A DNA stretch of 64,000 nucleotides, taken from assembly GCA_017521005.1 (NCBI GenBank), contig JAFXEC010000011.1:16450-80449 (forward strand), given 5' to 3'. Positions 1 to 64,000 of the stretch are shown piece after piece. Numbering within the stretch: the first letter of the stretch is position 1; each line of letters starts with the position of its first letter. The DNA comes from Clostridia bacterium. GTDB taxonomy: Bacteria; Bacillota; Clostridia; TANB77; CAG-465. The position numbers and the translations under genes are program-made. Below the pieces are notes generated by a model that was given only the letters and a program-made list of their open reading frames with translations, did not search any database and had not been told where the DNA came from.

Positions 1-18
1 CATTATTTACTCCTTAAA

Positions 19-1125
19 CTAATTTTTTAATTTTAAAGGTAATACCATGTATACATATCCAGTTCCTGCAAGTGGTCTTATTACAACTGGTAATACTGGT
101 GAAGAGAATTCTAATTCAATTTCATCATCATCTATTACTTTTAATGCTTCTATTAAATATCTAGGATTAAATCCTATTTCTAAATCCTTACCTGAAACAG
201 CTGCATTTACAAGTTCTTTAGCATCACCAGCTTGGCCTTCACAAGATATTTCAAAGAAATCTAAACTCATCTTTATTTTAACTGGTGGTTTTTGCTCCTT
301 AACATCTTTAGAGAATATTGATACTCTATCTAATGCTTCTAATAATGCTCTCTTTCCTATTCTTACTGTTGTCTCAATATTAGTTGGTAATGTCTTATTA
401 TAATTTAAGAAGTCTCCTTCTATTATTCTACTTATAACTGTACATGGACCCATTCTAAATAATGCTTGATTTTTATTAACACCAATCTTTATCATCGCAT
501 CATCATCATCGGATAATGTTTTAATTATTTCTGTTAATGATTTAGCAGGTATAATAGCTTTGAATTCACTTGGTCTTTCTAAATATTCTTTTCTAACAGC
601 CATTCTAAATCCATCAATTGCTACTACATTTATATCGTTATCCACAACTTCCACAAGCGCTCCTGTATATACAGGTCTATTTGGATCTGAACTTGTAGCA
701 AACACTGTTTTCTTTACCATATCCTTGAACATTTTTTCAGATATTGTTATTTCTTTATTAGCATTAAATACTGGTAGTCTTGTAAAATCATCTGGGTTTT
801 GTGTTAATAACTTAAATATTCCGCTAGTTGATTTAATAATAAATATACCATTATTTATTTCAAAACTAATTTCTTCTGATTCAATCTTTCTTACTATCTC
901 ATTGAAAGTTTTTAAATCCACAACTGTATTACCTGAACTTTCAATTACTGCTGGTATTATATATTCACTACCTATTTCTAAATCATTTGTAGTTAACTTT
1001 ATATTATTATCATATGTTTCAATAAGAACGCCTTCTAATATTGGCATAGTAGTTCTTGTTGATACTGTTCTACTAACATTATTTAATGCAACTATTAGAT
1101 CATCCTTTTTACATTTAAAATTCAT
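19..1125 (-). CDS. dnaN: DNA polymerase III beta sliding clamp
   Basis: Translation MNFKCKKDDLIVALNNVSRTVS... is typical DnaN. It lies directly downstream of dnaA. GGAGG sits 8 nt before the second ATG, so the start is placed at 1125 rather than 1140. Confidence 0.95.
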   Translation of the reverse strand: MNFKCKKDDLIVALNNVSRTVSTRTTMPILEGVLIETYDNNIKLTTNDLEIGSEYIIPAVIESSGNTVVDLKTFNEIVRKIESEEISFEINNGIFIIKSTSGIFKLLTQNPDDFTRLPVFNANKEITISEKMFKDMVKKTVFATSSDPNRPVYTGALVEVVDNDINVVAIDGFRMAVRKEYLERPSEFKAIIPAKSLTEIIKTLSDDDDAMIKIGVNKNQALFRMGPCTVISRIIEGDFLNYNKTLPTNIETTVRIGKRALLEALDRVSIFSKDVKEQKPPVKIKMSLDFFEISCEGQAGDAKELVNAAVSGKDLEIGFNPRYLIEALKVIDDDEIELEFSSPVLPVVIRPLAGTGYVYMVLPLKLKN

Positions 1126-1159
1126 TTTTTCTGCCTCCATTTATTTCATTTTTATTTTT

Positions 1160-1410
1160 TACTCCCCATATATACATACTATATATATAATCTATATATA
1201 TTTAGTAGTAGTAGTAGTAGGTGTTGTGGATAACGGGGATAAGTCCAACAAACGCCTAAAAATAAGGTGTTTCAAGTGTGGATAACTTTGTGGATAACTT
1301 GTTCTTTTTATCCACAGAACACATGTTTTTTGTGGATAATTTGTAAAATATGAAGTTATCAACAGTTTGTCCACAGGTTATTCACAGGTTTGTGTGGATA
1401 ACTCGAATCG
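1160..1410. promoter_or_regulatory. oriC element between dnaA and dnaN: AT-rich unwinding stretch plus about 8 DnaA boxes
   Basis: TTATCCACA or TGTGGATAA at about 1222, 1273, 1287, 1308 (forward), 1331 and 1394. Degenerate TTGTCCACA and TTATTCACA at 1369 and 1379. AT-rich run ATATATACATACTATATATATAATCTATATATA and (TAG)6 at 1168-1220. Confidence 0.85.
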
Positions 1411-1458
1411 CTGTAACAATTAAGAAATTATTTTGTAACAATTCTGAAACAATACCTT

Positions 1459-2874
1459 CTAACCCTTGGTAGATAGCGATTTTTTAATATCGTCTATCAA
1501 TTCTTTGGTACTTGGATCTGACATATATTCTTTTGTAAGTTTGTCACATGCATGTATAACTGTCGTATGGTCTTTTCCACCGAAATCCTTACCTATTTGT
1601 GGAAAAGTCATATTTATAAGTGTTCTACATAAGTACATTGCTATTTGTCTAGGATATGCAACGTTTTTAGAACGATTTGAACTTAACAAATCCCCTACCT
1701 TTATGTTGAAAAACTTACTTACGACTTGCATTATTAGTTTACTAGTAATAACGTTTGATCCTTTTACTAGTACAGATTCAATAGTACTATCTATAATTTC
1801 ATCTGTTAATTCATTATTTGTAAATGTTGTATATGCTTTAAGTTTATTGAAAACACCTTCTAGTTCTCTAATATTAGAAGTTACTTGAGTTGCTATCTTA
1901 ACTAAAACAGAGTCATCAATCATATATCTTTCCTTATCTCTTTTTTTCTTTAATATAGCAAGTCTTGTTTCATAATCTGGCGCTTGTATATCTACTGCAA
2001 GTCCCATATCGAAACGAGTCTTTAATCTCTCTTCCAACATATTAAGATCTTTTGGTGGTTTTTCACTTGTTAGTATTATTTGTTTTCCACTTTCAAATAA
2101 AGTGTTAAATGTGTGGAAAAATTCTTCTTGGCATTTAGCTTTACCAACTAAGAACTGAATATCATCTATTAGTAATACATCAATATTTCGATATTTGTTT
2201 CTAAAAGATGCGTTCTCTATTTTTTCACTCATAATAGATGCTACAAGTTCGTTAGTAAATCCTTCACCAGTTGTATATCTAATGTTTAGGTTAGGATGTT
2301 GTTCTAGTATTGCATGTCCTATTCCTTGCATCAAGTGAGTTTTCCCTAGTCCTACTCCCCCATATATGAACAATGGGTTATATACTTCTCCAGGGTTTTC
2401 TGCAACATTTTTAGCTGCAGCGTAAGCAAATCGGTTATTAGATCCTACAATATAATTTTCAAATGTATATTTTGGATTTAATCCAGAATCCATATTGCTT
2501 GTTGGATTTTGATTTGCTATAGGTTGAGTTATATTCTCTACTTTTTTAGTAGCTTCATCTTCTGTATTTTTAATCTCTATTTCTCCCCTACCTAGTTCGA
2601 TATCTACATCTTCACTTACTCCCATTTCCTTAGATTCAAAAGTAATAATGTAGTTTTTATTAGTTAATATCATCAATGTATTAGCTATAAGATCTAGATA
2701 TTTTTTATTTATAACTTCAATATGATAATTTGAAGGTGCTAAAAAACATACTGTGTTTTCATCTGAAAGTCTTGGTATCATTACTTCAACGTATGTTTTG
2801 AAACCAATCGGAGAAATTTCTTCTTTAATAGCTTCTAATGCTTGTTCCCAAATCTTTATAAAATCTTCACTCAA
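1459..2874 (-). CDS. dnaA: Chromosomal replication initiator DnaA (TTG start)
   Basis: MSEDFIKIWEQALEAIKEE... with an AAA+ Walker A GVGLGKTHL and C-terminal DnaA signature. TTG start with GGGGTG upstream. Confidence 0.95.
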   Translation of the reverse strand: MSEDFIKIWEQALEAIKEEISPIGFKTYVEVMIPRLSDENTVCFLAPSNYHIEVINKKYLDLIANTLMILTNKNYIITFESKEMGVSEDVDIELGRGEIEIKNTEDEATKKVENITQPIANQNPTSNMDSGLNPKYTFENYIVGSNNRFAYAAAKNVAENPGEVYNPLFIYGGVGLGKTHLMQGIGHAILEQHPNLNIRYTTGEGFTNELVASIMSEKIENASFRNKYRNIDVLLIDDIQFLVGKAKCQEEFFHTFNTLFESGKQIILTSEKPPKDLNMLEERLKTRFDMGLAVDIQAPDYETRLAILKKKRDKERYMIDDSVLVKIATQVTSNIRELEGVFNKLKAYTTFTNNELTDEIIDSTIESVLVKGSNVITSKLIMQVVSKFFNIKVGDLLSSNRSKNVAYPRQIAMYLCRTLINMTFPQIGKDFGGKDHTTVIHACDKLTKEYMSDPSTKELIDDIKKSLSTKG

Positions 2875-2894
2875 AAAATACTCACCCCTTTTTG

Positions 2895-3215
2895 AAAGTT
2901 ATCCACAGAGTTATCCACAGGTGTGAATAACTTCTCATGTTTTAATAGACAATTTACACTATTATTTTACATAATGAATGTGATAAAAAATCTATCTGAA
3001 AACATGGTATAACCGTCTGCATTAATATATCAGAAAATGTAGAAAAATACAATACTTTCGGGCAAAAAAGATATCTAAAAAACCAAATAAAAATGTTATG
3101 TAAAATGAATATGTAATCTTAAAAACACCTTGTGGATAACTTATAAAGGAAAGTTGTGGATAACTCTGTGGATAACTTTTTTAGAAGTGTGAAAAAATAG
3201 AGTTATCCACAGGTT
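2895..3215. promoter_or_regulatory. Second DnaA-box cluster (oriC upstream half and dnaA promoter region)
   Basis: AGTTATCCACAGAGTTATCCACAGGTGTGAATAA at 2899-2932. TGTGGATAACTT...GTTGTGGATAACTCTGTGGATAAC at 3131-3177. AGTTATCCACAGG at 3201-3215. Confidence 0.85.
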
Positions 3216-3294
3216 AAGTTGACAATTTTATTATACAATAGTATAATTTCATATGTAAAAATAAATTAAATTACTTACAATTGGGGGTACTAAA

Positions 3295-3771
3295 ATGTTT
3301 AGAAAAATAAGGAGAAGATTTGCACATCGGAGTATACGAAAATTCCTTGAACAATTTATGCCTAACATAGGGTTAGGTAACTTAAATTTGTTTGAGTGTG
3401 AAGATTTTAGATTGGGTAAGTATGCAGTCCATACAAGTAAAGGAAAGTATAAATTGACCTTCTGGGAATTGTGTTATGGAGCTAAAGAATTTACTTTAGA
3501 ACTAAAATACAAGCAGGGAGAAGGAGAGTTTATAACATTTTCCATTACCGGAAATATTTCTTTTAATATTATGCCGGAGACGCATACTATTGATAGAAAA
3601 GGCGAAAGGCAAGTGTTAGATCTTCTAAAAGGAACAGCAAAGGTTTATCCTAAAGCAAATGAATACGAAAATGTTAACTATAAGGTAATAGAATATAAGA
3701 GTCCGGTTATGAAATCTGAAGTTCTTGATTTAGATTTGCTTGTTAGGGAAACATATGAGTATATCTTTTAA
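3295..3771 (+). CDS. Hypothetical protein (158 aa) inserted between oriC and rpmH
   Basis: Long ORF followed by a hairpin plus T-run at 3778-3820. No recognisable motif. Confidence 0.5.
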   Translation: MFRKIRRRFAHRSIRKFLEQFMPNIGLGNLNLFECEDFRLGKYAVHTSKGKYKLTFWELCYGAKEFTLELKYKQGEGEFITFSITGNISFNIMPETHTIDRKGERQVLDLLKGTAKVYPKANEYENVNYKVIEYKSPVMKSEVLDLDLLVRETYEYIF

Positions 3772-3777
3772 TGGCTA

Positions 3778-3820
3778 TAAACGGGCGGAAATGTTATATT
3801 TCTACCCGTTTATTTTTTAT
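3778..3820 (+). terminator. Rho-independent terminator
   Basis: AACGGGCGGAAATGTTATATTTCTACCCGTT hairpin followed by TATTTTTTAT. Confidence 0.6.
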
Positions 3821-3842
3821 TTGAAAAATATTTTAAAAAGCG

Positions 3843-3871
3843 TTGACATTTACATAACTTAGTGTTATAAT
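3843..3871 (+). promoter_or_regulatory. Sigma-A type promoter for rpmH-rnpA
   Basis: TTGACA, 17 nt spacer, TGtTATAAT (extended -10). Confidence 0.6.
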
Positions 3872-3916
3872 CTTACCAGAAATTTGTAGACTAATTAACA
3901 GGAGGTGTACTACATT

Positions 3917-4051
3917 ATGAAAATGACATTTCAACCTAAAAATAGACAAGAAAAGAAAGAACATGGTTTCAGAAAAAGAATGAAAACTGCTTCTGGAAGA
4001 AAAGTATTAAAAGCAAGAAGAGCTAAAGGAAGAGCTAAACTTACAGCTTAA
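3917..4051 (+). CDS. rpmH: 50S ribosomal protein L34
   Basis: Manual translation [44 protein letters not shown], 44 aa. GGAGGTG RBS. Not in the ORF track because it is under 60 aa. A terminator follows. Confidence 0.93.
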
Positions 4052-4133
4052 TAAATTAATAGGATATTTTTAATAAAGGCGCAAGCCTTTATTTTTTTAT
4101 CTAAATGAATTAAAATAATAATAGGTGAGAACA

Positions 4134-4484
4134 ATGAAAAATACAAAATCTTTAAAGGGAAGCGTAAATTTCAAAAGAGTTTTAAGGCAAGGAAGTTACG
4201 TTTCGGGTAAAAGATTAGCAATTTATATAAAAAGAAATAATGATATTGAGGGTGAAAACAGATTAGGAATATGTGTAAGTAAGAAACATGGAAATAGCGT
4301 TGTTAGAAATAAATTAAAGAGATGGGCAAGAGAAGCATATTACTTACTAGAAAAAGATCTTTTGAAACAATTTAATATTGTTATTTTATATAGAAAGGAT
4401 ATAGAAATAAATAAATTAGATTTTAACGCCGTAAAAGACGAAATGAGAGATTTATTTATAAAAAACGACATGTTACATGGATAA
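4134..4484 (+). CDS. rnpA: RNase P protein component
   Basis: MKNTKSLKGSVNFKRVLRQG...RLGICVSKK is the typical RnpA. AGGTGAG RBS before the ATG at 4134. Confidence 0.9.
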   Translation: MKNTKSLKGSVNFKRVLRQGSYVSGKRLAIYIKRNNDIEGENRLGICVSKKHGNSVVRNKLKRWAREAYYLLEKDLLKQFNIVILYRKDIEINKLDFNAVKDEMRDLFIKNDMLHG

Positions 4485-4719
4485 AAGATTAAAATGGCTA
4501 AAAACGGCTCCTAGACGATTTGGGATTTTAATGATAAATTTTTACCAAAAACATATTTCAAAACATTTTGGGAAGAAATGTATATTCTATCCATCGTGTT
4601 CAGAATATACCAAACAAGCTATTGACAAATATGGTATAATCAAAGGTAGTTTTAAGGGATTAAAAAGAGTATTGAGATGCCATCCTTTTGGTAAGGGTGG
4701 AGTAGACCATTTAGAGTAA
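4477..4719 (+). CDS. yidD: Membrane protein insertion efficiency factor YidD
   Basis: ...FYPSCSEYTKQAIDKYG...CHPFGKGGVDHL is the conserved YidD signature. Confidence 0.9.
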   Translation: MDKRLKWLKTAPRRFGILMINFYQKHISKHFGKKCIFYPSCSEYTKQAIDKYGIIKGSFKGLKRVLRCHPFGKGGVDHLE

Positions 4720-4728
4720 GGAGAAAAG

Positions 4729-5559
4729 ATGATAAAATTTATAGCAGAAATACTAGGGGCTCTAATAAGATTAATATATAATATAGTAGGAGAAAACTAC
4801 GGTTTATCTATAATAATATTTACAGTATTAACTAAATTATTAATGTTCCCAGTAACATATAAACAAGAAAAAGCAATGCACGAAATGAAAAAGGTTGCAC
4901 CGCTAGAAAAAGAAATACGAGAAAAGTATAAAGGAAATAATGAAAAAATGGCAGAAGAGCTTACTAAAATGTATAGTGAGCACAAGATAAATCCAGCAGG
5001 TGGATGTTTATCTATGTTAATCCAAATACCATTAATATTTGCAATATTTGCAATAGTAAAACAACCGCTTACATACATAATGCAAGTGCCACAAGATCAG
5101 ATGATGAAGTATGGACAAGAATACGCGGTAGAATACTTAAATAAAGAAAGCATAACAGAACGAGAAATAAAAGCATACGAAATAGAAATAGCAGATAATA
5201 AAGATTTGATAAACATGGATTTTATAGGTTTGGACTTTGGTGCTAAACCATCAGATACATTTGCAAAAGACGAATCAAAAAGAACAAATCCAATAATACT
5301 GTTAATTCCAATATTATCAGTTGTTTTAGCGGTAGTTCAAAATGAAATAAATAAGAAGAACAGTGCAATGACAAAAGAACAAATGGAACAACAAAAAGGT
5401 ATGATGACAATGATGCCAATACTATCTGGATATATATCATACGTAATGCCACTAGCACTAGGAGTATATTGGTTAATAGGTAGTGTACTTCAAATAATAA
5501 CACACTTAATAATAAATTTAATGTTAAAGAAGAGCACTATTATGATAGGAGGAAAATAA
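4729..5559 (+). CDS. yidC: Membrane protein insertase YidC/SpoIIIJ
   Basis: Polytopic membrane protein at the conserved position after yidD. Strong RBS. Confidence 0.88.
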   Translation: MIKFIAEILGALIRLIYNIVGENYGLSIIIFTVLTKLLMFPVTYKQEKAMHEMKKVAPLEKEIREKYKGNNEKMAEELTKMYSEHKINPAGGCLSMLIQIPLIFAIFAIVKQPLTYIMQVPQDQMMKYGQEYAVEYLNKESITEREIKAYEIEIADNKDLINMDFIGLDFGAKPSDTFAKDESKRTNPIILLIPILSVVLAVVQNEINKKNSAMTKEQMEQQKGMMTMMPILSGYISYVMPLALGVYWLIGSVLQIITHLIINLMLKKSTIMIGGK

Positions 5560-5560
5560 C

Positions 5561-6208
5561 ATGAAAAGAATGACAGAAGAATATGGAAAGACAGTTGAAG
5601 AAGCAATAAGAAAAGGATTAGAAACACTTAAAGTTTCGCGTGAAGATGTTAAGATTCTAGTGATAGATGAACCATCTAATGGGATGCTTGGAATACTTTC
5701 TAGTAAAATGGCTAAAGTAAGACTTACAGTAGAAAAGAAAGTGGACGATGAACAAGTGGGGAAGACAGTAGAAAAAGCAAACGAAATACTAGGAAAAATC
5801 TTTGAAATAACAGGAGATTCTTCAACATTTGAAGTTACAGCAGAAGATGGAAAAGTGTTAGTAAAAATAGCATCTGAAGGTTCTGCACACTTAATTGGAT
5901 ATAAAGGAAAAACAATAGAAGCTATCCAATCTACAATAAACTCAATACTTCAAAAAGAAGAAGAGGAATATGCAAAAGTATTTGTAGAAGTAAATGATTA
6001 CAAAGTAAAGAAAGAAGAAAGACTTAAAGAATTAGCTAGAAAAATGGCTAGAAACGCTGTGAAATTCGGCAGAGATGTAAGACTTGAACCAATGTCTGCA
6101 TATGAAAGAATGATAATTCACACAGAACTTGCAAATAGAACAGACGTAAAAACAGAAAGCTATGGCGAAGAACCAAGAAGAAGAGTAGTAATAAAGAAAA
6201 TAAGATAA
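5561..6208 (+). CDS. jag: Jag/KhpB RNA-binding protein (KH plus R3H)
   Basis: Conserved position after yidC. C-terminal R3H-like ...YERMIIHTELAN.... Confidence 0.85.
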   Translation: MKRMTEEYGKTVEEAIRKGLETLKVSREDVKILVIDEPSNGMLGILSSKMAKVRLTVEKKVDDEQVGKTVEKANEILGKIFEITGDSSTFEVTAEDGKVLVKIASEGSAHLIGYKGKTIEAIQSTINSILQKEEEEYAKVFVEVNDYKVKKEERLKELARKMARNAVKFGRDVRLEPMSAYERMIIHTELANRTDVKTESYGEEPRRRVVIKKIR

Positions 6209-6258
6209 AATAAAAGGTCAGCAAAAGCTGACTTTTTATAGGGAAAGGAAATAAAGTT

Positions 6259-7632
6259 ATGTTAACAGAAACTATTGCAGCTATAAGTACTGGTGGTACA
6301 AGTAGTGGAATTAATATAATAAGAATAAGTGGAGAAAAGGCACTTGAAATAGTGTCTAAAATCTTTACGAACTATGCTAAATTAGATCATCAAAAGATAA
6401 TCTATGGTAAGATAATAAATAATAATACAAGCACTATAGTAGATGAAGTGCTTGTTTCATGCTTTAAGGCTCCACACAGTTTCACAGGAGAAGATGTATG
6501 CGAGATAAATTGTCATGGTGGAAGAAAAGTAACGTTAGAAATATTAAAACTAGTAATAGATAACGGAGCAAGAATAGCAGAACCAGGTGAGTTTTCTAAG
6601 AGGGCTTTCTTAAACGGTAAGATGGATTTATCTAAAGCAGAAGCAATAATTGATGTAATAAATGCTAAGACAAGCGCGCAAGCAAAAGTGGCTGTAAATC
6701 AGTTATCGGGCGGAATATACGACAAAGTAGAAACAGTAAGGGATATGCTTGTAACACTTATGGCAGAGATAGAAGTTAGTATAGATTATCCTGAATATGA
6801 TTATGAAGAAATAACAATAAATAAGCTAACGGAAAGATTAGATTTAATAAAAAAAGAAATAGATTTATTAATTAAAACACACAACGATGGTAAATATATA
6901 AAGAACGGAATAAACCTTGCCATAGTAGGAAATACAAATGTAGGTAAATCATCATTATTAAATACATTATTAAACGAAGAAAAAGCAATAGTTACAGATA
7001 TAGAGGGAACAACAAGAGATGTTATAGAAGAAACTTTAATAATAGGAAATCTTGTATTAAATGTTTCAGATACTGCAGGAATAAGAGAAACTGATGATGT
7101 GGTTGAAGCTATAGGTGTTAACAAAAGTCTAAAAGCTATAGATGATACGGATATGATAATATATTTAATAGACTTATCAAGGGGCTTAAACACTAGAGAC
7201 ATCGAGCTTTTAGAGAAAATTAAAGGACAAAACAAGCCGTATATAATTGGACTTAACAAGGTGGATATTTCACGTGAAAAGATCGAAGATGTTAAAAGTC
7301 AATTAGGAAATCATAAAAACATAATATGTATATCTAGTAAAACTGGAGAAGGTATTGTAGAATTAAAAGACACAATAGAAGAAATATTTAACATATCTAA
7401 TATAGATAGTGAAGAAAGTAGAATAATAGTAAATGAAAGACATAAAGATTTACTAGAAAAAGCTAGAAATAGCGTTATAAAAGCAAAAGAAATAGCAGAA
7501 ATGGGAGAATCTTTAGATGTTGCTGCAATAGATATAAAGGAAGCTACAGAAATGTTAGGAAACATTACAGGAAAGAATGCAAGCAGCGATGTTGTAAACA
7601 AGATATTTGAAAAATTCTGTTTAGGAAAGTAG
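6259..7632 (+). CDS. mnmE: tRNA modification GTPase MnmE
   Basis: G-domain motifs [14 protein letters not shown] and NKVD. C-terminal ...CLGK. Confidence 0.93.
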
Positions 7633-7642
7633 GAATAATATA

Positions 7643-9538
7643 ATGATAGAATATAAAGATATGGATTATGATGTAGTTGTAATAGGTGGAGGACATGCTG
7701 GTATTGAGGCTGCCCTTGCCGCTGCACGTCTTGGGAAGACTACAGCGATGTTTGTAATGAATATGGATTCGGTTGCTAATATGCCTTGTAATCCTAGTAT
7801 TGGAGGCACTTCTAAAGGACACCTGGTTAGAGAAATTGATGCGCTAGGAGGACAAATGGGACTTTCTGCAGATCAATGCTTTGTACAATCCAAAATGCTA
7901 AACTCATCTAAAGGGCCAGCTGTACATTCATTAAGAGCACAAATAGATAGAAGAAAATATCATGCATATATGAAGCAAGTGCTAGAAAATGAACAAAATC
8001 TAGATATTATACAAGCAGAAGTTGTAGAAATTAGAACTGAAGGAAATAAAGTAAAAGAAATAAAGACAAAAAATGGAGCAATATATGGATGTAAAGCAAT
8101 AGTAGTTGCTACTGGAACATACTTAAAAGGTAAAGTCGTAATAGGTGAAGTATCCTATGAAAGCGGCCCAGATGGCGTATTCCCGGCTAATGAGCTGTCT
8201 CAAAGCTTATTAAATTTAGGTATAGAATTAAGAAGATTTAAGACAGGTACTCCAGCTAGAATAAACGTAAAAACAATGGATTTATCTAAGATGGAAGTAC
8301 AAAGTGGAGATGAAGATATACAATCATTCTCATTTATGAATGAAGAAAATAAAGAATTACTTTCAAGACCACAAATAGACTGTTATTTAACATATACGAA
8401 CGAAGAAACACATAAAGAAATTAGAGCAAACATACATCGTTCACCTTTATTTAATGGCTCTATATCAGGCGTTGGACCTAGATATTGTCCTTCTATAGAA
8501 GATAAAGTAATGAGATTTGCAGACAAAGAAAGACATCAAATATTTATAGAACCAATGGGAGATAATACTGGAGAAATGTATATCCAAGGAATGTCATCTT
8601 CGCTTCCAGAAGAAGTTCAAAAGAGATTATACAAAACCGTTCCAGGCCTAGAGAATTGTAGGTTTATGCGTTCTGCATATGCAATAGAATACGATGCGAT
8701 AGATTCAACAAAACTATCTTTAGGATTAAAATATAAAGATATAGATGGATTATATTTTGCAGGTCAAATTAATGGAAGTTCTGGATATGAAGAAGCAGCT
8801 GCACAAGGTTTGATTGCTGGAATTAATGCAGCTAGAGAGATAGACAATCTTCCAGAGTTTACATTAGATCGTTCTGAAGCATACATAGGTGTATTAATAG
8901 ACGATCTTGTAACAAAAGGAACTAATGAACCATATAGAATGATGACATCCCGTTCAGAATATAGATTAATGTTAAGACAAGATAATGCTGATCTTAGACT
9001 TACTGAAAAAGGCCACGCTGTAGGGCTTGTAAGCGATGAAAGATATTCTGCATTTGTAAATAAAAAGGAATTAATAGAGAAAGAATTAGAAAGAGTAGCA
9101 AGTACATTAATTAAAGCTAATGATAATACAAATGCTCTTTTAGAATCTTTAGGAAGTAGTACAATCGAAAGAGGTACAAAACTTGCAGAACTTCTAAAAA
9201 GAACAGAAGTTACGTATGATAATACCGCAAGCATAGATCCTTCTAGACCAGTATTACCAAGGTCTGTAAGGGAACAAGTAGAGATACAAGTTAAGTATGC
9301 TGGATATATCAAACTTCAACAAGAACAAATAGATAGATTCAAAAAATTAGAAGAAAAGAAACTATCTACAGAAATAGATTACGAACAAATAAAAGGATTA
9401 AGTTTAGAAGCGAGACAAAAATTAAACAAACAAAAACCTACTTCTGTAGGACAAGCTTCTAGAATAACTGGAGTTTCTCCAGCAGATATATCTGTGTTAT
9501 TAATTTACCTAACTCAAAGTGGGAAGAAAGAGGTGTGA
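7643..9538 (+). CDS. mnmG: tRNA uridine 5-carboxymethylaminomethyl modification enzyme MnmG
   Basis: FAD-binding [14 protein letters not shown] and conserved GidA length (631 aa). Confidence 0.95.
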
Positions 9539-9544
9539 TTTCAC

Positions 9545-10279
9545 GTGAAATTAACTAAAGAACAATTCATTGAAAACACTGTAAATGCAGTTAAATCAAT
9601 AGGTTTAGATGTTTCTATGAAACAAGCAGAAATGTTATACACATATAAAGAACTCTTAGTAGAGTGGAACGAAAAGATAAATCTTACTGCCGTTACAGAG
9701 GATGATGAAGTAATAGTAAAACACATTGTAGACTCTCTTTATGTAGCAAAATATATTAAAGAAGGAGATAAGGTAATAGATGTAGGAACAGGTGCTGGAC
9801 TTCCAGGGATGATTCTTGCAATATATTTTGATGGCAAAGTAGAATTCACATTATTTGATGCATTAAATAAAAGAATAATATTCTTGGATGAAGTTATTAA
9901 AACTTTAGGGCTAAAGAATGTTAAAGCCGTACATGGTAGAGCGGAAGAAACTGCTAAAGAAGCTGATTTCAGAGAAGCTTACGATGTAGTTGTAAGTAGA
10001 GCTGTAGCAAGACTTAATGTTCTAATGGAGCTTACAGCGCCGTTTGTTAAAGTGGGTGGTAAGTGTGTATATATGAAGGCTGATAAGACTGAAGAGGAGA
10101 TTAAAGAAACTAATAAAGCAATTATAGAATTATCCCTTAAACTAAAAGATACTTATGAATACAAATTGGAATATAATAATGAATATTTTAGAAGAACAAT
10201 CATAGAATATACAAAGATTAATAATGTTAAAGATAAATATCCAAGACAATTCGCTAAAATTAAAAAGCAACCTCTATAG
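9545..10279 (+). CDS. rsmG: 16S rRNA (guanine527-N7)-methyltransferase RsmG (GTG start)
   Basis: SAM motif VIDVGTGAGLPG at the conserved position after mnmG. Confidence 0.9.
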   Translation: MKLTKEQFIENTVNAVKSIGLDVSMKQAEMLYTYKELLVEWNEKINLTAVTEDDEVIVKHIVDSLYVAKYIKEGDKVIDVGTGAGLPGMILAIYFDGKVEFTLFDALNKRIIFLDEVIKTLGLKNVKAVHGRAEETAKEADFREAYDVVVSRAVARLNVLMELTAPFVKVGGKCVYMKADKTEEEIKETNKAIIELSLKLKDTYEYKLEYNNEYFRRTIIEYTKINNVKDKYPRQFAKIKKQPL

Positions 10280-10308
10280 TTAAAAAAAGGATATTTATGG
10301 GTTAAAAT

Positions 10309-10337
10309 TTGCAATACTTGACATCGTATGGTATAAT
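10309..10337 (+). promoter_or_regulatory. Promoter for the GC-rich small gene
   Basis: TTGCAA, 17 nt spacer, TGgTATAAT (extended -10). Confidence 0.55.
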
Positions 10338-10391
10338 ACATAGTGCTGTAAAAAACACTATGACTATATTTAAATAAATAAGGAGGTTTGT

Positions 10392-10649
10392 ATGGCAAAG
10401 AAGAAAAAAGTAAACTGTAAGCATGGCCTTACTTGTACTGAAGAAATTCAGGCAAGAAAACTTAGATGGCAGTTAGAAGCCGGGGACGAAGAATACAACC
10501 AACTGATACGGGAGCTCTATGAAGAGTGGTTCATGAAACCAAAGGAAAGTTTTTATGATTGGCTTTGGCCGCAAGATAAAATCTTATCTTCCGCGTTAAG
10601 GAGAATGTATGACTGGCAACTGACCGTTTTCGGGAAATCTATCAAGTAA
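10392..10649 (+). CDS. Hypothetical small protein (85 aa) in a GC-rich insert
   Basis: AGGAGG RBS. ORF MAKKKKVNCKHGLTCTEEIQARKLRWQ.... Local GC is clearly higher than in the neighbours. Own promoter and a terminator hairpin at 10676-10728. Confidence 0.55.
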   Translation: MAKKKKVNCKHGLTCTEEIQARKLRWQLEAGDEEYNQLIRELYEEWFMKPKESFYDWLWPQDKILSSALRRMYDWQLTVFGKSIK

Positions 10650-10767
10650 TTACAAGATATGATTGTATAAGGGTCAAAAAAGAAAAGAGTAAATCTATAA
10701 AAAAAGAGATTTGCTCTTTTCTTTTTATTTAAATTGTAATATAATAACAAGCAAAGAGGTGAAAGTT

Positions 10768-11538
10768 GTGGCAAAAGTAATAGCAATAGCAAATCAAAAG
10801 GGTGGCGTAGGTAAGACTACAACAGCAATCAACTTAAGTGCTTGTGTTGCAGAAAGAGGAAAGAAAGTATTATTAATAGATATAGATCCACAAGGTAATG
10901 CTACTAGTGGTGTTGGTATAGCTAAACAACCAACAGATAAGTCTGTATACGATGTAATAATAAATGAAGATAAAATGGTTGACATAATAAAACCAACAGT
11001 GGTTAAAAAATTATTTATATGTCCATCAAGTATAAATCTTGCAGCAGCAGAGGTTGAACTAGTTCCTTTAATGGCACGTGAAACAAGACTTAAGAAAGCA
11101 ATAGAAGAATTAGAAGAAACTCAACAATATGATTATATATTTATGGATTGTCCACCATCATTAGGACTCGTAACATTAAACGCATTTGCAGCAGCAGACA
11201 GTGTCCTTGTTCCGATTCAATCAGAATATTATGCGTTAGAAGGGTTAGGACAACTTGTAAATACTATTAAGCTTGTTAAGAAGAATTTAAATCCAGATCT
11301 AGAGATTGAAGGCGTTGTAATGACTATGTTTGATTCTAGAACTAGATTGTCTACTCAAGTAGCAGAGGAAGTTGTGAAATATTTTGGAAACAAAGTATTT
11401 GAAACAATGATACCAAGAAATATTAGACTTAGTGAAGCACCAAGCCATGGATTACCAATTACAATATATGATCCATTATCTAAAGGTGCTAGAACATACA
11501 AGAAACTAGCAAAAGAATTATTAAATAATAATAAATAG
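10768..11538 (+). CDS. soj: Chromosome partitioning ATPase Soj/ParA (GTG start)
   Basis: VAKVIAIANQKGGVGKTT deviant Walker A. AAGAGGTG RBS before the GTG at 10768. Confidence 0.93.
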   Translation: MAKVIAIANQKGGVGKTTTAINLSACVAERGKKVLLIDIDPQGNATSGVGIAKQPTDKSVYDVIINEDKMVDIIKPTVVKKLFICPSSINLAAAEVELVPLMARETRLKKAIEELEETQQYDYIFMDCPPSLGLVTLNAFAAADSVLVPIQSEYYALEGLGQLVNTIKLVKKNLNPDLEIEGVVMTMFDSRTRLSTQVAEEVVKYFGNKVFETMIPRNIRLSEAPSHGLPITIYDPLSKGARTYKKLAKELLNNNK

Positions 11539-11554
11539 AACGTAGGAGGAAGTT

Positions 11555-12436
11555 ATGGGAACTAGTAAAGGTTTAGGAAGAGGATTAAATGCGTTATTTG
11601 ATGATATAGAAGAGGTTAAGAGTGTAACAACAAAGGAAAAGAAAAAGGTATTAGATAGTGTAGTTGAGCTTAATGTTACAGATGTAGAACCAATGCCTAA
11701 TCAGCCAAGAAAAGTATTTGATGAAAAAAAATTAGAAGAACTTGCAGATTCGGTAAGAGAACATGGTGTTATTCAACCAATTATCGTAGAAAAAGCAGAT
11801 GAGGGTTACCATATAGTAGCAGGTGAAAGAAGATGGAGAGCTGCTAAGATAGTTGGACTTAAAACAATACCAGCTATAGTTAAAGATTATACGGAATCTA
11901 AAAGAAAGCAAGTTGCTTTAATCGAAAATATACAAAGAGAAGATCTTAATGTAATGGAAGTTGCTAGAGCATTAAAAGAGCTTATGGAAATAGATGAGTA
12001 TACAGTAACAGAGGTAGCTAAAGTAACAGGTAAGAGTCAATCAGCTGTTTCTAACATAGTTAGACTTCTAAAATTAACTCCTGAAGTTCAAGAGTATGTT
12101 CTAGATGGAAAACTTGTTGAAGGACAAGCAAGAGCTCTTCTTACAATAGAAGATGCAGAAGAACAAGTAAGAGTTGCTAAAAAAGTTATTGAAAAGAAAC
12201 TTACTGTTAGAGAAGTTGAAAAACTTATTTATGAAGATGCAAATAAATATAATGTGAAAAAGAAGAAGGTAGCTAAGAAAAGTAGCCTTTATAAAGCTGT
12301 AGAAGACAAATTAAGCGAGTATTTTGGAATGAAGGTAAAAGTAGATGCCTCAAAACAAAATCAACGCCTAATTATCGAATACTACAATAACGAAGGATTA
12401 GAAAGTATACTTGAAAAGCTAGAAATAGAACTATAA
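11555..12436 (+). CDS. spo0J: Chromosome partitioning protein Spo0J/ParB
   Basis: ParB box GERRWRAAK. HTH region follows soj. Confidence 0.93.
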   Translation: MGTSKGLGRGLNALFDDIEEVKSVTTKEKKKVLDSVVELNVTDVEPMPNQPRKVFDEKKLEELADSVREHGVIQPIIVEKADEGYHIVAGERRWRAAKIVGLKTIPAIVKDYTESKRKQVALIENIQREDLNVMEVARALKELMEIDEYTVTEVAKVTGKSQSAVSNIVRLLKLTPEVQEYVLDGKLVEGQARALLTIEDAEEQVRVAKKVIEKKLTVREVEKLIYEDANKYNVKKKKVAKKSSLYKAVEDKLSEYFGMKVKVDASKQNQRLIIEYYNNEGLESILEKLEIEL

Positions 12437-12463
12437 ATGTAATAATAAAAGAAGGTGAAAGTC

Positions 12464-13033
12464 ATGATGAGTATATTAGAAAATGTGAAATATGAACATA
12501 TAGCAATACTTACCCTTTTTGTAATAACGGTAGTAAATTTAATTTTACTATTAAAGAATAATAAAAAGGTTAAGAAATACAAAGAACAATATGAAAAAGT
12601 ATTAGCTAAGTTCAATTCAAAAGTAGATATACAGGATGACTTTCAATCTATTTATGACAGATTAAACGCTGTTGAGAAAAAATCTGAAGAAACTGTGGAA
12701 ACTGTGAATAAGTATATAAATAAAATAAAGAGTAATGTGCAAAAAGTAGGATTTATAAAATACAACGCTTATGATGAGACAGAAAACAAATTAAGTTTCG
12801 CATTGGCGCTCTTAGATGATTATAATAATGGAGTATTGATAAATCATATATATTCCAAACACGGCTCTAATATATATGCAAAATTAGTAACAGAATCTAA
12901 AGTTGAGGATAGAATTTCAGAAGAAGAAGGCTTAGCACTTCAAATGGCAATAGATGATAAAGACTTTAAGTTAAGAATAGTAGGGGAAGTAAAAGAAAAT
13001 AATAAAAAGAAGAAAAGAAACAAAAGAGTATAG
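12464..13033 (+). CDS. DUF4446-family protein typically encoded after parB
   Basis: N-terminal TM. ...FIKYNAYDE...SFALALLDDYNNGVLINHIY... pattern. Conserved position after spo0J in Firmicutes. Confidence 0.6.
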   Translation: MMSILENVKYEHIAILTLFVITVVNLILLLKNNKKVKKYKEQYEKVLAKFNSKVDIQDDFQSIYDRLNAVEKKSEETVETVNKYINKIKSNVQKVGFIKYNAYDETENKLSFALALLDDYNNGVLINHIYSKHGSNIYAKLVTESKVEDRISEEEGLALQMAIDDKDFKLRIVGEVKENNKKKKRNKRV

Positions 13034-13044
13034 GGGGAAAACAT

Positions 13045-13620
13045 ATGAAAATGGATTTTAGAGGCGTGCCAGGTATGGGAAAATCAATAGAAGAAAAAAT
13101 GAAAGAGTACAATGAAGTAAAAGATGCTATACAAAATTTAAGTAAGAATAAAGAAAAAAACAAAAGAGAAACAAATGCTCAATTAGCGATGACACCTTGG
13201 GGGACTGTAATACTAGTTGCTTTGATTTGTATATTAGTTGGTTCGTTGGTATTTTATCTTGGAATAAATAATATAAAAAGATCAATAGCAAATGCAGATG
13301 ATAAAGTATATATCACAGCTGAAATAGATTATGTAAGATCTAGATATAGTTCTAATGGCGGATCAGAATTAGATATTGAATATTATATTAATGGTAAAAG
13401 ATATGAAGATAAAATAGAAACCTCTAGAGACAGAGACCAATTTATGAAAGGACAACCTATACAAGTTTATTATTATAAAGATAATCCATATAATATATAT
13501 CTTGTTTCTGAGGAAATAGGTGGTTATATTCTTCCGATTGTAGGTGTAATATTTATAATAGTAGGATTTGCAGCAATATTTGCAAAAATCAAAGCAGGAA
13601 ATATAAAAAGAAAAAGATAA
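13045..13620 (+). CDS. Membrane protein, DUF3592-like topology (TM-domain-TM)
   Basis: Two hydrophobic segments flank a soluble domain. Strong RBS. Confidence 0.4.
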   Translation: MKMDFRGVPGMGKSIEEKMKEYNEVKDAIQNLSKNKEKNKRETNAQLAMTPWGTVILVALICILVGSLVFYLGINNIKRSIANADDKVYITAEIDYVRSRYSSNGGSELDIEYYINGKRYEDKIETSRDRDQFMKGQPIQVYYYKDNPYNIYLVSEEIGGYILPIVGVIFIIVGFAAIFAKIKAGNIKRKR

Positions 13621-13635
13621 AAAGTAAAAAAAGTC

Positions 13636-13663
13636 TTGACATTAATTATAAATTTGGTATAAT
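13636..13663 (+). promoter_or_regulatory. Promoter for the tRNA-Ser genes
   Basis: TTGACA, 16 nt spacer, TATAAT, ending about 15 nt before the tRNA. Confidence 0.6.
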
Positions 13664-13678
13664 TAGTCATGTACTTAA

Positions 13679-13767
13679 GGAAGAGTGTCCGAGTGGTTTA
13701 AGGAGCCAGTCTTGAAAACTGGTGATGTCGAAAGGCACCGTGGGTTCGAATCCTACCTCTTCCGCCA
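13679..13767 (+). tRNA. tRNA-Ser (anticodon TGA), type II with long variable arm, CCA encoded
   Basis: GGAAGAGTGTCCGAGTGGTTTAAGGAGCCAGTCTTGAAAACTGG...GGTTCGAATCCTACCTCTTCCGCCA. Anticodon loop CT-TGA-AA. Confidence 0.9.
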
Positions 13768-13801
13768 CATAAAGGAAGCTTAAGGCTTCCTTAATTTATA
13801 T

Positions 13802-13894
13802 GGAGAGTTACCCAAGAGGCCGAAGGGGACTGTTTGCTAAACAGTTAGTGTCCAAATTCGGGCAGCGAGGGTTCGAATCCCTCACTCTCCGCCA
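13802..13894 (+). tRNA. tRNA-Ser (anticodon GCT), type II, CCA encoded
   Basis: GGAGAGTTACCCAAGAGGCCGAAGGGGACTGTTTGCTAAACAGT...GGTTCGAATCCCTCACTCTCCGCCA. Anticodon loop TT-GCT-AA. Confidence 0.88.
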
Positions 13895-13899
13895 AACAT

Positions 13900-13940
13900 A
13901 GACGACAAGATTTCAAAATCTTGTCGTTGTTTGTTTTTTA
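13900..13940 (+). terminator. Rho-independent terminator after the tRNAs
   Basis: GACGACAAGATTTCAAAATCTTGTCGT hairpin followed by TGTTTGTTTTTT. Confidence 0.7.
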
Positions 13941-14009
13941 TATTGTTAAAAAGTTAAGTATATGATACTATATAGATACAGTTTGACTAATAATGATAGG
14001 AGAGAGTTT

Positions 14010-14930
14010 ATGAAAGAGTGTTTCCATTTTACAAAAAGTAAATATCTAAGAACTATTTTAGAACAAGGCTTACAACCAACTTTTGGAACCAATTGCTCTA
14101 TAATAGGTGATCAAGTAGGGGCAAAGGTTTCGTATTCTGTGGGATCCCAAGGCGCAACAAAAATGTTTACAGGAGTACATGGAATATATTCTAGAATGGC
14201 TGAGGGACGTGTTAATGAAGAGGGCTTTGATGAGCATAGTTTAAAAGCTATTCATGAACTTCAACAAGCTAAAGACTTTGAAGATTGGGAAGGTCAAGGA
14301 GTATACTTAGTGTTTGATGGCGAGTGTATTGCCGAAGAACATAGAGTAGAAACAAAACCATATGATGCATATACAGATATGCCAATTTCACCTGAACAAT
14401 TAAGAGTATGTGTAATAAGAAATAAGGAAACTGGAGAAGTTATTTCATCAAAATACGATATCGTGAACTTTTGGTTGGCAAGAGAACAAGAGGAAACTGG
14501 TATTTTCTATAGAATGGATTATGAGGAGAGAATTGAAGAGTTTAAATCAGATAAATATGAAATGGAGTATGTAGAATTAGCTAGATTTTGTGAGTTGCAT
14601 CCGGAATTGTTAGGTGAAGAAAGAGATATTCAAACCACATTACCACAGGTAATAGATGAATCGAAATCCAAATTTGGATTTAAAAAGATTGCTGAAATAT
14701 TTGGAAAAATAAAAAACAAAATAAAAAGTGCTTTTATAAAAGGCGAAACGGCAGAACATAGTAATCCAGAAGGGAACTTTAGTGATGTAGAACTTGCTGG
14801 TGGAGATACTTTTATGGAAAAACTTAAACATGAAAGTAAGACTATAGAAGAGTCAGCAACAGAAATAATAGAAAGTGAAGAAGAAGTAAAAAGCAAGTCA
14901 GTCGAACCTCAAACGCCTGAAGAAATATAA
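14010..14930 (+). CDS. Hypothetical protein (acidic C-terminus)
   Basis: AGGAGAGAG RBS before MKECFHFTKSKYLRTILEQGLQP.... No recognised motif. Confidence 0.5.
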   Translation: MKECFHFTKSKYLRTILEQGLQPTFGTNCSIIGDQVGAKVSYSVGSQGATKMFTGVHGIYSRMAEGRVNEEGFDEHSLKAIHELQQAKDFEDWEGQGVYLVFDGECIAEEHRVETKPYDAYTDMPISPEQLRVCVIRNKETGEVISSKYDIVNFWLAREQEETGIFYRMDYEERIEEFKSDKYEMEYVELARFCELHPELLGEERDIQTTLPQVIDESKSKFGFKKIAEIFGKIKNKIKSAFIKGETAEHSNPEGNFSDVELAGGDTFMEKLKHESKTIEESATEIIESEEEVKSKSVEPQTPEEI

Positions 14931-15010
14931 CAAGTATAATAAAAGATGTAAATTAAGAACCGTCTCAGCAATAGCTGAAACGGTTCGTTTTGATTTTTTG
15001 GGAGTATCTC

Positions 15011-15640
15011 TTAGTTCAAAGGTTGCATCTCGTTCGAATCGAAATAAAGAAAATATTCTTTACCCTCAGTGTCAATCCAGTAGGTTCTATCAAATTTGGT
15101 GTTAGGAAATGTGATTTGAGCATATCCATATTCGTTGAAGCAACTCATGTGTTTATACTTTATTTCACAAATTTCATCTCCATGACGGTTAATAAAACCA
15201 AACTTACCATCAAGTTCAACAACAGCAAAGCCATAGAAGAAATCATGAATTCTATCATAAGTTCTTTTGGTAAGAGTTTCAAATTTGTTGTTAATAAGCA
15301 ACCATTTCATATTTTCATCTCTTACCCAGGCAACTCCGTTATTAAAATCACAGGCGGCAGTGTAATTGAAGGGGCACATTTCTTCACCGTTAGTGTTAAT
15401 GTAACCAAATCCCAAACATTCACACTGTGTGCCACAAACATCAATAAATTTTCCGTTTGGAGCACCAACAACTGCAAATCCTTCCCAAAAAGCTCCAAGG
15501 CTTTTGTTCACTGGGAATTCATATTTGATTTCACAGATTTCTTTTCCACTCTCATCAATAAATCCCCACTTATGACCAATTCTTACTGCAGCGTATCCAT
15601 CATAGAACTTAGATACATAATCATATTTCTTGTTATCCAT
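15011..15640 (-). CDS. WG-repeat (KWG) containing protein
   Basis: Repeated ...WGFIDESGKEI... and ...GKFGFINRHGDEI... modules. GC-rich. Confidence 0.6.
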   Translation of the reverse strand: MDNKKYDYVSKFYDGYAAVRIGHKWGFIDESGKEICEIKYEFPVNKSLGAFWEGFAVVGAPNGKFIDVCGTQCECLGFGYINTNGEEMCPFNYTAACDFNNGVAWVRDENMKWLLINNKFETLTKRTYDRIHDFFYGFAVVELDGKFGFINRHGDEICEIKYKHMSCFNEYGYAQITFPNTKFDRTYWIDTEGKEYFLYFDSNEMQPLN

Positions 15641-15681
15641 GCCTTCGTCCTTTTCTTAGTTTAATGTAAAGTGTATGTTGC

Positions 15682-16449
15682 TCATTCGAAGATAAGATGT
15701 GAGATAACATTTGCAATTTCGGGCTTAGTGTTGCATCTATGAAGAACACCATCCTTGTTAATAATCATTGCAAAGTGCTTTCCACCGCCGATTCTATCAA
15801 GCAGATTGGCTACGATATAATCCGCATTGTTTTTATGAAGAAGTTTATTTGCAACATCAAAGAGTTCTTCTTCGCTTACGCCTTCAAGGAGTTTGAAACC
15901 GATAAGTTTGGTGTCAGGGCTCCATTTTTTGATACGTGAAATAACCTTAGGGGTAAGATCAAGCATAACCATAAGGTTTGGCTCATACGAAGAAATCTTG
16001 CTTTCGTCGTGAAGAACTGCTTTAGGTGCGGTGAAAATATTCATAAGTTTTTCACGTTTTTCCTTTTCAGAAAGATTTGTAAAATCTTCGTGAAGAATTT
16101 CTTCTACAATGTCTTCTGCACGAACAACATATCTGCCTTTGTAGTCTCCAACTGCAGCGGAGTGGACGATTGCATCAATTCTGTAATTTGCAAAGAGATT
16201 ATCCAAAGCGTGAATAAGATCATCTGTGGACTCAACCGTGATAAATCTTACCTTATCACTTTGTATTCTAGGCTTATATGAAAGCTTAGTAGAGATATAG
16301 AAAAGATTTTCGATTTCATCTCCAAAGTTGGTAAGAACTGTGTCTGCAATGATGCTGCCAAGAGCACCTGTAGACATGTTCGTAATTTTCATCACAGCAT
16401 CGATTCTTTCGTTTGTAGGGCCGGCGTCAATAATAATGTTCTTTTTCAT
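15682..16449 (-). CDS. CoaB-like phosphopantothenate--cysteine ligase family (DFP domain) protein
   Basis: IIIDAGPTNERIDAVMKITNMSTGALGSII resembles the CoaB AGPT.E.ID.VR.I.N.S.G motif. GGAGG sits inside the upstream ATG, so the start is placed at MKKNIII. Confidence 0.6.
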   Translation of the reverse strand: MKKNIIIDAGPTNERIDAVMKITNMSTGALGSIIADTVLTNFGDEIENLFYISTKLSYKPRIQSDKVRFITVESTDDLIHALDNLFANYRIDAIVHSAAVGDYKGRYVVRAEDIVEEILHEDFTNLSEKEKREKLMNIFTAPKAVLHDESKISSYEPNLMVMLDLTPKVISRIKKWSPDTKLIGFKLLEGVSEEELFDVANKLLHKNNADYIVANLLDRIGGGKHFAMIINKDGVLHRCNTKPEIANVISHLIFE

Positions 16450-16463
16450 AATATTTTCCTCCA

Positions 16464-17321
16464 TTAAATTAAATTTTTTGTAACTACACCACAGGGTGTG
16501 TTAAGATAGTTATCGCTTCTTCCAAATCTAGAGATTTCACGTCCAATTGCGTATTTCCCATATGCAAAAGAAGGAGTATCTTTATCTAGTGTAAGAATGC
16601 TTGCATTATGGTCAAGAGATTCAATACCTTCTTCCTTCATCCAGTCCTTTTCGTGGTATTGGATAGGGCCGAAGATATAACTTCTGCCATAACGATTAGT
16701 TTCATCACCGCGAATTCTATTAGCTACAAAAGAGTAAATAAATTCGTTATGATTGTGGATTGCGCGGGATTCATCCATAAAGACTGTTGGATTAGAATTG
16801 CTACAAGGAACGATAAATCCAAACAAATCTTTAGAAAGTTCATAATCCCTTGAGATAAGATAAGCTGTCTCATAGTACTCCAGACAGTTAAGGATATATA
16901 TTTTATTTCCTTTCACGTGGAATTCATGTTCATGAAGATAATCTTTAATGAATTCATTTGGAGTAATCTTTGGTGCAAACCTTACCATTGGTTCACTTCC
17001 GCAAGGGAATCGCTTGGCTATAAGATAGAGTTCACCATTTTGATAAATCGTAGTGTAGTTGGTTGATCCTGCGTAGATGCTACCAAATACAATTAACTTA
17101 CCTGTTTTAGAAAGCTCTAACATTACATCTGCATATTCCTTAGTTGCAGACATTTCCGGAAAAACAACGATGTCTGGGTTGGTTTCTCTTATGATTTCGA
17201 TACATCTTTCGATTTGCTTGTGGTAAAGGTCGTCTACGACGAGATAGTCCTTTTCATGTGTACATTTGATGTGTAATTTCAACTGAAATACAAGTACTGC
17301 TAAATAATTATTTGTTAGCAT
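16464..17321 (-). CDS. Carbon-nitrogen hydrolase (nitrilase superfamily) protein
   Basis: VVFPE catalytic Glu motif and ...ILNCLEYYE... nitrilase-type Cys motif. GGAGGTG RBS. Confidence 0.55.
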   Translation of the reverse strand: MLTNNYLAVLVFQLKLHIKCTHEKDYLVVDDLYHKQIERCIEIIRETNPDIVVFPEMSATKEYADVMLELSKTGKLIVFGSIYAGSTNYTTIYQNGELYLIAKRFPCGSEPMVRFAPKITPNEFIKDYLHEHEFHVKGNKIYILNCLEYYETAYLISRDYELSKDLFGFIVPCSNSNPTVFMDESRAIHNHNEFIYSFVANRIRGDETNRYGRSYIFGPIQYHEKDWMKEEGIESLDHNASILTLDKDTPSFAYGKYAIGREISRFGRSDNYLNTPCGVVTKNLI

Positions 17322-17458
17322 ATTATCACCTCCACTAACAGTATAACGCTGTAAACGTCATAACACAAATACATAATATTTATATAAACCATAACTTACA
17401 GTTATGGAAATCTTGAATAACACTTTATAAAGTAGTATAATTATTTTGGTGATATGAT

Positions 17459-18361
17459 ATGGGAAATGATATAGATTTAAACTTATACAAGGTATTTTAT
17501 ACAGTAGCAACTGTGGGGAATATAACTAAAGCAGCAGAGGAATTATATATTTCACAACCTGCTGTAACAAAAGCAATACATACATTAGAAACAAATTTAG
17601 GCGGGGTGCTGTTTATACGTACTAAAAAAGGTGTTACTTTAACAGAAGAGGGGAAAGTATTACTTAGCTATGTGAAGAATATACTAACTGAGGCTAGAAA
17701 CGCGGAGAATAAATTTAATTCGTTAATTAAACTTGAAGAAGGTAAGATTAGAATAGGTGCAAGTGCTACGGTATCTAAACACTTCTTAATGCCGTATATA
17801 GCGGAATTTCACAAAATGTACCCTAATATAGATATTGAAATAACAAATGAACTTACTATCAATTTAATAAGCGATTTAAGAAATGGTTACGTGGATTTTC
17901 TGGTTACTAACTTACCTACTAAAGAAGTATTAGATATGGATATAACAGTTTGTGCAAAACTTCATGATACATTTGCAGTAAGTGAGAAGTACTTAAAAAA
18001 AGAGGATAAAGAATATACGTTAAATGAAATTTTAGAGCATAAAATAGTAACACAAAAAGAACCGTCTAATACAAGAGCTTTCTTAAATAATTATATGAAA
18101 AGTAACGGAATTGAGTTTAAGCCAGATATTGAAATAGTAAGCTATGCCTTAGTAACTGAGTTTATAAAAGCGGGATTTGGAATAGGATATATAACTAAAG
18201 AATTTGCAAAACAAGAATTAGAAACTAATGAAATATACGAGCTTAAAGTTACACCAAGAATAGAAGAAAGAGAACTCGGAATAGTTACATTAAAAAATAG
18301 CGCATTAAACTATGCTGCAAGTAAATTTGTAGAAATAATATTGAAAGATATTAATAAATAG
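17459..18361 (+). CDS. LysR-family transcriptional regulator
   Basis: N-terminal HTH ...ITKAAEELYISQPAVTKAIHTLE.... Divergent to the minus-strand operon. Confidence 0.85.
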   Translation: MGNDIDLNLYKVFYTVATVGNITKAAEELYISQPAVTKAIHTLETNLGGVLFIRTKKGVTLTEEGKVLLSYVKNILTEARNAENKFNSLIKLEEGKIRIGASATVSKHFLMPYIAEFHKMYPNIDIEITNELTINLISDLRNGYVDFLVTNLPTKEVLDMDITVCAKLHDTFAVSEKYLKKEDKEYTLNEILEHKIVTQKEPSNTRAFLNNYMKSNGIEFKPDIEIVSYALVTEFIKAGFGIGYITKEFAKQELETNEIYELKVTPRIEERELGIVTLKNSALNYAASKFVEIILKDINK

Positions 18362-18417
18362 ATTATTGTGTTTTTAAATTTTTTGTTCTAGAATATATAT
18401 GTACAAAGGAGAAAGAA

Positions 18418-19296
18418 ATGATAGATTTACATATGCATACTAAAAATTCTGATGGTAGTGATACAGTAAGAAATCTTTTGAAGTTATGCGAAGAAAAAGA
18501 ATTAGAAATAATATCTATAACAGATCATGACACTTGTAAAAGCTATGAGGATATAAAGAAATTCGATTATAAAAGTTTGTATTCTGGAAAAATAATAGTT
18601 GGCTGTGAAATAACAACATCATACAAAGGAAGAATAGTAGAAATTTTAGGTTATGGAGTAAATCCAGAGGTTATAAACGAATACATGTTAAATTACTATA
18701 CCCCAAAGCACAAACTTGCTAGAAAGCGTTATATGGCCGCTAGAATGGTGAAGAATTTACAACATGATGGATTTGATATAGATATGAGAGATATAGATTT
18801 TTCTGGTTACCCAGAGCATCAAGCATATGACTATTTAAAAGCACATAAAGAACAAGCAGTTAAAGTTTATGGTGAACATTTACTAGACTCACTTAAGAAT
18901 TTTTTTAGAGATGGAGTAGTAAATCCAGAGCATCATTTGTTTATAGATTTATCTAAGTTTAGTCCTAGTGTAGAAGAAACATTGGCCTTAATAAAGAAGG
19001 CAAATGGAATAGCAATTCTTGCACATCCATATCAATATGCTTTTGATAATACTATAGATTTTCTAAATGAATTTACAGAAAAGTATAAAATTGATGGGGT
19101 AGAAGTGTATCACTCAACATTTACTAATGCACAAATGAATGAAATAGAAAAATGGGCAAGAGAACACAACATGATGATGTCTGGTGGCAGTGATTATCAT
19201 GGAACAGTTAAGCCGGGTATAGAACTAGGGACGGGAATGAATCATAATTTGAATATAAATAGAGCTATATTTTATAACTGGACGAGAAATAAATAA
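18418..19296 (+). CDS. PHP-domain metal-dependent phosphoesterase
   Basis: MIDLHMHTKNSDGS... PHP motif. Confidence 0.8.
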   Translation: MIDLHMHTKNSDGSDTVRNLLKLCEEKELEIISITDHDTCKSYEDIKKFDYKSLYSGKIIVGCEITTSYKGRIVEILGYGVNPEVINEYMLNYYTPKHKLARKRYMAARMVKNLQHDGFDIDMRDIDFSGYPEHQAYDYLKAHKEQAVKVYGEHLLDSLKNFFRDGVVNPEHHLFIDLSKFSPSVEETLALIKKANGIAILAHPYQYAFDNTIDFLNEFTEKYKIDGVEVYHSTFTNAQMNEIEKWAREHNMMMSGGSDYHGTVKPGIELGTGMNHNLNINRAIFYNWTRNK

Positions 19297-19361
19297 AGAT
19301 AAAAAGAGTAACAGTTTGTATACTGTTACTCTTTTTTATAACTATTTGATAACAATACTAA

Positions 19362-20141
19362 TTATTTTTTAGTATCTTTTTTATCTTTATTGTTCTTTTT
19401 ATCTTCCTTTTCTGCAAGTGCAGCTAAAAGATTTGTGTATTTATCCATAAACTTATCATGTGCGGCTTGTGGTATTTCTAAATCAAATGGTTTGAACTCA
19501 AAATTCTTGTCTTTACGTGAAATTAATTCTTTTACAAAGAATTCCAGTAGTTTAGGGTTTCGCGCAAGGATAGGACCAAGCAAGTATGTGCCACGGAAAC
19601 TATTGTGCTTGAAACCTTCTACTCCAGAGTCTTTTTCAGCACCATAACCCTTGATTATTTCAAACATAGGAAGGGACACCTTTCTTAAAATTCCTTGATG
19701 GTTTTCAAAACCTAGGATTAAATCATCTACTTTTTTATGTTTGAATACACATTCAGAAACTTTTCTTTCTTTTGTTCTTTCTGTGAAATAATGAAATATT
19801 CCGAGAGTTTCTACTTTGTTTTCGCCATCTTGTATATGTGTACCAAATAATTCTACTGAATTACCAGTTACTAAGAAGAATTTACCACCCAATACGGCTT
19901 GGGAAATAGCAGGTAAATATTTTTTTAGGTAATCTAAAGCTAGTAATTGGTTTGCTTCAGTTCCGGCACCTATATATACAAGATCTAAATCTCCAAGGTA
20001 AAGCTCGTCATTTAGAGATATCTCTTTAATTTCAACTTCTATACCTTGTTTTTCTAGAGCATATTTAAGTGCTAGTATGTTTCCGCTTTCACCATAAAGG
20101 TTAAGTATATCGTAAAATAAATGTCCAATTGTTATTTTCAT
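19362..20141 (-). CDS. gatD: Lipid II isoglutaminyl synthase glutaminase subunit GatD (class I GATase-like)
   Basis: CobQ/GatD-like GATase fold. Overlaps the murT stop (TAATG). Confidence 0.8.
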   Translation of the reverse strand: MKITIGHLFYDILNLYGESGNILALKYALEKQGIEVEIKEISLNDELYLGDLDLVYIGAGTEANQLLALDYLKKYLPAISQAVLGGKFFLVTGNSVELFGTHIQDGENKVETLGIFHYFTERTKERKVSECVFKHKKVDDLILGFENHQGILRKVSLPMFEIIKGYGAEKDSGVEGFKHNSFRGTYLLGPILARNPKLLEFFVKELISRKDKNFEFKPFDLEIPQAAHDKFMDKYTNLLAALAEKEDKKNNKDKKDTKK

Positions 20142-21475
20142 TACACTTCCTCCTTCTTAGCAAAAGTTGATTTAAATGGTTCTACATAGTCAAAATTAAG
20201 AATTCCAAATATGTAGTCTGTTTTATTCATATCTACAGCTTCTTTAGCTTCAGTTAAGTTATTAAAGATGTATATTTGTTCATTTGGATAGCCAGCAAAA
20301 ATTAATCTTGTGGCTATATCATAGGCATTTGGCCCTGCACAAATAATGTTTTTTACATCGGGCGTGTTTAATATTTCAAAGTCTATATCATATAACCAGG
20401 ATAAATCATCAAATGCATATCTTCTGCTTATTTCTTTCCAACCGATTACTACTGTTTTAGAACCATTAAATCTTTCTGTGAAAAGTAAAGATTGATTAAA
20501 TGTAGTACTGTTTTCGTTTTTATTATTTAACACATACACATCACTATCGTTGTATTTGTAGTGGTTGTACATTTTAGAGTTAGCGTTAAGTTCGCTAATA
20601 TGTTTAGCAACCTCTGTTTCGTCTAGACCAAGTGCGCAAGCAGTGGTATATGCAGCCATTGTGTTGTATACACTGTATAATAAATCGTATTGTAATTTTA
20701 CTTTGTGTTTATTATCTACAGTCATTTCAAAGTTTGGATAATCTATATTTGTAATAGTGTATTTAGATTCAGGATGACCGAAGTCGCATTTTGGACAATT
20801 AAATTTGCCGTGGTTTTCAAAATGATAGTAGTCATATACTAATTTCGTATTACATTTTGGACAGTAATTTATATTTAAATTCTTAAACTTTTTATCGGTA
20901 TAAGATAAATCAGTTTTATCTAAAGAATAATATGTAGTTTCATATTCGTTTCCTAAATTGAATTTTTGAAGATATGGATCATCGCCATTTAAAATTAAAT
21001 GTGCATGATATGGTAATGCTTTTTTTATTTCTTCATAAACTAAATCTACGTGGCCTTGCCTTGGTGGTTGGTCACGAGTAATGTTTGTTATTACTATGTG
21101 ATTTGGTTTAACATCTGGAAATGCAAATTTTGCATATCTTTCGTCCATTTCAAAAACAAATACATCACCTTTAACTTTACCAGATAATGTACAGTTTTCT
21201 AAAAGCGTTGTAGTTATACCTGCAGTTAGATTAGCACCAGATGCGTTATGAACAACTTTATAGCCCATGCTTCTATATATGTGAGCAATTATACTCGAAG
21301 TACTTCCTTTACCAGAAGAACCAGTAACAGCGATTTTAAGTTCTGGTAATTCTAGTTTTGTTAATAATTTTTTATCTATTTTAAGAGCAATATCTCCAGG
21401 CAAAGAACTTCCTCTTTTAAGAATCTTACCTGCAACAATTGCAGCTTTTCCTAAAATAATTGCTAATGATTTCAT
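20141..21475 (-). CDS. murT: Lipid II isoglutaminyl synthase Mur-ligase subunit MurT
   Basis: Mur ligase P-loop ...IAVTGSSGKGSTS... and C-terminal Zn-ribbon-like CPKCNTK...CPKCDF (DUF1727-like). Confidence 0.82.
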   Translation of the reverse strand: MKSLAIILGKAAIVAGKILKRGSSLPGDIALKIDKKLLTKLELPELKIAVTGSSGKGSTSSIIAHIYRSMGYKVVHNASGANLTAGITTTLLENCTLSGKVKGDVFVFEMDERYAKFAFPDVKPNHIVITNITRDQPPRQGHVDLVYEEIKKALPYHAHLILNGDDPYLQKFNLGNEYETTYYSLDKTDLSYTDKKFKNLNINYCPKCNTKLVYDYYHFENHGKFNCPKCDFGHPESKYTITNIDYPNFEMTVDNKHKVKLQYDLLYSVYNTMAAYTTACALGLDETEVAKHISELNANSKMYNHYKYNDSDVYVLNNKNENSTTFNQSLLFTERFNGSKTVVIGWKEISRRYAFDDLSWLYDIDFEILNTPDVKNIICAGPNAYDIATRLIFAGYPNEQIYIFNNLTEAKEAVDMNKTDYIFGILNFDYVEPFKSTFAKKEEV

Positions 21476-21565
21476 GTTATCACCTCAAATTACACATATA
21501 TTATACTCATAAAAGCCCTATTTTACAAGGGTATAAGAAAAAACTCTACGGTTTAGGTAGAGTTT

Positions 21566-23122
21566 TTAGAATAAATCAAATATTTTCTTAAATCTTGGTA
21601 AAGAAGCTTGTTCTTCTTTGTTAAAGATTTGCATTTTAAGTAATGCAACTGCATAAACTATGGCTCCAAACGCTACACAAATAAACATGTTTATTGCTGT
21701 TGGAACAAATCCAGAGAATAGCTTATATAATATGAAAACTACAATTCCCATTATAGCTGATGAAATAAGTGGTTTCACATATACGTTTTTGATATCTGGT
21801 TTCTTTCTTAATGTTCTATATAATACAGTTGTTACTATAATACAGTTAACTAAGTGGTAAATAATTGTTGTTATTGGAACGATTATTTCACCATAAATAG
21901 GTATTAATTTAATGTTTAATATATATTTAACAATTGCGGCTACTAGTACAGACATACCTGGCACAAATAGTTTTCCTATTCCATTTAATGATCCTTGAGA
22001 GACTTGAGCTATTAATGAGAAGATTATTGCCCATACTTCTATTTGAAGAAGAGTTGAGCCTAAAGGAGCATTAGGGAATATTGTATTAAATATTGGAGTA
22101 GCAAGAACTGCTAGACCCACCATACAAGGGAACGCTATTATTGAAGATAATTTCATAGAGAAATTAATCTTATTTAGCGCAGCTTGTTTTTCTTTTTTTA
22201 CAATGTGTTCTGTTATTATTGGAATAAGTGGTGTAACAAATGCTACATTAAATGTGTGTGGTATAGATACTAAAATATCTACTTTACCAACTATTATTCC
22301 GTACTTTTCATTAGCTGTAGCTAAGTCATAACCGTATTTAGTTAATCCTTCCATAACAGACAATATATCTACTATTCCAGATAATGAAACAACTATACTT
22401 GCAAAAGAGATAGGTATTACATATCTTAATATTTTTTTAATTGTTACTCGTGTACTGTCTTGCATATGCGGTGCAGAGTTTTTAATAGCTTCATGTATAC
22501 TTGTTCTGTGTTTTTTGTAGAATAAGTATAGGTAAACAAGAGCTGTTAAACAAGATACTGCGGTAGCAGCTGTTGAACCTATGGCCATTATTTCTGGACT
22601 CTTACCAGTTAAAAGCAGTACGAATATTACTGAGAATACGCTATTTACAACTTGTTCTAATACTTGAGCTTTACTATGTGCAGACATATTTTGCATTCCC
22701 ATAAAATATCCTCTAAATACAGCTGCTATAGAAACGAACCATACAGCAGGAGCTAGAGTTGCAAGTGTCCAACGTACGCCTTCGTTAGAAAGTATATTAG
22801 TTGCAATGTAATTTGATCCAAATAAAAGAATACATGCAAAAAACAATCCTACAAATGTAAATAATTTAAGTGCTGTTCTAAATACTTTATGAGCACCTTT
22901 TGCATCACCAACAGCAAGTTTTTCTGAAACAAGCTTTGATATTGCGTTAGGAACTCCTGTTGTAGCAATCGCTAAGATGAATACATAAACCTTATATCCG
23001 GTACCGTAATAACTATTACCAGCATCCTGGAATCCTTCTATGTTAGTAAGGATAACTCTATATATAAATCCCAAAAACTTTATTAAAAGTTGAGCGGCCA
23101 AAACAACAGTAACACTTTTCAT
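21566..23122 (-). CDS. MOP-superfamily flippase (MurJ/SpoVB/Wzx-like polysaccharide biosynthesis protein)
   Basis: About 14 predicted TM helices. Start uncertain: ATG 23122, or TTG 23146 eight nt after GGAGGG. Confidence 0.65.
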   Translation of the reverse strand: MKSVTVVLAAQLLIKFLGFIYRVILTNIEGFQDAGNSYYGTGYKVYVFILAIATTGVPNAISKLVSEKLAVGDAKGAHKVFRTALKLFTFVGLFFACILLFGSNYIATNILSNEGVRWTLATLAPAVWFVSIAAVFRGYFMGMQNMSAHSKAQVLEQVVNSVFSVIFVLLLTGKSPEIMAIGSTAATAVSCLTALVYLYLFYKKHRTSIHEAIKNSAPHMQDSTRVTIKKILRYVIPISFASIVVSLSGIVDILSVMEGLTKYGYDLATANEKYGIIVGKVDILVSIPHTFNVAFVTPLIPIITEHIVKKEKQAALNKINFSMKLSSIIAFPCMVGLAVLATPIFNTIFPNAPLGSTLLQIEVWAIIFSLIAQVSQGSLNGIGKLFVPGMSVLVAAIVKYILNIKLIPIYGEIIVPITTIIYHLVNCIIVTTVLYRTLRKKPDIKNVYVKPLISSAIMGIVVFILYKLFSGFVPTAINMFICVAFGAIVYAVALLKMQIFNKEEQASLPRFKKIFDLF

Positions 23123-23396
23123 AAATGTTTGTTTTTTTATAGCCAAAAAAATTCCCTCCAATTCTAAGGTAATATTATATCTTATTTTAAAAGTCATTTC
23201 AACCGATTTTAGTGTTAAATTGTGTGTTTGTATAAATATATATAAATATACAAATAACAATAGTATGAACAAATCCATTTAATTGACTTTACCCTACTTC
23301 TGTGGTAATATTACTGTGTTAAGTGGGGTAAACACACATTAATATATATGTGCTAAATTAAAATATAGAATAGGCACGTATTATGGAGAGTGAAAT

Positions 23397-24497
23397 ATGA
23401 GAGAATATATAATATATGGGGCACTAACTTTATTATCATTTTTAGTTAGTTATTTTACAGTGCCATTTGCAATTAAATTTGCAAAGAAAATGGGGATTAT
23501 AGATAATCCAAAACAAGATGACAGAAGAGTTCATAAAGAACCTACACCGCGTGTTGGTGGTATAGCAATGGTTGCTGGTATGGCGGTAACAATAATTACA
23601 TTTTGTATTTTATGTTTAATATTAAATATGGATATAAATACTAAATTAATTGGTTATGCAGTAGGTGGTTTAATTATTGTAACAATGGGATTTGTAGATG
23701 ATATGAAAAATCTAAGACCATTATACAAATTTTTGTTCCAATTAATTGCCGGTATGGTAATATACGTATTTGGAATAAGTATTGCAGGAGTAAAAATACC
23801 ATTCTTGTATCCACATATAATAGATTTTGGGTTATGGTCATTCCCTTTAACTCTAGCGTGGGTTTTAGGAATAACAAACGCTGTAAACTTAATTGATGGA
23901 TTAGATGGGTTGGCTGCTGGTATTTCAGCAATAGCAAGCATCTCATTGCTAGTAATATTCTCATTAGTAGGTGCGGGAATGGAAGTTATAGTAATAACTC
24001 TAGCCTTAGCTGGTGCAACAATAGGATTTTTACCATACAATTTTAATCCAGCAAAAACATTTATGGGTGATACAGGATCAAACTTCTTAGGATTTACATT
24101 ATCTACAGTATCTATTATGGGTATGGCGAAAGGATATACAATTTTAGCAATAGTAACACCAATAATTGTTTGTGGGGTACCAGTATTTGATATGTTGTTT
24201 GCAATAGTAAGAAGACTTGCAAAACATCAAAAAATAACAGCACCGGATAAAGGACATATACATCATAGATTATTAAAACATGGCTTTTCACAAAAGCAAG
24301 CAGTGTTAATACTTTATGGTTTAACAAGTATTTTAGGAATTATAGCAGTAACATTAGTAAGTGGGTTTACAGTACAAGGAATAATTTGTATTGCAGTGGC
24401 TATAATAATATGGGCAATAGGTTACATATATAACGATATGAAAGTAAGAAGAAGTACGATGATTCCAGAGGAAACATCGAAAGAAGATAAAGTTTAG
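23397..24497 (+). CDS. Glycosyltransferase family 4 polyprenyl-phosphate GlcNAc-1-P transferase (TagO/WecA/MraY-like)
   Basis: ...GIIDNPKQDDRRVHKEPTPRVGGIA... and multi-TM MraY/WecA family signature. Confidence 0.85.
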   Translation: MREYIIYGALTLLSFLVSYFTVPFAIKFAKKMGIIDNPKQDDRRVHKEPTPRVGGIAMVAGMAVTIITFCILCLILNMDINTKLIGYAVGGLIIVTMGFVDDMKNLRPLYKFLFQLIAGMVIYVFGISIAGVKIPFLYPHIIDFGLWSFPLTLAWVLGITNAVNLIDGLDGLAAGISAIASISLLVIFSLVGAGMEVIVITLALAGATIGFLPYNFNPAKTFMGDTGSNFLGFTLSTVSIMGMAKGYTILAIVTPIIVCGVPVFDMLFAIVRRLAKHQKITAPDKGHIHHRLLKHGFSQKQAVLILYGLTSILGIIAVTLVSGFTVQGIICIAVAIIIWAIGYIYNDMKVRRSTMIPEETSKEDKV

Positions 24498-24509
24498 GAG
24501 GAATAAAAG

Positions 24510-24959
24510 ATGGGATTAAAACAAGATTTAATGCAAGCACTAAAAGAAGCTATGCAAAATAAAGACACATTAAAAAAAGAAACAATAACAATGCTTAGAG
24601 CAGCAATACTTCAAGTAGAAAAAGATGGATTAAAAGAATTATCTGAAGCAGAAATGGGAACAATAGTTGCTAAAGAAGTTAAAAAGAGAAAAGAATCTAT
24701 AGTAGATTTTGAAAAAGGTGGAAGACCAGATATTGTAGAACAACTTAATAAAGAAATAGAAATATTATCTGTATACTTACCAGAACAATTATCTGAAGAA
24801 GAAATAACAAAGATGGTTGTAGAAGCTATAGCAGCAGTTGGTGCAACTGGAATGAAAGATATGGGTAAAGTAATGGGAAGCATTAGAGAAAAGACAGCTG
24901 GTAAAGCAGATGGTAAATTAGTATCAGATATAGTTAAGGCAGAACTAGGAAAACTTTAA
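24510..24959 (+). CDS. GatB/YqeY domain protein
   Basis: Full-length match to the YqeY pattern ...LKEAMKNKD...TMLRAA...KE..KRKESI..F.KGGR.DIVEQ. Confidence 0.85.
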   Translation: MGLKQDLMQALKEAMQNKDTLKKETITMLRAAILQVEKDGLKELSEAEMGTIVAKEVKKRKESIVDFEKGGRPDIVEQLNKEIEILSVYLPEQLSEEEITKMVVEAIAAVGATGMKDMGKVMGSIREKTAGKADGKLVSDIVKAELGKL

Positions 24960-25007
24960 TAGGCATAAGATATAAGAGGAAGTAAAACAAAACTAAAAGG
25001 AGCAAGT

Positions 25008-26252
25008 ATGAAAAATATAATTATTAGAAATAGTAATAGATTTAAGAGTGTTTTTGCACAAGTGAATTTGTTGTTACCATTAACAGCAGAGGATATGAGC
25101 AAGAATGCTCTTCTTGCTATGATGCTAAAGAAATCAAATAGCAAGTATAAAACAGAAAGAGAATTAGAAAGAAAATTAGCAGAGTTATACAACACATCAT
25201 TTGGTGCAGGTGTTGGTAAAGTAGCAAATATGTACGATATAACATTTGGTATAGAAATATTAAATGTTAAATATACAGGAAAAGAAGCATTAGATGAAGC
25301 TGTGGATGTATTATGTACATCAATTTGTGAACCAAATTTTGTAGATGGGAAGTTTGACGAAAAAACATTTGAATTAGAAAAATCTAGTTTGCTTGAAAGA
25401 ATCGCAGAAGAAAAAGATAATAAGAAAAAATATGCATTAGACTCATTAGAAAGAGAAATGTTTAAAGGAACAGACTATGGTTATCCTTTATATGGAACTG
25501 CTGAAGATGTGGTAAAAATAACTAACGAAGAATTAGTTAAACATTATTACAATGTAATATCTAAAGCAGAAGTTGTAGTTGCTACTGTTGGTAATCTAGA
25601 AAATATGGATGGCTTAGCTGATACTATACACACAAGAATATGTGGAAAGTGTGGAAAACATACAGTAGAATTTACACCACTTGTGAAACAAGCAATTAAT
25701 AAAGAAATAGAGACAAAAGTAGAAGAACAAGATATAAATCAAAGTATAATTTGTATTGGCGCAAGAATTAAAGATGTTAAGACAGAAGATGTATATAAAG
25801 CACGTCTTTTTGATAACATTTTAGGAGGAACACCAGCAGCAAAACTATTCCAAAATGTAAGAGAAAAAGAAAGTTTAGCGTATTTTGCAAAATCTATGTA
25901 CAATATGTTCACAGCAAGCGTATGTATGTTTGCAGGAATAGCTCCAGAAAAATATGAAAAAGCTAAAGAAGTAATGCTAAAACAATTAGAAGATATAAAG
26001 TCTGGAAATGTTTCAGAGATAGAATTTAATGCAGCAAAGGAAAACTTAATTTCTGCATATAAAGAAAAACAAGATTCTAAAGGCGGTCAAGCAAAAGGAT
26101 TATTTAGCAATGAAATATACTTTGGTAGAACTGTAGATTTTGATGAAATGATAGAAGAAATTTCTAAACTAACGCTAGACGATGTAGTAGAAATTGCAAA
26201 TAGAGTAGTGGTAACAAATATCTTCTTGTTAGGAGGTAAGGCAGATGTTTAA
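25008..26252 (+). CDS. M16-family peptidase homolog lacking HxxEH (YfmF-like)
   Basis: Insulinase fold length. No HxxEH motif. Paired with the active M16 gene. Confidence 0.6.
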   Translation: MKNIIIRNSNRFKSVFAQVNLLLPLTAEDMSKNALLAMMLKKSNSKYKTERELERKLAELYNTSFGAGVGKVANMYDITFGIEILNVKYTGKEALDEAVDVLCTSICEPNFVDGKFDEKTFELEKSSLLERIAEEKDNKKKYALDSLEREMFKGTDYGYPLYGTAEDVVKITNEELVKHYYNVISKAEVVVATVGNLENMDGLADTIHTRICGKCGKHTVEFTPLVKQAINKEIETKVEEQDINQSIICIGARIKDVKTEDVYKARLFDNILGGTPAAKLFQNVREKESLAYFAKSMYNMFTASVCMFAGIAPEKYEKAKEVMLKQLEDIKSGNVSEIEFNAAKENLISAYKEKQDSKGGQAKGLFSNEIYFGRTVDFDEMIEEISKLTLDDVVEIANRVVVTNIFLLGGKADV

Positions 26253-27531
26253 AGTAGAGACAAACTTAAAAACAGGTGAAGAAATATACAAAAAGGTACT
26301 ACCTAATGGTCTAAAAGTATATATTTGCAAGAAACCAGGATATATTAAAAAAGTAGGAATGTATGGAACAGTATATGGTTCAATTGACAACGATTTCATA
26401 GATATAACAACTGGTGAAAGACTTAAAGTAGAGGATGGAATAGCTCACTTTTTAGAGCACAAGTTATTCGAACAAGAAGATGCAAATGCGTTAGATGTAT
26501 TTGCAAAAATGGGTGTAAGTTCAAATGCATACACATCTTTTGATCATACAGTATACTTCTATGAAACAAGTTCTAAACATGAAGAATGTTTAAATAAGTT
26601 ATTAGAATTTGTAAATACGCCATATTTTACAGATGAAAATGTTGAAAAAGAAAAAGGAATAATAGCTCAAGAACTAAGGATGTATGAAGATGAACCAAGT
26701 TCGGTAGCATATTATAATGTTCTAAGAGCCATGTATCAAAGATTTCCACTTAATGTAGATATTGGTGGAACAGTAGAATCTGTATATAGAATAGATAAGG
26801 AAGCGCTTTATTCATGCTACAATACATTCTATAATCCAGCCAATATGTTTGTTATAGTAATTGGCGATGTGGATGAAGTGGAAACAGTAAAGCAAATTGA
26901 AGGCTTCTTTAACGAAAATGTGAATAGAAAAACAGGCGCAGTTGAAAGATTTGTTTTAGAAGAACCTAAAGAAATAGCTGAAAAAAGAATAGAAAAGAAA
27001 CTTGATGTGTATATGCCATATATTTGTATGGGATTTAAACATGAAAAACAAGACGGTAAGACTAATGCCAGAAATACCGTAATAATGGAAATAATAGATG
27101 ATGTGTGTTTCTCAGCTTTATCAGACTTCCATGAAAGAATGTTTAACAGAAAGATTATTACAGAACCAGTAGAAATTACATACGAATCTGGTAAAGAGTT
27201 TTCACATACAATACTATTTGCAGTTTCTAAAAAGCACGAGGAGTGTGAAAAAGAGATAAAAACATATTTTGAAGAATTAAGACAAAATGGAGTAGATAAA
27301 GAATTGTTTGAAATAGCAAAAAAGAAGAAGCAAGGTGAGCTTATCTATGATGCTGAAAACTTTATGGGAATACATAGAACAGTAATAGATAGTATAATTC
27401 AAGATACAGATGTGTTTGAAATGGCAAATGCAATAAAAGATATAACTAAAGAAGATGTAGACAATTTCATAAGAGAAAATTTAAGGGAAGATAATATGGT
27501 TATATCTAAAGTAACAGAAAAAAATAAATAA
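26245..27531 (+). CDS. M16-family zinc peptidase (YfmH-like)
   Basis: HFLEHKLFE zinc-binding HxxEH motif. Confidence 0.75.
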   Translation: MFKVETNLKTGEEIYKKVLPNGLKVYICKKPGYIKKVGMYGTVYGSIDNDFIDITTGERLKVEDGIAHFLEHKLFEQEDANALDVFAKMGVSSNAYTSFDHTVYFYETSSKHEECLNKLLEFVNTPYFTDENVEKEKGIIAQELRMYEDEPSSVAYYNVLRAMYQRFPLNVDIGGTVESVYRIDKEALYSCYNTFYNPANMFVIVIGDVDEVETVKQIEGFFNENVNRKTGAVERFVLEEPKEIAEKRIEKKLDVYMPYICMGFKHEKQDGKTNARNTVIMEIIDDVCFSALSDFHERMFNRKIITEPVEITYESGKEFSHTILFAVSKKHEECEKEIKTYFEELRQNGVDKELFEIAKKKKQGELIYDAENFMGIHRTVIDSIIQDTDVFEMANAIKDITKEDVDNFIRENLREDNMVISKVTEKNK

Positions 27532-27591
27532 TATAAAAGATAATAAAAGCTCTATTTTATAGAGTTTTTATTATCTTTTTATCAAAATTAT

Positions 27592-27620
27592 TTGACAAAT
27601 GCAAAATGGTAAGGTATAAT
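27592..27620 (+). promoter_or_regulatory. Strong sigma-A promoter driving an ORF-less transcript
   Basis: TTGACA, 17 nt spacer, TATAAT. Preceded by the yfmH terminator hairpin at 27545-27575. Confidence 0.65.
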
Positions 27621-27626
27621 ATGGCC

Positions 27627-28070
27627 CTACAAACAATTTAGTAGATACTAACTATGTATCTTGTTGTATGTTAGAGTAGTGTTTTGAATGCGATTATTGC
27701 ATGTGCCCGCGAAACCCGACCACGGGTGGTGCTATAGGTTAGTAGCGGCGAGCGAACGCTTGGCACTAGCTGGGTAATGAAACCTTAATCGGCGGCTAAG
27801 ACCCGTTAGTAGAAACACAACTTTGATATAAATATGTTGGATAATCCGATGTATCCGAAAGGACTTGGTTATTCAAGGTGAATGGCATAAGCGTGAAGGG
27901 TAAACGTGACATGTCAGCGGGGAAGACTGCAAAGATATACTATATAACAAAACCGTCCGGAAGGATTTGTTACGAACTAGTATACTCCTCGTAGATGAAA
28001 AGGGGTAACCCACTCCTTATCTAATAGTCTATAAAGCAGGAAAGAGGCACGCAGGCCTCTTTCTTTTTTT
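27627..28070 (+). ncRNA. Candidate structured noncoding RNA (~440 nt, GC-rich) with 23S-rRNA-like motifs
   Basis: No ORF of 60 aa or more. GC far above local background. Ends in GC hairpin AAAGAGGCACGCAGGCCTCTTT plus T-run. Contains GAAACCCGACCAC, AGTAGCGGCGAGCGAAC, CTTGGCACTAG and GGGGTAACCCAC, which resemble the 23S 5-prime domain as recalled. Confidence 0.5.
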
Positions 28071-28077
28071 GCTTAAA

Positions 28078-28104
28078 TGTCGAAAAATGCCGAAAAATAG
28101 CGAA
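28078..28104 (+). promoter_or_regulatory. Three helically phased Spo0A-box-like repeats (TGTCGAA / TGCCGAA / TAGCGAA)
   Basis: Repeats at 28078, 28088 and 28098, about 30-55 bp upstream of TTGACA (28134) and TATAAA (28157) of the spo0E-like gene. Confidence 0.4.
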
Positions 28105-28175
28105 ACTTGCGGTCGATTGTTGGTGCAAAATTATTGACACTGTAAAATAAAAATGTTATAAATTTGGTGTGAGGG

Positions 28176-28361
28176 ATGATGAATAACATGCTAAACAAAA
28201 TAAATATACTAAGAGAAAAATTAGAAAGACAATTATTAGAAGAAAAACCTTATAATGAGGTGTTGAAAACGAGTAGAGAAATTGATGAACTTTTAGTAGA
28301 GTTTTATAAAAAGGAGACTCCTATTAAGGACGAAACTTTATTTTTGATCAAACAAAATTAA
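28176..28361 (+). CDS. Spo0E-like sporulation regulatory aspartyl-phosphate phosphatase
   Basis: ...KINILREKLERQLLEEKPYNEVLKTSREIDELLVEFYK... helical hairpin typical of the Spo0E family. Confidence 0.6.
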   Translation: MMNNMLNKINILREKLERQLLEEKPYNEVLKTSREIDELLVEFYKKETPIKDETLFLIKQN

Positions 28362-28655
28362 AGCAAGTATTATGACTATGCTATAATCAATTTGATTTTC
28401 TTTGAACATAAAAAACAGGGTTACAAGAATTATTAGATCGTCTATATTGATGCTTATTCCAAATAATTCTACTCTGTCATCTGTTAAATTAAAGAGATTA
28501 TTTTTATCTATATTTCTATTTTGATTTGTTTCATTTGAAATTTGTTCGCCAGAATAATTTTCAGGTATGTGATTTAAAGAGCACATATTGTTCATATATG
28601 CTCTTTGAGGGAAATAAAAAGGGTTGTTATAAAAAGGATAATACATTTTAATCAC
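28338..28655 (-). CDS. Hypothetical protein, Y/P/N-rich N-terminus, hydrophobic C-terminus
   Basis: Overlaps the upstream gene by ATGA. Third gene of a coupled operon. Confidence 0.45.
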   Translation of the reverse strand: MIKMYYPFYNNPFYFPQRAYMNNMCSLNHIPENYSGEQISNETNQNRNIDKNNLFNLTDDRVELFGISINIDDLIILVTLFFMFKENQIDYSIVIILALILFDQK

Positions 28656-29079
28656 GATCCTTGCCGTTAAATAAGTTAAAAGCTTTCATAACTCCTAAAA
28701 GAGATATGTAAGTATCAATGTTTTTTTGCCTATTTTCTCTTAAGAATGGTTTAAGCGAAGATAGTAAATTTTGCCTTGGGTCTGGGCTGTTCATTCCACT
28801 TAAAACATTTTGAAATTTCATAATAGAATTTAAATCAAAACCACCTAGATTAGGTGAAATTGTTTTGTTCTCCAAGTTTATATCACTTTTAGAATTACTT
28901 GTGTTTAACATACTAACAATTTTTGAAATATCTAATCCGCTAAAATCTGTATTAGAAGTTTGTTTTGGAGTAGTTGGTTCTACTGTATTTACTTCGTTTA
29001 ATTTGCTTTGTATAGAGGCGACAATGTCTAAAATAGGATTGGAAGGTTGGTTTTCTACTTCATTTATTTCGGTATTCAT
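28648..29079 (-). CDS. Hypothetical N/S/T-rich protein (143 aa)
   Basis: Start ATG is immediately adjacent to the stop of the unlisted 54-aa ORF. Confidence 0.5.
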   Translation of the reverse strand: MNTEINEVENQPSNPILDIVASIQSKLNEVNTVEPTTPKQTSNTDFSGLDISKIVSMLNTSNSKSDINLENKTISPNLGGFDLNSIMKFQNVLSGMNSPDPRQNLLSSLKPFLRENRQKNIDTYISLLGVMKAFNLFNGKDRD

Positions 29080-29244
29080 TTAATTATTGTTTTGACCTTG
29101 TTGGGAGTTGTTATTGTTCATACCCAACATTCTTACTAAATTATTCAAATCGTCTTTAGACATGTTTTTAACTATATTAGAAACTTGTTCTAGTTTTTCT
29201 TTATCTACACCAGCTAACATGTTTAGCAAATTAGAATTCAACAT
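29080..29244 (-). CDS. Small N/Q-rich protein (54 aa), not in the ORF track
   Basis: Manual translation MLNSNLLNMLAGVDKEKLEQVSNIVKNMSKDDLNNLVRMLGMNNNNSQQGQNNN. AGGAGATG RBS. Translationally coupled to the 143-aa gene. Confidence 0.5.
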   Translation of the reverse strand: MLNSNLLNMLAGVDKEKLEQVSNIVKNMSKDDLNNLVRMLGMNNNNSQQGQNNN

Positions 29245-29318
29245 ATTATTCACAAAATCATCTCCTTATATCCATTTATTAAAGTATATGCAGGGAGATG
29301 TAAAAAAGTTACAAAGAG

Positions 29319-29843
29319 GTGATTATAATTTTAGGAAAGTTTATAACAAGAGATGTATCAAGTTTGTACAATATAGAAAGAATAGCTGAGGATGGCGTCA
29401 TATTTGCAAATAAAAGAAAAATTAGTATTTACAAAGTAAATCCGGTAAATATAATAGCTTGGAATAAGGAAATGAAAAACAAAATAATATCAGCATATAT
29501 AGCCACGTTAAGGGGAATGCCAGACATGTTTCAAATAGTTGTGACAAAGCAAAAAAGCACATTGAAAAACGATATAGAACTGTACAAAAAAAGGTTGTTA
29601 GAAGTCGAAAATTATGGGTTGAAAATGGCTCTTAAGAATTATGTGGAATATTTACAAAAGATAGAAAACGAAAATGGAATATGCGAAATAAAACACTATT
29701 TAATAGTAGAAGAAAAAGGAAGAGAAGAAACAGAGAACATACACAATGCGTTTTTAAATATGAATGAGTTTGGTATGGAAATAAAAAGGGTAAATAGAAA
29801 AGCGGAAGTTGAAAATGTTATTAAGAGAGCGATGGAAACATGA
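29319..29843 (+). CDS. VirB4/TraC-like ATPase, N-terminal segment (split gene)
   Basis: ...EDGVIFANKRKISIYKVNPVNIIAWNKEM...IISAYIATLRG...FQIVV... matches the VirB4 N-domain pattern (DGiI..kiY.l.dvN...e.e.i...f..fL...Qi.i). Stop overlaps the next ATG (ATGA). Confidence 0.55.
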   Translation: MIIILGKFITRDVSSLYNIERIAEDGVIFANKRKISIYKVNPVNIIAWNKEMKNKIISAYIATLRGMPDMFQIVVTKQKSTLKNDIELYKKRLLEVENYGLKMALKNYVEYLQKIENENGICEIKHYLIVEEKGREETENIHNAFLNMNEFGMEIKRVNRKAEVENVIKRAMET

Positions 29844-31516
29844 GACGAAATACTGAAATTAAAAAGATTCTGCCGTCAGAGGTAAAAGAAAAATACAATT
29901 GTATGAAAGTGCAAGCAAAGTATATAAATGTGATGAGTATAGTAAGTATGAACGAAGTGATTTTCCTAGAGATGATTAATACTCTACTTTTACAAGAGGA
30001 AGTAACTATATCGTTTCATATATATAGACAAAATGGTCCAGAATTCTTGAGAAAATTAGCAAGAAGTGTGTTGGAAAGTGGTGCGGAAATTAAATCAATA
30101 AAGCAAAATCAATTGGATATTGAAGTGTTGGAAAAAAACAAGAAGAATGCCGAAGAAATAAAAAAAGAAATACAGGTAAATAATGAAGAAGTATATATAG
30201 TAGAAATATATGTTGCGCTTACAGCAAATGATGAAAACGAAGTGCTAAAAAAGAGTAATAATATAAAAAATGTTTTATATACAAAAGGAATTGTGTTGAA
30301 CCCAACATATTTTAAGCAAAAGAGCGGATATATTGCAACTTTGCCGTTGTTACAAACAAACAGCACATTAAGCGATTATACGGAGAATATTATGCTTACT
30401 ACAACTCTTGCAAGGATGTTCCCATTTTTTGAAAATGACATTTTAAATGAAAATGGAGTGTTTATAGGATGTCACGAAGATAAACATATTAAGTTATCAC
30501 TTCTTGCCCCACAGAATTTAAATTATAATATGTGTGTTTTTGGAAGTAGTGGAGTCGGAAAATCATTTTTTATAAAAGTATTAATAATGCGTAATTTTTA
30601 TAATAATGTTAATCAAATAATAATAGATCCAGAAGGTGAGTATAAGGATATAGTTTTAAGTTTAGGCGGGAACGTTTATGATATAGCAACATACAATCCT
30701 ATGTATATTGAAGAGAGATTTGCAAAAAGAAATGAAGATTTTTTAGCTGATACGATAAAACTAACGGAAGAATATCTATTTTATAGGCATGGCTTAGAAA
30801 ATGTAACATCACAAATAAAGAATGAATATTTAAAATATGGGATAACACAAGAGATAGAAACGCTTTATGAAAAAAGTAGAGAAGACAAAATATATTTGCA
30901 CCCTAAATACAAGACAAACTTCCCGCATATTAAACACATCTTGGATAGATTAAAAATACAGAATAACTTAAAAGAAACTGCTGGAATACCTACAACAGCT
31001 AAATTACACTGCTTTGTATTAAAGGGCAAGAATAAAGAAGAAATTAACAAAGAAATATCGGTATTTCTTCCTAAAATAAAACAATTAATACAAGAGAATA
31101 CGTTAATTTATTTTGATGAAATATGGAAAACAATAAACGCAAATATTACGGGGACTTTTATAGAAGAGATATATAATTTTTTCAAAACTTTAAGAAAAAG
31201 GAAGGCAGGTATAGTAGCTATTAGTCAAGATATAGGCGATTTATTTGCGATAGATGATGGTAATTTTGGAAAGAGTATATTAAACAATTCGTTTACTAAA
31301 ATATTTTTCAAAATGTCTTATTCGGATTTAGAAAAACTTCAAGGTATAGAAGAAACATTGAATTTGAGAGAGAAAACAACAAAGTTGATTAGAGGCGAAG
31401 CATATGTTCTACAGGGAGAAAGTAAATTTATTATTAGAATAGAAGCAAATGATTTCGAAAAAAATTTAATTGAAAAGGAGAGTGTATATGAAGAAAGTTT
31501 TAATAGCAATGGATAA
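29840..31516 (+). CDS. VirB4/TraC-like (CagE/TrbE) ATPase, C-terminal ATPase segment
   Basis: Walker A FGSSGVGKSF, IIIDPEGEY, Walker B LIYFDEIWK (DEAW-type) and AISQDIGDLF. Confidence 0.7.
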   Translation: MRRNTEIKKILPSEVKEKYNCMKVQAKYINVMSIVSMNEVIFLEMINTLLLQEEVTISFHIYRQNGPEFLRKLARSVLESGAEIKSIKQNQLDIEVLEKNKKNAEEIKKEIQVNNEEVYIVEIYVALTANDENEVLKKSNNIKNVLYTKGIVLNPTYFKQKSGYIATLPLLQTNSTLSDYTENIMLTTTLARMFPFFENDILNENGVFIGCHEDKHIKLSLLAPQNLNYNMCVFGSSGVGKSFFIKVLIMRNFYNNVNQIIIDPEGEYKDIVLSLGGNVYDIATYNPMYIEERFAKRNEDFLADTIKLTEEYLFYRHGLENVTSQIKNEYLKYGITQEIETLYEKSREDKIYLHPKYKTNFPHIKHILDRLKIQNNLKETAGIPTTAKLHCFVLKGKNKEEINKEISVFLPKIKQLIQENTLIYFDEIWKTINANITGTFIEEIYNFFKTLRKRKAGIVAISQDIGDLFAIDDGNFGKSILNNSFTKIFFKMSYSDLEKLQGIEETLNLREKTTKLIRGEAYVLQGESKFIIRIEANDFEKNLIEKESVYEESFNSNG

Positions 31517-32729
31517 TGAAACGTTACTTAGTCAAATAAAAAAATGTGGTAAATATTTAACATATGGTTATGATATTGATAATAAAGAAAATGTACTAGA
31601 ATATTTAAGTAAAAATGTGGTTGATGTTATAGTTACGAAAGACACGTTAAATGGAGATATTGAATTTAAGGAGTATATAAGAGAAATAAGAAAAAGACAA
31701 GAGACAATAAAAATTGTAGTAGTAATAGCAGCGCTAACGGAAGATATAAAAGGTTTTTTGTTAGCAAATGAGGTAAATAACATAATAGAAGGAGAGTGTG
31801 TAGCATTTAGCAAAATACTAGAGATGATAGATAGCAAAAGTGGAATAATAGAGAAAATGGAAACACAAAAAAATGTGATAAAACAAAGTCCAAAGATAAC
31901 TACAAAGCAAAAGATTTGCGTTTTTGGAACAAGTGGTGCAGGTAAATCATATATTTCAAGCATACTAGCACACCACATTAGTAAAAAATACAAATTGAAC
32001 ACATTGCTTATAGATATGGATCTCCAAAACGCCGCGGTGGATATATATAACAATTTAACAAATGCTACAAATTCACTGGATTGTTTGATGGAAGAAATAG
32101 ATAATGACACTTTTAATAGAGAGTCCTTGCTAGATTATATTAGTAGGGGTGAGAAAAATAATAAACTATCGTTTATAACAAATAACGTAGGCGTTTATGA
32201 ATGTCAAAATAGGTTGTCTAAAAAGTATTATGAAAAATTGTATACGGAAGCGGAAAAAAATTATGACACTATAATAATAGATATGCCGTCAACACCATTT
32301 TTAGATGTAGTTCCGTTTTCGCTTATGCAAGCAGATAAAATTCTGTTTGTGCTTAATCCTAATTTTATTAGCATTAGACAAGCTATAAAATATATTGATT
32401 TAATGGTAAATGTATGGCAAATAGATAAAGAAAAAATATTTTTAATAATAAATAAAACAACCGAGAACTCTTTAACACTTAAACAAGTGAAAGCAATGTT
32501 AAGAGATTATACTGTGTTGCTAAAGTTGGAAGAAACGAGAAATGTTGAAAAAATAGTAAATGGTTTAGCAAATATAACTGGCGAAGAAATAATAGATACA
32601 GATGAATTGACAAAGATGTTAAATATAGATGACTGTGTACAAAGAGTGAAAGGTGAGGAAAAAACGAGTGCTTATAAATGCATACAGAACTGTTTTGGTA
32701 GAAAAGAAAACAAAAAAGATACAAAATAG
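31488..32729 (+). CDS. TadZ/CpaE-like ATPase: receiver-like N-domain plus ParA/MinD-type P-loop domain
   Basis: N-terminal ~130 aa with CheY-like pattern (MKKVLIAMDNETLL...VVDVIVTKD...). Then VFGTSGAGKSYISSILA P-loop and ...LLIDMDLQN.... Confidence 0.6.
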   Translation: MKKVLIAMDNETLLSQIKKCGKYLTYGYDIDNKENVLEYLSKNVVDVIVTKDTLNGDIEFKEYIREIRKRQETIKIVVVIAALTEDIKGFLLANEVNNIIEGECVAFSKILEMIDSKSGIIEKMETQKNVIKQSPKITTKQKICVFGTSGAGKSYISSILAHHISKKYKLNTLLIDMDLQNAAVDIYNNLTNATNSLDCLMEEIDNDTFNRESLLDYISRGEKNNKLSFITNNVGVYECQNRLSKKYYEKLYTEAEKNYDTIIIDMPSTPFLDVVPFSLMQADKILFVLNPNFISIRQAIKYIDLMVNVWQIDKEKIFLIINKTTENSLTLKQVKAMLRDYTVLLKLEETRNVEKIVNGLANITGEEIIDTDELTKMLNIDDCVQRVKGEEKTSAYKCIQNCFGRKENKKDTK

Positions 32730-33843
32730 TAACGAAATAATAAAGCAAATTGCTAAGCGATTGTTGGATGAGGAACTAGAAACAATAGAAAAAGGAAATA
32801 AAGAAAAGCTGGTTAAAAAAATAGAAACCAATTTAATTAATGATTTTGAAATAGTGGAAGAAAAAACAGTAGATTACTATATAAAGGAAGTGCTAAACAG
32901 AATATATGGATACGGTATTTTGGAAAAGTTTTTAAGGGATGGAAAGACTACAGATATACGAGCAGTCGCGTTTGATAACATTTATATAAAGCAGATGGGA
33001 AAATGGAAAAGAGTAAATGAAACATTTGCGAACAATGAAGAATTTGAAGAATATATTAGATTTTGTGCATTGAAAAACAATTATAATATAAACAACGAGA
33101 ATCCTATTGGAGTTTTTAGTGATAGAAAAATGGGGCTCAGAATAGAAGCTGGTATAAGCCCGGTTAATATTAACAATTCTAGTTTGGTTATAAGAGTTCA
33201 CAGAAAAGAGATGGATAAAACATTAGAATTATTAAAACAAAAATATAAGATGTTAGACGAAAAATCATATATGACAGTTAAAAAAGCTGTAAACAGAATG
33301 AATAATATTTTAATTTGTGGAAAAGGCGGGAGCGGAAAAACGACATTGCTAAGAGCGATTATAAATGAGCTGCCACAGACTATTGCTATAAATACTAATG
33401 AAGAAACGGCAGAATTGTACTTAGAAGGAAGAAATGTTATTCAAAGAGAGTGTTTGTTGACTAGAACGGAAGACAAGAACATAGATTTGGATAGACTGTC
33501 TAGGCATTCTTTGGTGATGTCAAATGATGTTATTGTAATAGGTGAATTAAAAGGAAAAGAAGCAAATTCGTTTTTTGACGCGGTTTCAACAGGACATATG
33601 GGACTTGCAACAGTACATTCGGATTCCGCAAAAAACGCAATTGATAGAGTAATTACATTAATAAGAAAAGACTCAAAAGCAACACAATATACAGAAAAAT
33701 TCTTAAGACGATTTTTGGCAGAGACAATAGATTATATTATTTGGATGAAAGATTTTGAAGTGAAAGAAATAAGTGCTATCAAGTATGATGAAATTAATGA
33801 TAAATTTAAGATGGAATTTTTATATAAGAAGGTGCAGTGTTGA
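32653..33843 (+). CDS. CpaF/TadA/VirB11-family secretion ATPase
   Basis: Walker A ILICGKGGSGKTTLLRAII, Walker B ...DVIVIGELKG, His-box-like ...GLATVHSDSAKNAIDR. Confidence 0.7.
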   Translation: MRKKRVLINAYRTVLVEKKTKKIQNSNEIIKQIAKRLLDEELETIEKGNKEKLVKKIETNLINDFEIVEEKTVDYYIKEVLNRIYGYGILEKFLRDGKTTDIRAVAFDNIYIKQMGKWKRVNETFANNEEFEEYIRFCALKNNYNINNENPIGVFSDRKMGLRIEAGISPVNINNSSLVIRVHRKEMDKTLELLKQKYKMLDEKSYMTVKKAVNRMNNILICGKGGSGKTTLLRAIINELPQTIAINTNEETAELYLEGRNVIQRECLLTRTEDKNIDLDRLSRHSLVMSNDVIVIGELKGKEANSFFDAVSTGHMGLATVHSDSAKNAIDRVITLIRKDSKATQYTEKFLRRFLAETIDYIIWMKDFEVKEISAIKYDEINDKFKMEFLYKKVQC

Positions 33844-34706
33844 TAGAAATAATACAATTTAGTTTGTTAATATGTGCTGTATATATAATGGTTGAATGGG
33901 CGATAAAAGATTATATAAGTCCTGTAAAATTACTTAATAGAAGCAAGATGTTTCATTCGTTAAATGTAGAGTTGCAGAACTTAAATATTAAAAGGGGGTT
34001 AAGAGGTAAAGTTCGAATAACTACTTTGACTGTAATTATAATTAGTGCAATTTTGTTTTTAATATTTGTTTTTATTTTATTTATATATATAAGGATTTTA
34101 AGTACCGCCGTAATTCTTTCGTTACCTATTTTAATTTCACCAATAATTATATCTAAAATTCTAGTTATACGAAATAAAGAAAAAATATCTAAGCAAATCC
34201 CTTTTTACACAATTAATATAAAGAATCAAATGAAAGAAGATAATGATATAGTTCAAGCTATAAAAAGAACAAAGGTAGAAGAACCACTAAAAAAACATAT
34301 AGATAAATTCAAATTAAATGTATTTAACGGAATGAATGTGATATCTGCTATGGAAAAACTAAAAAGTGATGTGGATGTAAAAGATTTTGGTGAAATGATA
34401 GAGACGTTTGAAGTTTGTTATAAAAATGGTGGCGATTTTGTAAAAGTGTTAGAAAAAATTATTCTTATGAAAACTAAAGAAAGGATGTATAAAGAAGAGA
34501 CTGAAGAAAAGGCTTTCGCGTCGGTAGTTACATTGATAATAATGATGTTGTTGAGCGTTTTTGTAATTGCAACATTTGTATTTGGTAATTTAGAATATGC
34601 AAATATAGTACGAAGTACATTTGGTGGAAAGCTAATTTTAAATTTAACTGCAATATCGTACATGGTAATGACATGGATAATTGCTAAAGTATATAAGGAG
34701 GATTAA
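33837..34706 (+). CDS. TadB/TadC-like platform protein (T2SS-F domain)
   Basis: TM, then cytoplasmic helical domain (...VISAMEKLKSD...CYKNGGDFVKVLEKI...), then C-terminal TMs. GspF/TadB architecture. Confidence 0.55.
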   Translation: MLIEIIQFSLLICAVYIMVEWAIKDYISPVKLLNRSKMFHSLNVELQNLNIKRGLRGKVRITTLTVIIISAILFLIFVFILFIYIRILSTAVILSLPILISPIIISKILVIRNKEKISKQIPFYTINIKNQMKEDNDIVQAIKRTKVEEPLKKHIDKFKLNVFNGMNVISAMEKLKSDVDVKDFGEMIETFEVCYKNGGDFVKVLEKIILMKTKERMYKEETEEKAFASVVTLIIMMLLSVFVIATFVFGNLEYANIVRSTFGGKLILNLTAISYMVMTWIIAKVYKED

Positions 34707-34707
34707 G

Positions 34708-35436
34708 ATGGATATAGATGCTATGATAGATAGAGTAAGAAATAATGTGCTGGAACTAGACACAGACAGAAGACTAGATGTATTAAAAGGTGATCTACAA
34801 TCGATTTCTGAAAAAGCGTTAGAAAAGTCGATGAATTATATAATAAAATCAATACCTATGCCGGATGCTGTTAGAGATGTATTAAAAGATGTTAAGGAAA
34901 CCATAAAAACGAAAGAGCTTAGGGAGATTATAAAAACAGCAGTAAACAGTAGTATTAGGGAAGGTTTGGAAATAGCGGGCGTATCAAAAACAAATATTAA
35001 TACGTTAAAAGATATGAAAAACTTTGCTTTTAAGGGAGGACTGGTTATATTGTTAAAGAATGGCCTCGAGATAGTGGAAAATAAGTTCTTGAAAAATAAC
35101 ATTGTAAGCGATTATGTGTATAGTTTTTTTACAAAACTAAAAAACTGCATTTTAAGTAAGGAATTCTTAAAGAAGATAGATTCAATGGTGGATAGATTAA
35201 CAAATAAAAAACAAGAATACATTGAAAAATGTGAATCGTGGTATGATGCATATAGAAGCATGGATATAGTTAAGATTAATAAGTTATCTGAAGAGCTTGG
35301 GACTAATCATTATATAATTTCTAGATATGATGACTGCAATAGAGAAAATAAAATAATACAAAATATGACAAAAATGATAAATGCTAAAAAAGGGTTCCTT
35401 TCATTAGAACAGCAAAAACTGTGTGAATCAATGTAA
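34708..35436 (+). CDS. Hypothetical helical protein (243 aa) in the secretion-like cluster
   Basis: AAGGAGG RBS before MDIDAMIDRV.... No TM. Confidence 0.5.
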   Translation: MDIDAMIDRVRNNVLELDTDRRLDVLKGDLQSISEKALEKSMNYIIKSIPMPDAVRDVLKDVKETIKTKELREIIKTAVNSSIREGLEIAGVSKTNINTLKDMKNFAFKGGLVILLKNGLEIVENKFLKNNIVSDYVYSFFTKLKNCILSKEFLKKIDSMVDRLTNKKQEYIEKCESWYDAYRSMDIVKINKLSEELGTNHYIISRYDDCNRENKIIQNMTKMINAKKGFLSLEQQKLCESM

Positions 35437-35494
35437 TTTCGGGTATTGAAAGCAAAAATAATATGTAGTATAATGGTGCCAGGAGAGGGTGTTT

Positions 35495-35725
35495 ATGTCT
35501 AAATTAAAGGAAGTTCCAAATGCAAAAGCAAAATTAATAGGGATGTTAATATCTATAGCACTGATGGTATTTTCTGTTACGCAAGTATATTATCTTGCAT
35601 TATACACATTTGGACGTGAAATATCTGAAGATAAATTGGCAGTATATAAATGGGTTGTAAAGCTTGTTAATTATGACGAAAAAACAGATTCGACATTACA
35701 AGATGCTGCGCCAGATGCCGAGTAG
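35495..35725 (+). CDS. Small single-TM protein (76 aa)
   Basis: GGAGAGGG RBS before ATG MSKLKEVPNAKAKLIGMLISIALMVFSV.... Charged N-terminus, one TM, acidic tail. Confidence 0.45.
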   Translation: MSKLKEVPNAKAKLIGMLISIALMVFSVTQVYYLALYTFGREISEDKLAVYKWVVKLVNYDEKTDSTLQDAAPDAE

Positions 35726-35734
35726 GAGGTTGTT

Positions 35735-36073
35735 ATGAATTTTTACGATAAAGTACATGAACTAGTGAGAAATTTTAAGGATACAGAGGAATATAAAAAA
35801 TATATGGAACTAAAGAAGAAGGTAAAAGAAGATGCTATGTTAAAAGAAAAAATAGATACATTTAGAAACAAGCAAATGGATTACCAAAAACAATATATAA
35901 ACGGTACGCCAATGTCCGATACAAGCAAAGAAGAAATGCAACAACTATATTCTTTAATAATCCAAAGTCCTCTTGGAGCTGAATTTTTTCAAGCGGAAAT
36001 TAGACTAAATGTATTGCTTGCAGATATGCAAAAGATAATAAATGATGGAATGAAGGATATATTAGAGTTTTAA
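35735..36073 (+). CDS. YheA/YmcA/YlbF-like (UPF0342) regulator
   Basis: MNFYDKVHELVRNFKDTEEYKKYMELKKKVKEDAMLKEKIDTFRNKQ... matches the UPF0342 pattern. Confidence 0.65.
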   Translation: MNFYDKVHELVRNFKDTEEYKKYMELKKKVKEDAMLKEKIDTFRNKQMDYQKQYINGTPMSDTSKEEMQQLYSLIIQSPLGAEFFQAEIRLNVLLADMQKIINDGMKDILEF

Positions 36074-36075
36074 TT

Positions 36076-36648
36076 ATGGATTTATCATATCAAATGCAAA
36101 ACATGTTGAAACTATTAAAAAATAGTAAAACAAAAGTAGAGATAGCTGCTGATGTAAAGAAAGATGAATATAACTTTATGTCGGACAAGATATATATATC
36201 TACTAATACTGAAACTTTTCAAAAAGGGTTAGAAAAAGCTAATCCTTTTTGCCTTAAGTTGATAGCTATATATAAAGCATGTTTCAAATCTAAACAGAGT
36301 AAAATGCTACATGTATTTAATGTAATGTTAACAAATATTAGCATAATTATGTTTGCTATGATGATAATGTTTAGAATTGTGTTAGGGAAATCAAGAGGAG
36401 TATGTTTATTAACAATAATAGTAATGATATTCTCTATAATATTAATGCTATCTATGGAGGCAAACGCGTATAAAAGAGCGTGTAAACATATAAAGAAAAA
36501 TATAACTACGCTAGGAGACAAAGATATAACTAAGGAAAATGTGAATAGCGTGGAAAAGATAGTAGAAAAAATCAAGACAAAGTTGATAATTAACAAAGCA
36601 ATGTATAAACTAGTAATGGTAATAATTGCGCTTTTGTTAATGATATAA
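36076..36648 (+). CDS. Hypothetical membrane protein (about 3 TM)
   Basis: ORF directly after the YheA-like gene stop. Hydrophobic core. Confidence 0.45.
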   Translation: MDLSYQMQNMLKLLKNSKTKVEIAADVKKDEYNFMSDKIYISTNTETFQKGLEKANPFCLKLIAIYKACFKSKQSKMLHVFNVMLTNISIIMFAMMIMFRIVLGKSRGVCLLTIIVMIFSIILMLSMEANAYKRACKHIKKNITTLGDKDITKENVNSVEKIVEKIKTKLIINKAMYKLVMVIIALLLMI

Positions 36649-36664
36649 CAAAAGAGAGGGAAGT

Positions 36665-37522
36665 ATGGTATTTTCAAATAAATTTTATTATTTTCATTTG
36701 AACAGATATGAAAAGAAAATATACAGAAAATTTGAAAGAAATAAATGGCGCATGAAAAATGGTAAGGCAAGAATAGAGTTTTCTTATGCGTTTTCGTGGC
36801 TATTAAAATGGAGAAGTGGTTCGGATAAAATAAACGATTATTACGCAGAAGCTACAAGAGCATATTTGTATGATAACCCGGATGTGTTTTATATCGATCA
36901 AAATAAGATGTATATTAATACTTTAGCGAGACATAAAGGCGTAAGAAAAAGAACAAAAACATATATGGATGCGGGTGCTAATGGAAATTATTATGTTTAT
37001 GGATATAAGTCTAGATTACAAATTAGTATTATTGAAAGAAAGTTAAGAAAGATAGTTCGTGGGCTTAAAAGAGTAACTAGAGGAATGTCTGACTACGACA
37101 AAGTAAAGACGGTACATGATTATTTAGTTAATACTTGTAGATACGATATAGAATTTTCAAATCCTAATATGTTTAATATATATGGGGCGCTAATAGATGG
37201 CGTTTGTGTTTGTGCAGGCTATGCAAGAGCCTTAAAATATGTATTAGATGCTATGGGAATTAAATGTATTTGTATAATAGGTAGAGGCGGAGATATATTA
37301 GAAAGAGCAGAAGGGCATGCTTGGAACTATGTTAAATTAGATGGTCAGTGGTATGCTATAGATGTTACATGGGATGATCCCGTTGGAGATGTAGATGAAA
37401 TTAGATATGATTATTTCTTAATGGGAAGTAAACAAATAACAAAAGATCATTTGCCTTCTGAAGCTTATGATTATCCGGAACTTGCTGGAGATGGAAGAGA
37501 CAAAGTTTGTTATAAACTGTGA
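36665..37522 (+). CDS. Transglutaminase-like cysteine protease domain protein
   Basis: Cys-His-Asp triad context: DGVCVCAGYARAL ... EGHAWNYV ... YAIDVTWDD. Confidence 0.75.
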   Translation: MVFSNKFYYFHLNRYEKKIYRKFERNKWRMKNGKARIEFSYAFSWLLKWRSGSDKINDYYAEATRAYLYDNPDVFYIDQNKMYINTLARHKGVRKRTKTYMDAGANGNYYVYGYKSRLQISIIERKLRKIVRGLKRVTRGMSDYDKVKTVHDYLVNTCRYDIEFSNPNMFNIYGALIDGVCVCAGYARALKYVLDAMGIKCICIIGRGGDILERAEGHAWNYVKLDGQWYAIDVTWDDPVGDVDEIRYDYFLMGSKQITKDHLPSEAYDYPELAGDGRDKVCYKL

Positions 37523-37532
37523 TGGAGTATAT

Positions 37533-37994
37533 ATGTATAAAGAAAAATATATGAAAGAAGCTTTAAAAGAAGCTAAAAAAGCGCTAGCCAAGGATGAAGT
37601 GCCAATAGGCGCGGTTATAGTATTAGATGATAAAATAATAGCAAGAGGTCATAACCTTAGAGAAACTAAAATGAATAGTTTGAAACATGCAGAAATTGTT
37701 GTTATAGATAAGGCGTGCAAAAAGCTAAGTAATTTTAGGTTAGAAAAATGTGAATTATATGTAACTTTAGAGCCATGCCTTATGTGTTCTGGGGCGATAG
37801 TTCAATCTAGAATAAAAAAAGTCTATTTCGGCGCGAACGATGAAAAGTATGGAGCTGTTACAAGTGTAGCAAATGCGTTCGAGATAAAATCTAATCATAA
37901 AGTTGAATTTGAATCGGGAATCCTGAAAGAAGAGTGTGAAAAAATAATAAAAGACTTTTTTAAGGAATTAAGAGAAAAGAAGAAAAATAAATAA
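37533..37994 (+). CDS. tadA: tRNA-specific adenosine(34) deaminase TadA
   Basis: MYKEKYMKEALKEAKKALAKDEVPIGAVIV...HAEIVVI...LEPCLMCSGAI has the CDA zinc motifs HAE and PCxxC. Confidence 0.9.
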   Translation: MYKEKYMKEALKEAKKALAKDEVPIGAVIVLDDKIIARGHNLRETKMNSLKHAEIVVIDKACKKLSNFRLEKCELYVTLEPCLMCSGAIVQSRIKKVYFGANDEKYGAVTSVANAFEIKSNHKVEFESGILKEECEKIIKDFFKELREKKKNK

Positions 37995-38034
37995 AAAACA
38001 AGAACAAAGTTGTTTTCAACTTTGTTCTTTTATA

Positions 38035-39042
38035 TTATCCAAATATTATTTTTTCGAATTCTTGTCTCATTCCAGTTCCATCTTCATTCATATGTATTTT
38101 AGATTGGTAAATATCATGTCCTGGGAATGGGTTTGCTTCAACTACAAGTGGCCCGTTTTCTGTGATTGCTATATCCCAACCAACATATCCAACTTGAGGG
38201 ATTTCTTTACACATTTCTTTAACATAGTCTAAAGCTTCTTCAAACATTGGTATTTTGAAACCAATAAGTTTAGTGTTTGTATAAGGATGCGATTCGTATA
38301 TATTTCCTTTTTTATCTACAGCAGGTTTAACAATAGTTCCATCTGGTTCTATTGTAGTAAATAATCCGCCGTGATTGAAGTTATCTACAACATTTCCGCT
38401 ATTTCCCATACGAATGCTTCTAAACATTATATGTGTGTTTCCGTCTTTTGTAACAGAAACAATTCTTAATGTATTAACTGCAGTAGGGTATATTTTAGAC
38501 ATTTCTGGATGTTGAATTATATAATCTTCAAGTAACAACTGCTTGTTTTCTATAAGAGAATCATATAACTCTTTAAGGTTTGTATTATCTTCGATTACAA
38601 CTTTAATTATATTTCTACCACAAGCAAGATCGACTGGTTTTGCAATAAAGCTCTTTTTAGATTTTGCATAAGTTTCAAATTCTTCATAAGAAGCTTTGTT
38701 TAAATCTAGCCAATCCCTTTTTAAGAATTTGTTAAACTTTTCATTAAACTTTAGCTTGTTATCTAATAGATCTGTGTAGTTTTTATCGTTTAGAGTTTGT
38801 ACAAAACGGTTGTTGATACCGCGAGTAATCATTGTTTCTCTTTGGGCTTTATTTAAGTTGTAGAAACAGAATACTTCGTAATCTACATATCCAGCCATAT
38901 ATTTGTATCCGCAATATATGATGTCAAAAAGAACAACGATAGCAGGTTTTTTAACTATCTTGCTAACTCTTTTAGCTGTCTTAAACATAGCTTTAAAATC
39001 CATTTCAAAAACTCTTTTAATTAAATATTTTATTTTTCTCAT
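38035..39042 (-). CDS. Sugar-transfer-associated ATP-grasp family protein
   Basis: N-terminal ...PAIVVLFDIIYCGYKY... and C-terminal ATP-grasp-like ...GYVGWDIAITENGPLVVEANPFPGHD.... Confidence 0.55.
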   Translation of the reverse strand: MRKIKYLIKRVFEMDFKAMFKTAKRVSKIVKKPAIVVLFDIIYCGYKYMAGYVDYEVFCFYNLNKAQRETMITRGINNRFVQTLNDKNYTDLLDNKLKFNEKFNKFLKRDWLDLNKASYEEFETYAKSKKSFIAKPVDLACGRNIIKVVIEDNTNLKELYDSLIENKQLLLEDYIIQHPEMSKIYPTAVNTLRIVSVTKDGNTHIMFRSIRMGNSGNVVDNFNHGGLFTTIEPDGTIVKPAVDKKGNIYESHPYTNTKLIGFKIPMFEEALDYVKEMCKEIPQVGYVGWDIAITENGPLVVEANPFPGHDIYQSKIHMNEDGTGMRQEFEKIIFG

Positions 39043-39065
39043 ACTTTACCTCGTTAAAATATACG

Positions 39066-39141
39066 TGGTGCTCCCGAGACGAATCGAACGTCCGACCAAC
39101 AACTTAGGAGGTTGCTGCTCTATCCACTGAGCTACGGAAGC
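39066..39141 (-). tRNA. tRNA-Arg (anticodon CCT)
   Basis: Reverse complement GCTTCCGTAGCTCAGTGGATAGAGCAGCAACCTCCTAAGTTGTTGG...TTCGATTCGTCTCGGGAGCACCA. Anticodon loop CT-CCT-AA. Confidence 0.85.
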
Positions 39142-39230
39142 CTACGCACCTTAATTATACTTAAGTTTTATGCTATTTTCAATATTTTATTTGCTTTTTT
39201 ATTTATTCTGTTGTATAATATTTTTCGTCA

Positions 39231-39307
39231 GTACCAATAGCTCAACTGGATAGAGCATCAGACTACGAATCTGAAGGTTGGGGGTTCGAGTCCCTTTTGG
39301 TACACCA
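39231..39307 (+). tRNA. tRNA-Arg (anticodon ACG)
   Basis: GTACCAATAGCTCAACTGGATAGAGCATCAGACTACGAATCTGAAGGTTGGGGGTTCGAGTCCCTTTTGGTACACCA. Own promoter TTGCTT, 17 nt spacer, TATAAT. Confidence 0.88.
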
Positions 39308-39338
39308 AAAAAGAGCGGTTAACCGCTCTTTTTTTTAT
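39306..39338 (+). terminator. Rho-independent terminator
   Basis: AAAAAAGAGCGGTTAACCGCTCTTTTTTTTT. Confidence 0.75.
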
Positions 39339-39401
39339 GCCTAAAATCTAGACAAAAATATGAATATGTAATAAAATAAAAACATAAAGAGAGGTAAACA
39401 A

Positions 39402-40436
39402 ATGAGAAGAAAACAAGGTATATCATTAATAGTTTTAGTTATTACAATAATAGTGATGATAATATTAGCAGCAAGTGTAGTAATAACACTAAGTAATACT
39501 GGCGTAATAAACAGAGCAGGTGAAGCAGTAGACTTAACAAATGAATCAGCTGTACAAGACTTAGCTGCGTTGGTGTGGGCAGATGCTTACATGGATAATA
39601 AAAGAGGAACAGATCTAGTAAATGAAGTAACAACAAAATTAGGTGAACAAGGAGTAACTTCAGACAAATGGAATATAACTGTAACAGATACAGGAGTAAC
39701 AGTTACAAATAAAAACAGTTCATCTGGTACTGGTTTAGGTTCATTAATAACAGCAGCAAATTATGGAGATAAAGTAGACTACTCTGTAACAGTAGATGGC
39801 ACTACATATGATGATTGGCAAATATACTACCACAATGCAGACTATGTATATTTAATATCTGAAAGCTATGTTGAAGAAGTTTCGTTAGACAAAGGAACAA
39901 CAGTAGAAAGTTTAACAAGTGATGAATTAGCATTATATGAAAAATTTAGAGTAGGAAATGGAGCTAAATATACATTGATAGATACATTAACAGATGGAAA
40001 TGATTATACAATGTATAACTGTAAAGCAGTAGCACAACTAATAAAAGATTATGCTAATTTTGCAAACAAAACAACATATGGAACAAATGTAGTTGGTGCA
40101 ATAGGCGGACCTACACTAGAATTATTAGCAGCGGGATGGAATGCAAAAGGATACACACCAACAATGACAGTTTCGATAGATACAAAGGGGTACAAAATAA
40201 ACAATAGCTTTGGTGAAGGAGTAACAAGTGATGGATTATATGTAACATCAGATTACTGGTACTGGTTGGCGTCTCCGTCTGCTGGCAGTAATATCGATGT
40301 TATGTCTGCGTGCGATGGCCTTGTGGAATTTAGCCACTACAACATTCCTTACGGCGTGCGTCCCGTAGTTTGTCTAAAATCTAGCATTCCTGCAACAGTA
40401 GGAACAGGAGATTGCGATTTTAGTTTAACAAAATAA
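39402..40436 (+). CDS. Secreted or surface protein with type IV pilin-like N-terminal segment
   Basis: MRRKQG-ISLIVLVITIIVMIILAASVVITLSNTGVINRA resembles a class III signal (charged leader, Gly, hydrophobic helix) but lacks Glu5. Paralog at 63553. Confidence 0.5.
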   Translation: MRRKQGISLIVLVITIIVMIILAASVVITLSNTGVINRAGEAVDLTNESAVQDLAALVWADAYMDNKRGTDLVNEVTTKLGEQGVTSDKWNITVTDTGVTVTNKNSSSGTGLGSLITAANYGDKVDYSVTVDGTTYDDWQIYYHNADYVYLISESYVEEVSLDKGTTVESLTSDELALYEKFRVGNGAKYTLIDTLTDGNDYTMYNCKAVAQLIKDYANFANKTTYGTNVVGAIGGPTLELLAAGWNAKGYTPTMTVSIDTKGYKINNSFGEGVTSDGLYVTSDYWYWLASPSAGSNIDVMSACDGLVEFSHYNIPYGVRPVVCLKSSIPATVGTGDCDFSLTK

Positions 40437-40576
40437 CGAAGGTACAAAATAATTGTGCGCAAGTAGTGGCTAGTATCACTTGCGTAAGCGCACGAAAATC
40501 GGATGATGTATATGATACATAAAAAACGAATTCTAAATTTGTTAGAATTCGTTTTTATTTTAATTATTTAGCCGTA

Positions 40577-41296
40577 TTACACAACAAAATCTTCTAAGAA
40601 TTTGTCTTTAATCTTATTTAATATTTCTTGACTTAAACCACAACTTAATAGATAGTTTTCATATGTCCCATATGTTTCTTTTAATCTCATAATTAACGTT
40701 CTAATGTATTTAGCGTCAGACTTTTGAACGTTTTCTGCGTACGTATCCAAGAATGTAGAACCTGAAATGTATGTTTCTGTTACTTGATAGTTTGCAATTA
40801 TATCTAAATCATCTACTCCGCATAATCCTAAAAGTAGTGCTGCAACTGTTCCTGTCCTATCTTTACCTGCAGTACAGTGGAAAAGGACACCACCTTTTGC
40901 TTCTGCAAATACAGTAAATATTTGCTTTACTTTTTCTTTATTGTTTAGCATGAATTTATATGCTTCGCCGAAATCGAAATTGGGTTCTAGTTCATGAGCT
41001 TTAGAATAATCTTCGCTTTCCTTATTAGATAGCGGAAGATAGTAGAATTTGAAATAATCTCCATCTATGTTATCATCGCTAACAAATGTAGCTTGGATTT
41101 TAGTAACGCCTCTTAGGTCGATGATATCTGTAATTCCATATCTTTTTAAGAATTCGTTATCCTCTTTTGTTAAATCTGTTAGTCTGCTACTTCTAACAAA
41201 TGTCTTAAATTTGGTAATCTTATTATCCTTAGTACAGTATCCTCCTAAATCTCTTGCGTTTTTAACATATTTAAGCGGCAATCTTATACAGTCCAT
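40577..41296 (-). CDS. Protein-tyrosine phosphatase family protein
   Basis: CX5R P-loop ...FHCTAGKDRTG.... Confidence 0.8.
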   Translation of the reverse strand: MDCIRLPLKYVKNARDLGGYCTKDNKITKFKTFVRSSRLTDLTKEDNEFLKRYGITDIIDLRGVTKIQATFVSDDNIDGDYFKFYYLPLSNKESEDYSKAHELEPNFDFGEAYKFMLNNKEKVKQIFTVFAEAKGGVLFHCTAGKDRTGTVAALLLGLCGVDDLDIIANYQVTETYISGSTFLDTYAENVQKSDAKYIRTLIMRLKETYGTYENYLLSCGLSQEILNKIKDKFLEDFVV

Positions 41297-41730
41297 AAAT
41301 ACCTCCTTTAACTTTAAGTTATTATACTACGATTTGTGTAAAAATTAAAGTGAAAAAGAAATAATAAAAAATATTTGAAAAAGTTCTAGAAAATGGCTTG
41401 AATAAAGCTTAAAAACGATATATAATTTGAAATAGATGTTAAGTTCGTATATTTAGCTTGACGGGGGAGAAAAAAGTGCTTAAAATAACATTTTTTCGTT
41501 GACAAACAATAATTTGTGTGATAAAATATACGAAATGTTTATCGTAACATTCGAAAAACTATGTAAACTAAAGTGTTTAAGGATGGTACAATTGTTGAAA
41601 AAAATATTTGTAACGGAGTAAAAGTTAATATGTATGTATCAAATTGATTTTAGGGTAAAATCAGTTTGACTTTTTGTCGTTTATACGAATATTTTATGTA
41701 AATAAACTATATTTTTAGGGGGAATTTGAA

Positions 41731-44700
41731 GTGGTTCACGAAGTAAAAAATGGAAAAACAACAAGAAAGAGTTTTTCAAAAATCGCAGAAGTTATTGACA
41801 TGCCAGATCTTATTGAGGTACAAAAATCATCTTATAAATGGTTTTTAGATTCTGGACTTAGAGATGTTTTTCATGACATATCTCCAATAGTTGACTACTC
41901 AGGAAATCTAATGCTTGAGTTTGTTGACTATAGATTAGAAGATGAAACAAAATACTCTATAGAGCAAGCAAAAGAAAGGAACACTACATATGCCTCTCGT
42001 TTGCAAGTTAAAGTGCGTCTTTTAAACAAGGAAACAAGTGAAATAAAAGAGCAAGAAATATTCATGGGTGATTTCCCTCTAATGACAGAGAATGGAACAT
42101 TCATAATTAATGGTGCTGAAAGAGTTGTAGTAAGCCAATTAGTTAGAAGCCCAGGTGTATATTTTGATAGAATAAAAGACAAAACTGGTAAAATTACATT
42201 TACAGGAACAGTTATGCCTAACAGAGGTACATGGTTAGAATTTGAATCAGACCTTCAAGATATGTTATGGATAAAGGTAGATAGAACTCGTAAACTACCT
42301 ATAACTACATTTGTAAGAGCTTTAGGAATAGAAAAAGATGCTGAAATATTAGATTTATTTGAAGATGATTTAATAGCAGCGACTCTTGAAAAAGATCCTT
42401 CTAAAACTACAAATGCAGCACTTCTTGAAATCTACAAAAAATTAAGACCAAGTGAACCTTTACACGTAGATGCTGCAGAGCAACTATTATATGGTTTAAT
42501 GTTCGATGAAAGAAGATACGATCTATCTAGAGTTGGTAGATATAAATACAATAAAAAATTAAATCTTGCTACTAGAATAACTGGCGAAATAGCAGCTGAA
42601 GACGTAATTAACGGAGAAACAGGTGAATTATTCGTTAAGAAAGGTGAAAAGATCACTGCAGACGTTGCTGAAAACATCAGACAATCTGGTATCAACGTTG
42701 TATACGTAGATAAGAACGGAAAGAAAGTTAAAGTTATTGGTAACAATACAGTAGACATTTCTAAATATCTTGGTATTGAAGTAGATAAAATGGTTATCAA
42801 AGAAGATGTTCATTTACCAGTATTAAAAGAAATAGTTGAAAAAATGGAAGGTAAAGACGAAAAAGCTTTACAAAAAGAAATAAAGAAGAGAAGAGAAGAG
42901 TTAGTTGTAAAACACATTACAGTAGACGATATAATTTCTTCTATCAACTACTTTGTAAACTTCTATAATGGTATGGGTAAAATTGAAGATATCGACCATT
43001 TAGGAAATAGAAGAGTTAGATGCGTTGGTGAATTACTACAAAACCAATTTAGAATTGGTTTAACAAGACTTGAAAGAGTTGTTCGTGAAAGAATGGCTAC
43101 ACAAGATATGGATGTTACAACTCCACAAATGTTAATAAACATCAAACCAGTTGTTGGAGCAATCAAAGAGTTCTTTGGAAGCAGCCAATTATCTCAATTC
43201 ATGGATCAAATTAACCCACTAGCTGAGTTAACACATAAGAGAAGAATATCTGCATTAGGACCTGGAGGTCTTACTCGTGATAGAGCTGGATTCGAAGTTC
43301 GTGACGTTCACTATTCTCACTATGGTAGACTATGTCCTATCGAATCTCCAGAAGGACCAAACATAGGACTTATATCATCACTTCCTACATATGGAAGAAT
43401 CAATAGATACGGATTTATTGAAGCTCCATATAGAAGAGTGGATAAAGAAACAGGAAAAGTAACTGATGACATAGAATACATGACAGCAGATACAGAAGAT
43501 AATTACATAATTGCTCAAGCAAATGAACCATTAGATGCTGAAGGTAGATTTGTAAACAAGAAAATTAAAGTTAGATGCGTAAGAGAAATCCTAGAAGTAT
43601 CTCCAGATAAAGTAGATTACATGGACGTTTCTCCAAAACAATTAGTATCTGTTGCTACAGCAATGATACCATTCCTTGAAAGCGATGACGCTAAACGTTC
43701 GCTAATGGGATCTAACATGCAACGTCAAGCAGTTCCATTAATAAAAGCAGAAGCTCCAATTATAGGAACAGGAATAGAATATAAAGCAGCACAAGACTCT
43801 GGTACATGTATAGTAGCTGGCCAAGATGGTGTGGTTACATATGTAGATGGAGACAAAGTTGTTGTTGAAGGAAAACAAGGTAAAGAAGAACACTTATTAA
43901 CTAAGTTTAAACGTTCTAACCAAGGTACATGCCTAAACCAAAGACCAATAGTTGTTTCTGGTACAAAAGTTAAGAAGGGTGATGTGCTTGTAGATGGTTC
44001 TTCTACAGAACAAGGTGAAATGGCATTAGGTAAAAATATACTAATCGGTTTCATGACTTGGGAAGGATACAACTACGAAGACGCTATCTTAATTTCAGAA
44101 GATCTAGTTAAAGATGACGTATTAACTTCTATTCATATTGAAGATTATGACTGTGAAGCTAGAGATACAAAACTAGGACCTGAAGAAATCACTCGTGAAA
44201 TACCAAACGTTGGTGATGATGCGTTAAAAGATCTTGATGAAAACGGTATTATAAGAATAGGTGCAGAAGTAAGACCTGGAGATATCCTTGTAGGTAAAGT
44301 AACTCCTAAGGGTGAAACAGAACTTACTGCTGAAGAAAAATTATTAAGAGCAATATTCGGTGAAAAATCTAGAGAAGTAAGAGATACTTCACTTAGAGTT
44401 CCACACGGAGAAGCTGGTACAATTATAGATGTTAAGATCTATACAAGAGAAAATTCTGATGAATTAGCTCCAGGAGTACACAAAGTTGTAAGAATATACA
44501 TAGCTCAAAAGAAGAAAATATCTGTTGGTGACAAGATATGTGGACGTCACGGTAACAAAGGTATCATTTCTAGAGTATTACCTAGAGAAGATATGCCATA
44601 CTTACCAGATGGTACACCACTACAAATCGTATTAAACCCACTAGGTATACCTTCTCGTATGAACGTAGGTCAAGTGCTTGAAGTACACCTAGGTTACATA

Positions 44701-45402
44701 GCAAAACAACTTGGATGGAAAGTTGCAACACCAGTATTTGATGGTGCTAAGGAAGAAGATATTGAAAAATTATTTGAACAAGCCGGTTTAAGCGGAACTT
44801 GTAAGTTCCCTGTAAGAGACGGTAGAACTGGTGAATTATTTGATAACGAAGTTACAGTTGGTTACATGTATATGTTAAAACTTTACCACTTAGTTGATGA
44901 TAAGATTCACGCTCGTTCTATTGGACCATACTCTTTAGTTACACAACAACCTCTTGGTGGTAAGGCACAATTCGGTGGACAAAGATTTGGTGAAATGGAA
45001 GTTTGGGCTCTTGAAGCTTACGGTGCAGCATATGCTCTTCAAGAAATATTAACTGTTAAATCAGATGACGTTTCAGGAAGATTAAAAACATATGAATCAA
45101 TCGTTAAAGGTGAAAGCGTTCCAGAACCAGGAATACCTGAATCATTCAGAGTGTTAATTAAAGAACTACAAAGCTTAGGCTTAGATATGAAATTATACAA
45201 TCACAATGATGAAGTTGAAGTTAGAGAAACTGTAGACTTAACAGAAAAAACAATATTACCTGCAGATTACGAAACTACTGACATAGATCCTGAAAGCTAT
45301 GTTTTAGATGATGATTCTGGAATGGGTATAGAAGATGAAGACGGCGAAGAAGCATACGAACTTGCAGAAGATGATGATTTCGCTGATGACGAAGAAGTTT
45401 AG
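41731..45402 (+). CDS. rpoB: DNA-directed RNA polymerase beta subunit (GTG start)
   Basis: 1223 aa. Conserved RpoB blocks (...[20 protein letters not shown]..., ...[19 protein letters not shown]...). Confidence 0.97.
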
Positions 45403-45426
45403 TAGTAGGGAAGGAGAAAAAGTATA

Positions 45427-48400
45427 ATGGCAGAAAATAATAATGTAAATCCAGAAGTATTCGATAGATTAAGTATTGGAATAGCTTCTCCTGACAAAAT
45501 AAGAGAATGGTCAAAGGGTGAAGTTAAAAAGCCAGAAACAATAAACTATAGATCCCTAAAACCTGAACGTGACGGATTATTCTGTGAGAAAATATTCGGG
45601 CCAACAAAAGACTGGGAATGTTATTGTGGTAAATATAAGAAAATAAGATATAAAGGAATTATATGTGATAGATGTGGTGTTGAAGTAACTAAGAAAAGCG
45701 TAAGACGTGAAAGATTAGGACACATTGAACTTGCAACACCAGTGTCTCACATCTGGTTCTTCAAAGGAATTCCAAGTAGAATGAGTCTTATAATAGACGT
45801 TTCTCCTAAAGCTTTAGAAAGAGTTGTATACTTTGCAGCATACATAGTTATGGATCCAAAGGATACAGGACTTTCATACAAGCAAATATTATCTGAAAAA
45901 GATTATAGAGAAGCAATTGAAAAATACGGTGAAGATTCATTTGTAGTTGGAATGGGAGCAGAAGCTATTAGAGAACTTTTAGCTAAAGTTGATCTTCATA
46001 AAGAAGAAAAAGAAATTAGAAAAGCTCTTGAAACAGCTACTTCTCAAAAACGTTTGAAATTAATTAAACGTTTAGAAACAATAGAAGCATTTATAGCATC
46101 AGGAAATAGACCAGAATGGATGGTACTAGAAGTAATACCAGTTATTCCACCTGATTTAAGACCAATGGTTCAATTAGATGGTGGTAGATTTGCTACTTCT
46201 GATCTAAATGACCTATATAGAAGAGTTATAAATAGAAATAACAGATTAAAGAGACTTATTGAACTTGAAGCTCCAGACATTATCATAAGAAATGAAAAGA
46301 GAATGCTACAAGAATCAGTAGACGCTTTAATAGACAATGGAAGACGTGGAAGACCTGTAACAGGTGCTGGAAACAGACCACTTAAATCTTTATCAGATAT
46401 GTTAAAAGGAAAACAAGGTAGATTTAGACAAAACCTACTTGGTAAGAGAGTTGACTATTCTGGACGTTCAGTTATCGTTGTTGGTCCTGAACTTAAGATT
46501 TACCAATGTGGATTACCACGTGAAATGGCACTTGAATTATTCAAACCATTTGTAATGAAAGAATTAGTAAAAAGAGAATTAGCATTCAATATTAAAAATG
46601 CTAAGAGAATGGTAGAAAGAGCAGCAGTTGAAGTTTGGGATGTTCTTGAAGATGTTATCCAAGATAGACCAGTATTATTAAACCGTGCTCCAACTCTACA
46701 CAGACTTGGTATCCAAGCATTCGAACCAGTTCTAGTTGAAGGTAGAGCAATTAAACTACATCCGTTAGTTTGTGCTGCGTTTAACGCCGACTTCGACGGT
46801 GACCAAATGGCCGTACACGTACCATTATCACCAGAAGCTCAATCAGAAGCTAAATTCTTAATGCTTGCATCAAACAACTTGTTAAAACCACAAGATGGTA
46901 AAGCTGTTACAGTACCATCACAAGATATGATACTTGGAAGCTACTACTTAACAGTTGAGTATGATGATGAACCAGGTGTTGGTAAAGTATTCAAAGATGA
47001 AGACGAAGCTTTAATGGCATATGACCAAAAAGTTGTTGGACTTCATGCACCTATTAAACTTAGAGTAACTAAGGAAATAGATGGTAAGAAAGTATCTAAA
47101 ATAATAGATACAACAGTTGGTAGAATAATATTTAATGGTATTATTCCACAAACTTTAGGATATGTAGATAGAACAAATCCTGAAAATGCTTTCAGACAAG
47201 AAATAGAATTCCCTGTTAGAAAGAAAGAAATAGGACAAATAATAGATATGAGTATCGAAAAATTTGGTATTCCTGATACAGCAGTAATGCTAGACAATAT
47301 CAAATCTTTAGGTTACAAATATTCTACAGTAAGTGCTATTACAGTTTCTGTAGCAGACATGGAAGTTCCACCTGAAAGAGAACAAATACTAAAAGAAGCT
47401 GATGAAGCCGTAGATAAAGTATATAAAAACTACAAACGTGGTCTTATATCTGATGAACAAAGATACAACGAAGTTGTTAAGATTTGGGGTAAAGCTACTG
47501 ATGACATCCAAGATGCTATCATGAAGAACCCTAACATTAAAAACCCAGTACGTATTATGGCTCATACAGGTGCCAGAGGTAACCCAAAACAAATGAGACA
47601 ATTATCTGGTATCCGTGGACTTATGGCAGATACATCAGGTAAAGCGGTAGAAATACCAATCAGATCAAGCTTTAGAGATGGTCTAGACGTTCTAGAATAC
47701 TTCATTTCTTCACACGGTGCTCGTAAAGGTCTTGCCGATACAGCCCTAAGAACAGCTGACTCTGGTTACTTAACAAGAAGATTAGTTGACGTTAACCAAG
47801 AAGTTATAATAACTGCAGAAGATTGTGGAACTGAAGACGGTCTTTATGTTGAAGCTATTATGGAAAGTGGAGAAGCTATAGAAAAACTACTTGAAAGATT
47901 AGAAGGTAGATACTTAGCTGAAGATATTAAAGATGCTGAAGGCAATGTAGTATTTGCAAGAGATACATATATCTCAACAGCAATTGGAAAACAAATAATG
48001 GATTTAGGATACACTAAAGTTAAAATACGTTCAGCTCTTACTTGTGATATGGGAAGAGGCGTATGTGCTAAGTGTTATGGTAAAAACCTTGCAACAGGTG
48101 AACCAATTAACGTTGGTGAAGCAGTTGGTATAATTGCTGCACAATCAATCGGTGAACCAGGTACTCAGTTAACAATGAGAACTATCCATACTGGTGGTGT
48201 TGCGGGTGGCGCAGATATCACACAAGGTCTTCCTCGTGTTGAAGAATTATTCGAAGCGAGAAAACCAAAGGGTGTTGCGATTGTTACAGAAATAGCTGGT
48301 ACTGTAAGAGTAGAAGCTGTAGATGATCTAAATAAAGACGTAATTGTAACAAACGAAGAAGGCACAAGCATGAGATACCCAATCTATAGTGCAAGACCTC

Positions 48401-49002
48401 TTGTAAAAGACGGCGATGTAATAGAAGCTGGTGCAAGACTTACTGAAGGTTCATTAGATCCACATGATGTTATTAGAATTAATGGAGAAGTTGCAGTTCA
48501 AAACTACATCATCCAAGAAATTCAAAAAGCATATAGAACTCAAGGTGTTAACATTAACGATAAACACATTGAAATTGTTGCAAAACAAATGTTAAGAAAA
48601 GTTAGAGTATTAGATGCAGGTGAAACTAACCTAGTTGCTGCTTCTATGGTAGATATAAATGAATTTAAATCTGCTAACAAAGAAGCTAGAGAACAAGGTA
48701 AGAAAGAAGCTACTGGTAAGAGAGAATTACTAGGTATCACAAAAGTTGCGTTACTTACAGATTCATTCTTATCTTCAGCATCATTCCAAGAAACAGCTAG
48801 AGTATTAACAGATGCAGCAGTTAAAGGTAAGACAGATAAGTTACTAGGATTAAAAGAAAACGTAATCATTGGTAGATTAATTCCAGCAGGAACAGGACTC
48901 GTAGATTACTCAGATATTAGATTATCTTCTAAAGATACAGAAGTATCTCACATAGATGATGATATAGTATCTAGCACAATCATAGATAACATATATGAAT
49001 AA
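45427..49002 (+). CDS. rpoC: DNA-directed RNA polymerase beta-prime subunit
   Basis: 1191 aa. Zn-finger CDRCGVEV and catalytic [12 protein letters not shown]. Confidence 0.97.
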
Positions 49003-49004
49003 TA

Positions 49005-49034
49005 AAAATAGCAGGTTATGCCTGCTATTTTTTA
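49005..49034 (+). terminator. Rho-independent terminator after rpoC
   Basis: AAAAATAGCAGGTTATGCCTGCTATTTTTT. Confidence 0.8.
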
Positions 49035-49098
49035 TGCATATTATTGCAATATATATTATGTTTATGATAACATTATCGTATAATTTAAGGGGTATATT

Positions 49099-50295
49099 AT
49101 GAAAGATAATAAAAATATGATTTCGTGGAGAATCACGCTAGCAATAATGCTAATATTTGGACTTGGATTTACTTTAGGAAAAGTAACAAGTATCGACAGA
49201 TTAGCTAAAATAGAAGGATATAAAATAAATATAGAAGAGGATGCTTTGGCAATATATGTACCGGATAAAGGTGCTGCTACTGGAAGTAATGCTACATCAG
49301 GAAATGTGGATGAAGACTATGCAACGGCACCAAATGCTACATCAGGAAATGTGGATGAAGATTATGCAACAGCGCCAAACGCTACATCAGGAAATGTAGA
49401 TCCAGATGAAGACTATGCGACAGCACCAAATGCTACTTCTGGAAATGTACAACCTGAAGATGACGAACCAGTTATTACTGATCCAGTTAGAGTTGAATTG
49501 GATGGAAAAGAAAAAATAGAATTAAAAAATGAAGAGATAACAGCAGATCACATTAAATATATTAGAACGTCTAGTAAAGATGTGTTTGTAGATGCAACAA
49601 ACAACACAAAGATTACGAAAGAATTATTATCTGCAATATCTGCAGCAAGTAAAAATACACTTGTTGTAAATGTTGGTGGAAACCAATTTGTATTCTATGG
49701 AAGCAAGATAGAAACAGTAACAGATGTAGATGTGTATATGAATGTTAATACTGTAGCAAAAGACGAAGATATTTCTAAAGTCGTTTCTTCAAAAGGAATT
49801 GTTCTAAAATTCTTAGAAGGAAATAAGTTCCCTGAAGGTACAATAGTACGTATAAAAGAAACGGACATAATAAAAAATGAAATAACAACTGATGCAAAAG
49901 TTTACAGCTATAACGCTAAAGATGGTAGCTTAAAACTTGTTCAAACAAATATAGGCAGAGAAGATGGTTACTATAACTTAAAGATTTCTGGAGAAGGAAG
50001 ATTTGTTTTAGTAAATAAAGACTTTGAAATAGCAGAAGGAGCTAAAACAGAGGAAAAGAAAGAAATAGTAGAATTTGTGGATTCTAACATGACATATCTT
50101 CTTGTTATAGCTGGAAGTTTAGTTGTTATACTTGTGGTAGCAGCAATGTTAATTGCAAGTAGAGGAAAACAAGAAATAAAGGTAGAAGTTCCGGTTGAAA
50201 CAACTCCTGAAAACAAACCAATTGAACCTCAAGCGGCAACTGAAGAAGTAAAAGATGTTACAGAAGAGAAACAAGAAGAACAACAAAATATATAA
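49099..50295 (+). CDS. Membrane-anchored surface protein with tandem NATSGNVDEDYATAP repeats
   Basis: N- and C-terminal TM segments. Three and a half copies of a 15-aa repeat. Confidence 0.6.
   Translation: MKDNKNMISWRITLAIMLIFGLGFTLGKVTSIDRLAKIEGYKINIEEDALAIYVPDKGAATGSNATSGNVDEDYATAPNATSGNVDEDYATAPNATSGNVDPDEDYATAPNATSGNVQPEDDEPVITDPVRVELDGKEKIELKNEEITADHIKYIRTSSKDVFVDATNNTKITKELLSAISAASKNTLVVNVGGNQFVFYGSKIETVTDVDVYMNVNTVAKDEDISKVVSSKGIVLKFLEGNKFPEGTIVRIKETDIIKNEITTDAKVYSYNAKDGSLKLVQTNIGREDGYYNLKISGEGRFVLVNKDFEIAEGAKTEEKKEIVEFVDSNMTYLLVIAGSLVVILVVAAMLIASRGKQEIKVEVPVETTPENKPIEPQAATEEVKDVTEEKQEEQQNI
49288..49458 (+). repeat. Tandem 45-bp in-frame repeats (about 3.6 copies)
   Basis: AATGCTACATCAGGAAATGTGGATGAAGACTATGCAACGGCACCA repeated, with a 6-bp PD insertion in copy 3. 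Confidence 0.85.
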
Positions 50296-50357
50296 TATGA
50301 ACAAAAGACAGTATACCCTAAGAATTCTAGGGTATACTGTTAACTTTAAGAGGTAAT

Positions 50358-51119
50358 ATGAAGGGATTAACATCAAACAAACTAAAAATTATTGCAATAG
50401 TACTTATGATATTAGATCATATAGGGTATTATTTTGTAAGTTATATATCTAAAGAAGCTTTTGATGTATTAAGATTTTTTGGAAGAATGGCAATGCCAGT
50501 GTTTGCATTTTTAATAGTGCAAGGCTTCTTCCATACAAAAGATATCAAAATATATATGTTTAAGTTGTTTATAACTGCAACAATTTTTCAAGGATTATTA
50601 TTTGGCTTGGGGATAATAAATCATGTATATGTACCAAACTTTTATATAGTAATAAACACATATCTAAATATATTGTATTCTTTTGTACTATCTTTAATTA
50701 TGTTATGGTTAATAGATAAAAAAGATATATTAAAAAACAAATGGTTAAATTATATACTAAAGATAGTTGGTATAGCATTAATTGCTTTTGTGTACCATTT
50801 AGTAGATTTAGAATTAGGATTAAGAGTACCTGTAACAATATTAGGATTTTATATAGCAGAGAAAATAAAAAGAAGTGGTAAAACAGCTGAACTGACACAA
50901 GTGGTAATGCTAATTACGCTTGTACTAGCGTTATTTGCGGATTATGATAATCTACAATTTAACTTACCATCGATTTTATCTATATTTATTATATCGTTAT
51001 ATAACGGTGAAAGAGGTAAAAAGAACAAATGGATAAGCACAGCTTTTTATGTTTTTTATCCGCTACATCATGTGATATTATATGTTACAGCATTAACAAT
51101 AACACATATAGTGAGGTAG
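50358..51119 (+). CDS. TraX-family membrane protein
   Basis: MKGLTSNKLKIIAIVLMILDHIGYYF... is the TraX signature. Confidence 0.75.
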   Translation: MKGLTSNKLKIIAIVLMILDHIGYYFVSYISKEAFDVLRFFGRMAMPVFAFLIVQGFFHTKDIKIYMFKLFITATIFQGLLFGLGIINHVYVPNFYIVINTYLNILYSFVLSLIMLWLIDKKDILKNKWLNYILKIVGIALIAFVYHLVDLELGLRVPVTILGFYIAEKIKRSGKTAELTQVVMLITLVLALFADYDNLQFNLPSILSIFIISLYNGERGKKNKWISTAFYVFYPLHHVILYVTALTITHIVR

Positions 51120-51123
51120 GTAA

Positions 51124-51951
51124 ATGGCAAGAAAACTATTTTGCGAATTAGGTCCTTGGGCTTACAAAATATCTGTAATTAAAGAAGGCATAAGAAAAGA
51201 TATAAAGGACATAATTAAACGCAATAAATTAGCAAAAAAGAAAATTAAAGAAGATTATAAATACATATTAAAGGGTGAAATGAAACTGCTTCTTAGAAAA
51301 TTAGAAGGAGTAGATATGAGGCTTCAAGTAAACAAGATTACTAATCTAAAGCTAGCAGCAGATAAAATAAATGGTCTTGTAATAATGCCTGGAGAAACAT
51401 TTTCTTTTTGGAAACTTGTTGGGAAACCAACTAAAAAGAAAGGTTATCTTAAAGGTTTGGTTATAAAGAATAGCACATCATTTGGTGAAGATTATGGTGG
51501 TGGATTATGCCAGCTTGCAAATCTAATACATTATTTGGTATTACATACTCCGCTTGAAGTAACAGAACTTCATCACCATTCTGATGCTCTATTCCCAGAC
51601 TATAAACGTAGAGTGCCGTTTGGAACGGGAACATCAATATCATATAAGAGTGTAGATTACAGGTTTAAGAATACACTAGATTATCCAATTGAGCTAAAAA
51701 TATGGTTGGATGATACTATGCTTTATGGTGAGATTAGAGCAGATAAAGAATTAGATGTAAAATATAAATTGGTTGAAGAGGATCACCACTACGCATTAGA
51801 AAATGGTAAGTATTTTAGAAATAGTGAAATATACAGAATATGTATAGACAAGAGAACAAAAGAAGAAATAAATAAGGAATTAATATTAAAAAATCATTCG
51901 AGGGTTATGTATGATTATTCACTTATCCCAGAGGATGAAATAAGGAAGTAG
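51124..51951 (+). CDS. VanW-family protein
   Basis: ...GYLKGLVIKNSTSFGEDYGGGLCQLANLIHY... is the VanW core. Confidence 0.75.
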   Translation: MARKLFCELGPWAYKISVIKEGIRKDIKDIIKRNKLAKKKIKEDYKYILKGEMKLLLRKLEGVDMRLQVNKITNLKLAADKINGLVIMPGETFSFWKLVGKPTKKKGYLKGLVIKNSTSFGEDYGGGLCQLANLIHYLVLHTPLEVTELHHHSDALFPDYKRRVPFGTGTSISYKSVDYRFKNTLDYPIELKIWLDDTMLYGEIRADKELDVKYKLVEEDHHYALENGKYFRNSEIYRICIDKRTKEEINKELILKNHSRVMYDYSLIPEDEIRK

Positions 51952-51952
51952 A

Positions 51953-53377
51953 ATGTTATTAGAGAAAATAAGATTTAATCTAGAAAATAATAAGGACAAG
52001 CTATGTTACTTGTCTAAATCTAATCGTTATACATATAAAGATTTAGATGAAATGGTAAGAAAAATATACAAGTATATATTAGATAAAAATGTAACGGGAA
52101 GAGTTGTTTGTGTTGGGCATAAAGAAATAGAAATACTCGCTGCATTTTTAGCATGTTCTTTTGCTGGAATTACATATATTCCAATAGATGAATCAATTCC
52201 GCAAGAAAGATTAGAATATATAATAAATGATACAAAACCAATGTTGGTATTAACCAAAGATATAATAACAGATATTATTAATGAAGAATTAATAGAAGAT
52301 GTTGAGTTAAATATAAAAATAAAGGCAGAAGATGTATATTATATAATCTATACATCTGGAAGTACAGGAAAGCCAAAGGGTGTAGAAATAACATATGAAA
52401 ATCTAGAATCGTTTGTTAGCTGGTTTGTAACAGTTATCCCAAAAGAAAGTGTAAGAGTGTTAAATCAAGCATTGTTTTCTTTTGATTTATCCGTTGCAGA
52501 TATATATTTTTCCTTGTATACAGCGTCTACACTATGTATAACAGAAACTAGTTTTATGGAAAATGCAGTAGAGTTATATAACGAAATCAAATCACTTAAT
52601 GTAGATGTAACTATAATGACACCATCATATGCAAATTTGCTACTTACAGATAAGTGCTTTAACAAAGAACTTGTACCTAATCTGGATATAATGTATTTTT
52701 GTGGAGAAACATTAACTAGAAAAACAATAGATAGATTGAAAGAAAGATTTGAAGGGGTAAAAATAATAAACTCTTATGGTCCAACAGAATGTACAGTAGC
52801 TATATCTAGTGTAGATGTAACTAATATAAAAGAAAAAGTGTTACCGGTAGGTATAATTAAACCTGATGTGGAGGTACATATATTAGATGAAGATATGCAA
52901 GAAACTGCAGATGTAGGTGAAATCGTAATTGTAGGAAATAGTGTAGGCAAAGGATATTTAAATATTAATACGGATAGTTTTTTTAATTACAACGGTAAAT
53001 ACGCATACAAAACAGGGGATATAGGATATATAAAAGATGGAATGTTATATTTTGAATCTAGAAAAGATAGTCAGATAAAGTATCTTGGCCACAGAATAGA
53101 GCTTGAAGATATAACAAACAACATATTGAATGTAGATGATGTGGAAAACGTGATCACTTTTACAAAGAAAAACGAAGAAATGGTTGTTACCAAGATAATA
53201 TCTTGTGTTAAGTTAAAGCAAGAAAGCAAAGCAGGTGCTAAAGAAATAACCAAGGTATTAAGAGAAAAACTACCTAATTACATGGTGCCAAAAATAAAGA
53301 TAGTAGATGAGTTTATGCTTAATGCTAATGGGAAAATAGATAAAAAACAAATGGAGGAAATATTTAATGAAAGATAA
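51953..53377 (+). CDS. DltA-like adenylation enzyme (D-alanine--carrier protein ligase family)
   Basis: AMP-binding motif IIYTSGSTGKPKGV. About 475 aa stand-alone A-domain followed by a carrier protein. Confidence 0.7.
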   Translation: MLLEKIRFNLENNKDKLCYLSKSNRYTYKDLDEMVRKIYKYILDKNVTGRVVCVGHKEIEILAAFLACSFAGITYIPIDESIPQERLEYIINDTKPMLVLTKDIITDIINEELIEDVELNIKIKAEDVYYIIYTSGSTGKPKGVEITYENLESFVSWFVTVIPKESVRVLNQALFSFDLSVADIYFSLYTASTLCITETSFMENAVELYNEIKSLNVDVTIMTPSYANLLLTDKCFNKELVPNLDIMYFCGETLTRKTIDRLKERFEGVKIINSYGPTECTVAISSVDVTNIKEKVLPVGIIKPDVEVHILDEDMQETADVGEIVIVGNSVGKGYLNINTDSFFNYNGKYAYKTGDIGYIKDGMLYFESRKDSQIKYLGHRIELEDITNNILNVDDVENVITFTKKNEEMVVTKIISCVKLKQESKAGAKEITKVLREKLPNYMVPKIKIVDEFMLNANGKIDKKQMEEIFNER

Positions 53378-53603
53378 AATAAAAGAGATTTTATATAATG
53401 CGTGTGACGATGATAGGGTATACGAAGATGGAATAGATTTGTTAGAAGATGTAATAGATTCGATGGCCTTAATAGAATTTATATCCGCGTTAGAAGATGA
53501 ATTTGATATAGAAATATCTCCTACAGAAATACCATTAGACAATCTAAGAACGATAGATGGTATAACGGAATTTGTAGAAGGGAAGATAAGCGAAAATGAA
53601 TAA
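53367..53603 (+). CDS. DltC-like carrier protein
   Basis: 78 aa acidic. Phosphopantetheine Ser in ...DVIDSMALIEFISALE.... Confidence 0.65.
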   Translation: MKDKIKEILYNACDDDRVYEDGIDLLEDVIDSMALIEFISALEDEFDIEISPTEIPLDNLRTIDGITEFVEGKISENE

Positions 53604-55161
53604 AGAAGAAACAATGAAAATTGGAAACAAAATACTTCATATAACTACAGAGATATTTATAGCAGTAATGATAATAGTGTTTCCGTTGCTTGTAGATAGT
53701 ACGGGCTTTTTTAGAATATTAGAACTTAAATGGTATAGTCATCTTACAATAGTAAGCACATATATTTTTGCTATACTTTCGATTTTAATATATTTCTTTT
53801 TGGTGAAAAAAGTTAATTTGTTAAAAGGAAAAAAGTTTACTAAAACTAAATTCTTTATGATAGCGTTTTTAGGAATAAATGCAATATCTACATTTATATC
53901 TCCATATTTCAAAACGCATGATTTACTAATAGGATCTGGAAGAGGAGAAGGACTAATAAATATCTTGCTATATACAGTAAGCTTTTTATTTGTAAGCACA
54001 TTTCTTAAATTTGAGAAGAGGCAAATTAACTATTTTGCAATATCTGCATTAGTATTTAGTACAATATGTGTTACACAATATTTTGGTTTTAATCCATTTA
54101 ATATGTATCAAGATGGAATAGGAACACATAACGTAAGTTTTATGGGAACAATAGGTAATGTGGATTTTATATCTGCATATTATACAATAGTTTTAACAGT
54201 ATCTCTTGTAACATACTTGTTTATTTCTGAAAGCAAGTGGCAGAGCTTTCTTAATTTAACAGCTGTAACGATGGGAATATTTATATTCCAAATAATAGAT
54301 GTGCAAAGCGGGCTTGTGGCATTTATGGCAGTAGCTGCATTGCTTGCACCATATATACTTCTTTCTGGTGAAAGATTTAGCAAAGCTTTGGTTGCTTTGG
54401 CGGGCGTTGTAGTAGGATTTTTTGTAGATTTAGTTATTAATCTAAAATATGTGTATGCTACAAAAGAGCTTGTTTTTGATTTTCAATTTAATGAGTTGGC
54501 AATCGGAATGATAATATGTATAGCACTGTTATTAATATTAGCTTGGATATTAAAGAAAAAAGATTATTATTTATTGCATCAAAGAAGACGCATAATTATT
54601 ATATATGGACTTATGATTCTTGCGGTAATAGGTGCTCTGGTAGTACTATATATGAAAGATTTTAACGTAGGTATATTGCATGAAATACATGATATACTAC
54701 ACGGAAATTTCAAAGATGAATATGGAACATATAGAGTGTTTTTGTGGAAAAGAGCTATTAAGTTAGTAGAAGAAGCGCCAGTAATAGGGACAGGAAGTGA
54801 TACCTTTGCTATTAGGTTTATGAGTAAGTATACACAGGATGTAGCAGCACTTGGTAAGTTAACAATAAATGATACTGCGGCAAATGTATATTTAACAATA
54901 TTGGTAAATACAGGCGTTGTAGGATTAATAGCATATGTTTGTATAGTATCATCTGTTCTGCTTAAAATGCTAAAGACAGCATTAGTTGGAAAACTAGAAG
55001 ATAAAATAGTTCATGGAAATACATATTATTATTTAATGGCTATAGCAACATTTGCATATGCTGTACAAGACTTCTTTAATTTGTGGGTTGTTATAGTAAC
55101 ACCGATATATTTTGTTACTATGGCAATGACAGAAAATATAAAGAATAAAGATAATGTTTAA
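53596..55161 (+). CDS. O-antigen ligase (WaaL/Wzy_C)-like polytopic membrane protein
   Basis: About 12 TM. Periplasmic-loop motif ...APVIGTGSDTFAIRF... resembles the ligase G.G.G.F signature. Confidence 0.5.
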   Translation: MNKEETMKIGNKILHITTEIFIAVMIIVFPLLVDSTGFFRILELKWYSHLTIVSTYIFAILSILIYFFLVKKVNLLKGKKFTKTKFFMIAFLGINAISTFISPYFKTHDLLIGSGRGEGLINILLYTVSFLFVSTFLKFEKRQINYFAISALVFSTICVTQYFGFNPFNMYQDGIGTHNVSFMGTIGNVDFISAYYTIVLTVSLVTYLFISESKWQSFLNLTAVTMGIFIFQIIDVQSGLVAFMAVAALLAPYILLSGERFSKALVALAGVVVGFFVDLVINLKYVYATKELVFDFQFNELAIGMIICIALLLILAWILKKKDYYLLHQRRRIIIIYGLMILAVIGALVVLYMKDFNVGILHEIHDILHGNFKDEYGTYRVFLWKRAIKLVEEAPVIGTGSDTFAIRFMSKYTQDVAALGKLTINDTAANVYLTILVNTGVVGLIAYVCIVSSVLLKMLKTALVGKLEDKIVHGNTYYYLMAIATFAYAVQDFFNLWVVIVTPIYFVTMAMTENIKNKDNV

Positions 55162-55233
55162 AAGGAAAACAGCACACTTTTTAGTGCGCTGTTTTCTTTT
55201 TGTGCCTTAGATTTTAGGCGATTAGGCAAAAGG

Positions 55234-55761
55234 TTACATGGGTACCATGCCGGGCAACAAAGCATAGAATTCGTCCGAGAAGCCCGAACGGATAAAGTCT
55301 TCCTTTCGAGGAATTTCCATAAAGTATTTGGCCGGTGCTCCGTAATGTTTCTTTCCGGTGGCCGTTTTTACGGTGAGAGAACAGTATCTCCAAATGCTAT
55401 GATTTGCGCGGGGATCCGCGTCAAGAGTGTTGCTTCTGATGAAGTAAACAGGAATGTCGTGCTCGATACATTTGATAGCAAAGTTATAGCTTTGCTTGTC
55501 TAAGAATCTTCCGCTTCCCATAAGAAGAATTGCATCGCCTTCTTTAAGATTAGAAATCCGCGGAAGGTTACCGCTGGTCTTTTCCAGAATGTCTACGATT
55601 GAATCCGACATGAATTCTCTGTAGTTTCTGACTCGGTTAAAACAAGTTCTGATGAACTCGCTGTCGGAATGAGAGAGTGTGACTAGACCTTTCTCTTGCT
55701 TGAGTACGATTACCCGTTTTGCCGGTGCCCCATGAAAGTTGAGTGTTGCTTGGTTTGCCAT
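55234..55761 (-). CDS. Hypothetical protein in a GC-rich segment (176 aa)
   Basis: Rossmann-like ...AILLMGSGRF...IPVYFI.... GC far above neighbours. Terminator at 55170-55200. Confidence 0.45.
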   Translation of the reverse strand: MANQATLNFHGAPAKRVIVLKQEKGLVTLSHSDSEFIRTCFNRVRNYREFMSDSIVDILEKTSGNLPRISNLKEGDAILLMGSGRFLDKQSYNFAIKCIEHDIPVYFIRSNTLDADPRANHSIWRYCSLTVKTATGKKHYGAPAKYFMEIPRKEDFIRSGFSDEFYALLPGMVPM

Positions 55762-55979
55762 AATAAAACCTCCTAAAATTTTTAGCATGCGTACGGGCAC
55801 AACAATACCCTTAAATAACACATGCAGTTGCTATTGTGTTACTCTTTTATTTAACACTCTTATATTATAACATATATAAAAGTTTATGTCAACAAATGAG
55901 GCGCAATGCCAATATAAAGGAAGATGTGGCAAAATTGAAATAAAAAGCGAAACTTATTGTTACGCTTTTTATTAATTTA

Positions 55980-56990
55980 CTATTTGTTATTTGGTATTGT
56001 TTTTGCAATGAAATCTGTTTCTTGTTTAACAAATTCTATGAATTTATCTGATAAGTCTATATCTAGTTGAGTTCCAGCTGAACGTTTGATTTCTGCTAGA
56101 GCATCTTCTAATGTATAACCATCACGATAAACCCTTCTAGAAGTTAATGCATCAAATGTATCGCATATTGAAATCAACTTAACAAGATATGGTATTTCAT
56201 CGCCCTTTAATTTGTCTGGATAACCTTTTCCGTCAATTCTTTCGTGATGATGTCTAACCAGTGGCAATGCGTCTTTGAATGTTTCAGAAGATGCAAGTAT
56301 TGTTTCACCAATTACTGGATGAAGTTTAATGATTTCATACTCTTCATCTGTTAATTTACCGTTTTTAAGAAGTACAGCATCTGCAATCCCTATTTTTCCA
56401 ATATCATGGAAGTTTGCTGCGAGAGATAAAGTTTTCTTATCTTCATCGCTTAAATTTAGATACTCTGCAAATTTATCTGCATATATTGCAACTCTATCAC
56501 TATGTTCTTTAGTATAGTTGTCTTTGGCATCAACGGCATTCTTAAGTACTGTAGCTATTTCAACACCGAAGTTGTTAATAGTAACAGACATTTGCTTTAT
56601 TTCATTCATTTGTTCTACATATTTGTATCCACTTTCTATTAATAGAATTAGATCATCAAATCTTGCACCTTTTTCGAAGAAAGCTTGTATGTCTAATGAA
56701 CGCATAATATCTATCGAAGGAGCTAAGTCCTTGTGTGCAGACATTAATATAATATATATTTCTTTATCAAATTCACGTACGAGTTTAACTATTTCATCAC
56801 CACGTATCATTGGCATTAGATAGTTTACAACAAGTACATCATGTTTGTTTGTTTTTAATTCCTGTATAGCCGCTATTGGTTCTGTGTATTTAGAAAGACC
56901 AATTCCATAGTTTTCTAAAACAATTTCCATAGCTTGCATAAGTCCTATGTCATCATCAATTATTAGGACATTATTCTTTTTAGAGCTCAT
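55980..56990 (-). CDS. Response regulator with HD-GYP domain (c-di-GMP phosphodiesterase family)
   Basis: Receiver VLIIDDD...D54-like. HD ...HDIGKIGI... and HHERIDGKGYP. Confidence 0.85.
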   Translation of the reverse strand: MSSKKNNVLIIDDDIGLMQAMEIVLENYGIGLSKYTEPIAAIQELKTNKHDVLVVNYLMPMIRGDEIVKLVREFDKEIYIILMSAHKDLAPSIDIMRSLDIQAFFEKGARFDDLILLIESGYKYVEQMNEIKQMSVTINNFGVEIATVLKNAVDAKDNYTKEHSDRVAIYADKFAEYLNLSDEDKKTLSLAANFHDIGKIGIADAVLLKNGKLTDEEYEIIKLHPVIGETILASSETFKDALPLVRHHHERIDGKGYPDKLKGDEIPYLVKLISICDTFDALTSRRVYRDGYTLEDALAEIKRSAGTQLDIDLSDKFIEFVKQETDFIAKTIPNNK

Positions 56991-57263
56991 TTATCTCACC
57001 TCGGTATTTAGAGTATATCAAAAAGATAAAAGCATTACAAGTAATTAAGAGGTTATTTTGAATGTTCCAAGCGTAACCGTAAAGTCATTTGGAAATACTG
57101 TTATGGATTCTATGGAAAGTTTGCCGGTTAAAAGTAGCAAAATTACAAGCAATTTATTTAAGTCACAACCACCAGAGTTAGAAAAGAAATCGTTAAGTGA
57201 AGAACTATTTAAATTAGATAAAAATTCATCCATTTTACCACCTATTAAAATATATTAGAAAGC

Positions 57264-57983
57264 TTGAGTTTTTATACATCTCATAGTATAATATGGGTGT
57301 CGGAGGACCATATGGATAAACAAAAGATATTTTACTATTTTTTAACTGTAATTTTATGTGTTATTGCACTAAATTTAACGTTAAAATTAGTATTTAAAAC
57401 AGATCAAATAAACCAAGGAAAATTTAGGGTTACAGACGCGGTACTATTAAGTGAAGTGCAACTGACGGATAAAACTAGCACGGAAAAAGGTTGGTGTATA
57501 AATGTGTCGCAACGTAATCGTCTAACATTCTTAATTACTCCCATGAGTAGCGCTCAAGTAAAAAGAGTATATATAAATGATCTTAAAGTAAAAGGTGGCC
57601 AAGACATTGTTTTTTATATAAAAGATGACGAAACGAGATTAATACTAAATAGTTTTCCACAATCACTAGATGTGGAGCATGTAATAGATGATAATGGTCA
57701 AATCAAAATTGATTTAATTGCATTAAATGAGAATGTATTAAAGAATTGGGTCGTTCCAGAACATATAAAAGAAATACGTTGTGATGGTAAGATATTTCAA
57801 ACAGCGGGGGTATCTCTAAACACAATAAAATTTGATTTAATGTTCAAATTAAATATTGAAGAAGAAAACGGAAAAATTAGCACGTTGGAAGTAGATATGA
57901 CACTGCCAAACGATAGATTAGAAGAAAATGGAGTAGATGTAATTAAATTACCTACTAACCAATTTAAATTTAAGGTAAATTAA
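57264..57983 (+). CDS. Hypothetical membrane-anchored protein
   Basis: N-terminal TM. Start may be at MDKQKIFYYF (57312). Confidence 0.45.
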   Translation: MSFYTSHSIIWVSEDHMDKQKIFYYFLTVILCVIALNLTLKLVFKTDQINQGKFRVTDAVLLSEVQLTDKTSTEKGWCINVSQRNRLTFLITPMSSAQVKRVYINDLKVKGGQDIVFYIKDDETRLILNSFPQSLDVEHVIDDNGQIKIDLIALNENVLKNWVVPEHIKEIRCDGKIFQTAGVSLNTIKFDLMFKLNIEEENGKISTLEVDMTLPNDRLEENGVDVIKLPTNQFKFKVN

Positions 57984-58028
57984 TTGTTTGACTTGAAAAC
58001 AAGTAGCGATTGATGTATAATAACAAAA

Positions 58029-58125
58029 GTCGCTTAGGCAATAAGAAGTTTATGAACCTTGTCAGGTCCGGAAGGAAGCAGCAATAAGTAAATTCTCTTA
58101 TGTGCTATAAGCGATTTTTTGTATA
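58029..58125 (+). ncRNA. ffs: Signal recognition particle RNA (small 4.5S type)
   Basis: Domain IV motif GTCAGGTCCGGAAGGAAGCAGC. 5-prime and 3-prime ends pair. Promoter TTGAAA, 17 nt spacer, TGTATAAT at 57994-58022. Followed by TTTTTT. Conserved position before dnaX. Confidence 0.85.
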
Positions 58126-58149
58126 TATAAGATATAAGGGGTTGAAAAA

Positions 58150-59757
58150 ATGGCATACGTTGCATTATACAGAAGATATAGACCATTAACCTTTGAGGAT
58201 ATGGTAGGACAAGAGCATGTAACAAAGATACTTAAGAATCAATTAAAAACTGGCAAAGTGTCTCATGCATATATATTTAGCGGAACAAGAGGAACAGGTA
58301 AAACAACAGCGGCCAAGGTTTTTGCAAGAGCTATTAACTGTTTGAATCCTAGGGATGGAGAACCATGTAATGAATGTGAAGCGTGTAAGAGCATATTAGA
58401 TGGAACTACACCGGATGTAATAGAAATGGATGCCGCATCAAATAATGGCGTAGATAATATTCGTACAATAAGACAAGAGGTTGCGTATTCCACAACCGGT
58501 CTAAAGTATAAAGTGTATATAATAGACGAGGTGCACATGTTATCTGGAGGAGCGTTTAATGCCCTACTTAAAACATTAGAAGAACCACCAGCAAATGTTG
58601 TATTCATATTAGCCACAACAGAAGAGCATAAGATATTACCAACAATATTATCTAGATGTGTACGCTTTGAGTTTAGAAAAATTGGAAGAGAAGAGATAAC
58701 ATCAAGATTAAAGTATGTTTTAGATTCGCTAAATGTAGGGTATGAGCAATCAGCATTAGAACGCATTGCGTTTTTAGCAGATGGTGGAATGAGAGATGCA
58801 TTAAGTATTCTTGAAAGATGCGTTAATGCATCAAGCGGAGATGTAACGCTAGATAAAGTTGAAGAGATAGTTGGAACTGTCCCATCAGAAATAATAGAAG
58901 CATTAGTAATTAATCTTTTAGGATACGACATAGTTTCAGCAAACAAAAGTGTAAATAAAATATTAGAAAAAGGAAAAAGCTTACGAAACATAAACGCGGC
59001 TGTAATTGAAGAGTTCTTAAATATATTAATTGGACTTTCTGGTGACTGGGATGAAACTATATCAGAAAACGTTAAAACAGCAGCAGAGGGTGTAAGTGTA
59101 GCTAGAATAAATCAAATAATAAAACATTTATCTAAATTAGATGAAGATCTTCGTCAATCAACAAATGCTAATTCTTTATTTAAGGCAAAAATGTTAGAAT
59201 TAGCAACTAAAGTTCCGGTTCTAGATGAAAACATGCTTTTAAATAAAATACAAGAACTAGAAATGAAGCTTGAAGAAGTTCTAAGAAATCCACCAGCGCC
59301 TACTAAGGTTACTAGCAAACAAGAAGAAAAAGCTGAAGATAAAAAGGAAGTAGAAGTTAAACAAGAAAACGCTGTGGACAACGTGGAAAAACAAGTTAAA
59401 AAAGAAGAAAAAAGTGTAAAACTTGCCGAGGTTAAAGCGGGCAAGAAACAACTTAAAGAATTATCTAAAATAATGCAAAGAGCGTCAGATGAAGATAATT
59501 TAAAAGTATTCTCTGCTCTAGCAGGAACAGAAGCTTTTATAGAAGATGATACAGTTACATTCTCAACTAAAAATGGTTTTGCTTACGGAGTGTTAAATAA
59601 AGATGCTTCTAAAGACTACTTGAAAACTTTAGTTGAAGATGAAATAGAAAGAGATGTAAATATTCGCATAGAATATATTACAGAGGAGTCAAAGGATGAG
59701 AAGTCTTTTGAGCAAATGATGCAAGGTACAGATGTACCATTTCAAGTTATAGATTAG
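58150..59757 (+). CDS. dnaX: DNA polymerase III subunits gamma/tau
   Basis: ...[15 protein letters not shown]... AAA+ clamp-loader motifs. Confidence 0.93.
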
Positions 59758-59770
59758 GAGGAAATATATT

Positions 59771-60103
59771 ATGGCAAGATTTGGAGGATTCCCAGGCGGA
59801 GGAATGGGAAACATGCAACAAATAATGAAGCAAGCACAAAAAATGCAAGCAGATTTACAAAAGAAACAAGAGGAAGCTGCAAACACTGAGTTTGAAGTAT
59901 CTGCAGGTGGCGGAGCAGTTGTAGTTAAAGCAACTGGTGCTAAAGAAATAAAAGAAATACTTATTAAAAAAGAAGTAGTAGATCCAGATGATGTAGAAAT
60001 GCTACAAGATTTAGTGTTAACAGCAGTAAACGAAGCTTTAAGAAAAGCAGACGATATGATGCAAGAAGGATTAGAAGGATTTAATATCCCTGGTTTAATG
60101 TGA
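59771..60103 (+). CDS. ybaB: Nucleoid-associated protein YbaB/EbfC
   Basis: ...[20 protein letters not shown]... is the YbaB signature. Confidence 0.9.
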
Positions 60104-60110
60104 GGCACAA

Positions 60111-60707
60111 ATGTATTCAGAATCAGTAAAAAAACTAATAGGAGAATTTGAAAAGCTTCCTGGAATAGGACATAAATCCGCAGTACGTTTAGCATTCTAT
60201 ATATTAGAATCAGACGAAACTGCTGCGAAGAATATGGCAGATGCTCTTTTAGAAGCAAAACAAAAAGTAAAGTTTTGTACTAAATGCTTTAACTTAGCAG
60301 AGTCAGAGCTTTGTGAAATATGTTCTAATAATAAAAGAGATGAAAGTACAATTTGTGTAGTGGAAAATGTAAAAGACGTTGCTGCGATGGAAAAGACACA
60401 CGAGTTTAAGGGATTATACCATGTACTTCATGGAGCAATATCTCCGATGAACAATATATCTGCAAACGATATAAAAATAAAAGAATTAGTATCTAGACTA
60501 TCAGACGATAGAATAAAAGAAGTAATACTTGCAACTAATCCAACAATAGAAGGAGAAGCAACAGCAATGTATATTTCTAGAATCATAAAAACAATACCAG
60601 GAGTAAAAGTTTCAAGAATTGCTCACGGTATACCAGTTGGCGGAGATCTAGAATATACAGATGAGATTACTTTAATAAAGGCAATGGAAAATAGAAGGGA
60701 AATGTAA
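60111..60707 (+). CDS. recR: Recombination protein RecR
   Basis: C4 zinc finger CTKCFNL...CEIC and Toprim domain. Confidence 0.93.
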   Translation: MYSESVKKLIGEFEKLPGIGHKSAVRLAFYILESDETAAKNMADALLEAKQKVKFCTKCFNLAESELCEICSNNKRDESTICVVENVKDVAAMEKTHEFKGLYHVLHGAISPMNNISANDIKIKELVSRLSDDRIKEVILATNPTIEGEATAMYISRIIKTIPGVKVSRIAHGIPVGGDLEYTDEITLIKAMENRREM

Positions 60708-60708
60708 T

Positions 60709-62070
60709 ATGGATAAATTTAACGAACTTAGAAATAAGTATCCAACATTTGAATATTTGTCTTATGACATAGAAGAAACAGATGACGCAATTAAAGTTAC
60801 ATACAACTTTAATGTGCCGGGTTTAACTACGTTTAATCCGACATGGAAATTTCCAAAAGCTAAAGAAGTTAATCTATCTGCAAACGATAGAAAAATATTA
60901 GAAACAGCAATATTTAACTTGGGTATGGTAGAAGTTGTGTCTTACCTTAAAGCAACTTGTTCACCAAACCTAATAGTTAAAGCTGGAGCATTAAATAACG
61001 AACAAATAGCTTGGTATAAAAAGCTATATATAAATGGTTTAGGAGAGTTTTTCTATAGAAATGGTTTAGTAGAAGCTATGAACATAGAAACATTCTTAAA
61101 GATAGAAGCAGAAGGAAACAGCACAGAACCACTTTTAATAGATGAAACATTAGAAGGTAACTTGGTACCAGTTGGTGGAGGAAAAGACTCTAATTTAACA
61201 CTAGAAGTGCTTAAAGGTGAAAATAATACTTGTTATATAGTTAACCCTAGAGGAGCATCATATGATTCAGCTAAAATAGCGGGATATGAAGATAACAATA
61301 TCTACACTCCAAAGAGAACTTTAGATGCAAGATTATTAGAGCTAAATAAACAAGGATTCTTAAATGGCCATACGCCATTTTCTGCAATACTTGCATTTTC
61401 ATCATATATTTCAGCTATACTTTTAGGTAAGAAATATATAGTGTTATCTAATGAAGCAAGTGCAAACGAAGCTAACGTAGAAGGAACAAACATTAATCAT
61501 CAATACTCAAAAAGCATAGAATTTGAAAACGATTTTAGGGAATATATATCTAACTTCGTATGCTCAAATGGACCAGAATATTTTAGTTTATTAAGACCAC
61601 TAAGCGAATGGCAAATAGTTAAGGGCTTTATAAAAGAACCTAAATACTTCAAAGTGTTTAAGAGCTGTAATGTGGGTTCTAAACAAGATATTTGGTGTGA
61701 AAACTGTCCTAAGTGTTTATATGTATATATAATGTTGGCAGCATTTTTAGATAAAAAAGATATGGATAAAATCTTTAGTTCTAATATGCTAAACAACAAA
61801 GAATTAAAAGATATATTTAACGGTCTAGTTTATCCAGACTATGATAAACCATTTGAATGCGTAGGGACTAAGGAAGAGATAAACTTAAGCCTTGCTATGG
61901 TAATAGCAAAACACAAAGAACAAGGTAAAGCGCTTCCAACGTTATTAAAAGATTATGATGCATCAAATGAAAACTTAGCAGAAAATATCAAAACTGCAAT
62001 ATATAGTTGGAATGAGGAAAACAATCTTCCAGAAGAATTTGCAAAGAAATTAAAAGAATATGTGATGTAA
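60709..62070 (+). CDS. Conserved unknown with PP-loop-like motif (adenine nucleotide alpha-hydrolase superfamily?)
   Basis: ...LVPVGGGKDSNLTLEVL... resembles the SGGxDS PP-loop. C-terminal CENCPKC. Tightly linked upstream of the MurD-like gene. Confidence 0.4.
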   Translation: MDKFNELRNKYPTFEYLSYDIEETDDAIKVTYNFNVPGLTTFNPTWKFPKAKEVNLSANDRKILETAIFNLGMVEVVSYLKATCSPNLIVKAGALNNEQIAWYKKLYINGLGEFFYRNGLVEAMNIETFLKIEAEGNSTEPLLIDETLEGNLVPVGGGKDSNLTLEVLKGENNTCYIVNPRGASYDSAKIAGYEDNNIYTPKRTLDARLLELNKQGFLNGHTPFSAILAFSSYISAILLGKKYIVLSNEASANEANVEGTNINHQYSKSIEFENDFREYISNFVCSNGPEYFSLLRPLSEWQIVKGFIKEPKYFKVFKSCNVGSKQDIWCENCPKCLYVYIMLAAFLDKKDMDKIFSSNMLNNKELKDIFNGLVYPDYDKPFECVGTKEEINLSLAMVIAKHKEQGKALPTLLKDYDASNENLAENIKTAIYSWNEENNLPEEFAKKLKEYVM

Positions 62071-62076
62071 AGGAGA

Positions 62077-63447
62077 ATGACCTTGAAAAGTGGAATAATA
62101 AATGAGCTATCGGGTAAGAAAGTATTAATACTTGGATTTGGTAGAGAAGGAAAAAGCACATATAATTTCCTGAGAGTAAACAATGTAAATTGTACTATAG
62201 GAATAGCAGATAAGAACGATATAACAGATGAAAGTATATTAAAGTCTGGAGTATTGTTCCATACAGGTGAAACATACTTAAATGCAATGAAAGACTATGA
62301 TGTAATAATAAAGACACCAGGCATTTCATTTAAGGATGTAGATTTAACTGAAATAAAAGAAAAAATAACATCTCAAACAGAGTTGTTCTTAAAATATGCC
62401 GGTCATAAAACAATCGGTGTTACTGGAACAAAAGGAAAGAGTACAACATCTTCATTAATATATAATATGCTTGTGCAAAGTCACAAGGTGTTATTAGTAG
62501 GAAATATTGGGCTTCCAGCTTTTGAGATGATAGATTCATACGAAGATACAGATTGGTATATCTATGAATTATCTTCACACCAATTAGAATTTGTTAAATC
62601 TAGTCCTAAGATATGTGCATTACTTAATATGTTTGAAGAGCACTTAGATCACTATGTATCTTATGAAGCATATAAAGAAGCAAAAAGAAATATATACAAG
62701 TACCAAAAAGAAGAGGACTACTATGTATATAACAAGTCTATGGCAGATGTAATTAATGGCGAAAGAGAATTAAAACAAAATCTTGTAGCTGTTAGTACAG
62801 AAGACTTTACAAATAATAGCACATATTACTCAGCAAATGAGATAAAAATAAATGTAGATGGAAATACAAGTATTCTAGAAGTACCTAAGAATATGGAACT
62901 TAAGGGAATACACAATGTATATAACGCATCTGTTGCAGCTACAATAGCTAAGATAGCAGGAGCATCAGATGAAGATATATTAACTGGAATAGCTACATTT
63001 AAAACACTACCACATAGATTACAAGAAATTGGAGTATATGGTGGAGTAACATACATAGACGATTCAATATCTACAATACCAGCAGCTACAATATCTGCAG
63101 TAGCAAGCGTGGATAATGTGGATACAATAATAGTTGGAGGAATGGATAGAGGGATAAACTATGAAGAATTAATTGAGTTTATTCACGATGGAAAAGTTCC
63201 AAATGTAATCCTTATGTATGATAGTGGAAAACAAATCTTTGAAAAAGTAAAAACAGATACAACTGCAAATGTAATATATGCAGATGATCTTGAAAAAGCA
63301 GTTATACTTGCAACTCAAATAACAGCTAAAGGTAAAACATGCATAATGTCTCCTGCAGCTGCAAGTTACGGAGTATTCAAAAACTTTGAAGAAAGAGGAG
63401 ATAAGTTCAAAGAGTTTGTTATTAAATATACAAGAGAAAACGATTAA
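62077..63447 (+). CDS. murD: MurD-family UDP-N-acetylmuramoyl-L-alanine--glutamate ligase
   Basis: ...IGVTGTKGKSTTSSLIY..., ...HRLQEIG..., ...MSPAAASYGVFKNFEERGDKF... align along the full MurD length. Confidence 0.8.
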   Translation: MTLKSGIINELSGKKVLILGFGREGKSTYNFLRVNNVNCTIGIADKNDITDESILKSGVLFHTGETYLNAMKDYDVIIKTPGISFKDVDLTEIKEKITSQTELFLKYAGHKTIGVTGTKGKSTTSSLIYNMLVQSHKVLLVGNIGLPAFEMIDSYEDTDWYIYELSSHQLEFVKSSPKICALLNMFEEHLDHYVSYEAYKEAKRNIYKYQKEEDYYVYNKSMADVINGERELKQNLVAVSTEDFTNNSTYYSANEIKINVDGNTSILEVPKNMELKGIHNVYNASVAATIAKIAGASDEDILTGIATFKTLPHRLQEIGVYGGVTYIDDSISTIPAATISAVASVDNVDTIIVGGMDRGINYEELIEFIHDGKVPNVILMYDSGKQIFEKVKTDTTANVIYADDLEKAVILATQITAKGKTCIMSPAAASYGVFKNFEERGDKFKEFVIKYTREND

Positions 63448-63552
63448 AATTAATAAAGGAAGTCGTAGAAATACGACTTCTTTTATATAAGTATTGTAAA
63501 AATATGAAATATGTAATAATATAGATACATAAAAGAAAAAGGAGAGAAACAA

Positions 63553-64000
63553 ATGAAAAAGGGTATATCTTTAATAGTTTTAGTAATAACAATAATAGTT
63601 ATGACAATATTAGCAGCAAGTGTAGTAATAACATTATCTAACACCGGCGTAATAAACAGAGCAAGTCAAGCTGTAGATTTAACGAACGAAAAGCAAGTGC
63701 AAGAGTTGGCATCTATGATTTGGATGGAAGAATATATGACTGGTAGTAGAGGAGCGGATTTAATACACAAAGTTATAATTAAATTGTCGCAGAGCAACAT
63801 AAGAGTTAATGATTGGAATATTAATATAAGTAATGCCGGGATAGGTGTAACAAAGAAAGATGGTAGCCTTAATCTATTAGGCAAGATTCCGGCGGGAGGA
63901 AAATACATAACGGCTGATGGCGTGGAATATACATCGGGAGATAATTTTCCTAGTGTAGTGCTATTAGGAGATAAATATGTATATGAAGATTATGAATATG
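63553..64000 (+). CDS. Paralog of the 39402 pilin-like-N-terminus protein (partial, runs off window)
   Basis: MKKGISLIVLVITIIVMTILAASVVITLSNTGVINRA... is near-identical over the first ~40 aa to the 39402 protein. Confidence 0.5.
   Translation, partial: MKKGISLIVLVITIIVMTILAASVVITLSNTGVINRASQAVDLTNEKQVQELASMIWMEEYMTGSRGADLIHKVIIKLSQSNIRVNDWNINISNAGIGVTKKDGSLNLLGKIPAGGKYITADGVEYTSGDNFPSVVLLGDKYVYEDYEY

Follow-up and report, generated by a model that had tools for sequence, protein, structure and literature searches.

What is encoded by a GC-rich segment without long open reading frames (ORFs) that is bounded by a promoter and a terminator and carries words resembling 23S rRNA? The question is raised by positions 27592-28070 of the window, by which we mean the whole 64,000-nt stretch of Clostridia bacterium DNA analyzed here (GCA_017521005.1 JAFXEC010000011.1:16450-80449; coordinates are counted from its first nucleotide). 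The initial annotation saw in this segment scattered pieces of the 5' domain of 23S rRNA in collapsed and partly permuted order, and offered three candidates, namely a novel structured non-coding RNA (ncRNA), a ribosomal-protein-binding rRNA mimic acting in trans, and a heavily deleted relic of an rRNA (rrn) operon. We find that 27627-28072 (plus strand) is almost certainly a real structured ncRNA gene that represents a new family absent from Rfam 15, and that a single hairpin, similar to helix 13 of 23S rRNA, accounts for the supported likeness to rRNA.

The transcription unit

The sigma-A-type promoter (27592-27620, plus strand) consists of the -35 box TTGACA (27592-27597), a 17-nt spacer, and the -10 box TATAAT (27615-27620), the hexamers matching the consensus at 12 of 12 positions. 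In all homologs, including the diverged ones, TTGACA and a -10-like hexamer are found at the same place. The intrinsic terminator (28038-28072, plus strand) is formed by a stem-loop at 28038-28065, with an 11-bp stem containing five G-C pairs and a 6-nt loop, and by the T-run that follows; the stem (helix 16) is maintained in every homolog via compensatory changes. Given the conserved promoter and terminator, the unit is probably transcribed. The RNA likely starts some 7 nt downstream of the -10 hexamer and ends in the T-run, which would yield a transcript of about 445-446 nt (27627-28072, plus strand). The upstream gene has a separate terminator hairpin at 27535-27579, and therefore the unit is not the 3' UTR of that gene.

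The GC content is 0.40-0.48 over 27600-28099, versus 0.21-0.33 in the flanks and a background of about 0.30. ORFs overlapping the unit reach 46 aa at most, and no conserved ORF was found on either strand among the homologs. The folding z-score is -3.48 for the plus strand versus -1.56 for the minus strand. Thus, the initial annotation described the unit itself correctly, as regards its consensus promoter, strong terminator, GC content far above the background of roughly 30%, and lack of ORFs of 60 aa or longer, and the four sequence blocks that it quoted are all in place.

Known families and distribution of homologs

The search against Rfam covariance models that had been proposed as a check assigns the RNA to no known family. 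No Rfam 15 family matched the region at the gathering score, nor at E<=10 with relaxed filters; the models covered included tmRNA, RNase P, 6S, OLE, ROOL, GOLLD, raiA, HEARO, T-box, riboswitches, ribosomal-protein leaders, and 23S-methyl. Likewise, no Rfam 15 match was found in the homologs L001, L002, L015, L018, L065, L091, L098, L104, and L105, and ARAGORN detected no tmRNA in the window.

When 185,579 species genomes were scanned for a pattern derived from the RNA, true homologs were identified in five gut species represented by metagenome-assembled genomes (MAGs), all named "Clostridia bacterium", in which the RNA is 85-98% identical and fully syntenic. The scan of the genome collection with the junction pattern yielded 76 loci, 71 of which are chance matches in GC-rich coding DNA. 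Further homologs were reached by walking out via homologs of the flanking proteins and by one pattern scan of metagenomes; all RNA sequences, that of the window included, come from MAGs or metagenome contigs. The diverged metagenome lineages possessing the RNA are L088/L091, L098/L099/L102, L100/L101, L105, and L103/L104. A sister clade, here called clade X, comprises L088 (partial), L091 (575 nt), L098/L099/L102 (587 nt), and L100/L101 (573 nt), and further subtypes are the 425-nt RNA of L105 and an AT-rich 458-nt copy in L103/L104, these lineages being placed only via their Spo0E-like proteins, which are 76-78% identical to that of L091. In all homologs, the RNA locus has an M16 peptidase gene on one side and a Spo0E-like gene on the other. 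L104 carries two complete genes of the family in tandem, both equipped with a separate promoter and terminator. In L104:1-583, an X-type copy reaches its 3' end and terminator, and a new TTGACA promoter then leads into the diverged AT-rich copy.

In L078, which belongs to clade X by its peptidase, the RNA has been reduced by deletion to its last 95 nt or so. The remaining 3' hairpin and terminator (L078:5289-5384) sit directly behind the stop codon of the M16 peptidase gene and appear to serve now as the terminator of that gene. In the next relatives, L081, L089, and L090, the intergenic region is short, about 200 nt, and lacks the RNA. The loss in L078 and the absence from these three relatives mean that the RNA is dispensable. 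BLASTN searches of plasmid and phage collections found nothing, and four scans of viral contigs gave chance matches only. As far as exact-seed searches can tell, the RNA is confined to a single group, of genus or family rank, within the uncultured gut Clostridia.

Selection and covariation

The identity of the RNA was compared with that of 4-fold degenerate sites in the adjacent peptidase gene for the same pairs of genomes. Between the window and L018, 66% of 4-fold sites and 98.5% of RNA positions are identical; the corresponding values are 61% and 93% for L001, and 56% and 84% for L015. Hence, the RNA is under strong purifying selection.

Covariation was assessed with RNAalifold on nine distinct sequences, from which the duplicated copy A of clade X was removed, since MAFFT misaligned the 5' region as long as the duplication was kept. 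The resulting structure contains 103 pairs, with 96.2% of alignment cells paired, versus 38-45% in slid controls where partners were shifted by one to three columns. Compensatory double changes are seen in 35 pairs, versus 4-8 in the slid controls and 14.9 +/- 2.4 in shuffles, none of 500 of which reached the observed number, and the covariation score is 0.318 versus 0.06-0.09 in the slid controls. Many invariant G-U pairs are compatible with the plus strand alone. To include the most diverged members, L105 and L104b, the 5' part was joined to the 3' part in a core alignment with an artificial GAAA loop in place of the central domain, and double changes were found there in 36 of 85 pairs. Conservation above the neutral level and compensatory base changes, which generally mark structured ncRNAs, are thus both observed, and the covariation across homologs that the initial annotation proposed to examine is strong by these RNAalifold-based counts. 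Together with the absence of Rfam 15 matches, they bear out its first candidate, a novel structured ncRNA.

Architecture of the RNA

The family core consists of the hairpin P1, the 18-bp helix P2, a multi-helix 3' domain, and the terminator, and P2 encloses an exchangeable central domain. P1 (27643-27661, plus strand, as are all elements of the RNA) has an AGAUAC/GUAUCU stem and a UAACUAU loop, with compensatory double changes in six of six pairs (helix 1). The long helix P2, in which the 5' strand at 27667-27685 pairs with the 3' strand GAAACACAACUUUGAUAUA at 27812-27830, closes the central domain; 99.4% of the cells in its 18 pairs are paired, and its sequence is nearly invariant throughout the family, including L105 and L104b.

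The variable central domain (27686-27811) contains four elements: P3, an ACCA-loop hairpin, the helix 13-like hairpin, and a CUAAGA-loop hairpin. P3 (27691-27696 with 27786-27791) covaries (helix 3). The hairpin ACCCG-ACCA-CGGGU (27714-27727) shows compensatory changes in three of five pairs (helix 5); its ACCA loop is invariant in the clade of the window and clade X, and the hairpin is absent from L105 and L104b. A pseudoknot between the ACCA loop and a downstream UGGU was considered and rejected, as the downstream tetranucleotide varies without compensation. The CUAAGA-loop hairpin CGG-CUAAGAC-CCG (27793-27805) was read from the sequences by eye, and by the same means a loop of this type is seen in L105, with changed stem bases, and in the duplicated copy A of clade X.

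The conserved 3' domain (27831-28030) has compensatory changes in most of its helices (helices 8-15 and their counterparts in the core alignment). It includes a helix at 27837-27876, the helix UGGCAU/AUGUCA at 27883-27916, the hairpin GCGG/CUGC at 27917-27930, a helix at 27937-27983, and a hairpin with a CCCA-containing loop at 27993-28022.

A hairpin similar to helix 13 of 23S rRNA

The references for the rRNA comparison were E. coli 23S rRNA and the Rfam consensus of bacterial large subunit (LSU) rRNA, standing in for the 23S rRNA of the host itself. The block AGTAGCGGCGAGCGAACG at 27741-27758 is identical to positions 241-258 of E. coli 23S rRNA over all 18 nt. In 300 dinucleotide shuffles, the longest match to 23S rRNA was 10 nt on average and 15 nt at most, and by simple arithmetic about 2e-5 matches of 18 nt would be expected for this pair of RNAs. 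The block spans all highly conserved positions of the LSU consensus hairpin uCCcc-uAGUA-Gc-GGCGA-gC-GAAa-ggGGa (structure <<<<<-----<<_____>>---->>>>>). It lies in the hairpin UAGGU-UAGUA-GC-GGCGA-GC-GAAC-GCUUG (27735-27762, plus strand), in which the rRNA-identical 16-mer AGUAGCGGCGAGCGAA occupies 27741-27756. RNAalifold, without any rRNA input, gives the same architecture, that is, a stem, an AGUA/GAA internal loop of the sarcin-ricin type, a 2-bp G-C/C-G mini-stem, and a GGCGA pentaloop, and the outer stem covaries (helices 6-7). The 64-kb window contains the 16-mer a single time, versus 0.02 occurrences expected even with two mismatches allowed, and in the literature it was found only in rRNA or primer contexts.

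Both in architecture and in its conserved loop nucleotides the hairpin is thus a look-alike of 23S helix 13 (E. coli nucleotides about 235-262). The two share a stem of at least 5 bp, a 5-nt 5' strand ending in AGUA, the 2-bp G-C/C-G stem, the GGCGA pentaloop, and a GAAN 3' strand, with 16 of 16 conserved nucleotides identical. They differ in the outer stem, which in the RNA drifts and is rich in U-G and G-U pairs, and in setting, since the copy is embedded in a 446-nt RNA otherwise lacking rRNA similarity. In clade X, the hairpin is UUUGCGU-AAGUA-GC-GGCGA-GC-GAAA-GCGUAAG in L091, and L098 and L100 differ from it by a change of the inner C-G pair to U-G, L100 also having one outer-stem mismatch. 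The rRNA consensus is less conserved (lower-case) where this sole clade X substitution, C to U, occurs, and the pairing is preserved.

In the ribosome, the tip of helix 13 (G248-C249), together with H21 and H88, forms a pocket in the E-site of the 50S subunit; H13 is contacted at multiple points by protein bL35, with bL28 lining the site (PMC13372681). Copies of H21 and H88 were looked for in the RNA and not found. An ACGUGAA sequence of L002 and L015, which by eye resembles the consensus of the H21 loop, was discarded, being unconserved and located inside a stem.

Of the 23S-like blocks listed in the initial annotation, AGTAGCGGCGAGCGAACG stands as an exact match, and GAAACCC-G-ACCAC, CTTGGCACTAG, and GGGGTAACCCAC-TCC match E. 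coli 23S rRNA no better than chance. These three form helices here that differ from those of rRNA, and they are not kept in the diverged L091, L098, L100, and L105; the description of the locus as scattered 23S pieces is therefore unsupported. The lead for CTTGGCACTAG was a 5' sequence of B. subtilis 23S rRNA, and it was dropped, as the diverged homologs have not kept this block and it makes up the 3' strand of the hairpin stem; CTTGGC is the 3' strand of the helix 13-like stem. The 12-mer AATGGCATAAGC, identical to E. coli 23S rRNA positions 2327-2338, was likewise set aside as a chance match: clade X retains only GAATGGCA of it, and the block makes up one side of a local helix.

Modularity of the central domain

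The length of the central domain is 123-126 nt in the clade of the window, 261-267 nt in clade X, 114 nt in L105, and 130 nt in L104b. In clade X, a 127-nt internal tandem duplication of the domain is observed (L091:144-270, with equivalents in L098 and L100), and a CUAAG-loop hairpin in the extra copy takes the position of the helix 13-like hairpin of copy B. The latter is strictly conserved in the clade of the window and clade X. In L105, the AGUA/GAA loop and the G-C mini-stem are kept and the tip UGCG replaces GGCGA, and the AT-rich paralog of L103/L104 is without the hairpin altogether. The tip swap, this absence, and the variability of the surrounding domain place the helix 13 copy outside the conserved core, as an accessory module. 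Accordingly, the suggestion of a ribosomal-protein-binding rRNA mimic acting in trans may hold for one hairpin only, which copies helix 13 in sequence and architecture but is altered or absent in two members of the family.

The same observations bear on the main rival to helix 13 mimicry, which we consider a real possibility, though less than probable: the RNA could be an orphan structured ncRNA in which the hairpin is a generic sarcin-ricin (S-turn) block serving its own tertiary folding or a non-ribosomal partner, the identity to rRNA resulting from convergence or from an old capture of rRNA, with no functional mimicry. AGUA/GAA is the canonical sarcin-ricin motif, a recurrent three-dimensional motif found at several sites of 23S rRNA, and in one of its instances in H. 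marismortui 23S rRNA exactly 9 nt separate the two strands, as in this RNA (PMC1865062). We infer that this instance is helix 13. Seven of the 16 identical nucleotides are set by the recurrent motif, and therefore part of the likeness to rRNA could be convergent. Moreover, L105 retains the S-turn and mini-stem under a different tip, L103/L104 have kept the RNA core without the hairpin, and the host domain has been duplicated and reshuffled among lineages, all of which would suit a generic block. On the other hand, the nine nucleotides GC-GGCGA-GC between the strands of the motif are also identical to rRNA, and in the clade of the window and clade X they are invariant or change with preservation of pairing while the flanking stem drifts; furthermore, an exact match of 18 nt is far beyond the range of the shuffles. 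Helix 13 mimicry by the RNA is a plausible hypothesis.

Genomic context

The genes upstream of the RNA encode YqeY and two M16 peptidases, and the downstream ORF is Spo0E-like (assigned from the window translations and Pfam matches of homologs). No ribosomal-protein genes were found in the 16 kb examined around the RNA (20000-36000), and there is no tRNA or 5S rRNA gene near the locus. With M16 peptidase and Spo0E-like genes as its flanks and a terminator of its own, the RNA does not have the setting of an autoregulatory leader of a ribosomal-protein operon.

The Spo0E-like ORF (28176-28361, plus strand, 61 aa) converges with a 105-aa ORF (28338-28655, minus strand), their 3' ends overlapping by 24 nt; a comparable convergent overlap of 4-18 nt occurs in the relatives. 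The stretch that leads from the RNA terminator to the Spo0E-like ORF (28078-28163) contains three tandem TGNCGAA repeats (TGTCGAA, TGCCGAA, and TAGCGAA), which we take to resemble Spo0A boxes. Behind them come the 26-nt block GCGAAACTTGCGGTCGATTGTTGGTG (28100-28125), which is invariant, and a TTGACA/TGTTATAAAT promoter. All relatives have kept the repeats, the block, and the promoter, even where the RNA is absent.

These elements weigh against the possibility that the RNA is a cis-acting leader, a riboswitch or attenuator that controls the Spo0E-like gene via the terminator, which we regard as very unlikely. Such a role would fit the position of the RNA, which in all carriers directly precedes the Spo0E-like ORF on the same strand, and the fact that it ends in an intrinsic terminator. 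However, about 100 nt with the repeats, the 26-nt block, and a separate conserved promoter intervene between the terminator and the ORF, and they are unchanged in relatives lacking the RNA. In addition, no alternative antiterminator pairing is evident, no riboswitch or T-box of Rfam matches, and each of the two complete tandem genes of L104 has its own promoter and terminator. On the whole, the RNA is probably neither an mRNA leader nor a base-pairing sRNA.

That the locus is a decayed rrn operon retaining its promoter and terminator, the remaining candidate of the initial annotation, can be practically dismissed. The exact 18-nt match to 23S rRNA and the strong promoter would be in keeping with such an origin, but the likeness to rRNA ends with these 18 nt: no extended collinear similarity to LSU rRNA was found, the other shared words of 9-12 nt are near the shuffle mean, no second segment matches 23S rRNA beyond chance, and covariance models of LSU and SSU rRNA give no match in the RNA even at E<=10. 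Further, the RNA has a covarying fold of its own, is far more conserved than neutral sites, and, along with its promoter and terminator, is maintained by selection at a fixed non-rrn locus without tRNA or 5S rRNA genes nearby. A locus coding for one small protein or several is just as improbable: across lineages, none of the ORFs of 29-46 aa present on both strands keeps its position, its frame, or its sequence, the 18 nt listed before their starts contain nothing like a Shine-Dalgarno sequence, and the substitutions follow base-pairing rather than codons.

Several other features of the neighborhood were recorded. In L082, a more distant relative whose peptidase is 61% identical, the site downstream of the peptidase gene (L082:5376-8840) contains a set resembling a diversity-generating retroelement (DGR), with DUF6273, MutS_I, bAvd, and a reverse transcriptase. 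The gene cluster at 29319-35436 of the window has homologs with Pfam matches to TraC-like proteins, VirB4/TraG-type ATPases (AAA_10, DUF87), and CbiA/CpaE-like proteins; its ATPase and membrane-protein ORFs, judged by eye, suggest a Tad-pilus-like or conjugation-like secretion system. Elsewhere in the window, Rfam recognizes a small bacterial SRP RNA (58025-58122) and four tRNA genes, comprising two adjacent tRNA-Ser genes (13679-13894) and a divergent pair of tRNA-Arg genes (39066-39307), with CCT on the minus strand and ACG on the plus strand. Two adjacent ORFs of 259 and 444 aa (19362-21475, minus strand) are presumably GatD/MurT, a glutamine amidotransferase and a Mur-ligase-like protein amidating lipid II, to judge from their translations.

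Proposed function

A long, stable, and presumably strongly expressed RNA with exchangeable hairpin modules would most likely be a scaffold that binds protein in trans. Action in trans is also suggested by the conservation of the terminator and by the fact that the Spo0E-like gene keeps its own promoter and upstream boxes in relatives without the RNA. The reading that we prefer, and hold to be somewhat more probable than its opposite, is that of a stand-alone structured ncRNA that would act in trans as a stable and abundant protein-binding scaffold, forming a ribonucleoprotein, with the helix 13 copy as one docking module on it. For the statement that the RNA is a trans-acting protein-binding RNA, we put the chances at about even.

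The identity of the partner is a separate matter. The most specific candidates would be bL35 and bL28, and the RNA might then titrate or hold free ribosomal protein; yet that the partner is a helix 13-binding ribosomal protein at all seems to us rather unlikely. Slightly more doubtful still, and offered as speculation, is the most detailed version of the scaffold reading. According to it, a stand-alone, strongly expressed RNA imitating helix 13, part of the ribosomal E-site pocket, would capture in trans free bL35 or bL28, or another factor that recognizes helix 13. It would thereby regulate or buffer the assembly of ribosomes in spore-forming gut Clostridia, and its central domain would evolve by duplication and swapping of modules.

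Comparison with known systems and significance

The closest precedents for an rRNA look-alike outside rRNA are leaders of ribosomal-protein mRNAs, for instance those involving L20, L1, S8, and S15, which are reportedly covered in a 2018 review by Meyer. Like them, the RNA contains a small element resembling rRNA that is a candidate binder of a ribosomal protein. Unlike them, it is a terminated stand-alone RNA located by peptidase and Spo0E-like genes rather than a cis-acting 5' UTR of a ribosomal-protein operon, and it matches none of the leader families.

In general appearance, the RNA resembles OLE, ROOL, GOLLD, and the raiA motif RNA of Firmicutes, being several hundred nucleotides long, probably independently transcribed, GC-rich in an AT-rich genome, elaborately folded with covariation, and an orphan as to biochemical function. 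It differs from these classes in that no Rfam model matches it, in its gene neighborhood, and in a much narrower known distribution, within one clade of uncultured gut Clostridia. Finally, if mimicry is assumed, a parallel exists with 6S RNA and decoys of the CsrB type, which also are RNAs acting in trans that imitate the natural nucleic-acid ligand of a protein and sequester that protein. There is no homology to these RNAs, and the imitated ligand would be rRNA rather than promoter DNA or GGA sites of mRNA.

Large, intricately folded bacterial RNAs of orphan function are rare, and new classes have tended to bring new biochemistry. To our knowledge, mimicry of rRNA is so far known from cis-acting mRNA leaders. 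With a faithful copy of a universally conserved rRNA hairpin present in an independent RNA, mimicry of rRNA in trans can be put to a direct test. The natural variants found in relatives, namely the domain duplication, the tandem gene duplication, the swap of the loop tip, and the clean deletion, make tests of structure and function straightforward. If mimicry proves true, the RNA would be the rRNA counterpart of 6S RNA or CsrB decoys; should the hairpin be no more than a structural brick, it would still be a clear case of an RNA module reused outside the ribosome.

Follow-up and report, generated by a model that had tools for sequence, protein, structure and literature searches.

Does an operon in a Clostridia bacterium join a VirB4-type ATPase of type IV secretion systems (T4SS) to parts of a Tad-type pilus motor, and what would such a machine do? 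In the window, the 64,000-nucleotide stretch of DNA that was analysed, nine co-directional open reading frames (ORFs) at 29319-36648 overlap or are closely packed on the plus strand, as a sequence-only reading had described. The junction of g1 and g2 is an ATGA overlap, g4 and g5 overlap by 7 nt, and g5 and g6 are 1 nt apart. That reading took all nine genes for one machine; we found instead a six-gene unit (g1 to g6, 29319-35436), followed by three neighbours (35489-36648).

29283-29312, minus strand: divergent promoter-like element AC-N17-CATATA[A/C]T, sigmaK/sigmaE-like, from the aligned upstream regions of eight window-type loci
29319-29843, plus strand: g1, detached VirB4 N-terminal-domain protein, 174 codons counted from GTG
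29840-31516, plus strand: g2, VirB4-type ATPase body of 558 aa, Walker A GSSGVGKS, Walker B YFDEIW
31470-32729 (ORF), plus strand: g3, receiver-like N-terminal domain and ParA/MinD-type ATPase (CbiA 33 bits; Response_reg E 0.008, a weak N-terminal match)
32653-33843, plus strand: g4, T2SSE hexameric ATPase of the CpaF/VirB11/FlaI group (Pfam T2SSE 95.7 bits)
33837-34706, plus strand: g5, single-domain T2SSF (TadB/TadC-like) platform membrane protein, about 4-5 transmembrane segments in a hydropathy scan
34708-35436, plus strand: g6, clade-specific soluble all-helical protein of 242 aa
35446-35474, plus strand: promoter-like site, sigma-70-like TTGAAA-17-TATAAT (11/12 matches), separating g6 from the downstream neighbours
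from 35489, plus strand: neighbour, 78-aa transmembrane protein, N-terminal remnant of a CapA/PGA_cap protein that is full length elsewhere
35735-36073, plus strand: neighbour, YlbF/YmcA-family protein (Com_YlbF 82 bits)
36076-36648, plus strand: neighbour, 190-aa membrane protein

The promoter-like site at 35446-35474 is the likely boundary of the six-gene unit. No terminator-like site was found from the start of g1 (29319) to 37185, and a strong bidirectional hairpin lies at 38000-38029. The neighbour genes were absent from every locus fetched in a second, gyrB-gyrA context (see below); those for the YlbF-like and 190-aa proteins occurred only in the window-type context, downstream of their own promoter-like site. 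At the position of the 78-aa gene, a full-length PGA_cap gene (about 400-440 aa) was present in loci L010, L011, L012, L025, L052, L055, and L086. Among the small proteins described earlier as interleaved, the helical one encoded at 34708 (g6) is thus a member of the unit, whereas those encoded at 35489-36648 are not. The frames of 174-558 codons in DNA of ~29% GC and the recurrence of the gene set in more than 80 loci indicate that the operon is not a chance pattern.

Together, g1 and g2 correspond to one VirB4 of the Gram-positive conjugative T4SS group (MPF-FA/FATA; TraE, PrgJ, TcpF, ConE, and the CD1110 family). The g1 product matched the NCBIfam model VirB4_plasma (positions 103-273, E 1.1e-5), its orthologues carried Pfam PF26593 (TraC-like), and a separate g1 ORF was present in 77 loci. 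Its true start is probably a non-canonical ATT at 29328, directly 3' of a GAGGTG Shine-Dalgarno sequence. The VirB4 N-domain identity of this 174-aa first gene had been overlooked earlier. The VirB4-like assignment of the 558-aa g2 product was confirmed by NCBIfam scores of 157.7 bits for VirB4_plasma (E 2.7e-46), 129.6 bits for conju_CD1110, and 80 bits for TraC-F, and its sole sequence match in the PDB was the VirB4 C-domain of Thermoanaerobacter (4AG5, E 2.6e-15). The Pfam matches were P-loop_TraG (58 bits) and DUF87 (48 bits). An FtsK/HerA identity was ruled out, as HerA_antiphage (NCBIfam) reached 15 bits against 157.7 bits for VirB4_plasma. The protein aligned to residues 305-863 of the 869-aa VirB4 of the C. 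argentinense plasmid pRSJ17_1 at 24% identity, and its Walker A and Walker B motifs were invariant across 17 divergent homologues. Among characterised proteins, g2 is closest to the VirB4s of Firmicutes conjugative plasmids, and 490 of the 700 plasmid records matching g2 were conjugative.

The next three genes resemble the Tad/Flp pilus motor (CpaF/TadA, TadB plus TadC, TadZ/CpaE) in having adjacent T2SSE and single-domain T2SSF genes and a receiver plus ParA-type ATPase. For g3, whose start is likely the ATG at 31488, the receiver and ParA-like layout of the proposed CpaE/TadZ-like protein held, but TadZ/CpaE membership was not supported by sequence: the best PDB relatives of the family profile were MinD/ParA proteins (MinD 4v03, E 4e-18), and the Walker A motif is classical, not deviant. 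Of 41 g3 orthologues, 19 matched AAA_31 and 33 matched CbiA. The g4 product, in which the Walker A, Walker B (GELKGKEA), and His box motifs are all intact, belongs to the T2SSE family, as proposed, but showed no CpaF-specific affinity. It scored 132.5 bits for VirB11 and 112.5 bits for TadA-like in NCBIfam, and 79 bits for CpaF and 73 bits for HP0525 in the PDB, although its orthologues are named 'CpaF family protein' by NCBI. The proposed hybrid of VirB4 with a Tad motor therefore stands as VirB4 with T2SSE, T2SSF, and a receiver-ParA ATPase, and because g4 is as near to VirB11 as to CpaF, it is the T2SSF protein and the TadZ-like layout that carry the argument. The T2SSF assignment of g5 was upheld by a Pfam score of 29.3 bits (cut-off 25.2 bits) and by matches in 14 of 15 orthologues. 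Unlike Tad/Flp motors, the operon has one platform gene rather than a TadB/TadC pair, contains a VirB4, and lacks Flp pilin, pseudopilins, and a TadV/CpaA peptidase. For g6, a search for fold relatives gave none that were recognisable.

The reported absence of VirD4, relaxase, VirB6/VirB8, pilin, and prepilin peptidase was borne out by Pfam and motif scans of the 64-kb window. The Pfam scan, which covered nearly every other ORF of 110 aa or more (all except seven at 55980-63447 and the presumed mnmE and mnmG), found no relaxase, coupling protein (T4CP), VirB6/VirB8, or A24 peptidase, and no class-III or Flp-type signal peptide emerged from the motif scan. Pilin, peptidase, ComEC, and ComEA genes were found neither in the window nor in the 10-kb flanks of more than 80 loci. 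In contrast to Gram-positive conjugative T4SS, the operon has its VirB4 split over two genes, lacks PrgI/VirB3, VirB6-like, and VirB8-like proteins, a cell-wall hydrolase, coupling protein, and relaxase, and is chromosomal and vertically inherited, with T2SSE and T2SSF genes that, to our knowledge, Gram-positive T4SS do not have. The operon is neither a conjugation system nor a complete pilus system. In the window, dnaN/dnaA (19-2874) are followed by rnpA, yidC, jag, rsmG, soj, and spo0J; the operon lies ~27 kb from dnaA, with yqeY and two M16 peptidase genes upstream and tadA downstream. A location inside a standard integrative conjugative element (ICE) or conjugative plasmid was ruled out by this core chromosomal setting and by the lack of a relaxase or coupling protein in the window.

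Relatives were encoded in 555 of the 600 genome stretches scanned, and the best 80 loci were without exception from metagenome-assembled genomes of uncultured Clostridia. The operon is restricted to a single order of gut Clostridia whose members are uncultured, low in GC, and probably endospore-forming; relatives occur in hundreds of species, probably of the GTDB order TANB77. Two fixed chromosomal sites were observed, that of the window (M16 peptidases...tadA) and gyrB-gyrA. The latter was commoner among the loci fetched, the majority of which had the order dnaA-dnaN-recF-gyrB-[g1 g2 (g3) g6]-gyrA, mostly 5-6 kb from dnaA. In the M16...tadA context, the order g1-g2-g3-E-F-g6 was kept down to about 30% VirB4 identity, and the same order adjoins gyrA in locus L041. 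The cluster is thus kept as a unit across Clostridia, with six genes in the same order in two different contexts. At distances where g2 was ~30% identical, g4 was 45-55% identical. In a midpoint-rooted neighbour-joining tree of g2, built with no outgroup, the loci retaining E and F branched basally within the gyr clade, which suggests that the six-gene set is the ancestral state. A crown group has secondarily lost the T2SSE/T2SSF pair and, in some cases, the gene for the ParA-like protein. Nearly all sufficiently complete loci have nevertheless retained both the split VirB4 and g6. Frameshifts in the Walker A region of g2 (L085) and in g6, which is split (L003/L004), suggest that the system may be dispensable or decaying in some lineages.

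In about half of the loci, g1 was preceded by a conserved promoter carrying Spo0A-box motifs in tandem, with the architecture TGTCGAA-N3-4-TGnCAnACGA-N5-7-TTGACA-N17-TAnnAT, in which the 0A box lies ahead of a sigma-A promoter. Among 75 loci, 36 had the exact box TGTCGAA, forward-oriented, no more than 300 nt ahead of g1, where chance would give about 1; these counts are not independent, because many loci come from related species. The 7-mer occurred 121 times in 1.43 Mb, 40 times upstream of g1 and 6 times upstream of the Spo0E-like gene. In Bacillus, TGTCGAA is the core site of Spo0A, and the Spo0A of C. difficile has the same specificity for it (PMC3485338). The 0A-like motif could instead be bound by another factor. 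No TGTCGAA was found near g1 in the window or upstream of g1 in L001, L005-L009, L011, L013, L052, and L055, and no g1 promoter was identified for the window's lineage. The conserved divergent element at 29283-29312, which would serve the minus-strand genes at 29253-28338, takes up the greater part of the 65-nt gap in front of g1. That the host is a spore-former, as had been suggested, is no more than plausible, given the Spo0E-like gene with 0A boxes and the genes for Spo0A and CwlD-like proteins at related loci.

Expression of the operon probably begins when sporulation does, and its products would then work as a membrane-associated ATPase motor. Vertical inheritance across the whole order without genes for DNA transfer or pili makes the operon look domesticated. 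Our preferred reading, held tentatively, is an ancient, vertically inherited, origin-proximal operon encoding a domesticated, pared-down ATPase machine of T4SS and Tad-type parts, driven by Spo0A~P and acting at the membrane. Spo0A~P would turn the operon on at entry to stationary phase or sporulation. The g4 hexamer would dock on the g5 platform in the cytoplasmic membrane, and g3 would position the assembly, as TadZ/CpaE does at cell poles. The VirB4 hexamer would supply the indispensable ATP-driven step, with the detached N-domain and g6 as adaptor, and the machine would work at the cytoplasmic membrane, perhaps that of the polar septum, moving or assembling an unspecified macromolecule. 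As the reduced form (g1, g2, g6) has no membrane protein, membrane association of this core is a guess. The earlier description as an envelope-spanning apparatus was unsupported, since the one polytopic membrane protein is itself gone from most lineages. Our literature search found no paper describing the six-gene operon, in line with the claim of an undescribed system.

An unlikely alternative is a motor for a Tad-type fibre or DNA uptake (competence), whose pilins and prepilin peptidase, and a DNA channel if there is one, would be encoded elsewhere. The trio of T2SSE, T2SSF, and receiver-ParA is the signature of Tad-type motors, and VirB4, which T4SS require for pilus biogenesis, could act as pilin dislocase or second motor. 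One candidate partner is the TANB77-specific Tad pilus cluster, conserved in TANB77 genomes and probably from the same order, which encodes CpaB (358 aa), TadZ (231), CpaE (280), TadA (640, 1 transmembrane helix), a fused TadC-TadB (693), and seven pilin-like genes, but no VirB4 (Kim et al. 2024; PMC11680825). That lineage-restricted cluster is a different locus with its own TadA, TadB/C, TadZ, and CpaE, and the window and the flanks searched here contained no pilin, peptidase, ComEC, or ComEA gene. A pilus motor would also predict the opposite of the observed loss of T2SSE/T2SSF and retention of VirB4 and g6 in most lineages. The downstream homologue of the YlbF/YmcA 'competence regulator' would fit competence, but is restricted to the window-type context.

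It is rather improbable that the operon encodes a cytoplasmic DNA-handling motor, in which a VirB4 hexamer (FtsK/HerA superfamily) and its ParA-like partner would act on the origin region at sporulation onset by anchoring, segregation, or translocation into the forespore. The origin-proximal position in both contexts, the ParA/MinD-type partner, the minimal form without a membrane protein, and the 0A boxes, which in Bacillus occur at several early sporulation and chromosome-organisation genes, are consistent with it. However, VirB4 proteins are not known as DNA translocases, no DNA-binding domain was detected in the six proteins (Pfam, NCBIfam), a secretion ATPase and a platform protein in the membrane belong to the ancestral form, and position near oriC is weak functional evidence.

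A functionless, decaying remnant of an ancient ICE is very unlikely. The plasmid kinship of g2, progressive gene loss, and the occasional frameshifts would agree with decay, but long frames and gene order were kept at about 30% identity and about 29% GC, the ATPase motifs are invariant, the promoter motif is conserved, the operon keeps a fixed chromosomal position in hundreds of species, and no integrase, relaxase, repeats, or compositional anomaly was found. Anti-phage or anti-plasmid defence built on a HerA/VirB4-like ATPase is extremely unlikely, since the PADLOC matches (mad8 at 65.6 bits with weak HerA and AbiLi for g2; PtuA-like for g4) scored far below the VirB4 scores of g2, no effector gene is present, whether for a nuclease, Sir2, a methylase, or anything else, and the locus is fixed and vertically inherited rather than in a variable island.

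The preferred domesticated, membrane-acting machine has partial parallels. H. pylori ComB and archaeal Ced/Ted DNA import are likewise chromosomal VirB4 clusters with a cellular role and without relaxase or T4CP. They are domesticated and not self-transferring, and keep channel and pilin components (VirB2/6/8/9/10, CedA), whereas the operon has no such parts. The SpoIIIA-SpoIIQ channel, in which SpoIIIAA is a T2SSE/VirB11-like ATPase and SpoIIIAB is GspF-like, is also a sporulation-linked machine made from secretion-system parts. Of the 51 NCBIfam matches for g4, the best 25 included no SpoIIIAA or SpoIIIAB model, and the single match for g5 was to neither. Compared with this channel, the operon lacks ring-building-motif proteins and has a VirB4, and its promoter combines Spo0A boxes with a sigma-A-type core rather than a sigmaE-type one.

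The sequence-only reading had described nine co-directional, tightly packed genes at 29319–36648 as a hybrid of a VirB4-type ATPase and a Tad pilus motor, and all nine ORFs were present as described. We retained six of them as the unit (g1 to g6, 29319–35436): a split VirB4 (g1, g2), a receiver plus ParA/MinD-type ATPase (g3), a T2SSE ATPase (g4), a T2SSF membrane protein (g5) and a helical protein (g6). This operon is a new combination of known motor families, and no description of it was found in the literature. The original interpretation was partly supported: the observation stood, whereas the downstream genes at 35489–36648 belong to the neighbours. The window is core chromosome of a member of the Clostridia, from the region around the origin, with a uniform composition (GC ~29–35%).

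Features of the cluster and its surroundings in the window
19–2874, minus strand: dnaN and dnaA, then rnpA, yidC, jag, rsmG, soj and spo0J
6259–9538: presumed mnmE and mnmG ORFs
27592–28075, plus strand: candidate structured ncRNA of ~440 nt
28078–28361, plus strand: region of a Spo0E-like gene
28338–29253, minus strand: three small genes without family (57, 143 and 105 aa), divergent from g1
29283–29312, minus strand: promoter-like element AC-N17-CATATA[A/C]T of window-type loci
29319–29843, plus strand: g1
29840–31516, plus strand: g2
34708–35436, plus strand: g6
35446–35474: sigma-70-like site TTGAAA-17-TATAAT, between g6 and the downstream neighbour genes
35489–35725: 78-aa gene
36665–37522: transglutaminase-like gene
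38000–38029: first strong terminator, after tadA
41731–49002: rpoB and rpoC, near the origin
Farther on: SRP RNA; dnaX-ybaB-recR (presumed)

By its profile matches, g2 is a VirB4-family ATPase. Its NCBIfam scores were 157.7 bits for VirB4_plasma and 129.6 bits for conju_CD1110, both under the equivalog cut-offs, and 80 bits for TraC-F, while HerA gave 15–23 bits and PADLOC mad8 65.6 bits. An FtsK/HerA identity was rejected (15 bits for HerA against 157.7 bits for VirB4), and the single PDB sequence match was the VirB4 C-domain 4AG5 (E 2.6e-15). In Pfam, g2 matched P-loop_TraG and DUF87, the exact protein being recorded as 'MAG: DUF87 domain-containing protein [Clostridia bacterium]', and it aligned to residues 305–863 of a plasmid VirB4 of 869 aa. 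The ATPase motifs of g2 were invariant among relatives. At one related locus, L085, g2 (region 7069–8794) carries a frameshift that falls exactly within its Walker A motif (NMCVLGSSRSRE...).

The preceding gene, g1, left without a family in the sequence-only reading, matched the N-terminal part of the VirB4_plasma profile (positions 103–273, E 1.1e-5), its orthologues matched Pfam TraC-like, and BLASTP against the plasmid VirB4 N-terminus was not significant. From these profile matches only, g1 was assigned as the N-terminal part of VirB4. VirB4 is therefore split over two genes, translationally coupled by an ATGA overlap, and the split was present in 77 of the 77 loci where g1 was found. The g1 frame is open for ~180–200 codons, yet 25 of 65 loci have no ATG, GTG or TTG preceded by a Shine-Dalgarno (SD) sequence. 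A strong SD precedes ATA or ATT at the g1 start in those 25 loci, and the start region in the window (29319–29330) reads GAGGTG, then ATT at 29328. Lacking an SD-preceded standard start codon, g1 is therefore missed by gene callers, for instance at the related loci L003 and L004 (L003 9414–10001). The pattern suggests that g1 may use non-canonical initiation, as is the case for infC.

In g3, a receiver-like N-domain is combined with an ATPase domain of the ParA/MinD type that has a classical Walker A motif, and this layout is that of TadZ/CpaE. Its Response_reg match was weak (E 0.008) and present in 3 of 41 orthologues, besides matches to CbiA and AAA_31. By sequence profile, g3 was closest to MinD/ParA in the PDB; a TadZ structure was absent among the 60 PDB profile matches listed, and the AF2 single-sequence model (pLDDT 36) was too poor to judge likeness to TadZ. 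For g4, Pfam T2SSE scored 95.7 bits with all motifs intact. Judged by its scores against CpaF (79 bits), VirB11 HP0525 (73 bits) and FlaI (69 bits), g4 is similar to all three in equal measure; its best NCBIfam match was VirB11. The only T2SSF gene of the cluster, g5, encodes a single-domain membrane protein with ~4–5 TM segments, and 14 of 15 orthologues matched Pfam T2SSF. The product of g6 is soluble and all-helical (AF2 pLDDT 88), no solved structure specifically resembling the model was found, and within 1.84 billion protein clusters its family is represented by only 143. In L003 and L004, two independent assemblies, g6 (L003 13935–14691) is split into ORFs of 163 and 97 aa.

The absences noted from the sequence were borne out. 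Pfam scans of nearly all window ORFs of at least 110 aa, the exceptions being the presumed mnmE/mnmG and seven ORFs at 55980–63447, found no relaxase, coupling protein (VirD4/TcpA), VirB6/VirB8, A24 peptidase or integrase. By motif scan, none of the window ORFs has a class-III or Flp signal peptide or a prepilin-like N-terminus, and Pfam and NCBIfam found no VirB3/PrgI, VirB6-like, VirB8-like or cell-wall hydrolase families among g1–g9 (the unit and the three genes after it). A standard ICE or plasmid module with relaxase and coupling protein just outside was also rejected, nearly the whole window having been covered by Pfam: it is core chromosome, related loci are flanked by housekeeping genes, and their gene tables contain neither protein.

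Current classification takes VirB4 to mark conjugative and effector T4SS universally, and T2SSE/T2SSF to mark type IV filament machines. Of the parts of a conjugative T4SS, the operon has VirB4 only. A typical Gram-positive plasmid VirB4 (pRSJ17_1) is flanked by PrgI, a large VirB6-like protein and a C40 hydrolase, whereas the window cluster has no such genes. Unlike a Tad system, g1–g6 have one platform protein, with no second T2SSF gene found to form a TadB + TadC pair, and neither pilin nor peptidase. Domesticated T4SS such as ComB and archaeal Ced resemble g1–g6 in being without transfer functions, but they have channel parts that are missing here. Identity with the published TANB77 Tad pilus cluster (Kim et al. 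2024) was rejected on gene sizes and content: every gene size differs, and VirB4 is found only in g1–g6. Phage origin was likewise rejected, with PHROGs matches only to generic ATPase and ParA.

The last three of the nine genes did not hold up as parts of the machine. The 78-aa gene aligned with a PGA_cap/CapA protein in its N-terminal TM region, and a full-length PGA_cap/CapA gene (390–442 aa) occupies the same slot in seven related loci (L010, L011, L012, L025, L052, L055 and L086); judged from this alignment, it is what remains of a CapA/PGA_cap gene. Only window-like (type A) loci carried the YlbF-like gene and the gene for the 190-aa membrane protein. The transglutaminase-like gene is context only and no cell-wall hydrolase of the cluster; its slot is taken by a CwlD-like Amidase_3 gene in other lineages. 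Its best NCBIfam match was a Mycoplasma MAG6410-family lipoprotein (98.7 bits), and it overlaps the longest tadA ORF by 56 nt (region 36665–37994).

Stretches encoding relatives numbered at least 555, and the best 80 of the relatives listed were all uncultured Clostridia MAGs. We take their names (CAG:571, CAG:921, CAG:1219, Candidatus Merdicola) to point to the GTDB order TANB77, which probably comprises the carriers. TANB77 is an abundant, uncultured human-gut order linked to immunotherapy response. Our scan of relatives took one genome per species, and 84 loci were clustered by their ORFs. The cluster is kept as a unit, at fixed syntenic positions in more than 80 species-level loci and in two contexts. 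In type A, GT4-yqeY-M16-M16-Spo0E-like and three minus-strand genes precede g1-g2-g3-T2SSE-T2SSF-g6, which is followed by a CapA-like gene or its remnant, the YlbF-like gene, the membrane protein, usually a CwlD-like amidase gene, and tadA. The majority are type B, dnaA-dnaN-recF-gyrB-[g1-g2-(g3)-g6]-gyrA, in which the reduced cluster lies between gyrB and gyrA, 5–6 kb from dnaA (L003, L004 and ~55 others). The L003 insert looked more AT-rich than the flanking gyrase genes, as judged from translations.

All six genes were also found outside the type A context in three loci (L041, L071 and L023), directly upstream of gyrA in L041. In a neighbour-joining tree of g2, these three branched basally within the gyr clade, and therefore the six-gene set is most simply taken as ancestral and as having been moved whole. 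A crown group would then, most simply, have lost the T2SSE/T2SSF pair, with g3 lost several times, giving a reduction series of six, then four, then three genes. Where the sequence sufficed, nearly all loci had g1, g2 and g6 together. The operon is vertically inherited, in one uncultured order only.

Of 75 loci, 36 have an exact Spo0A box (TGTCGAA) in the 300 nt preceding g1, almost always in forward orientation, where ~1 would be expected by chance. Across 1.43 Mb of loci, TGTCGAA occurred 121 times, 40 of them upstream of g1 and 6 upstream of the Spo0E-like gene. The aligned promoter, with Spo0A-box motifs in a conserved tandem, reads TGTCGAA-N3-4-TGnCAnACGA-N5-7-TTGACA-N17-TAnnAT, followed by a short leader, the Shine-Dalgarno sequence and g1. 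TGTCGAA is the core site of Bacillus Spo0A, and C. difficile Spo0A has the same specificity for it (PMC3485338). We infer that the operon is under Spo0A control in most lineages. This motif is the best functional clue; it is missing from the window's own copy, as the box upstream of g1 is absent in that lineage. There, the 65-nt gap upstream of g1 holds the conserved minus-strand AC-N17-CATATA[A/C]T element, which looks like a sigmaK/sigmaE-like (mother-cell type) promoter for the divergent small genes. These three genes were kept in all window-type loci and absent in gyrB-gyrA-type loci. Pattern searches upstream of g1 for promoters of sigmaE, K, F, G and H gave nothing consistent, and DnaA boxes there showed no overall enrichment. 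In the related locus L013 (16808–18347), a short way downstream of g6, an unassigned ORF of 285 aa is followed by two Spo0A-like genes, a truncated one of 155 aa and a complete one of 285 aa that bears the Spo0A C-terminal signature.

The module is ATPase-rich, with one membrane protein at most, and we tentatively propose that it forms a membrane ATPase machine. The T2SSF platform would be the docking site of the CpaF/VirB11-type hexamer, the ParA-like protein would position the assembly, and the split VirB4 with g6 would carry out the indispensable step. The machine would work at the cytoplasmic membrane, on entry into sporulation or stationary phase. A fuller version of this proposal, which we regard as rather doubtful, is a new cell-biological machine: a VirB4-based ATPase complex of split VirB4 and a clade-specific helical adaptor, ancestrally coupled to a ParA-like ATPase for positioning and to a Tad-type motor, taken from a conjugation/pilus ancestry into the Spo0A-controlled development of a whole order of uncultured gut Clostridia. 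At sporulation onset it would act on chromosome, DNA or protein, with the membrane or septum as its site. If true, this would be the first case of a Gram-positive bacterium using a T4SS ATPase for housekeeping or development.

The cluster is unlikely to be the motor of a Tad-type fibre or of DNA uptake with its pilins encoded in another part of the genome; it does hold T2SSE and T2SSF, but these were lost where VirB4 and g6 were kept, a pattern that argues against its essential role being that of a Tad motor. Somewhat less probable is a cytoplasmic DNA motor of the origin region, where both the window cluster and the gyrB-gyrA copies lie. A decaying ICE remnant is very improbable: gene order is kept down to ~30% VirB4 identity, and this order, the invariant ATPase motifs and the long frames in AT-rich DNA argue for function. 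The least credible is a defence system, which was rejected since PADLOC matches were weak only and no nuclease or effector gene of the HerA-type defence kind was found at the cluster.

Here VirB4 and T2SSE/T2SSF stand in one vertically inherited operon with all other T4SS and pilus parts gone, and the reduced form consists of VirB4 and an orphan partner. Such motors may thus be domesticable for roles other than conjugation, secretion or pili, and MacSyFinder-style classifiers would overlook or mislabel the operon. Specialists would find both the combination and its domestication surprising; the function, however, is one that we infer entirely. As a clade-defining machine that is probably controlled by Spo0A, the operon may matter for sporulation, transmission and cultivability in TANB77. 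Given its conserved promoter, small gene set and reduction series, the operon is open to experimental and structural approaches.

Several minor observations concern the surroundings. The Spo0E-like gene (61 aa) matched Pfam SpoOE-like at 24.2 bits; its promoter (TTGACA 28134–28139, TATAAA 28157–28162) has TGTCGAA at 28078 and more CGAA repeats ahead, and the element is conserved in the related loci L001, L007 and L008. Upstream of rpoB-rpoC, a divergent tyrosine-phosphatase gene and tRNA-Arg genes replace the usual rplJ-rplL, and the position of rpoB in L085 is that in the window. The ncRNA candidate is GC-richer than its surroundings, with a perfect TTGACA-17-TATAAT promoter (27592–27620), a strong terminator hairpin (28038–28075) and a fold z-score of -3.5. 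Rfam gave no match for the stretch 27.6–28.1 kb, at gathering score or E <= 1. The candidate was kept, with apparent compensatory changes, in two related loci only, L005 (97%) and L006 (85%).

Follow-up and report, generated by a model that had tools for sequence, protein, structure and literature searches.

A dispersed gene family of uncultured gut Clostridia with one pilin-like N-terminal module lacking Glu5 and varied C-terminal domains

Type IV pilins carry a class III signal, that is, a short hydrophilic leader with Gly or Ala as its last residue, followed by 20-25 mainly hydrophobic residues; the leader is cut off and the new N-terminus methylated by an A24 prepilin peptidase, and the subunit adopts a lollipop fold in which a globular head packs against the C-terminal half of a ~50-residue α-helix (PMC10191384). 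The glutamate at position +5 (Glu5) is "often but not always" present and is missing in tip-capping subunits (PMC10191384), and modular pilins have adhesive domains grafted onto them (PMC10191384; PMC8179133). In a 64,000-nt stretch of contig JAFXEC010000011.1 from a Clostridia bacterium assembly (GCA_017521005.1), referred to here as the window, two genes (copy 1 and copy 2, Table 1) encode proteins that begin with a short basic leader, a Gly and then ISLIVLVITIIVM(I/T)ILAASVVITLSNTGVINRA. Are these proteins pilins or pseudopilins, do they serve the Tad/VirB4-like gene cluster 3 kb upstream of copy 1, as a preliminary description proposed, or is the N-terminus a membrane anchor for surface proteins of another kind?

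Table 1. Positions of the two genes, their parts and the upstream cluster in the window
Feature	Position	Strand	Basis or remark
TraC-like (174 aa) / VirB4-like (558 aa) / TadZ-like ParA (419 aa) / CpaF-VirB11-like ATPase (396 aa) / TadB/C-like T2SSF (289 aa) / 251 aa / 78 aa (context only)	29319..35725	+	domain matches
Copy 1 promoter-like site TAGACA-17-TAAAAT	39349..39377	+	25 nt 5' of start codon; score 10/12
Copy 1, complete gene, 344 aa, modular pilin-like surface protein	39402..40436	+	ATG ORF
Copy 1 leader MRRKQG with the invariant Gly as last residue; candidate prepilin-type cleavage G6↓I7	39402..39419	+
24-residue hydrophobic helix ISLIVLVITIIVMIILAASVVITL, α1N-like, Val at +5	39420..39491	+
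Conserved N-terminal module, aa 1-105: helix, second helix, β-hairpin	39402..39716	+
Copy 1 C-terminal DUF6273 / C-type-lectin-like domain, aa ~112-344, after Ser/Gly-rich linker	39735..40433	+
Terminator-like hairpin, 15-pair stem, between copy 1 and convergent phosphatase gene	40522..40556	.
Copy 2 upstream region: stretch common to copy 1 (ATATGAAATATGTAATAATATA...ACATAAAAG) and ribosome-binding site	63490..63552	+	alignment
Copy 2, 5' part of paralogue, 149 codons up to window end	63553..64000	+

The near identity of the two N-termini is borne out: from the Gly onward, MRRKQG↓ISLIVLVITIIVMIILAASVVITLSNTGVINRA of copy 1 and MKKG↓ISLIVLVITIIVMTILAASVVITLSNTGVINRA of copy 2 share 33 of 34 residues, nt 10-144 of copy 1 are 86.7% identical to 63556-63690 (135 nt, E 4e-42), and the proteins are 49% identical over 156 aa in BLASTP (E 5e-42). 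Scans for the motif and for class-III-like N-termini also confirm that the window encodes no further pilin. The soluble domains, described as divergent, diverge only beyond about residue 105; the likeness does not end at the helix, which is followed by a conserved small ectodomain. Copy 1's promoter-like site, from a scan in which such sites were not more numerous than in shuffles of this AT-rich DNA, lies in a stretch that aligns with the DNA upstream of copy 2, where the preceding gene ends in a terminator-like hairpin (63459-63480), and akin sites (TTTACA/TTGAAA-N17-TAATAT) lie 5' of many paralogues. Phase variation or an invertible promoter was considered and rejected, since the upstream sites are ordinary promoter-like ones and an inverted-repeat switch is absent.

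The two genes are not the local duplicated pair that they had been taken for; they are two of at least 14-28 distinct paralogues dispersed in each genome (five MAGs). With the N-module as query, 2,482 matches at E≤1e-3 were obtained among 50%-identity cluster representatives, and in the 150 best matches listed the module is always N-terminal, in proteins of ~93-850 aa; more than 1,000 full-length homologues of copy 1 were found. The best 80 of 237 confirmed genome matches all come from five related "Clostridia bacterium" MAGs, and the family is confined to a few uncultured gut Clostridia; tblastn of phage genomes with the N-module gave no match. Where examined, the paralogues are apparently monocistronic with promoter-like and terminator-like signals of their own, and the gene families that recur within 4 kb of ~109 members are only housekeeping ones (e.g., EF-Tu, response regulators, ABC transporters). 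Literature searches with the motif LVITIIV retrieved no paper, and those joining BspA, type IV pilin and Clostridia retrieved nothing relevant. We consider it very probable that the genes make up a multigene family, restricted to one lineage and dispersed in the genome, whose products are modular proteins of the cell surface that combine one N-module with varied binding domains.

Selection on this N-terminus had been proposed along with conservation of the first ~120 nt at the DNA level. The first part stands: among 101 distinct paralogues the helix codons have pS 0.455 and pN 0.073 (pS downstream, 0.58), and the membrane helix is under strong purifying selection, with positions +1 to +13 essentially invariant apart from single-sequence exceptions at +10 and +12. 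The second part does not: most substitutions in the first 120 nt are synonymous, and the conservation is therefore at the protein level.

The C-terminal parts of the family vary. In copy 1 the linker NSSSGTGLG joins the module (residues 1-105) to a domain that matches Pfam DUF6273 (PF19789) with E 0.0012 over residues 283-327 only, at 19.1 bits, below the 23.5-bit cut-off. The predicted fold of this domain matched phage DUF6273 proteins in BFVD (Foldseek, E 2.9e-4, probability 1.0) and, in the PDB, 9qa6 (Foldseek, E 8.7e-3), the IgA peptidase of Thomasclavelia ramosa, the N-terminal domain of which is a DUF6273 (PMC12402451). DUF6273 resembles a C-type lectin (PMC10743442), and in the model the C-terminal domain of copy 1 is predicted to be a ligand-binding fold. 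Copy 2 runs beyond the window before its C-terminus; it has a full-length near-identical counterpart (P0184, 353 aa, one residue different over the visible part) whose C-terminus matches LRR_5 (PF13306) with E 3.3e-6 at 27.4 bits against a cut-off of 27.7, and read from this counterpart copy 2 is expected to carry a BspA-type leucine-rich repeat (LRR) C-terminus. Among 72 module carriers, LRR_5 was found in 27 (up to E 2e-83) and LRR_8 in 14, followed by DUF6273 (three, up to E 7e-18), DUF285, Big_2 and HINT; one of the 72 matched TadF (E 8e-4). The modular architecture defined for type IV pilins (PMC8179133) is thus present in copy 1 as module, linker and DUF6273-like domain, and in relatives with LRR, Ig-like and other domains. 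A diversity-generating retroelement acting on the DUF6273 domain was considered and rejected, the window being without a template-like repeat of the gene.

How far, then, is the N-terminus that of a pilin? Part of the class III description holds. The leaders MRRKQG and MKKG end in a Gly that is invariant in three alignments (73, 72 and 31 sequences), and in a set of 92 paralogues with distinct upstream regions, taken from the window and the related MAGs, the leaders are 4-16 aa long, counting Met and Gly, and rich in Lys/Arg (MKKG in 27, MQKKKG in 9, MQKKQG in 9, and similar). The 24 hydrophobic residues that follow have a mean Kyte-Doolittle value of 3.15 over the first 20, and leader and helix align in register with the canonical prepilin signals, [KQ]G↓x[ST]LIxL...ILAA. 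Thirteen twilight-zone PDB matches include the MshA pilin, a chain named "Flagellin" (5z1l) and geopilin, again in register; annotated relatives are labelled "type II secretion system protein" in NCBI/nr, and one JGI record reads "PulG". Four further pilin-like classes of these MAGs, divergent in other respects, have retained the [KRQN]G↓[IV][ST] junction, and one of them has retained Gly14-Ile-Leu-Ala as well. The other part of the description fails. Position +5 is occupied by Val in both copies, in agreement with the preliminary description, and in 101 of 101 paralogues; in the further pilin-like classes it holds Val, Met, Thr or Leu. The signature models of IPR012902 (Pfam N_methyl PF07963, TIGR02532) gave no match even at E≤10 in Pfam and NCBIfam. 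The sole NCBIfam match was to PRK10506, "prepilin peptidase-dependent protein" (E 0.09-0.36), which improved to E 0.009 when Val5 was changed to Glu in silico, and a sub-threshold match to Arch_flagellin was seen at E 0.11. The PilFind rule, (G/A)xxxx(D/E), would reject these proteins.

Structure prediction gave two pictures of the module. When it was modelled alone with AlphaFold2 (AF2; pLDDT 75), residues 5-64 formed one continuous helix, ahead of a second helix (70-82) and a hairpin (90-103), a lollipop-like arrangement of a 60-residue helix with a small head; in the full-length model of copy 1 (pLDDT 88.6) the helix is broken at residues 29-44, with low confidence there, and this predicted break fits a transmembrane anchor followed by a hinge equally well. 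Foldseek of the N-module alone against the PDB returned no significant match and no pilin, and a profile search of the whole copy 1 protein against PDB sequences returned nothing significant.

A prepilin peptidase was sought by scanning the window and 77-86 loci in six frames for GxGD-type motifs, by phmmer with an approximate P. aeruginosa PilD query, and by Pfam, the scan of which took in ~47 large window ORFs and left out a few (e.g., 20141-21475, rpoC). In the window and in ~1.2 Mb around ~100 paralogues, these flanks being an estimated ~10-20% of each MAG, no A24 prepilin peptidase was found (motifs and approximate PilD query), no PilB/C/M/N/O-type gene (crude searches) and no canonical GFTLIE-type or Glu5-bearing pilin. 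An operon of GH18, 150-aa and 522-aa genes, which contains two of the other pilin-like classes, was considered as a minor-pilin or machinery locus and rejected; rpsO and a P-type ATPase gene lie next to it and machinery is absent.

We put forward tentatively, with a little less than even confidence, that the family consists of modular, Glu5-less, pilin-derived surface adhesins which undergo prepilin-type processing and are displayed in trans. The N-module of ~105 aa would derive from a type IV pilin and comprise a basic leader of 3-15 aa, the invariant Gly, the 24-residue helix with an amphipathic continuation, and a small helix/hairpin head, followed by a short Ser/Gly-rich linker and the variable ligand-binding domain. 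The N-terminus would direct Sec/YidC targeting and N-in/C-out insertion, a prepilin-type (A24) peptidase encoded elsewhere would cut the leader after Gly6, and the module, as a pilin-like subunit, would keep the binding domain at the cell surface. Because Glu5 is missing, a capping or tip subunit, or display on a short pseudopilus or bindosome-like structure, would be likelier than a place in a classical pilus shaft, and the many paralogues would constitute a repertoire of alternative adhesins.

The main alternative, that the same N-terminus is an uncleaved type II (N-in/C-out) signal anchor, possibly of pilin ancestry, with residues 35-105 as a stalk that carries the variable binding domain through the wall and with neither peptidase nor filament, is a serious possibility, if a somewhat doubtful one. 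The dispersed, apparently monocistronic copies among housekeeping genes, with pilus and peptidase genes not found nearby, agree with such an anchor, as do the missing Glu5, the unmatched pilin signature, the absence of a pilin match in Foldseek, the break past the transmembrane segment in the full-length AF2 model, weak matches to families of the type "transmembrane helix plus helix" (DUF4179, Holin_LLH) and the similar N-terminus at the head of the small GH18-enzyme operon, which has no pilus genes. An anchor leaves three observations unexplained, however: the 13 essentially invariant helix residues in more than 100 paralogues at pS 0.46, the invariant Gly with [ST] at +2 across five otherwise divergent classes, and the in-register match to prepilin signals.

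The proposal that the two proteins are specifically the pilins or pseudopilins of the cluster upstream appears unlikely to us. This cluster does encode a TadZ-like protein (receiver plus ParA), a CpaF/VirB11-like ATPase and a TadB/C-like, single-domain T2SSF platform, so that a candidate ATPase and platform for assembly are present in the window; it has no pilin of its own in five of five lineages, and the searched parts of these genomes showed no pilin-like proteins other than the Glu5-less families. Tad systems are reportedly descended from archaeal systems, whose pilins are said to lack Glu5. The link to the family is nonetheless not conserved. In the sister MAG JAFXHJ the neighbourhood is syntenic and copy 1 is missing from its slot, which lies between two tRNA-Arg genes and the phosphatase gene; five syntenic versions of the cluster all lack a pilin-like gene and a peptidase; and none of ~100 paralogue neighbourhoods contains cluster homologues. 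Homologues unlinked to TFF or T4SS genes in other genomes are what these ~100 neighbourhoods show; the preliminary description itself had named this as one of two things that would together refute it, the other being an N-terminus that behaves as an ordinary uncleaved signal anchor. A functional link of family and cluster in trans may nonetheless exist. The genes around the cluster form a deeply conserved context of housekeeping and sporulation flavour (Spo0E-like, YlbF, Amidase_3 and spmA/B-type "Gate" genes), and the cluster itself is kept, with 50-60% identity of the ATPase, in lineages where the surrounding 21 kb show no family member; it includes VirB4/TraC-like components, and a TrbC/VirB2-type pilin is encoded elsewhere in one relative. 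Neither a TadV-type peptidase nor the Flp motif G↓xxxxEY was found in the searched sequence, and the two proteins do not resemble Flp/Tad pilins: they have 344 and ~353 aa and ISLIVL after the Gly, and none of five syntenic loci has them within the cluster. The closeness of the two genes to the cluster looks coincidental, and the VirB4/TadZ/CpaF/TadB cluster constitutes an unexplained, deeply conserved core system of its own.

An ordinary Sec signal peptide, removed by signal peptidase I at A-[ASTG]-[SATG] (+17 to +19) so as to release a protein whose residues 35-105 bind the wall, would suit the small residues always found at +17 to +19 (the -3/-1 rule) and the absence of a C-terminal anchor; it is very improbable, for further hydrophobic residues (VVITL) follow the putative site and a polar c-region is missing, a genuine type I signal of the same clade is quite different (MKKTIKLVAIFLILIAMTNSVFA↓AS, 11-residue core), such cores normally vary freely and this one is invariant, and the ILAA motif is also part of the canonical pilin helix. 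A functionally meaningless by-product of recent duplication or gene conversion, as the 87% DNA identity over the first 135 nt and the common upstream stretch might suggest, is refuted beyond reasonable doubt, because the helix pS of 0.455, with amino acids unchanged (pN 0.073), nearly reaches the downstream 0.58, which rules out recent gene conversion, and because at least five species-level MAGs and ~2,480 clusters have the module in conserved form.

A bolder form of the pilin-derived reading, which we hold to be improbable, is a Glu5-free bacterial type IV filament or bindosome-like display of archaeal style, loaded with at least 25 interchangeable modular pilins per genome, each with its own lectin-, LRR- or Ig-type domain, for which TadZ/CpaF/TadB plus VirB4 could be the motor. 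If pilin-like processing does occur, the idea of the modular pilin would widen from one or two adhesive minor pilins per pilus to a repertoire spread over the whole genome, in which exchangeable binding heads sit on a single invariant stem; a bacterial lineage would be able to dispense with Glu5 altogether; and signature-based surveys would have a blind spot, the family being missed by IPR012902, PilFind and N_methyl alike. If the N-termini are only anchors, the proteins would still probably be the main adhesin repertoire of poorly known ruminant and animal gut Clostridia, and the extreme conservation of the membrane helix would still need an explanation. In either case the family is now separated from the neighbouring VirB4/TadZ/CpaF/TadB cluster.

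Several known systems resemble the family in part. For the Tad/Flp pilins and TadE/F pseudopilins the likeness is the TadZ/TadA/TadB-like set in the same genome; Flp pilins have 50-80 aa and the motif G↓xxxxEY, and their genes share a tad locus with that of TadV; the family here has none of these traits, apart from the TadF match in one of 72 members. The DUF1559/H-X9-DG families of Planctomycetes, Verrucomicrobia and Lentisphaerae, of unknown function, comprise dozens to hundreds of dispersed genes per genome with a common prepilin-like N-terminus, as here; unlike the present family they keep GFTLIE with Glu5, have one type of C-terminal domain and belong to diderm phyla. The archaeal class III proteins include archaellins, PilA1-6 of Haloferax with their identical hydrophobic domain, and the sugar-binding proteins of the Sulfolobus bindosome; as in the present family, their genes are dispersed and lie apart from those for assembly, and a pilin-like N-terminus displays functional binding domains, the role proposed for the N-module here. 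They likewise have a [KR]G↓hydrophobic signal without Glu5 and paralogues with one hydrophobic domain, and the sub-threshold Arch_flagellin match and the 5z1l match point the same way. The host here, however, is a spore-forming clostridial bacterium, a PibD/FlaK-type peptidase was not found in the searched sequence, there are far more copies, and the C-terminal domains resemble those of adhesins. The tip-capping GspK/PilK class also has a pilin-type signal without Glu5 and a larger-than-usual ectodomain (Pelicic 2023, PMC10191384); unlike the present family it is a single-copy core component, encoded in the machinery operon with its partners I and J, and neither sequence nor fold likeness to the N-module was found. 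Modular type IV pilins number one or two per genome in Streptococcus sanguinis; they match IPR012902, whereas the family here is unmatched, has Val for Glu5 and occurs in at least 14-28 unlinked copies per genome, with assembly genes, major pilin and peptidase not found in the searched sequence. The bulky domain is a vWA or lectin domain in the S. sanguinis proteins and C-type-lectin-like, LRR or Ig-like here. The S. sanguinis pilins PilB and PilC nevertheless have the same plan of a small pilin module, a short linker and a bulky non-pilus domain (Raynaud et al. 2021, PMC8179133), and their inferred role in adhesion and proposed location at the filament tip agree with those suggested for the family described here.

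Two paralogous genes with pilin-like N-termini, here called copy 1 and copy 2, are present in the window, which has a G+C content of 31%. Counted from the Gly that ends the leader, 33 of 34 residues are identical, and BLASTP aligns the two proteins with 49% identity over 156 residues (E 5e-42). At the DNA level the 5' ends are 86.7% identical across 135 nt (E 4e-42), and the promoter-like stretch 5' of both copies is alignable too. No third gene of this type turned up in the window, either by motif or in a general search for a short basic leader followed by Gly and 20 hydrophobic residues. The preliminary description had reported the near-identical N-termini, the conserved 5' DNA, selection on the N-terminus, the lack of Glu at position +5 (+1 being the first residue past Gly) and the lack of any other pilin in the window, and in all of this it was correct. 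The soluble domains do diverge as it stated, but only beyond about residue 105: the likeness reaches past the helix, and what is conserved is a ~105-aa module (leader, Gly, hydrophobic helix, small head). Because the window begins at the replication origin region, both genes lie at most 64 kb from the origin.

Features of the window and of related loci (L numbers); 29319-35725 is the span of the whole cluster
Feature	Location	Strand	Details
Copy 1 ORF	39402-40436	+	ATG start, 344 aa, N-terminus MRRKQGISLIVLVITIIVMIILAASVVITLSNTGVINRA
Copy 2 frame	opens 63553	+	N-terminus MKKGISLIVLVITIIVMTILAASVVITLSNTGVINRA; 149 codons, then window edge
Cluster, part 1	29319-35725		TraC-like piece, 174 aa
Cluster, part 2	29319-35725		VirB4-like ATPase, 558 aa
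Cluster, part 3	29319-35725		TadZ-like receiver+ParA protein, 419 aa
Cluster, part 4	29319-35725		CpaF/VirB11-like ATPase, 396 aa
Cluster, part 5	29319-35725		single-domain T2SSF protein, TadB/C-like layout, 289 aa
Cluster, parts 6-7	29319-35725		two small proteins, 251 and 78 aa
Replication origin region	1-13000		dnaN and dnaA (minus strand), then rnpA, yidC, jag, mnmE, mnmG, rsmG, parA, parB
Non-coding unit	27590-28060		~450 nt; strong promoter-like site TTGACA...TATAAT, terminator hairpin
TraX-family protein	50358-51119
Wzy_C (O-antigen-ligase-type) protein	53596-55161
TrbC/VirB2-type pilin gene	L084 575-922		classical signal peptide; between dnaJ and next gene, MAG JAZLWW
GH18 three-gene unit	L062 18609-21146; L071 15114-18161; L082 8419-12032; L084 8427-12041		5' of rpsO
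Hairpin and T-run	L003, L005, L009, L010, L012, L014, L018, L021, L023, L035, L038, L041, L043		~25-95 nt before start codons; different chromosomal sites

More than 1,000 homologues of copy 1 were found; its annotated close relatives come from 'Clostridia bacterium' MAGs and most others are unnamed metagenome-assembly entries. The NCBI/nr source entries of several relatives read 'type II secretion system protein', and JGI lists one as 'PulG'. With the N-terminal 105 residues as query, 2,482 representatives of 50%-identity clusters were matched (533 at E<=1e-10), and among the 150 top-ranking matches that were listed, the module always sits at the N-terminus, in proteins of ~93 to 850 residues. 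When each GTDB species was scanned through a single genome, at least 576 pattern matches were obtained, 237 of them confirmed; the best 80 of these 237 all belong to five MAGs (JAZSJJ, JAZTYX, JAZOWO, JAZRSA and the sheep-rectum MAG JAFXHJ). The related loci examined contain about 101 distinct family members, at least 14-28 per MAG, scattered between housekeeping genes. Where examined, they have promoter-like sites of their own and nearby terminator-like hairpins, and so look monocistronic. Two to four members within 20 kb at L025 (four copies), L001, L045 and L062, with the divergent class B (G|VSLIVLSITILVMAILAAT...) among them, suggest local tandem expansion besides dispersal. In the paralogue subfamily with MQKKQG/MQKKKG leaders, a hairpin and T-run (GCAAAGTAACACATAC...GTATGTGCTGCTTTGCTTTTTT) is conserved just 5' of the ribosome-binding site; it could act as an attenuator, or be a terminator that was duplicated together with the gene.

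The C-terminal parts of 72 diverse module carriers include BspA-type LRR (27) and LRR_8 (14) domains, and also DUF6273, DUF285, Big_2 and HINT. The C-terminal domain of copy 1, confidently modelled (pLDDT 88.6), has the fold of phage DUF6273 proteins (E 2.9e-4, probability 1.0) and also matches the Thomasclavelia ramosa IgA peptidase, the N-terminal domain of which is DUF6273 (PMC12402451); DUF6273 is reported to be C-type-lectin-like and to serve phages as a receptor-binding domain (PMC10743442). The counterpart of copy 2, P0184 (353 aa), is identical across the visible part save for one residue, and its C-terminus is of the BspA-type LRR kind. We consider it very probable that these proteins form one modular family.

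Among 101 distinct paralogues, the 24 helix codons have pS 0.455 and pN 0.073, and the segments after the helix pS 0.59/pN 0.21 and then pS 0.58/pN 0.31. Positions +1 to +13 are invariant save two single-sequence exceptions (+10, +12); the collecting motif permitted alternatives at most positions and none occurred. The helix values and this invariance thus indicate purifying selection at the protein level, and recent gene conversion as the source of the shared 5' end is excluded. The helix is conserved beyond what would be expected of a plain anchor or a signal-peptide core. Four more classes of Glu5-less pilin-like N-termini occur in the same MAGs, one of them with Gly14-Ile-Leu-Ala. The junction [KRQN]G|[IV][ST] is retained in all four, and one class includes a 150-aa protein whose distant orthologues have exactly GISLIVLVITIIV; the signal is thus common to unrelated ectodomains. 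This points to a putative common recognition step at Gly. The 150-aa protein, single-copy and of major-pilin size, is encoded in a conserved three-gene unit with a GH18 enzyme and a ~522-aa protein, which also carries another Glu5-less pilin-like N-terminus.

A class III signal consists of a hydrophilic leader with terminal Gly/Ala and 20-25 mainly hydrophobic residues, with Glu at +5 'often, but not always' (Pelicic 2023, PMC10191384). Leader and hydrophobic stretch are both found in the family, and its N-terminus aligns with canonical prepilins without gaps; +5 is Val instead of Glu in every member, and no curated pilin signature matches. The sole NCBIfam match, to a 'prepilin peptidase-dependent protein' model, is not significant (E 0.36; 0.009 after in-silico Val5->Glu), nor is the Arch_flagellin match (E 0.11). 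Only 13 twilight matches, none significant, were returned by a PDB profile search, three of them to subunits of type IV filaments, whose alignments start at residue 1: MshA pilin, geopilin and the 'Flagellin' chain of 5z1l, presumably an archaellin. Modelled alone, the module is lollipop-like (60-residue helix, second helix, hairpin; pLDDT 75); in the full-length copy 1 model the helix is interrupted at residues 29-44, and Foldseek found no pilin. The N-terminus is thus pilin-like in leader, Gly, hydrophobic stretch and register, and departs from pilins in Glu5 and signature. The family is not a proven type IV pilin: signature match and Glu5 are both lacking, the latter being optional by definition, and the deciding feature would be cleavage.

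The pair had been regarded as candidate substrates or pseudopilins of the VirB4/TadZ/CpaF/TadB-like cluster ~3 kb before copy 1. This cluster is syntenic in five other lineages (L078, L080, L081, L085, L086), with ATPase identity of 53-72% (59% at 78% coverage for P0354), and the synteny takes in the flanks, from YqeY and M16 peptidases through YlbF and tRNA deaminase to rpoB. In at least five lineages this hybrid cluster has neighbours of housekeeping and sporulation type, and the two small proteins measure 246-251 aa and about 78 aa throughout. The division into a TraC-like piece and a VirB4-like ATPase is seen again in L078/L079, L080 and L086 (the L085 region is called as three ORFs) and is therefore not a frameshift artefact. 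No pilin-like gene or peptidase was found at the cluster in the five syntenic lineages. The closest, JAFXHJ (L078), shares with the window the ATP-grasp gene, both tRNA-Arg genes and the terminator; the phosphatase gene comes immediately after them and copy 1 is missing, which indicates lineage-specific insertion or loss there. Around ~100 paralogues, neither cluster homologues nor a recurring pilus-type gene was found: homologues elsewhere are unlinked to filament or secretion genes, one of the two outcomes (the other being an uncleaved signal anchor) that the preliminary description had named together as telling against its proposal. The closeness of copy 1 to the cluster thus looks coincidental, and the proposed local tie is not supported. 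A link in trans may exist, as no other filament-type ATPase/platform set was seen, nor any pilin-like proteins besides these families. The TrbC/VirB2-type pilin of JAZLWW has no counterpart at the corresponding position of JAFXHJ (L082); it could be an alternative partner of the cluster.

No A24-type peptidase was found in the window (Pfam on ~47 larger ORFs; motif scan) or in ~1.2 Mb of related loci, which are biased to family flanks and cover an estimated ~10-20% of each MAG; the PilD query sequence was approximate, and the negative is weak.

We tentatively propose that the proteins may be processed like prepilins at Gly and then displayed at the cell surface, a candidate reading that is credible while falling somewhat short of probable. 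It is favored by the in-register likeness to prepilins, the invariant junction across classes, the exceptional helix constraint, the modular architecture known from modular pilins (PMC8179133) and the lack of Glu5 in known tip-capping subunits (PMC10191384), and is weakened by the missing signature match, the absence of Glu5 throughout the family and the failure to find a major pilin, peptidase or machinery nearby. An uncleaved plain anchor, a rather less probable possibility, would account for the genomic dispersal and the negative searches but leaves the invariance unexplained. That the two proteins are specific substrates of the adjacent cluster, a subset of prepilin-type processing, appears unlikely. 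Cleavage by signal peptidase I is very improbable: small residues at +17 to +19 fit, but a genuine type I signal of the same clade is very different and the hydrophobic run extends beyond the putative site.

The window also encodes a TraX-family and a Wzy_C protein; members of these families modify pilins elsewhere (F-pilin acetylation; PilO/PglL glycosylation). The non-coding unit is a candidate new small RNA: it has no Rfam match, a folding z-score of -1.9 and a 23S-rRNA-like string (GTAGCGGCGAGCGAA), and is ~98% identical in JAFXHJ (L078), where the CpaF-like ATPase, the one neighbor whose protein was compared, reaches only 72%; an ORF takes its place in L080.

Of the kinds known, modular type IV pilins (PMC8179133) come closest, and their architecture is mirrored here. 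In contrast to those pilins, the present family has neither Glu5 nor a signature match, each genome carries at least 14-28 unlinked members, and no machinery was found for it. The family also resembles two other groups: archaeal class III signal-peptide proteins, namely the Sulfolobus bindosome and the Haloferax PilA paralogues, which have a single hydrophobic domain in common, and the large families with prepilin-type N-termini in Planctomycetes and related phyla.
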